A stretch of DNA of 25,675 nucleotides, from positions 1 to 25,675 of the forward strand of contig JBKOZA010000578.1 of assembly GCA_046725675.1 (NCBI GenBank). Reading direction: 5' to 3'. The translations under genes were made by a program, and so were the position numbers. The notes under the pieces are model-generated. The model saw only the letters and a program-made list of their open reading frames with translations, had not been told where the DNA came from and searched no databases. This stretch comes from Candidatus Methylomirabilota bacterium (GTDB lineage: Bacteria; Methylomirabilota; Methylomirabilia; Rokubacteriales; CSP1-6). Shown here piece after piece: positions 1 to 25,675 of this stretch (position 1 is its first letter; each line of letters opens with the position of its first letter).

Positions 1-1541
1 CCGGCGATCTTGGCCCAGTCGTCGGGGTTGCTCGTGTTGGGCAGATCCTCGTTCTCCTTGAACTCCTCGCCCACGGCCGCCACCACGTCGTCGCTGCTCA
101 CGCCCTTGGCGCCGCCGCCGATCAGGCGCTTGAGGGCGAGCTTCTTGGCGCGCCGCACGATCGACTCGATCATGGCGCCCGAGGAGAAGTCCTTGAAGTA
201 CAGGACCTCCTTCTCCCCGTTGGCGTAGGTGACCTCCAGGAAACGGTTGCCCTCGCTGAGGCTGTACATCGTCTCGACCCCGGCCGTGATCATCGCGTCG
301 ACGGTCTCGCCGTTGGCCAGCGGGATGTCGGACGTGAGGTACTTGCGGAAGATGTCGGAGGCGGCCGCCCGGTCCGGACGCTCGATCTTGATCTTCACGT
401 CCAGCCGCCCCGGCCGCAGGATGGCCGGGTCGATCAGGTCCTGCCGGTTGGAGGCACCCATCACGATGACGTTGCGCAGCCCTTCCACGCCGTCGATCTC
501 GGCCAGGAGCTGCGGCACGATGGTGGACTCGACGTCGGACGAGATACCGGTGCCCCGCGTGCGGAACAGCGCGTCCATCTCGTCGAAGAAGACGACGACC
601 GGCACGTCCTCGTTGGCCTTCTCCTTGGCCTTCACGAAAATCTCGCGGATCTTGCGCTCGGTCTCGCCCACGTACTTGTTCAGCAGCTCGGGCCCCTTGA
701 TGTTGAGGAAGAAGCCCTTGATCTTCTCGCCGCGCTTCTCGGAGATCTTCTCGGCGAGATTATTGGCCACCGCCTTGGCGATCATCGTCTTGCCGCAGCC
801 AGGAGGCCCGTAGAGCAGCACGCCCTTGGGCGGCGCCAGCTTGTGCTCCTTGTAATAGTCGGCGTACAGGTACGGCAGCTCGACCGCGTCCTTGATGGCC
901 TCGATCTGGGCGCCGAGGCCGCCGATCTGCTCGTAGCCGATGTCCGGCACTTCCTCCAGTGACAGGTCCTCGACCTCGCTCTTGGGTAGCTTCTCGAGCA
1001 GGTAGCCGCTCTTGGCGTCCATCAGCAGATGGTCGCCGGGCTTGAGCCGCAGCAGCCGCAGCGGGTCGGCGATGACGCTGACCCGATCCTCGTCGGCCCG
1101 CAGCGTCACCACCGCGCGGTCGAGATCGAGCTGCTCCTTGAGGATGACGACCTCGCCCTGAACCTCGAAGCTCGCGGCCTCGACGACGTTGAGCCCCTCG
1201 TTGAGCACCAGTTCCTGGCCGGGCTTGAGGCTGTCGAGCTTGATCGACGGGTGGATGTTCACCTTCACCTTGCGCCCGCTCGCCAGCACGTTGACCGTGC
1301 CGTCGATGTTCCCCGACAGGTAAACGCCGTACGTCGACGGCGGGGCGGAGAGCTTGTCGACCTCCTCCCGCAGCGCGGTGATCTCGTCGCGAGCCTGCGC
1401 AAGCGCCGCCGCCATGCGCTCCTTCTGCCCGTGAGCGTGCGCGGCCTTCTCGTGCGCGCGCGCCAGCTCCTCGGTGAGCACATGCATCTCTTCGCGAGAC
1501 GCCTGACCCTGTCCGATCATCCCGCCGCCGCCGGCCTTCAT
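1..1541 (-). CDS. arc: Proteasome-associated AAA+ ATPase ARC/Mpa (3' end runs off window)
   Basis: Manual minus-strand translation (absent from the ORF track because there is no stop in the window). ATG at 1541 with AGGAGG Shine-Dalgarno. N-terminal coiled coil ending in [12 protein letters not shown] region, Walker A GPPGCGKT, Walker [28 protein letters not shown], and ARC-specific [26 protein letters not shown] and [18 protein letters not shown]. Confidence 0.95.
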
Positions 1542-1610
1542 TGCGCTCTCCTCCTGGCGTCCTCGACGCCCACTCGAGTGCCCTGCCTGCGAGGCTCACC
1601 CGAGACCATG

Positions 1611-1627
1611 AGCAAAAGTGAAGCCAT
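1611..1627 (-). promoter_or_regulatory. Sigma54-type -24/-12 promoter of arc
   Basis: Minus strand reads ATGGCTTCACTTTTGCT, i.e. TGGC-N7-TTGC with exact GG-N10-GC spacing. Predicted start near 1600 gives a ~59-nt leader containing the AGGAGG SD. Confidence 0.6.
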
Positions 1628-1779
1628 CTCGTCCGGCCTCGATAGGTGTGGGCGGACGAGCCCGATGCTGGTGAGACGTGGCGGCGCGGGTCGAAATTCC
1701 TCGATGCGGGAGCAACCGATCGGTGTGGCCAGCTCAAAGCCCGACCGCCGGGTGGCGGGCGGAGCGATGGTGCGGCCGC

Positions 1780-2016
1780 TCAGCGACGCCGGTGAAAGAT
1801 CTCGCACCAACGCCGATTGTCCTCGCCACCCGCTTCTGAACTGCCCGAGAGGTAGGCGCTCGCGCTGACGACGGCGTCGTCGAGACCACCGCGTATGGGC
1901 AGATGCGATTCGCACCAGAGAACGTCCAGGATCTCGGCGGTCGGGTCTGCCTCCGGCTCGCAGCCGGGGCAGTACAACCGGGCTACCAGTGGGGTGTCGG
2001 GCGTGTATTCCGTCAT
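1780..2016 (-). CDS. Small Cys/His-rich hypothetical protein (78 aa), possible Zn-binding
   Basis: MTEYTPDTPLVARLYCPGCEPEADPTAEILDVLWCESHLP...RRWCEIFHRRR. Contains CxxC, CxxH and CxxxH motifs and protein-like composition unlike the Arg/Ala/Gly-rich shadow ORFs. ATG at 2016 preferred over the ORF-track start at 2097. Confidence 0.7.
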   Translation of the reverse strand: MTEYTPDTPLVARLYCPGCEPEADPTAEILDVLWCESHLPIRGGLDDAVVSASAYLSGSSEAGGEDNRRWCEIFHRRR

Positions 2017-2030
2017 GGCACCCTGTCCAG

Positions 2031-2046
2031 TGCAATCCCTGCGCCT
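2031..2046 (-). promoter_or_regulatory. Sigma54-like -24/-12 motif upstream of the small Cys-rich gene
   Basis: Minus strand AGGCGCAGGGATTGCA has GG-N10-GC spacing and a perfect TTGCA. The -24 half is imperfect (AGGC rather than TGGC). Confidence 0.4.
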
Positions 2047-2178
2047 ACCCCTCGAAGTCCTTTCCCGACGGGCGTTTGGCATCCGTCCCATGGACACGGA
2101 CCGTCACTTTTCAGAGGCAATACGGCACAGGCTGCCTGGTGAACCGGCAGGATCTCCCAGGGGTTTCCGTGGCCACCG

Positions 2179-2207
2179 TTGACACCCCCCGGAGATCGCC
2201 GGATCAT
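2179..2207 (+). promoter_or_regulatory. Sigma70-like promoter of the M28/ABC operon
   Basis: TTGACA-N17-GATCAT about 30 nt upstream of the GTG start at 2238. Confidence 0.5.
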
Positions 2208-2237
2208 TCGGCATCCCTTTCCGTGAGGTGGATTCCT

Positions 2238-3971
2238 GTGACGGCGTCCTGGGAGTATCGCGATCCACTGGAAGCCCCGCTGGCGGCCGAGGTGTCCGCC
2301 GCCACGCTGATGGAGCACGTCCGGACCATCGGCGCCCTCGAGCGCGAGTCCGGCAGCCCCGGCGAGGCGCAGGCCTTCGATTACATCGAGCGCAGGCTGA
2401 AGGCCTGCGGTGTCGAGGTCGAGCGGCGCGAGATCGAGGCGTACATCAGCTTGCCTCAGAGCGCGCATCTCACCCTGCCCGACGGCACGGTGATCACGGG
2501 CCTGACGCACTCGTTCTCGACGTCGGTCGACGCGCTGGATGCCGAGGTCGTGGACGTCGGCGACGGGCGGCCGGAGGATCTCGCCCGCGCGAAGGGCAAG
2601 CTGGCCCTCGTGCGCGGACTCGCGTCGCCGGGCCGGGCGTGGGCAGCGCAGCAGGCGGGCGTGCTGGGGCAGATCCACGTCCTCATGGATCACCTGCACA
2701 ACATGATCGTGACCACGATCTGGGGCACGCCGGCGCCGGATACGGCCTGGCGCATCCCGGCCACGCCGTGCCTGTCGATCCTCGGCGCCGACGGTGAGGC
2801 ACTCCGCGCGCGACTGGCCGGTGGGCCGCTACGGCTCCGGATGACCACGCGCGTGCGCACGGGCTGGATGTCCATTCCCCATCTCGTCGGCGAGCTGGTC
2901 GGCCGCCAGGAGGACCGCTTCGTGCTCTTCTCGGGGCACGTCGACTCCTGGCACTACGGCGCGATGGACAACGGCACCGCCAACGCGACGATGCTGGAGG
3001 TCGCGCGGCTGCTCGGGGCTCGGCGCGACGCGCTCCGGCGCGGCATCCGCTTCGCGTTCTGGTCGGGACACTCGCACGGGCGCTACGCGGGCTCGGCCTG
3101 GTATGCCGACCACGCCTGGCGAGATCTCCACCAGCGCTGTGTCCTCCACCTGAACGTCGACTCGACGGGAGCTCGGGGCGCCACGGACTACACCGTGCTC
3201 CACGCCACCGAGGACGCCCAGCACTTCGCCGAGACCGTGGTGGCCGACGTCACCGGCCAGCGCAGCCGAGGGCGGCGCTTCTCGCGCGCGGGCGATCAGT
3301 CGTTCTGGGGCGCCGGCGTGCCGTCGGCATTCATGTCGCTGTCGGGGTTGCCCAAGCAGGACACCGAGCTGTCGCGGGCGATGGAGCGGCTGGTGGGCAG
3401 TGCGGGGTTTCCCTGGTGGTGGCACACCAAGGACGACACGGTCGACAAGATCGATCCGGACGTCCTGGTCCTCGACACCAAGGTCTATCTCGCCTCCGCG
3501 CTGCGCTGGCTGAACGCGCCGGTGCTGCCGCTCGACCACTCGCGCGCGGCCCAGAGCTTGCTGGGCGAGCTGGAGACGCTGCAGGAGGCGGCCGGCGGCC
3601 GCTTCGACCTGGCGCCCGCGCTGGACGCGGCGCGGGACCTCGTCGGGCGCCTGCAGCGGGTAACGGCGGCGATGGCCAGCGTGTCGGCCGGCCGGGTGGA
3701 GTCGGCCAACCGCACGCTGATGCGCCTGTCACGCCTGCTCGTCCCTCTCGCCTACACCAGCGGCGATCGTTTCACGCACGACCTGGCGGTGCCGATTTCC
3801 CCCCTGGCCGGGTTGCAGCGCGCTCGCGAGCTGGCCACGCTCGACCCCGACGGCGACGCCTTCAAGTTCGCGCGGGCCGCGCTGGTGCGCGAGCGCAACC
3901 GGGCGGTCCACGCCCTCGAGTCGGCCGCCTCGGCGGCCGACGAGTTCCTTTCCCGGGAAGACAGGAGATAA
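2238..3971 (+). CDS. M28-family metallohydrolase with PA domain (atypical catalytic motif)
   Basis: GHVDSW, GAMDNGTANA, HLNVDS and WWHTKDDT metal-ligand motifs, with a PA-domain region (GKLALVRG). GTG start at 2238 after GAGGTG SD. The ORF-track N-terminal extension from 1989 overlaps promoters and is probably not translated. Confidence 0.85.
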   Translation: MTASWEYRDPLEAPLAAEVSAATLMEHVRTIGALERESGSPGEAQAFDYIERRLKACGVEVERREIEAYISLPQSAHLTLPDGTVITGLTHSFSTSVDALDAEVVDVGDGRPEDLARAKGKLALVRGLASPGRAWAAQQAGVLGQIHVLMDHLHNMIVTTIWGTPAPDTAWRIPATPCLSILGADGEALRARLAGGPLRLRMTTRVRTGWMSIPHLVGELVGRQEDRFVLFSGHVDSWHYGAMDNGTANATMLEVARLLGARRDALRRGIRFAFWSGHSHGRYAGSAWYADHAWRDLHQRCVLHLNVDSTGARGATDYTVLHATEDAQHFAETVVADVTGQRSRGRRFSRAGDQSFWGAGVPSAFMSLSGLPKQDTELSRAMERLVGSAGFPWWWHTKDDTVDKIDPDVLVLDTKVYLASALRWLNAPVLPLDHSRAAQSLLGELETLQEAAGGRFDLAPALDAARDLVGRLQRVTAAMASVSAGRVESANRTLMRLSRLLVPLAYTSGDRFTHDLAVPISPLAGLQRARELATLDPDGDAFKFARAALVRERNRAVHALESAASAADEFLSREDRR

Positions 3972-3975
3972 GCGC

Positions 3976-5562
3976 ATGCGTGCTCTCGCCTCACGGTTGG
4001 TGGGTGGAGTCCTGGTGCTGGGCCTGGTGGCGTCGCTGGTGCCGGCGGCGACCGCGCAGAAGCGGGGCGGCACCCTGACGATCGTCCGCCCGACCGATCC
4101 CGTCTCGCTGGACCCCAACCTCGAGACCACGGCCCCGGGCGCCTGGGTGTACTTCAACATGCTCGAGGGACTGCTGACGCTCGACGACAAGATGCAGGTC
4201 AAGCCGGCCCTGGCGACCTCTTATGAGGTGCTGTCGCCGACCAAGGTGCGCTTCAAGCTGCGCCCCAACGTGAAGTTCCACGACGGGACGCCCTTCAACG
4301 CCGAGGCGGTGAAGTTCACGTTCGACCGCGCCCTCAAGGGCTCGCCCCCGGCGCGCTGGGCGAGCCTGGCCGGTTCCCTCGATCACGCCGAGGTGGTGGA
4401 CCCCCTCACCGTCGACGTCGTGACCAAGGAGCCGTACGGGCCGATCCTCCGCACGCTGGCCATGTACTGCGTGGGGATCGTCTCGCCCACGGCCGTGCAG
4501 AAGCTCGGGCAGGACTTCAGCCGGGCGCCGGTCGGGACCGGCCCGTTCAAGTTCGTGGAGTGGAAGACCAACACCCACGTCATCGTCGAGCGATTCAACG
4601 ACTACTGGGGTGACAAGGCGCTGGTCGACCGCGTGATCTTCAAGGTCGTGCCCGAAGAGGGCGCGCGGATGATCGCGCTGCAGACCGGCGATGCCGACAT
4701 GGTGCTGTTTCCCTCGCCTGCCCAGCTGCCGGCGCTGCGCAAGGATGCTAAGTTCACGGTCCACGAGACCACCGGCATCCGGGTCGTCTTCGCCGGCCTC
4801 CACGCGGGAATGCCGCCGCTGGACGACGTCCGGGTACGCCAGGCGCTGCTGCATGCCGTCGACCGCAAAGCGATCCTCGACAACATCATGGAGGGCTCGG
4901 CCGGGCCGGCGCTGGGCGTGCTGGCGCCGGGCGTGTTCGGCTACAAGGACATGCAGCTCGACAAGGTCTATCCCTTCGACCGGGCCCGGGCCAAGGCCCT
5001 GCTGGCCCAGGCCGGCTGGACGCCCGGTCCCGACGGGATCCTCCAGAAGGGCGGACAGCGGCTTTCGCTGTCGTGGCTGGCGGCCCGCGGCCGTTACCCG
5101 AAGGATGGCGAGATCACCGAGGCCATCCAGGCCATGTTCAAGGAGGTCGGCGTCGAGGCCAAGGTGCAGATCCTGGAGTGGGCGGCGGTGTTCAAGCAGG
5201 TCCGCGAGGCCACCCTCAATCACCACATGTTCACGCTGGGCTGGGTGACCTCGAACGCCGACGCCGACTACTCGCTCTACGCGCTGTTCCACAGCAAGCA
5301 GACGCCGCCCACCGGCTGGAACACCTCCCGCTACGCCAACGCCCGGGTCGACGCGCTGGTCGAGCAGGCCCGCCGCAGCCTGAACCAGACCGAGCGCGAA
5401 AAGCTCTACGGCGAGGTGCAGGACATCCTGGTCAAGGAGATGGTGTGGATCCCCGTCTACACGACCAAGGAGATCATCGTCTCGCGGGCCAGCGTGAAGG
5501 GATTTCACGTCCACCCGGTCGAGTACAACCTGGCCCTCTGGAAGACCTGGCTCGACAAGTAA
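3976..5562 (+). CDS. ABC transporter substrate-binding protein, family 5 (DppA/GsiB-like), Sec signal peptide
   Basis: Signal peptide ending ATA-Q, SLDP, KPALATS, LRPNVKFHDGTPFNAEAVKF, PVGTGPFKFVEW. AGGAG SD in the end of the upstream gene. Confidence 0.92.
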   Translation: MRALASRLVGGVLVLGLVASLVPAATAQKRGGTLTIVRPTDPVSLDPNLETTAPGAWVYFNMLEGLLTLDDKMQVKPALATSYEVLSPTKVRFKLRPNVKFHDGTPFNAEAVKFTFDRALKGSPPARWASLAGSLDHAEVVDPLTVDVVTKEPYGPILRTLAMYCVGIVSPTAVQKLGQDFSRAPVGTGPFKFVEWKTNTHVIVERFNDYWGDKALVDRVIFKVVPEEGARMIALQTGDADMVLFPSPAQLPALRKDAKFTVHETTGIRVVFAGLHAGMPPLDDVRVRQALLHAVDRKAILDNIMEGSAGPALGVLAPGVFGYKDMQLDKVYPFDRARAKALLAQAGWTPGPDGILQKGGQRLSLSWLAARGRYPKDGEITEAIQAMFKEVGVEAKVQILEWAAVFKQVREATLNHHMFTLGWVTSNADADYSLYALFHSKQTPPTGWNTSRYANARVDALVEQARRSLNQTEREKLYGEVQDILVKEMVWIPVYTTKEIIVSRASVKGFHVHPVEYNLALWKTWLDK

Positions 5563-5587
5563 TCGTGCGGGCTGACGGGGGCGGCGG

Positions 5588-6511
5588 ATGCTGACGTTCG
5601 TGGTCCGCCGCCTCCTGCTGGCCGTCCCCGTGCTGCTCGGCGTGGTCTTCGTCGTCATGCTGACCGTCGATCTACTGCCTGGCGACGCGGTGACGCTCAT
5701 GCTCGGCGAGCACGCCACCAAGGACGCCGTCGCCCGCCTGCGCGATCACCTCGGCCTCGACAAGCCGTTCCTGGTCCGCTACCTGGATTACGTCGGACGG
5801 GTCGCCCGCGGGGATCTCGGCCGCTCGATCCAGCAGAACCGGCCCGTCGGCGACGAGCTGGCCGACGCCTGGCCGGCCACGCTCCAGCTCACCGTGGCCG
5901 CCCTGCTCGTCGCCACCGTGGTCGGCCTGGCGGCCGGTATCACCTCGGCGGTGTGGCCCAACTCGCTCTTCGACGCGATGGCGCGCCTGGGCTCGCTGTT
6001 CGGGCTGTCGATGCCCGTCTTCTGGACGGGCCTGGTGCTGATCGTCGTGTTCGCGCTGTGGCTCAACTGGCTGCCGGTGGGCGGCGCCGGCTCGCTCGGC
6101 CACCTCGTGTTGCCGACGGTCACGCTGGCGCTGCCGTCGGTGGCGATGATCGCGCGCATGACGCGCTCGGCCGTGCTGGACGTCCTCCGCGAGGACTACG
6201 TGCGCACCGCCCGCGCCAAGGGGGTGGCCGAGCCGTGGGTGCTGGCCCGCCACGCGCTGCGGAACGCGTTCATCCCGATCCTCACGCTGCTGGGCCTGCA
6301 GTCGGGCCAGCTCATGGGCGGCGCCGTGCTGACCGAGACGGTCTTCGCCTGGCCGGGCCTGGGACGGTTGATGGTCAAGGCGATCTTCGCTCGCGACTAC
6401 GTGCTGCTACAGGGCGCCGTGCTCGTCTTCGCGCTGGCGTTCGTGGTCATCAACCTGCTGGTCGATCTCTCCTACGGCCTGCTCGACCCCCGCGTCGGGC
6501 GTCAGGGTTGA
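5588..6511 (+). CDS. dppB: Peptide/nickel ABC transporter permease (DppB-like)
   Basis: LLPGDAV...LGLDKP...GDLGRS N-terminus and EAA loop DYVRTARAKG. Ends DLSYGLLDPRV. Confidence 0.92.
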   Translation: MLTFVVRRLLLAVPVLLGVVFVVMLTVDLLPGDAVTLMLGEHATKDAVARLRDHLGLDKPFLVRYLDYVGRVARGDLGRSIQQNRPVGDELADAWPATLQLTVAALLVATVVGLAAGITSAVWPNSLFDAMARLGSLFGLSMPVFWTGLVLIVVFALWLNWLPVGGAGSLGHLVLPTVTLALPSVAMIARMTRSAVLDVLREDYVRTARAKGVAEPWVLARHALRNAFIPILTLLGLQSGQLMGGAVLTETVFAWPGLGRLMVKAIFARDYVLLQGAVLVFALAFVVINLLVDLSYGLLDPRVGRQG

Positions 6512-6584
6512 GGATGATCACGCGGGTTCTCGGCCCGATCGTCGGGCACCGGAGCCCTGCGCAGGCGCCCCGACGGCAAATCTG

Positions 6585-7418
6585 ATGGACGCCTGGGGGC
6601 GGTTCCGGCGCAACCGGCTGGCGCTGATCGGCCTGGCCCTGGTGGCCGTGCTCGCGGCCAGCGCGGTGCTGGCGCCGTGGCTGGCTCCCTACGATCCCGC
6701 TCGCCAGAGTCTGATCGAGAAGCGCGCCAAGCCCGGCGGCAAGTACGTGCTCGGCGCCGACGAGTTCGGGCGCGACATCCTGTCGCGCGTCATCTACGGC
6801 TCGCGCGTGGCGCTGCTGGTCGGGCTGCTGTCGGCGGCGATCGCCGTCGCCGGTGGCCTGCTGCTGGGCACGCTGGCGGGTTTCAGCGGCGGCTGGCTCG
6901 ACGCCCTCCTCATGCGCGGCATCGAGATCCTGCTGGCCTTCCCGTACCTGCTGCTGGCGCTGGCCATCGTCGCCGCGCTGGGGCCCGGCGCGCTGAACAC
7001 CACGATCGCGGTCGGCATCTGGGGAGTGCCGGCGGTGACGCGCATCGTGCGCGGCTCGGTCCTGGCGCTGCGCGAGACCGAATACGTCGGCGCCGCCCGG
7101 GCGCTCGGCGCGCCCGTGTTCGCGCTGCTGCGCCGTCACATCCTGCCCAACATCGTTCCCGGCCTCATCGTCTACGCCACGCTGTTCATGGCCAACGCGA
7201 TCTTGCTCGAGGCCGCGCTGTCGTTCCTGGGCCTGGGTGTGCAGCCGCCGACCGCGTCCTGGGGGCTGATGGTGTCGACCGGGCGTGACGTGCTGCTGGT
7301 GGCGCCGCACGTGGCGACCGTCCCCGGCCTGGCCATCATGCTGACGGTGCTGGCGTTCAACTTCGTCGGCGACGGCCTGCGCGACGCGCTGGATCCCCGT
7401 CTTCGGGGGAGCGGGTAG
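6585..7418 (+). CDS. dppC: Peptide/nickel ABC transporter permease (DppC-like); 5' end possibly frameshifted
   Basis: LGADEFGRDILSRVIYGSRV, EYVGAARALG, HILPN, SFLGLG..PP..SWG, GDGLRDALDPR. Confidence 0.92.
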   Translation: MDAWGRFRRNRLALIGLALVAVLAASAVLAPWLAPYDPARQSLIEKRAKPGGKYVLGADEFGRDILSRVIYGSRVALLVGLLSAAIAVAGGLLLGTLAGFSGGWLDALLMRGIEILLAFPYLLLALAIVAALGPGALNTTIAVGIWGVPAVTRIVRGSVLALRETEYVGAARALGAPVFALLRRHILPNIVPGLIVYATLFMANAILLEAALSFLGLGVQPPTASWGLMVSTGRDVLLVAPHVATVPGLAIMLTVLAFNFVGDGLRDALDPRLRGSG

Positions 7419-7427
7419 CGGCCTATC

Positions 7428-7832
7428 TCAGAGGCTCCTCTCTGGCGAGAACATCGGCACCGGCGGCCCGCCGTCGGTCGGCTTGAACACGACGCGAACC
7501 GGCTGTCCGATGCGGATGGCGTCGAGGTCGCAGTCGACGAGGTTCGTCATCATCGTGGGCCCTTCCGCGAGCGTGACGTAGGCGATCGCGTAGGGGACGG
7601 GCGCGCGGCGGAAGACGCTGTAGGAATAGACCGTCCCTCGCCCGGAGGCCTCCGTCCACTCGGTGCGATCGCTGCCGCAGAACGGGCAGATGGCGCGCGG
7701 GTAGTGGTGGAGCTCCCCGCACGCGGTGCAGCGCTTGAGCACGAGCTTGCCCTGAGCCGCCGCGTCCCAGAACGCCTGCGTCTCGGGGTTGGTCGGCGGG
7801 GCCGGGATCGAGCGCTCCTTGGCGACGGCCAT
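7428..7832 (-). CDS. DUF35 Zn-ribbon/OB-fold protein (acyl-CoA-binding partner of thiolase-like enzymes)
   Basis: PETQAFWDAAAQGKL, CTAC...CPFC Zn ribbon, GRGTVYSYS, GPTMMTNLV, IGQPVRVVF. Starts 1 nt after the thiolase-like stop. Confidence 0.92.
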   Translation of the reverse strand: MAVAKERSIPAPPTNPETQAFWDAAAQGKLVLKRCTACGELHHYPRAICPFCGSDRTEWTEASGRGTVYSYSVFRRAPVPYAIAYVTLAEGPTMMTNLVDCDLDAIRIGQPVRVVFKPTDGGPPVPMFSPERSL

Positions 7833-7833
7833 C

Positions 7834-9003
7834 TCACTGTCTCCCCATGATCAGCGTCGCGCTGCCGTGGCGGGTCCCGAGCGAGCCACCGGTGCCGTGC
7901 GCCAGGGCGACGTCGCAGTTCCTCACCTGCACCTTCGGGTGCGCCTCGCCGCGGAGCTGGCGCACGGCCTCGACCACCTTGGTGAGGCCGCCGCGGTTGG
8001 CGGGGTGGTTGTTGCAGAGGCCACCGCCGTCCGTGTTGAACGGCAGCCGGCCGACACCGGAGATCAGGTTGCCGTCGGCGACGAGCTTACCGCCCTGGCC
8101 CTTGGCGCAGAAGCCGAGATCCTCCAGGGTGATCAGCACGGTGATCGTGAAGCTGTCGTAGATCGACACGTACTTCACGTCGGCGGGCGTGAGGCCGGCC
8201 TCGGCGAACGCTGCCGGTCCCGACCAGCGCGCCCCCGTGTAGGTGAGGTCGACCTTGCCGCCCATCTGGTGCTTCACGCCCGCGCCGGCACCCAGCACCG
8301 GCACCAGCGGACGCTGGAGGTCCCGCGCGATCTCCGGCCGGGTGACCACGATGGCGCCGCCCCCGTCGGTGATGACGCAGCAGTCGAGCCGATGGAGCGG
8401 GTCGGCGATGATCGGCGAGTCGAGCACCTGCTCGACGGTGACGACCTCCCGCAGCAGCGCGCGGGGATTGTGCTGGGCGTGCTGCGAGGCTGCCACCTTG
8501 ATCCAGGCCAGCTGCGCGCTGGTCGTGCCGTACTCGTGCATGTGCCGCATGGCGGCCATGGCGTACTGGTTGACGACCGTCGGTCCGAACGGGTACTCGA
8601 AGGCGACGTCGGGGGCGGCCGCACCGTAGTTGCGCGGCGCGGTGCCGGTGGCCATGCCTTCCGCGCGCGGCCGGCCGGCCAGCGTGATGAGCGCCACGTT
8701 GCACTGTCCGGCCGCGATCGCCGCCGCCGCGTGGGCGACGTGGATCACGTACGAGGAGCCACCGGTCTCGGTGGTGTCGATGTGCCGGAGCTTGAGCCCC
8801 ATGTAGTCGGCCATCGACAGCCCGCCCAGCCCGGGCGCGTCGCCCGCGCAGAAGTAGCCGTCCACGTCGGCGCGGCTGAGCCCGGCGTCCTCCAGCGCGC
8901 CCCGCGCCGATTCGGCGTGGAGCTGAGCCAGGGACTGCTGGTCGGCCTTGCGCGTGGGATGCTCGAAGACACCGGCGATGTAGGCCTTGCCCTTGATACT
9001 CAC
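7834..9003 (-). CDS. Thiolase-like protein (SCP2/Ltp2-type, lacking the nucleophilic Cys)
   Basis: GTG start at 9003 after GGAGG SD. AYIAGVFEHP, HAQHNPRA, LHRLDCCVITDGGGA, YDSFT, EDLGFC, NTDGGGL, EAVRQLRG. ETGGSS sits where thiolases have the active-site Cys. Confidence 0.9.
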   Translation of the reverse strand: MSIKGKAYIAGVFEHPTRKADQQSLAQLHAESARGALEDAGLSRADVDGYFCAGDAPGLGGLSMADYMGLKLRHIDTTETGGSSYVIHVAHAAAAIAAGQCNVALITLAGRPRAEGMATGTAPRNYGAAAPDVAFEYPFGPTVVNQYAMAAMRHMHEYGTTSAQLAWIKVAASQHAQHNPRALLREVVTVEQVLDSPIIADPLHRLDCCVITDGGGAIVVTRPEIARDLQRPLVPVLGAGAGVKHQMGGKVDLTYTGARWSGPAAFAEAGLTPADVKYVSIYDSFTITVLITLEDLGFCAKGQGGKLVADGNLISGVGRLPFNTDGGGLCNNHPANRGGLTKVVEAVRQLRGEAHPKVQVRNCDVALAHGTGGSLGTRHGSATLIMGRQ

Positions 9004-9017
9004 GGGTCCTCCCGGGT

Positions 9018-9812
9018 TCAGGTTCGGGGTGAGCTGAGCGGCAGGAAGGCACGGCCGGCCGAAGTGCCGCCGTTGACAGCCAGGACCTCGCCCGTCATGT
9101 ACTCGGCGTACGGGGAGGCCAGGAACAGCGCGGCGTGGGCGATCTCCTTGGGGACGCCCGCCCGGCCCCACGGGATCTGCCGCGTCAACGCCGCGACGTA
9201 CTCCGCGCTCACCGGTGAGCTCTCGCTGTTCACGGTGATGAGGCCGGGCGCGATGCAGTTGACGTTGATATGGTGACCGGCCAGCTCCAGCGCCAGCACC
9301 CGGGTGAACATGACGACGGCGGCCTTGGAGGCGCAGTAGTGCGACGCCCCGACCCGGCCGCTGCTGTAGGCGCCCGAGGAGATCGTGACGATCTTCCCGG
9401 CGGTCCGGGTGGCGACCATGCGGCGGGCGGCCGCCTGACAGGTGAGGAACACGCCGCGCACGTTTGTCTCCATCACGCGGTCCCACTCCGCGACGGTCAT
9501 CTCCAGCACCGGGGAGTTGGGATAGATCCCGGCGTTGGCCACGGCCACGGTGACCGGGCCCAGCGCCTTCTCGGCCGTCTCGACGAAGCGCGCCACGCTG
9601 TCGGCGTCACGGACGTCGAGCGGGTGCGCGAACACCTCGGAACCCAGCGCCGACGCCACCCGCTGCAGGGGGCCCTCACGCACGTCGCCGAGCCCCACCC
9701 GGGCGCCGGCCGCGTGGAAGGCGCGCGCGATCCCCTCCCCGATGCCGGCGGCGGCCCCGGTGACGAGGACCACCTGTCCGGTGAAGTCGAAGCTCAGTGC
9801 TTCTCGTGCCAC
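9018..9812 (-). CDS. Short-chain dehydrogenase/reductase (FabG-like)
   Basis: TGAAAGIG Rossmann motif, NAG, catalytic S and YCASK, VNCIAPG. GTG start at 9812 with GGAGG 7 nt upstream, overlapping the end of the deacetylase gene. Confidence 0.9.
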   Translation of the reverse strand: MAREALSFDFTGQVVLVTGAAAGIGEGIARAFHAAGARVGLGDVREGPLQRVASALGSEVFAHPLDVRDADSVARFVETAEKALGPVTVAVANAGIYPNSPVLEMTVAEWDRVMETNVRGVFLTCQAAARRMVATRTAGKIVTISSGAYSSGRVGASHYCASKAAVVMFTRVLALELAGHHINVNCIAPGLITVNSESSPVSAEYVAALTRQIPWGRAGVPKEIAHAALFLASPYAEYMTGEVLAVNGGTSAGRAFLPLSSPRT

Positions 9813-10609
9813 TGCGCGACCTCCTCGCAGGTCGTGAACCACACACCGGCCTGGCGCCGCATCGCGCGCACCAGGTCCTCGATCAGCTGCACGCGGGAGG
9901 CGCGCCCGCTGATGAAGGGGTGACACGTGAGCACGAAGCAGCCGTTCTCCCGGTGCATCGCGCTGAACTCCTTGCTCCACATCTGCAGCACGCGGCCGGG
10001 ATCGGCGATGGCGTTGGTGGCGCCGTAGACGTGACGGAACAGCGGCGCGTCGTCCATGATCCACTGCACGGGCACCTCGGTCAGCGGTCCGGCCGGGGTG
10101 TCGAGCGCGTACGGCACGTCGTTGCCCATGAGCGAGCTGTCGTAGCGGAAGCCGTGGGTCTTGAGCAGCGCGGGCGTCCACACGTTGACGTCCCACGAGG
10201 GCGACCGGTAGCCGGCCGGCACCACGCCGAGCTGGTCCTTCAGGATGGCCAGCTGCTGCTGGAGGATCGTCTTCTCCTGCGCCTCGTCCAGGAAGCCAAC
10301 CGCCTCGTGCACGTTGCCGTGAGCACCGATCTCGTGGCCGGCGTCGCGGATGCGCTTGCTGGGCGCCAGGTGGTTGACCACCGTCCACCCGGGGATGAAG
10401 AACGTCGCCCGCAGCTTGAGCCGGTCGAGCAGGCGCAGGATGCGGTCGACGCCGACCCGGGGGCCGAACCGGCGCTCCTCGAGGTCGGCGAGGCTGCGCC
10501 GGGCCTTCTCGGGCTCGCGGAAGATGAACCCGGACTCGGCGTCGAAGTCGAACGACAGCACCGCGGCGGAGCGCTTGCCTTTCGGCCACCGGTAACGCAC
10601 CGCCGCCAT
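9794..10609 (-). CDS. Polysaccharide deacetylase / CE4 family hydrolase (PuuE/HpPgdA-like)
   Basis: SFDFDAES, ATFFIPG, HEIGAHGNVHE, GYRSPSW, YDSSLM, LTCHPFISG. Confidence 0.88.
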   Translation of the reverse strand: MAAVRYRWPKGKRSAAVLSFDFDAESGFIFREPEKARRSLADLEERRFGPRVGVDRILRLLDRLKLRATFFIPGWTVVNHLAPSKRIRDAGHEIGAHGNVHEAVGFLDEAQEKTILQQQLAILKDQLGVVPAGYRSPSWDVNVWTPALLKTHGFRYDSSLMGNDVPYALDTPAGPLTEVPVQWIMDDAPLFRHVYGATNAIADPGRVLQMWSKEFSAMHRENGCFVLTCHPFISGRASRVQLIEDLVRAMRRQAGVWFTTCEEVAQWHEKH

Positions 10610-10610
10610 C

Positions 10611-10712
10611 TCAGTCCGCCACGGCCGGGCGCAGCCGCTCGCTGGTGCCGAGCGTGATCCGCGGGACCTCGATGGGGCGGCCGTAGTGGGGCACGCACAC
10701 GCCGAGCTTCAT
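10611..10712 (-). pseudogene. 33-aa remnant resembling an internally deleted LLM-class (luciferase-like) oxidoreductase
   Basis: MKLGVCVPHYGRPIEVPRITLGTSERLRPAVAD*. The N-terminus resembles the first beta-strand of LLM proteins and the C-terminus resembles their ending (E..RPA). It has its own promoter and stops 1 nt before the deacetylase ATG. Confidence 0.55.
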
Positions 10713-10720
10713 GGCCCGGC

Positions 10721-10749
10721 AGGGTATACTCGCCGGCGGCCCGGGGCAA
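10721..10749 (-). promoter_or_regulatory. Sigma70-like promoter of the LLM-remnant/deacetylase/SDR/thiolase/DUF35 operon
   Basis: Minus strand TTGCCC-N17-TACCCT ending 8 nt before the ATG at 10712, so near-leaderless. Confidence 0.4.
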
Positions 10750-10760
10750 CCCGGGGCCGC
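10736..10760 (-). terminator. GC-rich hairpin downstream of the GspE/PilB stop (possible terminator without U-tract)
   Basis: GCGGCCCGGGG-CAA-CCCGGGGCCGC, 10 of 11 stem pairs, 6 nt after the stop. No poly-U. Confidence 0.3.
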
Positions 10761-10766
10761 GGCGGA

Positions 10767-12719
10767 TCAGACGCCCATGGTGCGGAGCTCGCGGAGAGCC
10801 GAGGGCGGCATCACGCGGAGCAGTTCCTCGAGCGTCGTGCGCCCCTCGCGCAGCTTGGCCAGCGCGTCGGTGGCCATCGAGTAGGTGTTCTTGCGCGCCG
10901 AGGCGGTGACCATCTCCAGCGGCGCGTTTTGATTGATCAGCAGGACGTCGTCGAGGCCCGGCGTCCACAGCTCGCAGAGGGCCAGGCGCCGCTTGTAGCC
11001 CGTGTGGTGGCAGGTGGCGCAGCCGGCCCCGTGATACCAGCGCACGTCGCTCGGGGCCACCTCGAACGTCGAGGCGAGCAGGGTCGGCGCCGGCTCGTAC
11101 TCCTCCTTGCAGTTCCAGCAGATCTCGCGCACGAGCCGCTGGGCCAGCACGCCGAGGAGCGACGTCGTGCACACGGTGGCGTCCACGCCGAGGTCGCCCA
11201 GCCGGGTCACCGCCCCCAACGCGTCGTTCGTGTGCAGCGTGCTCAGCACCAGGTGGCCGGTCTGGGCGGCGCGAAAGGCCAGCTCGGCCGTGTCGGCGTC
11301 GCGGATCTCGCCCAGCATGATCACCTCGGGGTCGTGGCGCAGGAACGCCCGCGTGTACGAGGCGAACGTGTTGCCCACGCGTTCGTCGACCTCGTGCTGG
11401 CAGAACTGCGGACACACGTACTCGATCGGGTCCTCGGCGGTGACGATCTTGATCTCCGGCCGGTAGACGGACTTCATGATCGCGAACAGGCTCGTGCTCT
11501 TGCCGGAGCCGGTGGGCCCGGTGACGAGGATCGTCCCCGCCGAGGACTGGATGAGCTGGGCGAGTCGCTCGGTCACCGGCGTGGCCATCTTGAGCGAGGT
11601 CAACGAATCGGGAGCGCCCCGCGGGTCGAGGATGCGGATGACCGCGTTCTCGCCGTAGTAGCTCGGGATGACCGACACTCGGAAGTCCATGGGGACCACA
11701 CGACCGTCGGTCTCCACGCGGGCGCGGAAGCTGCCGTCCTGGGGCCGCCGGCGCTCGGCGATGTCCAGCATCGCCAGGATCTTGATGCGCGACAGCACCT
11801 CGCCGCGCTGGCGGCCGAGGTCGTCGCCGAGGGTTCCGAGGTTGAAGTGCTGCAGCATGCCGTCGATGCGGAAGCGCACCTGCAGGCGGTGGTTGATCGT
11901 TTCCAGGTGGATGTCGGAAGCGCCGCGGTCGATCGCCACCCGGAGCAGCTTGCGCACGATCTCGTCGGCGGTGTCCATCTGCCGTAGCGTCGACGAGGCG
12001 TAGATGTCGCTGTCGGCGTCGGCGCCGATGACGTCGACGTCCCCGGCGGTGGTCAGGTTCGGCGCGACGTCCACGCGGTAGAGTCGCTCCAGCGCACGGG
12101 TGATCTGGGCCGAGGTCGAGGTGACGATCTCGATCTTGAGGCCGGCGGTGCGCTGCAGGTCGTCCACGAACTGGGTCTGGGTCGGATCGTCCATGGCGAC
12201 GATCAGCAGGTTGCCCAGGCGCGCCAGCGGCACCAGCCGGTGCTTCATCGCGAATTTCTCGTTGACGAGGTTCCGAAGGCCCGGCTCGATGATGATCGTG
12301 TCGAGATTGAAGAACCGAATGTGGAGCTGGCGGCACAGGGCCTGGCGCAGCCGCTCCTCGGAAACGAGACCCAGGCGGATCACGACCTCGCCGAGCGCCT
12401 GCCCGGAGCGACGGTGCTCGGTCAGCGCCGTGTCGAGCTGCGCCCGGTCCAGGTCCCCGTTCTTGAGCAGGATGTTGCCGAGCTTGCCGCTACGACGGTG
12501 GCGCTCGAGGACCGACAGGAGTTGGTCGCGCGTGACGATCTTCTGGGCGACCAGGATGTGCCCGAGCGGCGCGTACACCTCGCCGCGCTGCTGGATGCGC
12601 AACGCCTCTTCGAGCTGGGCCGGCGTCACCAGCTTCTCGCCTATCAACAGGTCGCCCAGCCGTATCGGCTCCATCTCCCGAGACTTGTCGACGTCGACAT
12701 CCACCGTGGTATTGTTCAT
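10767..12719 (-). CDS. GspE/PilB-family secretion/pilus assembly ATPase with tandem MshEN-type N-terminal motifs
   Basis: Four RLGxxL-like repeats, Walker A GPTGSGKS, EDPIEY Asp box, Walker B MLGEIRD, His box LSTLHTND, Zn motif CWNC...CATC. Start is either 12719 or 12674. Confidence 0.92.
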   Translation of the reverse strand: MNNTTVDVDVDKSREMEPIRLGDLLIGEKLVTPAQLEEALRIQQRGEVYAPLGHILVAQKIVTRDQLLSVLERHRRSGKLGNILLKNGDLDRAQLDTALTEHRRSGQALGEVVIRLGLVSEERLRQALCRQLHIRFFNLDTIIIEPGLRNLVNEKFAMKHRLVPLARLGNLLIVAMDDPTQTQFVDDLQRTAGLKIEIVTSTSAQITRALERLYRVDVAPNLTTAGDVDVIGADADSDIYASSTLRQMDTADEIVRKLLRVAIDRGASDIHLETINHRLQVRFRIDGMLQHFNLGTLGDDLGRQRGEVLSRIKILAMLDIAERRRPQDGSFRARVETDGRVVPMDFRVSVIPSYYGENAVIRILDPRGAPDSLTSLKMATPVTERLAQLIQSSAGTILVTGPTGSGKSTSLFAIMKSVYRPEIKIVTAEDPIEYVCPQFCQHEVDERVGNTFASYTRAFLRHDPEVIMLGEIRDADTAELAFRAAQTGHLVLSTLHTNDALGAVTRLGDLGVDATVCTTSLLGVLAQRLVREICWNCKEEYEPAPTLLASTFEVAPSDVRWYHGAGCATCHHTGYKRRLALCELWTPGLDDVLLINQNAPLEMVTASARKNTYSMATDALAKLREGRTTLEELLRVMPPSALRELRTMGV

Positions 12720-12732
12720 GGCCGTTGCTGGG

Positions 12733-12749
12733 GGCAAAAGCGATGCCAC
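12733..12749 (-). promoter_or_regulatory. Sigma54-type -24/-12 promoter of the GspE/PilB gene
   Basis: Minus strand GTGGCATCGCTTTTGCC, near consensus TGGCAC-N5-TTGC with exact GG-N10-GC spacing. Confidence 0.65.
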
Positions 12750-12802
12750 GGCTCCCCGCGCCCAAGTCCGGGACAAACAAGGCGTTCGACAGCGCGGGGC
12801 CC

Positions 12803-12823
12803 GCGCAGAACGATGTTCTGCGC
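12803..12823. promoter_or_regulatory. Perfect 9-bp inverted repeat, candidate activator/operator site
   Basis: GCGCAGAAC-GAT-GTTCTGCGC in the divergent intergenic region, about 80-100 bp upstream of the predicted sigma54 start. Confidence 0.5.
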
Positions 12824-12879
12824 AGCGCAACGTCTTCGCGCGTCGAGAAATCATCCAGGGCGCGGCCAGGCGTGTCGCC

Positions 12880-12908
12880 TTGACGGTGCGGCCGCCCCAG
12901 AGCACTAT
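12880..12908 (+). promoter_or_regulatory. Sigma70-like promoter of the second ABC operon
   Basis: TTGACG-N17-CACTAT, followed by AGGAGG SD at 12923-12928 and ATG at 12937. Confidence 0.6.
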
Positions 12909-12936
12909 CGGCCGTCGATCGAGAGGAGGGAGCACC

Positions 12937-14481
12937 ATGCCAGCGTCCCGCCGTCAGTTCCTGAAGACGTGCGCAGTCGTCTCCGGGGTCCCGCTCCTGG
13001 GTCTGGCACCGCGTGCCGCCCGGGGCGACACGCCCAAGAAGGGCGGCACGCTGCGCGTGGGCTTCTACATCGAGGCGGCCACGATGGACCCGCACCTGTC
13101 GGGCAGCAAGATCGACCGTCAGGTCTACCACAACATTTACGAGCCGCTGGTGACGCTGGACACCTCGCTCGGCATCCGCCCGGGCCTGGCCGAGTCGTGG
13201 GCGCAGCCGGATTCCCGGACCCTGGTCTTCAAGCTGCGGCGCGGGGTCAAGTTCCACGACGGAACCGAGTTCAACGCCGAGTCGGCGAAGTTCAATTTCG
13301 AGCGCATGAAGAGCGAGCCGAAGTCGGTGCGCAAGGGCGAGGTGGCCAACATCGACACCGTCGAGGTCGTCGACGCCCATACCCTCAAGGTCAACCTCAA
13401 GAAGGCGGACGCCGCGCTGCTGGCCACGCTGACGGACCGCGCCGGCATGATGGTCTCCCCCAAGGTCGTGCAGGAGCGCGGCGCCGAGCTGCAGCGGAAC
13501 GCCCGCGGGGCCGGCACCGGCCCCTTCGAGTTCGTGGAGTGGGTGAAGGACTCCCACCTCGTCATCAAGCGCAACGACGCCTACTGGAACAAGCAGGGTG
13601 GCCCCTACCTAGACCGCGTCCGCTACCGTCCCATTCCCGACGACGTGGTCAAGCTGCAGAGCCTGCAGTCGGGCGAGATCGACGTGATGGACTACGTGCA
13701 GCCGCGCGACGTGGCCGCGGTCAAGGCCGACAAGAACGTCGTCGTGGTCGACGTGCCGTCGCTGGCCGACTTCGCCTATCAGCTCAACCACACCCGGCCG
13801 CCGTTCAACACCAGGGCCCTCCGCCAGGCGGTCGCCTACGCGCTCGACATCGAGCAGATCGTCAAGGGCGTGTGGCTCAACGTCGGCGTGCCGGCTAACG
13901 GCCCCATCCCGCCCACGAGCTGGGCCTACGACAAGTCGATCCCGCCCATCAAGCGCGACCTGGCCAAGGCCAAGGCCAAGCTGGCCGAGGGGGGCCAGCC
14001 CAACGGGTTCGCCTTCACCCTCACGACGAACAACATCCCCATCAACATCCAGGAGGCCGAGGTCATCCAGGCCCAGCTCCGCGAGGCCGGCATCACCGCC
14101 AAGGTGAAGCTGGTCGACTCCGCCACCCTCATCTCCGAGGGCAACGCCAAGAACTTCGAGATGATCAGTTACCAGTGGAGCGGCCGTCCCGACCCCGACG
14201 GCAACATCTACCAGTTCTTCCGCACCACACCCGGGACTTCTCTCAACTGGTCGGGGATCTCGAATCCACAGCTGGACGCGCTGCTCGACCGAACGCGCGA
14301 GGTCTCCGGCCAGGCCGAGCGCCGGAAGCTCTACGGCGAGGTGACGAAGCTGCTGCAGGACGAGCTGCCGATGGTGTTCATCATCCATCCCATCGAGCCC
14401 AAGGCCTTCTCTCCGCGCGTGCAGGGCTACGAGCCCATCCCCGACGGGATGATGCGGTTCAAGGACGTGTGGCTGAGGTAA
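12937..14481 (+). CDS. ABC transporter substrate-binding protein, family 5, Tat signal peptide
   Basis: MPASRRQFLK twin-arginine motif, TMDPH, PGLAESW, LRRGVKFHDGTEFNAE, GTGPFEFVEW. AGGAGG SD. Confidence 0.92.
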   Translation: MPASRRQFLKTCAVVSGVPLLGLAPRAARGDTPKKGGTLRVGFYIEAATMDPHLSGSKIDRQVYHNIYEPLVTLDTSLGIRPGLAESWAQPDSRTLVFKLRRGVKFHDGTEFNAESAKFNFERMKSEPKSVRKGEVANIDTVEVVDAHTLKVNLKKADAALLATLTDRAGMMVSPKVVQERGAELQRNARGAGTGPFEFVEWVKDSHLVIKRNDAYWNKQGGPYLDRVRYRPIPDDVVKLQSLQSGEIDVMDYVQPRDVAAVKADKNVVVVDVPSLADFAYQLNHTRPPFNTRALRQAVAYALDIEQIVKGVWLNVGVPANGPIPPTSWAYDKSIPPIKRDLAKAKAKLAEGGQPNGFAFTLTTNNIPINIQEAEVIQAQLREAGITAKVKLVDSATLISEGNAKNFEMISYQWSGRPDPDGNIYQFFRTTPGTSLNWSGISNPQLDALLDRTREVSGQAERRKLYGEVTKLLQDELPMVFIIHPIEPKAFSPRVQGYEPIPDGMMRFKDVWLR

Positions 14482-14484
14482 CGC

Positions 14485-15429
14485 TTGGCGCGGCTCGTCC
14501 TGCAGCGCCTGGCCGCGACGGTGCCCGTCCTGCTGCTGGTCACGGCCGGCGTGTTCGCGCTCCTGCACCTCACGCCCGGCGACCCCATCGACGCCATGAT
14601 GGCGGAGTCGGTCGACGCGGTCGCCAAGGCCAGCCTCCGCGCCGAGCTGGGCCTGGACCGCCCGCTGCCCCTGCAGTACGCGGCGTGGATGGGACGGCTG
14701 CTGCGCGGCGACCTCGGGCGCTCGATCCGCAACGGCGAGCCGGTCCTCGAGAGCGTCAGCCGGCGCCTGCGCCCGAGCCTGCAGCTGGCGCTGCTGGCCA
14801 TGGGCGTCTCGCTGCTCATCGCCTTCCCCGCCGGTATCGTCTCCGCCGTGCGCCGCAACACCGCCGCCGACCGCGTCTCCACCACGCTCGCGCTGTTCGG
14901 CATCTGCATGCCCAACTTCCTGCTCGCCCTGCTCCTCATCTTTCTCTTCGGCGTGACGCTCCGCTGGCTGCCGATCTCCGGTTACGTCGATCCGGCCGAG
15001 GAGCTGGTGGACGGGCTGCGCTCGCTGGCCCTGCCGGCGGTGACGCTCGGCCTGGCCCTGGCGGCCGTCGTCACCCGAACGCTGCGCTCGAGCATGCTGG
15101 AGGCGCTGAGCGAGGACTACGTGCGCACGGCCCGGGCCAAGGGCCTGCCCGAGGGACGGGTGATCCGCGGCCACGTGCTCCGCAACGCGCTGATCCCGGT
15201 GGTGACCGTGCTGGGCCTGCAGCTCGGCACGCTGATCGGCGGCGCCGTCATCACCGAGTACGTGTTCGCCCTGCCCGGGGTCGGCCGTCTCGTCGTGGAC
15301 GCGGTGTTCGCTCGCGACTACCCGCTGGTGCAGGGCGTCGTGCTGCTCATCGCGCTGGGCTTCATCGCCAGCAATCTCCTCGTCGACCTGCTCTATGGCG
15401 TCATCGATCCCCGCATCCGCCATCGCTGA
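14485..15429 (+). CDS. dppB: Peptide/nickel ABC transporter permease (DppB-like)
   Basis: TTG start, LTPGDP, LGLDRP, GDLGRS, EDYVRTARAKG, DLLYGVIDPRI. Confidence 0.92.
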   Translation: MARLVLQRLAATVPVLLLVTAGVFALLHLTPGDPIDAMMAESVDAVAKASLRAELGLDRPLPLQYAAWMGRLLRGDLGRSIRNGEPVLESVSRRLRPSLQLALLAMGVSLLIAFPAGIVSAVRRNTAADRVSTTLALFGICMPNFLLALLLIFLFGVTLRWLPISGYVDPAEELVDGLRSLALPAVTLGLALAAVVTRTLRSSMLEALSEDYVRTARAKGLPEGRVIRGHVLRNALIPVVTVLGLQLGTLIGGAVITEYVFALPGVGRLVVDAVFARDYPLVQGVVLLIALGFIASNLLVDLLYGVIDPRIRHR

Positions 15430-16264
15430 CCGCCGGTGGGAGGTGCTGCGGCGCGCGGCGGGGGCCCGCCTGGCGCCGCTCGGCGCCGTCGTGCTGGCGG
15501 TGACCGTGGTCGTCGCGCTGGCGGCGCCGGTGGTCGCGCCCCACGATCCGCTCCGGCAGGATCTCGGCAACGCGCTGGCCCGACCCGGTCGCGCGCACTG
15601 GCTCGGCACCGACAACGTCGGCCGCGACGTCCTCTCGCGCGTGATCTGGGGCACGCGCGTGTCGCTGGCAGCTGGTTTCGTCTCCGTGGCCCTGGCCGCC
15701 CTGTCCGGCAGCCTGCTGGGTATCGTGGCCGGCTACGCGGGGGGGCGCGTGGAGGGCCTGGTCATGCGGCTCATGGACGCGGTGCTGTCGTTTCCGCCGC
15801 TCGTGCTGGCACTGGCGCTCGGCGCGGTGCTGGGCGCCGGCCTCGGCGGCGTCCTCGTCGCGCTCGGCGTCGTGTACACGCCGACGTTCGCGCGCCTGAT
15901 GCGCGGCCAGGTGCTGGCCGTCAAGGCGCGCGACTACGTCGAGGCCGCCCGTGCGCTCGGCGCGCCGGCCTGGCGCGTGGCCTGGCAGCACGTGCTGCCG
16001 AACGCGGCCACGCCGATCGTGGTGCAGGCCTCGCTCAGCGTGGCCTTCGCCATCCTGGCCGAGGCCTCGCTGTCCTTCCTGGGGCTGGGCATCCAGCCAC
16101 CGGAAGCGTCGTGGGGCAGCATGATCAACGCCGGCCGCGGCTACCTGCAGCAGGCGCCCTGGATCGTCTTCGCCCCGGGCGCGGCCCTCTTCGTCACCGT
16201 CGTCGGGCTGAACTTCCTGGGTGACGCCGTCCGCGACGCCCTCGACCCGCGCGCCCGCGGCTAA
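15395..16264 (+). CDS. dppC: Peptide/nickel ABC transporter permease (DppC-like); start uncertain (15395 or 15443)
   Basis: HWLGTDNVGRDVLSRVIWGTRVS, DYVEAARALG, HVLPN, SFLGLGIQPP, GDAVRDALDPR. Confidence 0.9.
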   Translation: MASSIPASAIADRRWEVLRRAAGARLAPLGAVVLAVTVVVALAAPVVAPHDPLRQDLGNALARPGRAHWLGTDNVGRDVLSRVIWGTRVSLAAGFVSVALAALSGSLLGIVAGYAGGRVEGLVMRLMDAVLSFPPLVLALALGAVLGAGLGGVLVALGVVYTPTFARLMRGQVLAVKARDYVEAARALGAPAWRVAWQHVLPNAATPIVVQASLSVAFAILAEASLSFLGLGIQPPEASWGSMINAGRGYLQQAPWIVFAPGAALFVTVVGLNFLGDAVRDALDPRARG

Positions 16265-16280
16265 TCCTCCGGCGGCGCGA

Positions 16281-17588
16281 TCACACGGCCGGCACGCCGC
16301 CCAGCACGTCTCGACTGAGCTCGGCGTGCTTGGCCCAGCCGCGACGGAGCTCGGCCGTGGCCTCGATCCAGTTGGCCTCTTGCGGCAGCACGACGCCCCC
16401 CGAGCGCACAGCGTAGACCTCGGGGTTGTCGACGCCGGGCGGGACCTGACCGCGGTCACGGAGCGCCTTGGCCGCGTCGATGAGCCTCTTGCGGGTGCGG
16501 ATGACCATCGCGTCGCTGGTGCCGAGCCGCTCCTGCGTACGATCGAAGATCGGCCCCATGCTCTCGGTGGCCGCCTGATCCTGCAGGAAGATGCTGCCGA
16601 TGCCCGTGAAGCTGTCGCGCTTCTGCAGCGCGCGGTCGATCAGGTAGTCGTTGCCCGCGTTGGCGACGGCGCGGAAGCGACCGTACCAGTCGGTGGTATT
16701 GGGCAGCGTCTCCACCGGCGTCACGGTCTGGCGTCCAGCCTTGGCCGTCCCCCGCGGCAGCCGACCGATGGTGATCGCCAGCGTGTGCTCGTCGTCCATC
16801 GGCACCCAGCAGCGCGCACGCACCTCCAGCCCGAGGACGCCGGTGGGCACCATGGCCCAGAACGGAAACAGGAAGTTGGCGATGCGCCAGTAGCTCGTGC
16901 CCGGCTCGGCCGGACGGCAGGCTCCGTACATGACCCCGGAGTCCGTTTCGACCACCTCGTACTTCGGCGCCCGGCGGCCGAGGGCGTAGCGGGCCCAGGT
17001 GCCGGGCGCCGCATCGTCGGCCTGCACCGCGCCCAGGTGCAGGAAGACCGTGTGGCCGGTGTCGATGTCACCCTCGAGCGCCTGCATCCAGTTGCACTCG
17101 CGCTGGTAGACCTGCACGCCGCCCTCGGGCGTCATGTTGGCCTCCAGCTCCGGCAGCGGCGGCGGCGTGGCCCGCGGGCCGAGATAGGCCCACACGAGTC
17201 CGCCCCGCTCGAGGCACGGATAGGCGACCGCGCGCACCTTGTGCTTGAACTCGCTCTCGGCCGGCTCGCTCGGCATTTCTATGCAGCGGCCGGTCACGTC
17301 GAATTTCCAGCCGTGGTACACGCAGCGCAGCCCCTCGTCCTCGTTGCGACCGTAGAAGAGGCTGGTACCCCGATGCGGGCAGTGGTTCTGGATCAACCCG
17401 ACGGCCCCGGAGGTCGTCCGGAAGGCGATGAGGTTTTCGCCGAGCAGTCGGATGCGCAGCGGCGGCCCCTCGCGCTCGGGCAGCTCGCTCGACAGCGCCG
17501 CCGGGATCCAGTACTGACGCATGAGGTGGCCCATCGGCGTGCCCGGCCCGACGCGGCACAGCAGCTCGTTGTCCTCACGGCTGAGCAT
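16281..17588 (-). CDS. Rieske non-heme iron oxygenase alpha subunit (phthalate 4,5-dioxygenase/LigXa family)
   Basis: MLSREDNELLCRVGPGTPMGHLMRQYW N-terminus, Rieske CPH...CVYH, mononuclear Fe motif EGDIDTGHTVFLH...QD, C-terminal E.LGTSD. GGAGG SD. Confidence 0.92.
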   Translation of the reverse strand: MLSREDNELLCRVGPGTPMGHLMRQYWIPAALSSELPEREGPPLRIRLLGENLIAFRTTSGAVGLIQNHCPHRGTSLFYGRNEDEGLRCVYHGWKFDVTGRCIEMPSEPAESEFKHKVRAVAYPCLERGGLVWAYLGPRATPPPLPELEANMTPEGGVQVYQRECNWMQALEGDIDTGHTVFLHLGAVQADDAAPGTWARYALGRRAPKYEVVETDSGVMYGACRPAEPGTSYWRIANFLFPFWAMVPTGVLGLEVRARCWVPMDDEHTLAITIGRLPRGTAKAGRQTVTPVETLPNTTDWYGRFRAVANAGNDYLIDRALQKRDSFTGIGSIFLQDQAATESMGPIFDRTQERLGTSDAMVIRTRKRLIDAAKALRDRGQVPPGVDNPEVYAVRSGGVVLPQEANWIEATAELRRGWAKHAELSRDVLGGVPAV

Positions 17589-17612
17589 GGGCGGTCCCTC
17601 CAGGAACCGACC

Positions 17613-17637
17613 GTATCACAGTGCCGCGGTATGATAC
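17613..17637. promoter_or_regulatory. Inverted repeat overlapping back-to-back -10 boxes of the divergent Rieske genes
   Basis: GTATCA-N13-TGATAC. Plus-strand TATGAT at 17630-17635, and minus-strand extended -10 TGa-TACGGT near 17610-17618. Confidence 0.45.
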
Positions 17638-17653
17638 CGGGCGGGACGCGACG

Positions 17654-18877
17654 ATGCTCAGCGCCGAGGACAACGTCACCCTGACCCGCGTGGGCCGCGG
17701 CACGCCGCTGGGCGAGCTGATGCGGCGCTACTGGCAGCCGATCGCCGCGGTCGCCCAGCTGGACGAGCACCCCACGCGGCCCGTCCGCCTCATGGGCGAG
17801 GACCTCGTGCTCTACCGCGACACCGGGGGAGGGTACGGCCTCCTCGACCGCCACTGCGCCCACCGGCGCGCCGATCTCGCCTACGGGGTCGTCGAGGCGT
17901 GCGGGCTACGCTGCCACTACCACGGCTGGCTGTACGATGCGATCGGCCGCTGCCTGGAGCAGCCGTTCGAGGAGGCCGCGCGGCCGGAGGCGCGCTTCAA
18001 GGACAAGATCCGGCTCGCGGCCTACCCGGTCGAGGCCAAGGGGGGACTGCTGTGGGCCTACCTCGGGCCGCCGCCGCCGCCGCTGGTCCCCGACTGGGAT
18101 CTCTTTCATCAGCCCGGGTACAAGCAGATCGTGTTCTCCGAGATCCCCTGCAACTGGTTCCAGGGCCAGGAGAACTCGATCGACCCGGTCCACTTCGAGT
18201 GGCTGCACTCCAACTGGTCGGCCGCCCAGCGGGGCGACCGGTCGCGCGCGCCGCGCCACCTGAAGCTGGCGTTCGAGGAGTTCGAGTGGGGCTTCACCTA
18301 CCGGCGCGTGCGGGAAGACACCACGGAGGACGACGAGCTGTGGACGGTCGGGCGTGTGTGCCTGTGGCCCAACTGTCTCTACACCGGCAAGTTCGAATGG
18401 CGGGTGCCGGTCGACGACGAGCACACGCTGCACGTGGCGTGGTTCAACGACCCGGTGCCGGGGACGGCGCCGTTCGAGCAGGCGCGCATCCCGTACTGGT
18501 ACGGCCCGATCCGCCATCCCGAGACGGGGCGCTGGATCACCAGTCACATCATGAACCAGGACTTCGTGGCCTGGATCGGCCAGGGCGCGGTCGCCGACCG
18601 CACGAAGGAGCATCTCGGCGAGAGCGACCGCGGCGTCATCCTGCTGCGCCGGCGCATGCTGGAAGAGGCCGGCATCGTCGGCCGCGGCGGGGATCCCAAG
18701 GCGATCGTCCGCGACGCCGCCAAGAATCATCGCCTGCCACTACCGACGATTCGCGAGGGTCGGGGCGCGCCGCAGCGGCCGCCCGACGGGCCCCGCCCGA
18801 TGATCTTTCACGCCGGCCAGCCACCAGAGATCGTCGACGAGATGAAGCGCATCTGGGCCGAGCGCAGCGGAGGCTGA
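17654..18877 (+). CDS. ligXa: Rieske oxygenase, LigXa-like (5,5'-dehydrodivanillate O-demethylase oxygenase-like)
   Basis: RPVRLMGEDLVLY, CAHRRAD...CHYH, QGQENSIDPVHFEWLH, WITSHIMNQDFVAWIGQG, DPKAIVRD. These closely match my recollection of Sphingobium SYK-6 LigXa. The substrate is not proven. Confidence 0.8.
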   Translation: MLSAEDNVTLTRVGRGTPLGELMRRYWQPIAAVAQLDEHPTRPVRLMGEDLVLYRDTGGGYGLLDRHCAHRRADLAYGVVEACGLRCHYHGWLYDAIGRCLEQPFEEAARPEARFKDKIRLAAYPVEAKGGLLWAYLGPPPPPLVPDWDLFHQPGYKQIVFSEIPCNWFQGQENSIDPVHFEWLHSNWSAAQRGDRSRAPRHLKLAFEEFEWGFTYRRVREDTTEDDELWTVGRVCLWPNCLYTGKFEWRVPVDDEHTLHVAWFNDPVPGTAPFEQARIPYWYGPIRHPETGRWITSHIMNQDFVAWIGQGAVADRTKEHLGESDRGVILLRRRMLEEAGIVGRGGDPKAIVRDAAKNHRLPLPTIREGRGAPQRPPDGPRPMIFHAGQPPEIVDEMKRIWAERSGG

Positions 18878-18884
18878 CCCCGCC

Positions 18885-19838
18885 ATGGCCACTCTGGTCG
18901 GTGTCTTCGCAATGTCCCACAGCCCGTTCTGCTACATGCCCGCCGAGCGCTGGAACGACGTGCGGGTCTCCCGATCCCTGCGGGCCGACGTGCCCTTCGA
19001 CGACGTGGAGTCGAACCGGACGAAGGCGGCCCGCGTCGCGGCCGCGTTCGCCTCCCTGAAGGGCCGGCTGGCGGCGGCCGCCCCCGACGTCATCGTCGTC
19101 TTCGGCGACGATCAGCTCGAGTGCTTCGACTTCCGCAATTACCCGGCCTTCGCCATCTACGCCGGCGAGAAGTTCCACGGCAGCCTCGCCGGCGGCGGCA
19201 GCGCCGGGGTGCCCGGTCACCCGGGGCTGGCGGCGGCGCTGCTCACCGGGCTGCTGCATCGCGGCTTCGACCCGGCGTTCTCGCTCGACATGCCGAAGCC
19301 CGACCGTGGCATCGGCCATGCCTTCCTGCGTCCCGCCGAGTCGCTCACCGACTTCGGCACGCCGATCGTGCCGGTGCTGCTCAACTGCTACTACGCGCCG
19401 CAGCCGACGGCGACGCGCTGCTACCAGCTCGGCGTGGCCGTGCGCGAGATCATCGACGCGCACCCGGGCGACCTGCGCGTCGCCGTCGTCGGCTCCGGGG
19501 GTCTCTGGCACACCCCACGGGCGAAGGACGCGTATCTCGACGAGACATTCGATCGAGCTATCCTGAGCTTCATGACGGCCGGCGACGCCCGCGGCATGGC
19601 GCGCTACTTCGACGACTACCGGATCCCCGCCGGCGACGCCAGCCAGCTGGTCGGCGCTCCGGGCCCGGGGACGACCGGGCTACCCGACACCGCGGGGCCG
19701 CGGGGAGGGACCCGGGAGACGTGCAACTGGGTCGCGGCCGCCGCCGTCGCCGCCGGCACCCCGGGTGCGGTTCTGGACTACGTGCCGATCTACGCGTCGC
19801 CGATCGGCGCCGCCTTCGCGGCCTGGGAGATCCGCTAG
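18885..19838 (+). CDS. Class III extradiol ring-cleavage dioxygenase (LigZ/DesZ-like)
   Basis: SHSP, GDDQLECF, GHAF, QPTATRCYQLG, VAVVGSGGLWH, GTRETCNW, LDYVPIY. 7 nt after the LigXa-like gene. Confidence 0.85.
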   Translation: MATLVGVFAMSHSPFCYMPAERWNDVRVSRSLRADVPFDDVESNRTKAARVAAAFASLKGRLAAAAPDVIVVFGDDQLECFDFRNYPAFAIYAGEKFHGSLAGGGSAGVPGHPGLAAALLTGLLHRGFDPAFSLDMPKPDRGIGHAFLRPAESLTDFGTPIVPVLLNCYYAPQPTATRCYQLGVAVREIIDAHPGDLRVAVVGSGGLWHTPRAKDAYLDETFDRAILSFMTAGDARGMARYFDDYRIPAGDASQLVGAPGPGTTGLPDTAGPRGGTRETCNWVAAAAVAAGTPGAVLDYVPIYASPIGAAFAAWEIR

Positions 19839-19844
19839 ACGCCG

Positions 19845-19862
19845 GCGCCGAGAGGGCGGCGC
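19845..19862. terminator. Short hairpin between convergent genes
   Basis: GCGCCG-AGAGGG-CGGCGC, 6-bp stem, no U-tract. Confidence 0.2.
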
Positions 19863-19863
19863 G

Positions 19864-22080
19864 TCAGCGCCAGCGCAGCCGCGTCACGATATTCGAGAAG
19901 TCGTCGGTCCAGGCCCGGACGCTCGCGTCAGCGACGAGACGCCTCCAGCGAGCGTCGCTCACCAGCTGACTCAGCGCACTCGACCGTCGCGCGACGACCG
20001 CCCACTGGGAGCCGACTCGCCCCCGCGCCTCGTCCGCCACGCCGATCTCGAAGTCGTCACGTTCGTACGCGACCAGCTCGAGATCACGGGCCAGCGCGGC
20101 GACGACGGGCCCGAGGTCGAGATACCGGTTGGAGATGTGCAGGCCGAGGATGCCGTCGTCGGTCAGCTTGGCCATGTAGAGCGCGATGGCCTCCCGGTTG
20201 AGCAGGTGCATGGGAATCGCATCGGAGCTGAACGCGTCGACGATGACGAGCCGATAGGACTTGTCGGCGGCGGCCGCGATCGACAGGCGACCGTCGCCGA
20301 GCACGACGGTCGTCGACGGGGAGCAGTCCCGCAAGAACGTGAACAGGCGAGCGTCGCGTGCGATCTTCAGGACCGTCGGGTCGATCTCGTAGAACGTCAC
20401 CGGCTGACCGGGCTTCGCGTAGCAGGCCAGCGATCCGGTTCCGAGGCCGATGATGGCCACGCCCGACGCCGGTCCGGCGGCACCGATCGCGCCGAAGATC
20501 GCCCCGGCCGGGCCGGCGCGGTGGAAGTAGAGGAGCGGCTCCAGACGATCGGGGCCCTCCTTGTGCTGAGCCCCGTGGATCGTCGTGCCGTGGTACAGGG
20601 CCCGGAGACGCTTGCCCTGGACGTCGGCCACTCGATAGACACCGAAGAAGCTGCGGTCGTGGTAGATCCCAGTCTTGCCCTCGACGTCCAGCGCACGCGG
20701 AACCACGAGGAACAGCATCGCCAGACCCAGCGCGAACCGTAGCGGGAAACGCCGGAACGCGAAGCAAACGATGGCCGGCACGCCGACGATCACGAGCATG
20801 GTGGCCAGGCTGTCCCGGGACGGCGTCACCCGGCCCAGCAGCGCGACCAGGCCGCCGAGGGCGACAGGCAGCGCAATGTCGACCCAGCGAGCCGACGTCG
20901 GTCCCTTGGCGATCCTGGGTGTCAGCAGGCAGCTGAGGACGAGCGCCACCCGATACTCGAGCAGCGTCGGGAACACCAGCGGAGCCACGATCGCCGTCAG
21001 CAGCCCGCCGACGGCCCCCCCCACCGAGATCCACAGATAGAACTCGGTCAGATGAGGCGTCGCGGGGCGACTGCCGGCGAGCGCTCCGTGACAGACCATC
21101 GCGACGACGAAGAATCCGAGGAGATGCAGGCTGATGATCAGCCAGAGCGGGCGCGTCGATTCCATCAGCATGACGGCGACCAGCGGCAGCACGACGATGG
21201 GCAGCGCCCTCACCATGAGCCAGTGCGGCAGGGGCGGCCGCCGTGCGAAGACCAGGACGAACGAGGTCACGTAGAGCGCGAGGGGCAGTACCCACAGCAG
21301 CGGGATGGGAGAGATGTCGCTCGTCAGATGCGTCGTCACCCCGAGCATCAGGCTGGACGGGGCGGCGGCGAGCGCGATCCAGCGCAGCCGACCGCGAAGG
21401 TCGAGCGACGCGCGCGTCTCGTCACCGCCGTCCGGATCGGGCGACGAGGCGGGCGCCGCCTGCGCGAGGCGGCGGGCGGCCAGCGCGCAGGCCAGGATCA
21501 GCAGCAGCAGCAGGGCATAGCCGGCGGTCCACAGAGTCCGCTGCGTGGACACGCGAAGCTGCGGCTCGATCACGGCCGGATAGGCCACGAGGGCGACCAG
21601 GCTGCCCGCGTTGCTGGCCGCATAGAGAAAGTACGGATCGTGGGCGAGCCGATGGTGCGTCAACGAGAACCAGCGCTGGAGCAGCGGGGCGGTCGCGGAG
21701 ACGACGAAGAATGGCAGACCGAGGGAGAGCGTGAGCGTCGTCAGCAGCCACGGGATAGGATTGTCGCTGACCGGGGGCGCCCCGGCGCGACGCAGGGCCA
21801 GCGGCAAGACGAGACAGCCGCCGAGAATGAACGCGAAATGGAGCAGCATCTGGGCGGGCAGGCGCAGGCGACTGGAGAGGAGATGGCTGTAGGCATAGCC
21901 GCCGAGCAGGACGATCTGAAAGAAGACCAGGCACGTGTTCCAGACGGCGGGAGCGCCGCCGAGCAGCGGCAGGACCATCTTCGCGAACAGTGGCTGAATG
22001 GAGAACAACAGGATCGCGCTCACGAAGAGGGTGACGCTGTAGAGGGTGACCAGACCGGCCGTCGTCGGAATCCGCCCCAT
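19864..22080 (-). CDS. Membrane-fused spermidine-synthase-like SAM-dependent transferase (fused MFS/spermidine synthase family)
   Basis: About 12-13 hydrophobic segments, then HGTTIHGAQ, IIGLGTGSLA, FYEIDP, GDGRL, VDAFSSDAIPMHLL, WTDDFSNI. ATG at 22080 preferred. Confidence 0.88.
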   Translation of the reverse strand: MGRIPTTAGLVTLYSVTLFVSAILLFSIQPLFAKMVLPLLGGAPAVWNTCLVFFQIVLLGGYAYSHLLSSRLRLPAQMLLHFAFILGGCLVLPLALRRAGAPPVSDNPIPWLLTTLTLSLGLPFFVVSATAPLLQRWFSLTHHRLAHDPYFLYAASNAGSLVALVAYPAVIEPQLRVSTQRTLWTAGYALLLLLILACALAARRLAQAAPASSPDPDGGDETRASLDLRGRLRWIALAAAPSSLMLGVTTHLTSDISPIPLLWVLPLALYVTSFVLVFARRPPLPHWLMVRALPIVVLPLVAVMLMESTRPLWLIISLHLLGFFVVAMVCHGALAGSRPATPHLTEFYLWISVGGAVGGLLTAIVAPLVFPTLLEYRVALVLSCLLTPRIAKGPTSARWVDIALPVALGGLVALLGRVTPSRDSLATMLVIVGVPAIVCFAFRRFPLRFALGLAMLFLVVPRALDVEGKTGIYHDRSFFGVYRVADVQGKRLRALYHGTTIHGAQHKEGPDRLEPLLYFHRAGPAGAIFGAIGAAGPASGVAIIGLGTGSLACYAKPGQPVTFYEIDPTVLKIARDARLFTFLRDCSPSTTVVLGDGRLSIAAAADKSYRLVIVDAFSSDAIPMHLLNREAIALYMAKLTDDGILGLHISNRYLDLGPVVAALARDLELVAYERDDFEIGVADEARGRVGSQWAVVARRSSALSQLVSDARWRRLVADASVRAWTDDFSNIVTRLRWR

Positions 22081-22204
22081 TCCCAGAGCGAGGATAGCGT
22101 GCCGCGCCGGCACCGCCCTACGATTATCTCGAGAATCGCCGCGATGGCGCGGTGCCGCCACGATCGGCCGCGTCTTGCCCTTCGGGTTTTCGGCGACCGC
22201 GGTG

Positions 22205-22210
22205 TACGAT
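22205..22210 (+). promoter_or_regulatory. -10 box positioned for a leaderless transcript of the lipoprotein gene
   Basis: TACGAT followed by 6 nt and then the ATG at 22217, with no SD. Confidence 0.4.
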
Positions 22211-22216
22211 GACGCG

Positions 22217-22900
22217 ATGGCGATTCACCGTGCGTGCTCGCTCGCCGCTCTCGCGGCCGCGGTCGGGATGCTGGCCGGATGTGCAGCCGGATCGTCGCCG
22301 CCGAGCCCGCCAGAGCAGACGGCGGCGCGTTCGACGTCCCCCGCTCCGATGGCGGCGCCCAAGTGGCAGGTCGGCGATCGCTGGCTCTACGAGTGGACCT
22401 TCGACAAGGAGAGCGGCACCAAGACCGTCGAGGTCGTCGACCTCCGCGAGGTCAACGGCGTGTCGTACTATGTCGTGCGCCTGAGCGGGCGGCCTGCGCA
22501 GACTGGAGACGACTCCGAACATTACTACACGGAGGCCCTCCACTGGGCGGCCGCCGTTCGCGACGGCAAGGTCGAAGCTCGCATGGTGCCGCCCCACCCC
22601 TGGTTCACGTGGCCGCTGGTCGCGGGAACGCGCTGGACCCATCAAGGCCGGTTCGAGCAGCGCGAGGGCACCGTGACGTTCGACGACCGGTTCGTCGTGA
22701 TGGGTCCCGAGCCCGTCGAGGTGCCGGCCGGACGTTACGAGGCGATCAGGCTCATTCGGCAGACGGACCGCCGCGACGCCGACGAGTACTGGTACGTGCC
22801 CGACGTCAGGTGGTACGCCCGCTGGGTGGGACGCCGCGGCGATAGTCAGTTCGAGGAGCGGTTGCGGGAATACCGTGCCGCCGCTTCACGGCCGCGTTGA
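22217..22900 (+). CDS. Hypothetical lipoprotein, beta-rich domain with VEVPAG motif
   Basis: Signal peptide with lipobox LAGC, Pro/Ser linker, then a Trp-rich domain (KWQVGDRWLYEW, WFTWPL, VEVPAGRYEAIRL, EYWYVP). Confidence 0.8.
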   Translation: MAIHRACSLAALAAAVGMLAGCAAGSSPPSPPEQTAARSTSPAPMAAPKWQVGDRWLYEWTFDKESGTKTVEVVDLREVNGVSYYVVRLSGRPAQTGDDSEHYYTEALHWAAAVRDGKVEARMVPPHPWFTWPLVAGTRWTHQGRFEQREGTVTFDDRFVVMGPEPVEVPAGRYEAIRLIRQTDRRDADEYWYVPDVRWYARWVGRRGDSQFEERLREYRAAASRPR

Positions 22901-22916
22901 CGCTCGCGCCGCCGGC

Positions 22917-23681
22917 TCAGCGCGGCTGCAGCGTGAGCAGCCCTCGGGTAGGATCGAGGGTTGTGGTGTAACGGGACAGGAACGTATTCCCGAGAATTCC
23001 CTGCATCCCGGGCAGTGGCAGCACGAACGCGATCACGTTCTGCGCTTCCATCTCCCCCACCCGGATGGAGGGAATCGTGACGCGCCGGCCCCACGTGCTG
23101 CCCGCCACGCCACGCACGAGCACCGGTGGCTCGCCGGGATCGGGCACGATGCCGAGCGTCTCGGCCAGCTCCGGGGTGATCGCGCACGCCGACGCCCCGG
23201 TATCGACGAGAAATGTCGACTGGTGCATGTCGTTCAGCGAGACTTCGACGAACCAGTTCCCGCCGCGGCGGCGGACCTGGACGGAGTCGGGGGGCAGCTG
23301 CACGCGGGGCGGCTTCGGCCGGGATGGGGTGGCGACGTCGGGTGGCGGCGCCGCCGCCCGCGGCCGCGTCAGGGGTTCCACGGCGCGCAGACCCTGTCTG
23401 ATCGAGGCCTCCAGCGCGGCCGGCGGCCGGAGCGCCAGGGCCTTCTGGTAGGCGGCCGCCGCCTCGGTCCAGCGGTGCAGGTGGGTCAACGCCACCGCGT
23501 GGTGGTAGTGAGTCTCCGGCTCCTCGGGTGCCGCCGTCACGGCCTGCCGGAACAAGCGTTCGGCGGTCGCATAGTCGCCGCGCGCATAGGCCGCCTTGCC
23601 GGCCTCGTTGAGCTGGGACCAGTCGGCCCCGGCACAGGAGAGGAATACGAAGGCGAGGACCAGCAGACGTCGGGTCGTCAT
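22917..23681 (-). CDS. Exported TPR-repeat + retropepsin-like (clan AA) aspartyl protease
   Basis: Signal peptide, TPR helices (GDYATAERLFRQA; WTEAAAAYQKALAL), Pro-rich linker, FLVDTGAS catalytic motif and GILGNTFL. Confidence 0.88.
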   Translation of the reverse strand: MTTRRLLVLAFVFLSCAGADWSQLNEAGKAAYARGDYATAERLFRQAVTAAPEEPETHYHHAVALTHLHRWTEAAAAYQKALALRPPAALEASIRQGLRAVEPLTRPRAAAPPPDVATPSRPKPPRVQLPPDSVQVRRRGGNWFVEVSLNDMHQSTFLVDTGASACAITPELAETLGIVPDPGEPPVLVRGVAGSTWGRRVTIPSIRVGEMEAQNVIAFVLPLPGMQGILGNTFLSRYTTTLDPTRGLLTLQPR

Positions 23682-24670
23682 GTGAAGCTCTTGAGCTCGC
23701 GGAAGGTGGGCAGCACGCGGAAGTCTTGCCGGAGGCGATCGATGGGCTCGCCCAGCTGATCGATGCGCTCCTCGGCGAGGTTGCCGAGAAAGCGGCCGGC
23801 CTCCGCGAGATAGCGGACCCGGCGAGGGTCGATGGTCATCAGCCGGGCCGCGGTGGCATCGACGGCCACGGGATCGGTCCCGAAGACGAGCGCGCCGCAG
23901 TGCCTGGCCTCACCCTGGATCGGCCCGTTGCCCTCCATCCCCACGATGCCGTCGACGATGGCGAAGCGCGGCACCGGCAACGTGCTGTTGATGTCCACGA
24001 TGCTCTCGTGGATGCCCGCCCAGTGCAGCACGTTCTTCGGCCAGCCGTAGATCGACCCCGGGATGCAGCCGAACATGTTCTTGAGCGAGAGCGTCACCCC
24101 GGCCCAGTGGTGCGTCTTGAGCTTCGGCATGGAGACGAGAAGGTCCGCCTCCAGCAGCGTGTCGGGCAGGTACAGGTGCCCGAGCCGCGTGTAGTGGCTT
24201 TGGACAGCCACCGCCCGCGCATCGTCGTTGTTGAGGTCGACGTAGCGCGTGCGGTGCTCCCGCAGGACGTCGTGTAGCCCGGTGGCGATGAGCAGGTGCT
24301 CGGTATCGCGGTAGTGGCCGGGTCCCTCGGCGACGACGACCCGCTGGGCGCCCGCGCGTCGGAACGCCTCGATGGCGGCGGCCACCAGCGCCGGGTGCGT
24401 GTTCACCACGCCGTTAGGGTCGTACTCGACGAAGTTCGGCTTCAGCAGCACTCGCTTGCCGGCCAGCGGCAAACGAAACAGGTGCAGCCCTCGCAGCACG
24501 ACCTCGACGAGGTCGGCGTCGTACGCGTGGGCGGACAGGATGGCCACCCGTGACCGCGGCGCCTGCCGGACAGCACCGCGTTCCCAGCGCGGCGCCTCCG
24601 TGCAGCCGGGCAGCGCCGAGGCAGCACCGGCCGCCAGCGCGCCCAGGAATGTGCGCCGGTCGAGGCTCAC
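23678..24670 (-). CDS. DUF362-domain protein with Tat signal
   Basis: GTG start, DRRTFL twin-arginine motif, VLLKPN, PKLKTHHWAGVTLSLKNMFG, DGIVGMEGNGP, DPVAVD. Confidence 0.88.
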   Translation of the reverse strand: MSLDRRTFLGALAAGAASALPGCTEAPRWERGAVRQAPRSRVAILSAHAYDADLVEVVLRGLHLFRLPLAGKRVLLKPNFVEYDPNGVVNTHPALVAAAIEAFRRAGAQRVVVAEGPGHYRDTEHLLIATGLHDVLREHRTRYVDLNNDDARAVAVQSHYTRLGHLYLPDTLLEADLLVSMPKLKTHHWAGVTLSLKNMFGCIPGSIYGWPKNVLHWAGIHESIVDINSTLPVPRFAIVDGIVGMEGNGPIQGEARHCGALVFGTDPVAVDATAARLMTIDPRRVRYLAEAGRFLGNLAEERIDQLGEPIDRLRQDFRVLPTFRELKSFT

Positions 24671-25566
24671 GCTTGGAACACCCTGGCCCCGCCGCCGAGC
24701 GCCAGCACGGCGAGCGCCATGACCTTCGTCTCCCCCAGGAACGCCGTGCGCTCATAGCGCTCGAGCAAGCGGTGGCGCAAGGGCGCCACGTCCTCGCCGT
24801 AGGCGGAGAAGCAGAGCGTCGCCCACGCGAGCGCCAGCCCCGAGTCCACGCGTTGCAGCATGGCGCGCAGAGCGCGCAGGCTTCGCTGGTTGGCCTCGTG
24901 CTGGCGATGCTCGGCGAGGGCGAGCAGGGCCAGCGCGGTGACGTCGGCGTAGGGCCAGAGTTCCGCCTCGAGGACCGCGGAATTGCCGTAGTTCCAGCCC
25001 CCGTCGCGGCACATGCGGTCGTAGATCATCCGCTCGGCTTCGTCGATCCGCTCGACGGCGGCCGTACCTGGCAGATGCCGCCGGAGACGCTTGAGCGCCA
25101 GCAGCACGTAGCAGGTGGGCTCGACGAAGCTGGCGGTGTCGGCCGTCCACGCCCAGCCCTTCAGATCTGGATTCAGACGGACCGCCACGGTGTTCTGAGC
25201 CCATCGGTGGACGAGCGACGTGACGAGACCGGTTGTGCGCGGCATGCGGCGCAGCAGCCAGCGGGCGCCGCGCACGGCGGCGGCCGGCTCCTGCCCGAGC
25301 GCATCGAGCGCCAGCACGGCCAGCGCCGTCGCCCAGGAGCTCTCGTCCACCCGCGCGCTGACCGGCCAGGCGCCGTCGTCGTGCTGGCGGGTGGCCAGCC
25401 AGCGTACGCCGTGAGCGGCGCTCGCGCGCGCGTCCAGCCTCTCGAGGCCTCCGAGCGCGAGGGTGGCCAGCGCGGTGATCTCGGTGCTGCTGGCGCGGCC
25501 GATGTGCGCCCCCCAGCCGCCGTCGGAATTCTGGCTGGCCACGAGGGCCTGGCCCGAAAGGATCAT
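24667..25566 (-). CDS. Prenyltransferase/squalene-oxidase (QW-motif) repeat protein
   Basis: ATG at 25566 with GGAG SD. LVASQNSDGGWG, WLATRQHDDGAWP, GWAW...EPT, RMCRDGGWNYGN alpha/alpha-barrel repeats. Confidence 0.8.
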   Translation of the reverse strand: MILSGQALVASQNSDGGWGAHIGRASSTEITALATLALGGLERLDARASAAHGVRWLATRQHDDGAWPVSARVDESSWATALAVLALDALGQEPAAAVRGARWLLRRMPRTTGLVTSLVHRWAQNTVAVRLNPDLKGWAWTADTASFVEPTCYVLLALKRLRRHLPGTAAVERIDEAERMIYDRMCRDGGWNYGNSAVLEAELWPYADVTALALLALAEHRQHEANQRSLRALRAMLQRVDSGLALAWATLCFSAYGEDVAPLRHRLLERYERTAFLGETKVMALAVLALGGGARVFQA

Positions 25567-25675
25567 CGGACATCTCCGAGACGCTCGGTCCAGCTCACGC
25601 CGTCCGGGAACCGGAACTTGGTCACGGTGTCCCCGCTCGCGCTGCGCCCCGTGAACCAGTCCTCCTGCTCCCACA
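25563..25675 (-). CDS. C-terminal fragment of an upstream unknown gene (begins outside window)
   Basis: Open frame ..WEQEDWFTGRSASGDTVTKFRFPDGVSWTERLGDVR* ending in an ATGA overlap with the QW-repeat gene. Confidence 0.6.
   Translation of the reverse strand, partial: WEQEDWFTGRSASGDTVTKFRFPDGVSWTERLGDVR

Follow-up and report, generated by a model that had tools for sequence, protein, structure and literature searches.

A LigXa-family oxygenase gene paired with a divergent LigB-superfamily dioxygenase gene in a soil Methylomirabilota genome

The closest described counterpart of the locus analyzed here is LigXa from Sphingobium/Parasphingobium sp. SYK-6 (Swiss-Prot G2IN04), to our knowledge the only characterized member of its family. 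The ligXa gene is encoded away from its electron-transfer partners (PMC12997858), and uptake of 5,5'-dehydrodivanillate (DDVA) in the known system depends on an MFS transporter and a TonB-dependent receptor (PMC6874591). Soil metagenome surveys use the ligXa KEGG orthology (KO) to track the breakdown of lignin or recalcitrant carbon (bioRxiv 10.1101/2025.07.03.663048). The LigB superfamily of extradiol dioxygenases includes LigZ, the OH-DDVA oxygenase, DesZ, a 3-O-methylgallate 3,4-dioxygenase, the gallate dioxygenase DesB and the protocatechuate 4,5-dioxygenase LigAB. For phthalate dioxygenase (PDO), the roles of substrate-binding residues, including Arg207 and Arg244, have been described (PMC8649396).

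The window studied is a 25,675-nt stretch of a metagenome-assembled genome (MAG) of Candidatus Methylomirabilota (GCA_046725675.1, contig JBKOZA010000578.1, positions 1 to 25,675 of the forward strand). A first-pass annotation had read its region 12,937–19,838 as a catabolic module for lignin-derived aromatics, composed of a LigXa-like oxygenase (R2), a LigZ-like dioxygenase (LB), a second Rieske oxygenase (R1) and an importer. Every gene it described lies where it was placed, and the Rokubacteria-like soil organism it supposed agrees with the names Methylomirabilota or Candidatus Rokubacteria carried by close homologs; near-identical copies of the stretch turn up in at least 19 metagenome runs from soil or rhizosphere. 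R1, R2, LB and the solute-binding protein (SBP) of the importer all score below every curated NCBIfam cut-off. A promoter and terminator scan returned no sigma-70-like sites, and its terminator-like matches were all intragenic. The reading we put forward, with somewhat more confidence than doubt, is that R2 and LB would be an operon of two genes whose products catalyze successive steps of aromatic acid breakdown.

The R2-LB core pair

R2 (17654..18877, forward strand, 407 aa), the first gene of the core pair, encodes a Rieske non-haem-iron oxygenase; its homologs are 407 aa long, so the ATG at 17654 fits. A Swiss-Prot fold search with the R2 structure model gave SYK-6 LigXa as the best match (54% identity, TM 0.89, residues 1–402, 419 aligned columns). 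The next characterized oxygenases were PobA (31%) and Pht3 (30%), with all others, including MdpJ and CbaA, at no more than 31%; R2 is nearer to LigXa than to any other characterized oxygenase. Across 26 homologs there is no variation at Cys68/His70 and Cys87/His90 of the Rieske center, at the bridging Asp177 or at His180/His185, and the Rieske and mononuclear-iron residues, whose motifs R2 shares with LigXa, align with the corresponding residues of PDO. The conserved family columns are likewise retained: of the 138 columns near-invariant in LigY-linked LigXa homologs, the R2 clade keeps 131 (95%), and its mean identity to these homologs is 56%, as against 62% among the homologs themselves. 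At position His246, invariant in the LigY-linked homologs, the R2 clade has Lys instead. R2 also differs from LigXa in coming from another phylum and another subclade of the family. The members of that subclade come from Chloroflexota, Methylomirabilota, Dormibacterota and Actinomycetota, and LigY linkage is very rare among them (1 of 19). By Pfam, R2 has a Rieske domain and only a partial match to LigXa_C; that family was set aside as a guide to LigXa identity, as it matches the PDO-like R1 fully and the truly LigXa-like R2 in part. The earlier LigXa-like assignment is thus borne out, whereas the description of the pathway as undescribed does not hold at annotation level, R2 homologs in JGI/IMG already being labeled '5,5'-dehydrodivanillate O-demethylase'. 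Judged by its sequence, R2 is a genuine LigXa-family oxygenase and probably an aryl O-demethylase; since a single member of the family has been characterized, the O-demethylase chemistry is an extrapolation across 46% sequence divergence.

LB (18885..19838, forward strand, 317 aa), the second gene of the pair, encodes a class III extradiol dioxygenase of the LigB family (PF02900, 78 bits). Its fold is nearest to DesB, LigAB beta and MhpB at 20–23% identity, and the solved structures of DesB and LigAB are the best structural matches to its model (TM 0.64–0.69). A Swiss-Prot fold search gave only LigB and MhpB among the 30 top matches listed, from a library in which LigZ and DesZ may be missing. 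His12, His209 and Glu278 of LB are invariant, and His209 aligns with the catalytic His195 of LigB. LB combines the LigB fold with this catalytic His and with a Glu as iron ligand; Gln77 aligns with the LigB iron ligand His61, and the metal site of LB is a predicted one. LB further departs from DesB and LigAB in lacking an alpha subunit or C-terminal domain.

The four motifs given in the first-pass annotation as LigZ/DesZ signatures (G.DQ.E.F, QPT..RC, GT.E..NW and LDYVP) are all found in LB. An alignment of LB with 24 LigXa-adjacent LigB-family proteins (groups A and B) revealed versions of them in LigZ/DesZ-type proteins of other genomes, with GxDQxExF, QPxxxRC, GTxExxNW and DYVP as the common set; canonical paralogs elsewhere in this MAG show NDH or DDH in place of DDQ. 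LB also resembles these proteins in sitting beside a LigXa-family gene. The signatures therefore stand, but orthology does not: measured against proxies for LigZ and DesZ (KO-labeled homologs and the LigB-family gene that adjoins a LigY ortholog in a Sphingopyxis MAG, locus L074, in place of the SYK-6 proteins), LB is 26–32% identical, and its clade (n=9, support 100%, stem length 1.43) falls outside a 32-protein clade with 95% support that takes in every LigZ-type sequence. LB further differs from the LigZ/DesZ type by extra insertions around the catalytic His. Its subfamily counts ~52 representatives at E ≤1e-30 among 1.84 billion clusters, none of them characterized, and JGI leaves most LB homologs 'hypothetical'. 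Fold, motifs and tree position together identify LB as a divergent extradiol dioxygenase of the LigB superfamily, in a separate deep clade.

As the first-pass annotation had it, the two genes are separated by 7 nt (18878..18884, forward strand), the LB ATG following the R2 stop codon directly after this spacer. The junction reads GGAGGCTGACCCCGCCATG, with a GGAGG 12–16 nt upstream of the LB ATG, so that the LB ribosome-binding site falls within the 3' end of the R2 gene. Twelve genomes with an R2 ortholog (≥78% identity) were sampled, and in nine of them LB lies next to R2; the adjacency spans three genera at 71–85% protein identity and recurs on four further contigs. R2 orthologs (78–80% identity) occur without LB in three sampled genomes and on two contigs, and LB orthologs occur without R2 on two others. 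Outside the phylum, among the best 80 of at least 594 LigXa-like loci (SYK-6 lies outside the 80), a LigB-family gene with the shared motifs lies within 10 kb in ~31 cases and within 1.5 kb in ~18; combining an oxygenase with a ring-cleavage enzyme is therefore a recurrent design, and LigXa itself, like R2, has a LigB-superfamily gene close by. R2-LB is a conserved, tightly spaced pair and probably a two-gene operon. One soil metatranscriptome contained mostly fragments of relatives at 90–95% identity and one near-identical 171-nt contig inside LB, and a second RNA run had no matches to the stretch; these matches are too weak to claim transcription or co-transcription of R2-LB.

The second oxygenase and the importer

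R1 (16281..17588, reverse strand, 435 aa) has a Rieske domain and a full-length LigXa_C match (114 bits), and is divided from the divergent R2 by a 65-nt spacer (17589..17653) that contains an imperfect GTATCA-N13-TGATAC dyad; two relatives conserve 88% of the spacer, but with TCATAC as the right arm of the dyad. The proposal of a second, divergently transcribed Rieske oxygenase of the phthalate-dioxygenase family was correct. R1 is a member of the phthalate/isophthalate-dioxygenase clade, with full-length alignments to RO_CH34 (7FHR, 345 bits), isophthalate dioxygenase (9INA, 313 bits) and PDO_KF1 (7FJL, 270 bits). Its Arg200, Arg225 and Arg235 align with Arg207, Arg231 and Arg244 of PDO, so that equivalents of the substrate-binding Arg207 and Arg244 are kept, together with the bridging Asp, while Ser179 and Ser182 of PDO are Thr in R1. 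The best match, RO_CH34, is not a proven phthalate dioxygenase and turns over neither phthalate nor isophthalate (PMC8649396). The membership of R1 in a module could not be upheld: it lies beside R2 in one genus only, and on contig L008 an R1 ortholog diverges from LB with R2 missing. In this genus, R1 may feed the same route as R2-LB or a related one.

As the first-pass annotation stated, no electron-transfer gene is found in the window, including any reductase gene adjoining R1, and R2, like LigXa, is encoded apart from its electron-transfer partners. Another contig of the same MAG carries a BenC-type reductase (Fer2-FAD-NAD) and a Rieske-type ferredoxin beside an R1 paralog.

The importer comprises a Tat-signal SBP (12937..14481, forward strand; SBP_bac_5, PF00496, 310 bits), with the canonical twin-arginine motif SRRQFLK at its N-terminus, and two Dpp/Opp-type ABC permeases (14485-15429 and 15395-16264, forward strand; BPD_transp_1 with N-terminal domains typical of DppB/OppC-type permeases). 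Its genes, Tat signal and convergence on R1 were correctly described, the gap to R1 being 16 nt; its place in the module was not, and synteny argues against it. SBP orthologs 83–89% identical lie on contigs other than that of R2-LB in three of five relatives; the importer is missing between a T2SSE gene and R1 on contig L006, one of those that carry the R2-LB pair; and only part of one genus shows the adjacency. The SBP_bac_5 protein and the two DppBC/OppBC-type permeases recall the Dpp/Opp/Nik/Gsi importers of SBP family 5. Unlike these, the window has no ATPase gene for the importer, leaving the full set of one SBP, two permeases and two ATPases incomplete, and the curated cut-offs are missed: the best NCBIfam models for the SBP (GsiB, NikA, Opp4A and DppA) all score far under cut-off, and the best matches of the permeases are nickel, oligopeptide and glutathione permease models. 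No aromatic ligand is indicated by the Pfam and NCBIfam family matches. The importer is a peptide/nickel/opine-type SBP_bac_5 system and probably not part of the module.

A proposed two-step route and its rivals

In the reading favored above, R2 would act as a LigXa-family Rieske monooxygenase fed with electrons by a reductase and ferredoxin encoded elsewhere, and would most likely hydroxylate an aryl methoxy group to yield formaldehyde and a catechol. LB, as an Fe(II) extradiol dioxygenase of an uncharacterized LigB-superfamily subfamily, would then cleave the ring of this catechol. A guaiacyl-type (methoxy-hydroxy) aromatic carboxylate is the probable substrate, though the sequence does not name it; R1 would be a separate oxygenase of the phthalate/isophthalate-dioxygenase clade, and the ABC importer an unrelated neighbor. 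The family assignments, the conserved pairing of the two genes and the missing LigY orthologs in the searched genomes are observed, whereas the demethylation chemistry, the coupling of the steps and the class of substrate are inferred.

The full biphenyl (DDVA) pathway suggested by the first-pass annotation would have R2 act on DDVA and LB on OH-DDVA; a non-orthologous hydrolase, for example one of the Amidohydro_2 paralogs of the MAG, would have to stand in for LigY. The identity of R2 to LigXa, its retention of the positions conserved in LigY-linked homologs, the LigZ-type motif set of LB and the 32 Amidohydro_2 matches of the MAG are all consistent with this route. LigY itself is absent from the window, as had been said, and the genome-wide search for ligY that had been proposed as a check found no ortholog, using as proxy the Amidohydro_2 protein of the L074 Sphingopyxis cluster (562 bits to the solved LigY structure, PDB 5VN5): in this MAG the best match reaches 29% identity, and in five 92–100% complete relatives with R2-LB ~30% (~70 bits), as against 40–70% for LigY-like proteins in genuine clusters elsewhere. 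Amidohydro_2 genes near LB in the relatives were considered as stand-ins for LigY or LigW and rejected, as they resemble PtmU3 and DitZ and reach 23 bits to LigY. R2 lacks the company expected of a DDVA cluster, namely LigY and a LigZ-type dioxygenase: the clade of the LigZ proxy excludes LB, LigY linkage is rare in the R2 subclade, and, unlike LigXa, R2 has no MarR regulator DdvR, MFS transporter DdvK or TonB-dependent receptor DdvT nearby (cf. PMC6874591). The canonical DDVA route is unlikely for the substrate of R2-LB because its LigY step has no ortholog, and even the version with a substitute hydrolase appears improbable.

Somewhat more credible, though still unlikely, is that R2 is a ring-hydroxylating or angular oxygenase whose substrate is an aromatic acid without a methoxy group, comparable to the phthalate, chlorobenzoate and phenoxybenzoate oxygenases, with the catechol reaching LB directly or through a dehydrogenase. 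Function changes readily in this superfamily, the next characterized relatives of R2 are the dioxygenases PobA, Pht3 and CbaA (26–31% identity), and the neighboring R1 keeps the carboxylate-binding arginines of PDO; however, LigXa is far nearer to R2 than any dioxygenase, and no dihydrodiol dehydrogenase gene was found adjacent in the window. That R2, LB and R1 are chance neighbors with no common pathway, in a genome rich in oxygenase paralogs, we regard as very improbable. The MAG does hold four LigXa_C-type Rieske genes and five LigB-family genes, and orthologs of R2 and LB are each found alone in some genomes, but the 7-nt spacer with its internal ribosome-binding site, the adjacency across three genera and the independent rise of the same family pairing in other phyla all speak against chance.

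Implications for LigXa-type genes in soil

LigXa-family genes (≥52% identity) occur across many phyla among the best 80 of at least 594 loci. A LigY-like hydrolase, the enzyme by which the biphenyl route is defined, accompanies them in at least 21 of these 80 loci from other phyla, about a quarter, a lower bound since contig ends cut some loci, and the tree indicates that the ring-cleavage partner varies by lineage. A broader proposal, which we consider a long shot, is that soil Methylomirabilota might catabolize lignin-derived methoxylated aromatic acids, possibly including 5-5 biaryls, by a LigY-free route that would combine a LigXa-type O-demethylase with an uncharacterized dioxygenase subfamily of the LigB superfamily, R1 offering a second entry point in this genus. 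Because LigY is seen in about a quarter of the loci and the partner changes with lineage, a ligXa match alone need not mean DDVA degradation, and the R2-LB pair of Methylomirabilota gives a defined and testable example of a LigXa-type enzyme set in another pathway context, within a widespread soil phylum that is uncultured.

Gene organisation and conservation

The contig (C578; GC 65–75% over the window) belongs to a metagenome-assembled genome (MAG) of 2.9 Mb that is 72% complete, and at least 19 metagenome runs from soil or rhizosphere contain near-identical copies of the stretch. Homologs carry the names Methylomirabilota or Candidatus Rokubacteria, in agreement with the Rokubacteria-like host proposed in the first-pass annotation, whose genes were all recovered in place in a map built from an ORF listing and Pfam/NCBIfam scans. 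Downstream of a T2SSE ATPase gene, the forward strand encodes an SBP_bac_5 binding protein whose twin-arginine signal reads SRRQFLK (12937–14481) and two Dpp/Opp-type permeases (14485–15429 and 15395–16264); the window holds no ATPase gene for this importer. The Rieske oxygenase gene R1 (16281–17588, reverse strand) is indeed divergent from a second one, R2 (17654–18877, forward), at a spacing of 65 nt. The LigB-family gene LB (18885–19838, forward) starts with an ATG 7 nt past the R2 stop, preceded by GGAGG within the R2 end, and is followed downstream, on the other strand, by a membrane-protein gene that encodes a spermidine-synthase-like domain.

Gene neighbourhoods were compared across 151 Methylomirabilota genomes, this MAG included. 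LB orthologs (~70% identity or more) are found in 11, all within one family. R2 orthologs (≥78% identity) are found in 12; LB is adjacent or at most 1.7 kb away in nine of these and missing from the other three. LB orthologs are absent from all 19 genomes in which the best R2-like match reaches only 67–71% identity. An R1 ortholog beside R2 is confined to four genomes, all of the window's own genus; the R1 orthologs of another genus are on separate contigs, and on contig L008 an R1 ortholog is divergent from LB with R2 absent. The importer adjoins R1 in G043, G144, L009 and L089, whereas L006 lacks it in the interval from the T2SSE gene to R1, and G031, G068 and G035 encode its orthologs (83–89% identity) on other contigs. 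Because the R1 and importer associations vary while the R2–LB pairing largely holds, R2–LB is the conserved core; R1 is a lineage-specific companion, and the importer, previously counted as a module member, falls outside. Downstream of LB, relatives carry a VOC/glyoxalase-fold gene and then an opposite-strand SDR–Rieske–luciferase-like–Amidohydro_2 set, neither of which is in the window.

Several further features were recorded. An in-frame TAG is present in the LB ortholog of G043, a member of this genus, where LB and R2 are ~1.7 kb apart (C47, 6883–10711), an arrangement that may reflect insertion into, or decay of, the pair. The R1–R2 spacer (17589–17653) is 88% conserved in two relatives (L006 6715–6777, L009 9937–10000); in these, the window's GTATCA-N13-TGATAC dyad becomes GTA(T/C)CA...TCATAC, an imperfect palindrome. 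A similar SBP_bac_5 and two-permease set occupies 3976–7418, and both sets, each without ATPase genes, presumably rely on ATPases encoded elsewhere. A close relative carries an intact 304-aa luciferase-like monooxygenase gene between polysaccharide deacetylase and T2SSE ATPase genes (L089 329–1243), which fits a deletion in this MAG at ~10611–10749. Aromatic and decarboxylase-type families are strongly expanded in this MAG, with 32 Amidohydro_2 (PF04909) matches, four LigXa_C-type Rieske proteins and five LigB-family proteins.

Two Rieske oxygenases and a divergent LigB-family protein

R2 is a LigXa-family oxygenase, as first proposed. Its AlphaFold model (pLDDT 77, pTM 0.81), compared against Swiss-Prot models, has as top match G2IN04, the LigXa oxygenase subunit of the 5,5'-dehydrodivanillate (DDVA) O-demethylase of Sphingobium SYK-6 (54% identity, TM 0.89, residues 1–402); the next characterised enzymes reach 31% (PobA), 30% (Pht3), 27% (MdpJ) and 26% (CbaA) identity. 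The Rieske and iron-site residues are unvarying across 26 homologs. The Pfam name LigXa_C (PF19301) is a misleading guide to LigXa likeness, since the phthalate-dioxygenase-like R1 matches it full length (114 bits) and R2 only partially (45 bits); R2 and a Sphingopyxis LigXa-like protein are both matched only over model positions ~204–259.

R1 indeed belongs with the phthalate-dioxygenase family: among solved structures it scores highest against RO_CH34, an oxygenase of no assigned function (345 bits), followed by isophthalate dioxygenase (313 bits) and the phthalate dioxygenase PDO_KF1 (270 bits). By alignment, R1 Arg200, Arg225 and Arg235 correspond to PDO_KF1 Arg207, Arg231 and Arg244, which bind the phthalate carboxylates (PMC8649396), whereas PDO_KF1 Ser179 and Ser182 are replaced by Thr. 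These residues suggest some aromatic carboxylate as the R1 substrate. As noted earlier, no electron-transfer partner gene lies within the window; SYK-6 ligXa is likewise encoded apart from its partners (PMC12997858). A candidate electron source for both R1 and R2 is contig C419 of this MAG (L091 21–4489), where an R1 paralog (68% identity) is followed by genes for a Fer2-FAD-NAD reductase and a Rieske-type ferredoxin-like protein, with an HpaB-type hydroxylase gene adjoining divergently.

LB had been described as LigZ/DesZ-like. The motifs named earlier (GxDQxExF, QPxxxRC, GTxExxNW, DYVP) are present and shared with groups A and B, which together with some smaller groups make up the LigB-family proteins encoded beside LigXa-like genes elsewhere; however, LB is only 26–32% identical to these LigZ/DesZ proxies. 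In a maximum-likelihood tree, its clade (nine rows, 100% support, stem length 1.43) falls outside a 95%-supported 32-row clade holding all of groups A and B. LB thus appears from sequence to be a relative of LigZ/DesZ-type enzymes, not one of them. It reaches no NCBIfam subfamily cut-off, and its fold matches are DesB, LigAB beta and MhpB at 20–23% identity. In a profile alignment with LigB, LB places an invariant Gln77 at iron ligand His61 and His209 at catalytic His195; Gln77 (19113–19115, GDDQ motif) also aligns with DesB His59. Gln is found here in every LigZ/DesZ-type protein examined, and DDQ is replaced by NDH or DDH in three canonical paralogs of the same MAG. The metal site of the whole Gln-bearing clade, LB included, may be unlike those seen in the solved enzymes.

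The LB subfamily is small (~52 cluster representatives at E 1e-30 or better, of 1.84 billion). Distant members (50–54% identity) occur in aromatic-catabolic contexts, one directly preceding a Rieske oxygenase gene. A 52%-identical relative lies between aldehyde dehydrogenase and RidA-family genes (L095 3317–6234), a layout resembling aminophenol meta-cleavage operons. In one soil metatranscriptome, a 171-nt contig lies inside LB with a single mismatch and the remainder are 90–95% identical fragments from relatives, a match too weak for R2–LB expression to be claimed.

A putative two-step module and the breadth of the LigXa family

We favour, at somewhat better than even confidence, a two-step module: R2, a LigXa-type Rieske monooxygenase, would yield a catechol from some aromatic substrate, with aryl O-demethylation as the probable chemistry, and LB, an extradiol dioxygenase of a novel subfamily, would cleave it. 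A non-demethylating oxygenase role for R2 is unlikely. That R2, LB and R1 are neighbours by chance is very improbable.

The specific DDVA pathway is doubtful, less probable still than a non-demethylating R2. JGI automatic annotation already names R2 homologs '5,5'-dehydrodivanillate O-demethylase', and at annotation level the first proposal is therefore neither new nor undescribed. Proxies for LigY and LigZ were taken from a Sphingopyxis MAG (L074), which encodes a TonB-dependent receptor, a LigXa-like protein, an Amidohydro_2 protein that scores 562 bits against the solved structure of LigY (5VN5), covering it end to end, and, directly 3' of this LigY ortholog, a 337-aa LigB-family protein. 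This content agrees with that published for the SYK-6 DDVA cluster (ligXa, ligZ, ligY, TonB-dependent receptor; PMC6874591), and JGI names homologs of the L074 LigB-family protein, which belongs to group A, 'OH-DDVA oxygenase' (OH-DDVA, O-demethylated DDVA) or 'OH-DDVA oxygenase/3-O-methylgallate 3,4-dioxygenase'. The LigY absence first noted for the window extends to the genomes: with the L074 LigY proxy, no ortholog was found in this MAG (best match 29% identity over 200 residues) or in five R2–LB relatives 92–100% complete (best ~30%, ~70 bits, the level of generic Amidohydro_2 paralogs). Amidohydro_2 genes a few kb from LB in relatives were rejected as LigY (23 bits) or LigW (~50 bits); they resemble PtmU3 and DitZ.

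The L074 locus itself (NZ_CBDIIL010000002.1, 6047–19149) resembles a DDVA-type cluster in an organism other than SYK-6, with a LigZ-type dioxygenase, an RraA/aldolase-like gene and interleaved gentisate-pathway-like genes (bicupin, FAA hydrolase, GST). LigXa-like and LigY-like genes keep company also in Burkholderiales, Acidobacteriota and Dormibacterota loci, and at two loci (L003 and L005 flanks) the LigXa-like gene has MetE-like (Meth_synt_2) genes close by.

A search of one genome per species returned at least 594 R2-relative loci. The best 80 (52–89% identity) span Methylomirabilota, Chloroflexota, Dormibacterota, Actinomycetota, Eremiobacterota/Vulcanimicrobiota, Acidobacteriota, Rhodothermota and many Proteobacteria. 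Among these 80, the LigXa-like gene has a same-motif LigB-family gene within 10 kb at ~31 loci and within 1.5 kb at ~18, and a LigY-like gene (≥40% identity) within 10 kb at 21. R2 falls in a 19-row clade of the LigXa-family tree (Chloroflexota, Methylomirabilota, Dormibacterota, Actinomycetota) with a LigY-like neighbour at just one locus. R2's clade nonetheless retains 131 of the 138 columns nearly invariant in LigY-linked homologs, with His246 to Lys as a notable change. The LigXa family is thus broad, and DDVA-type clusters house just some of its members.
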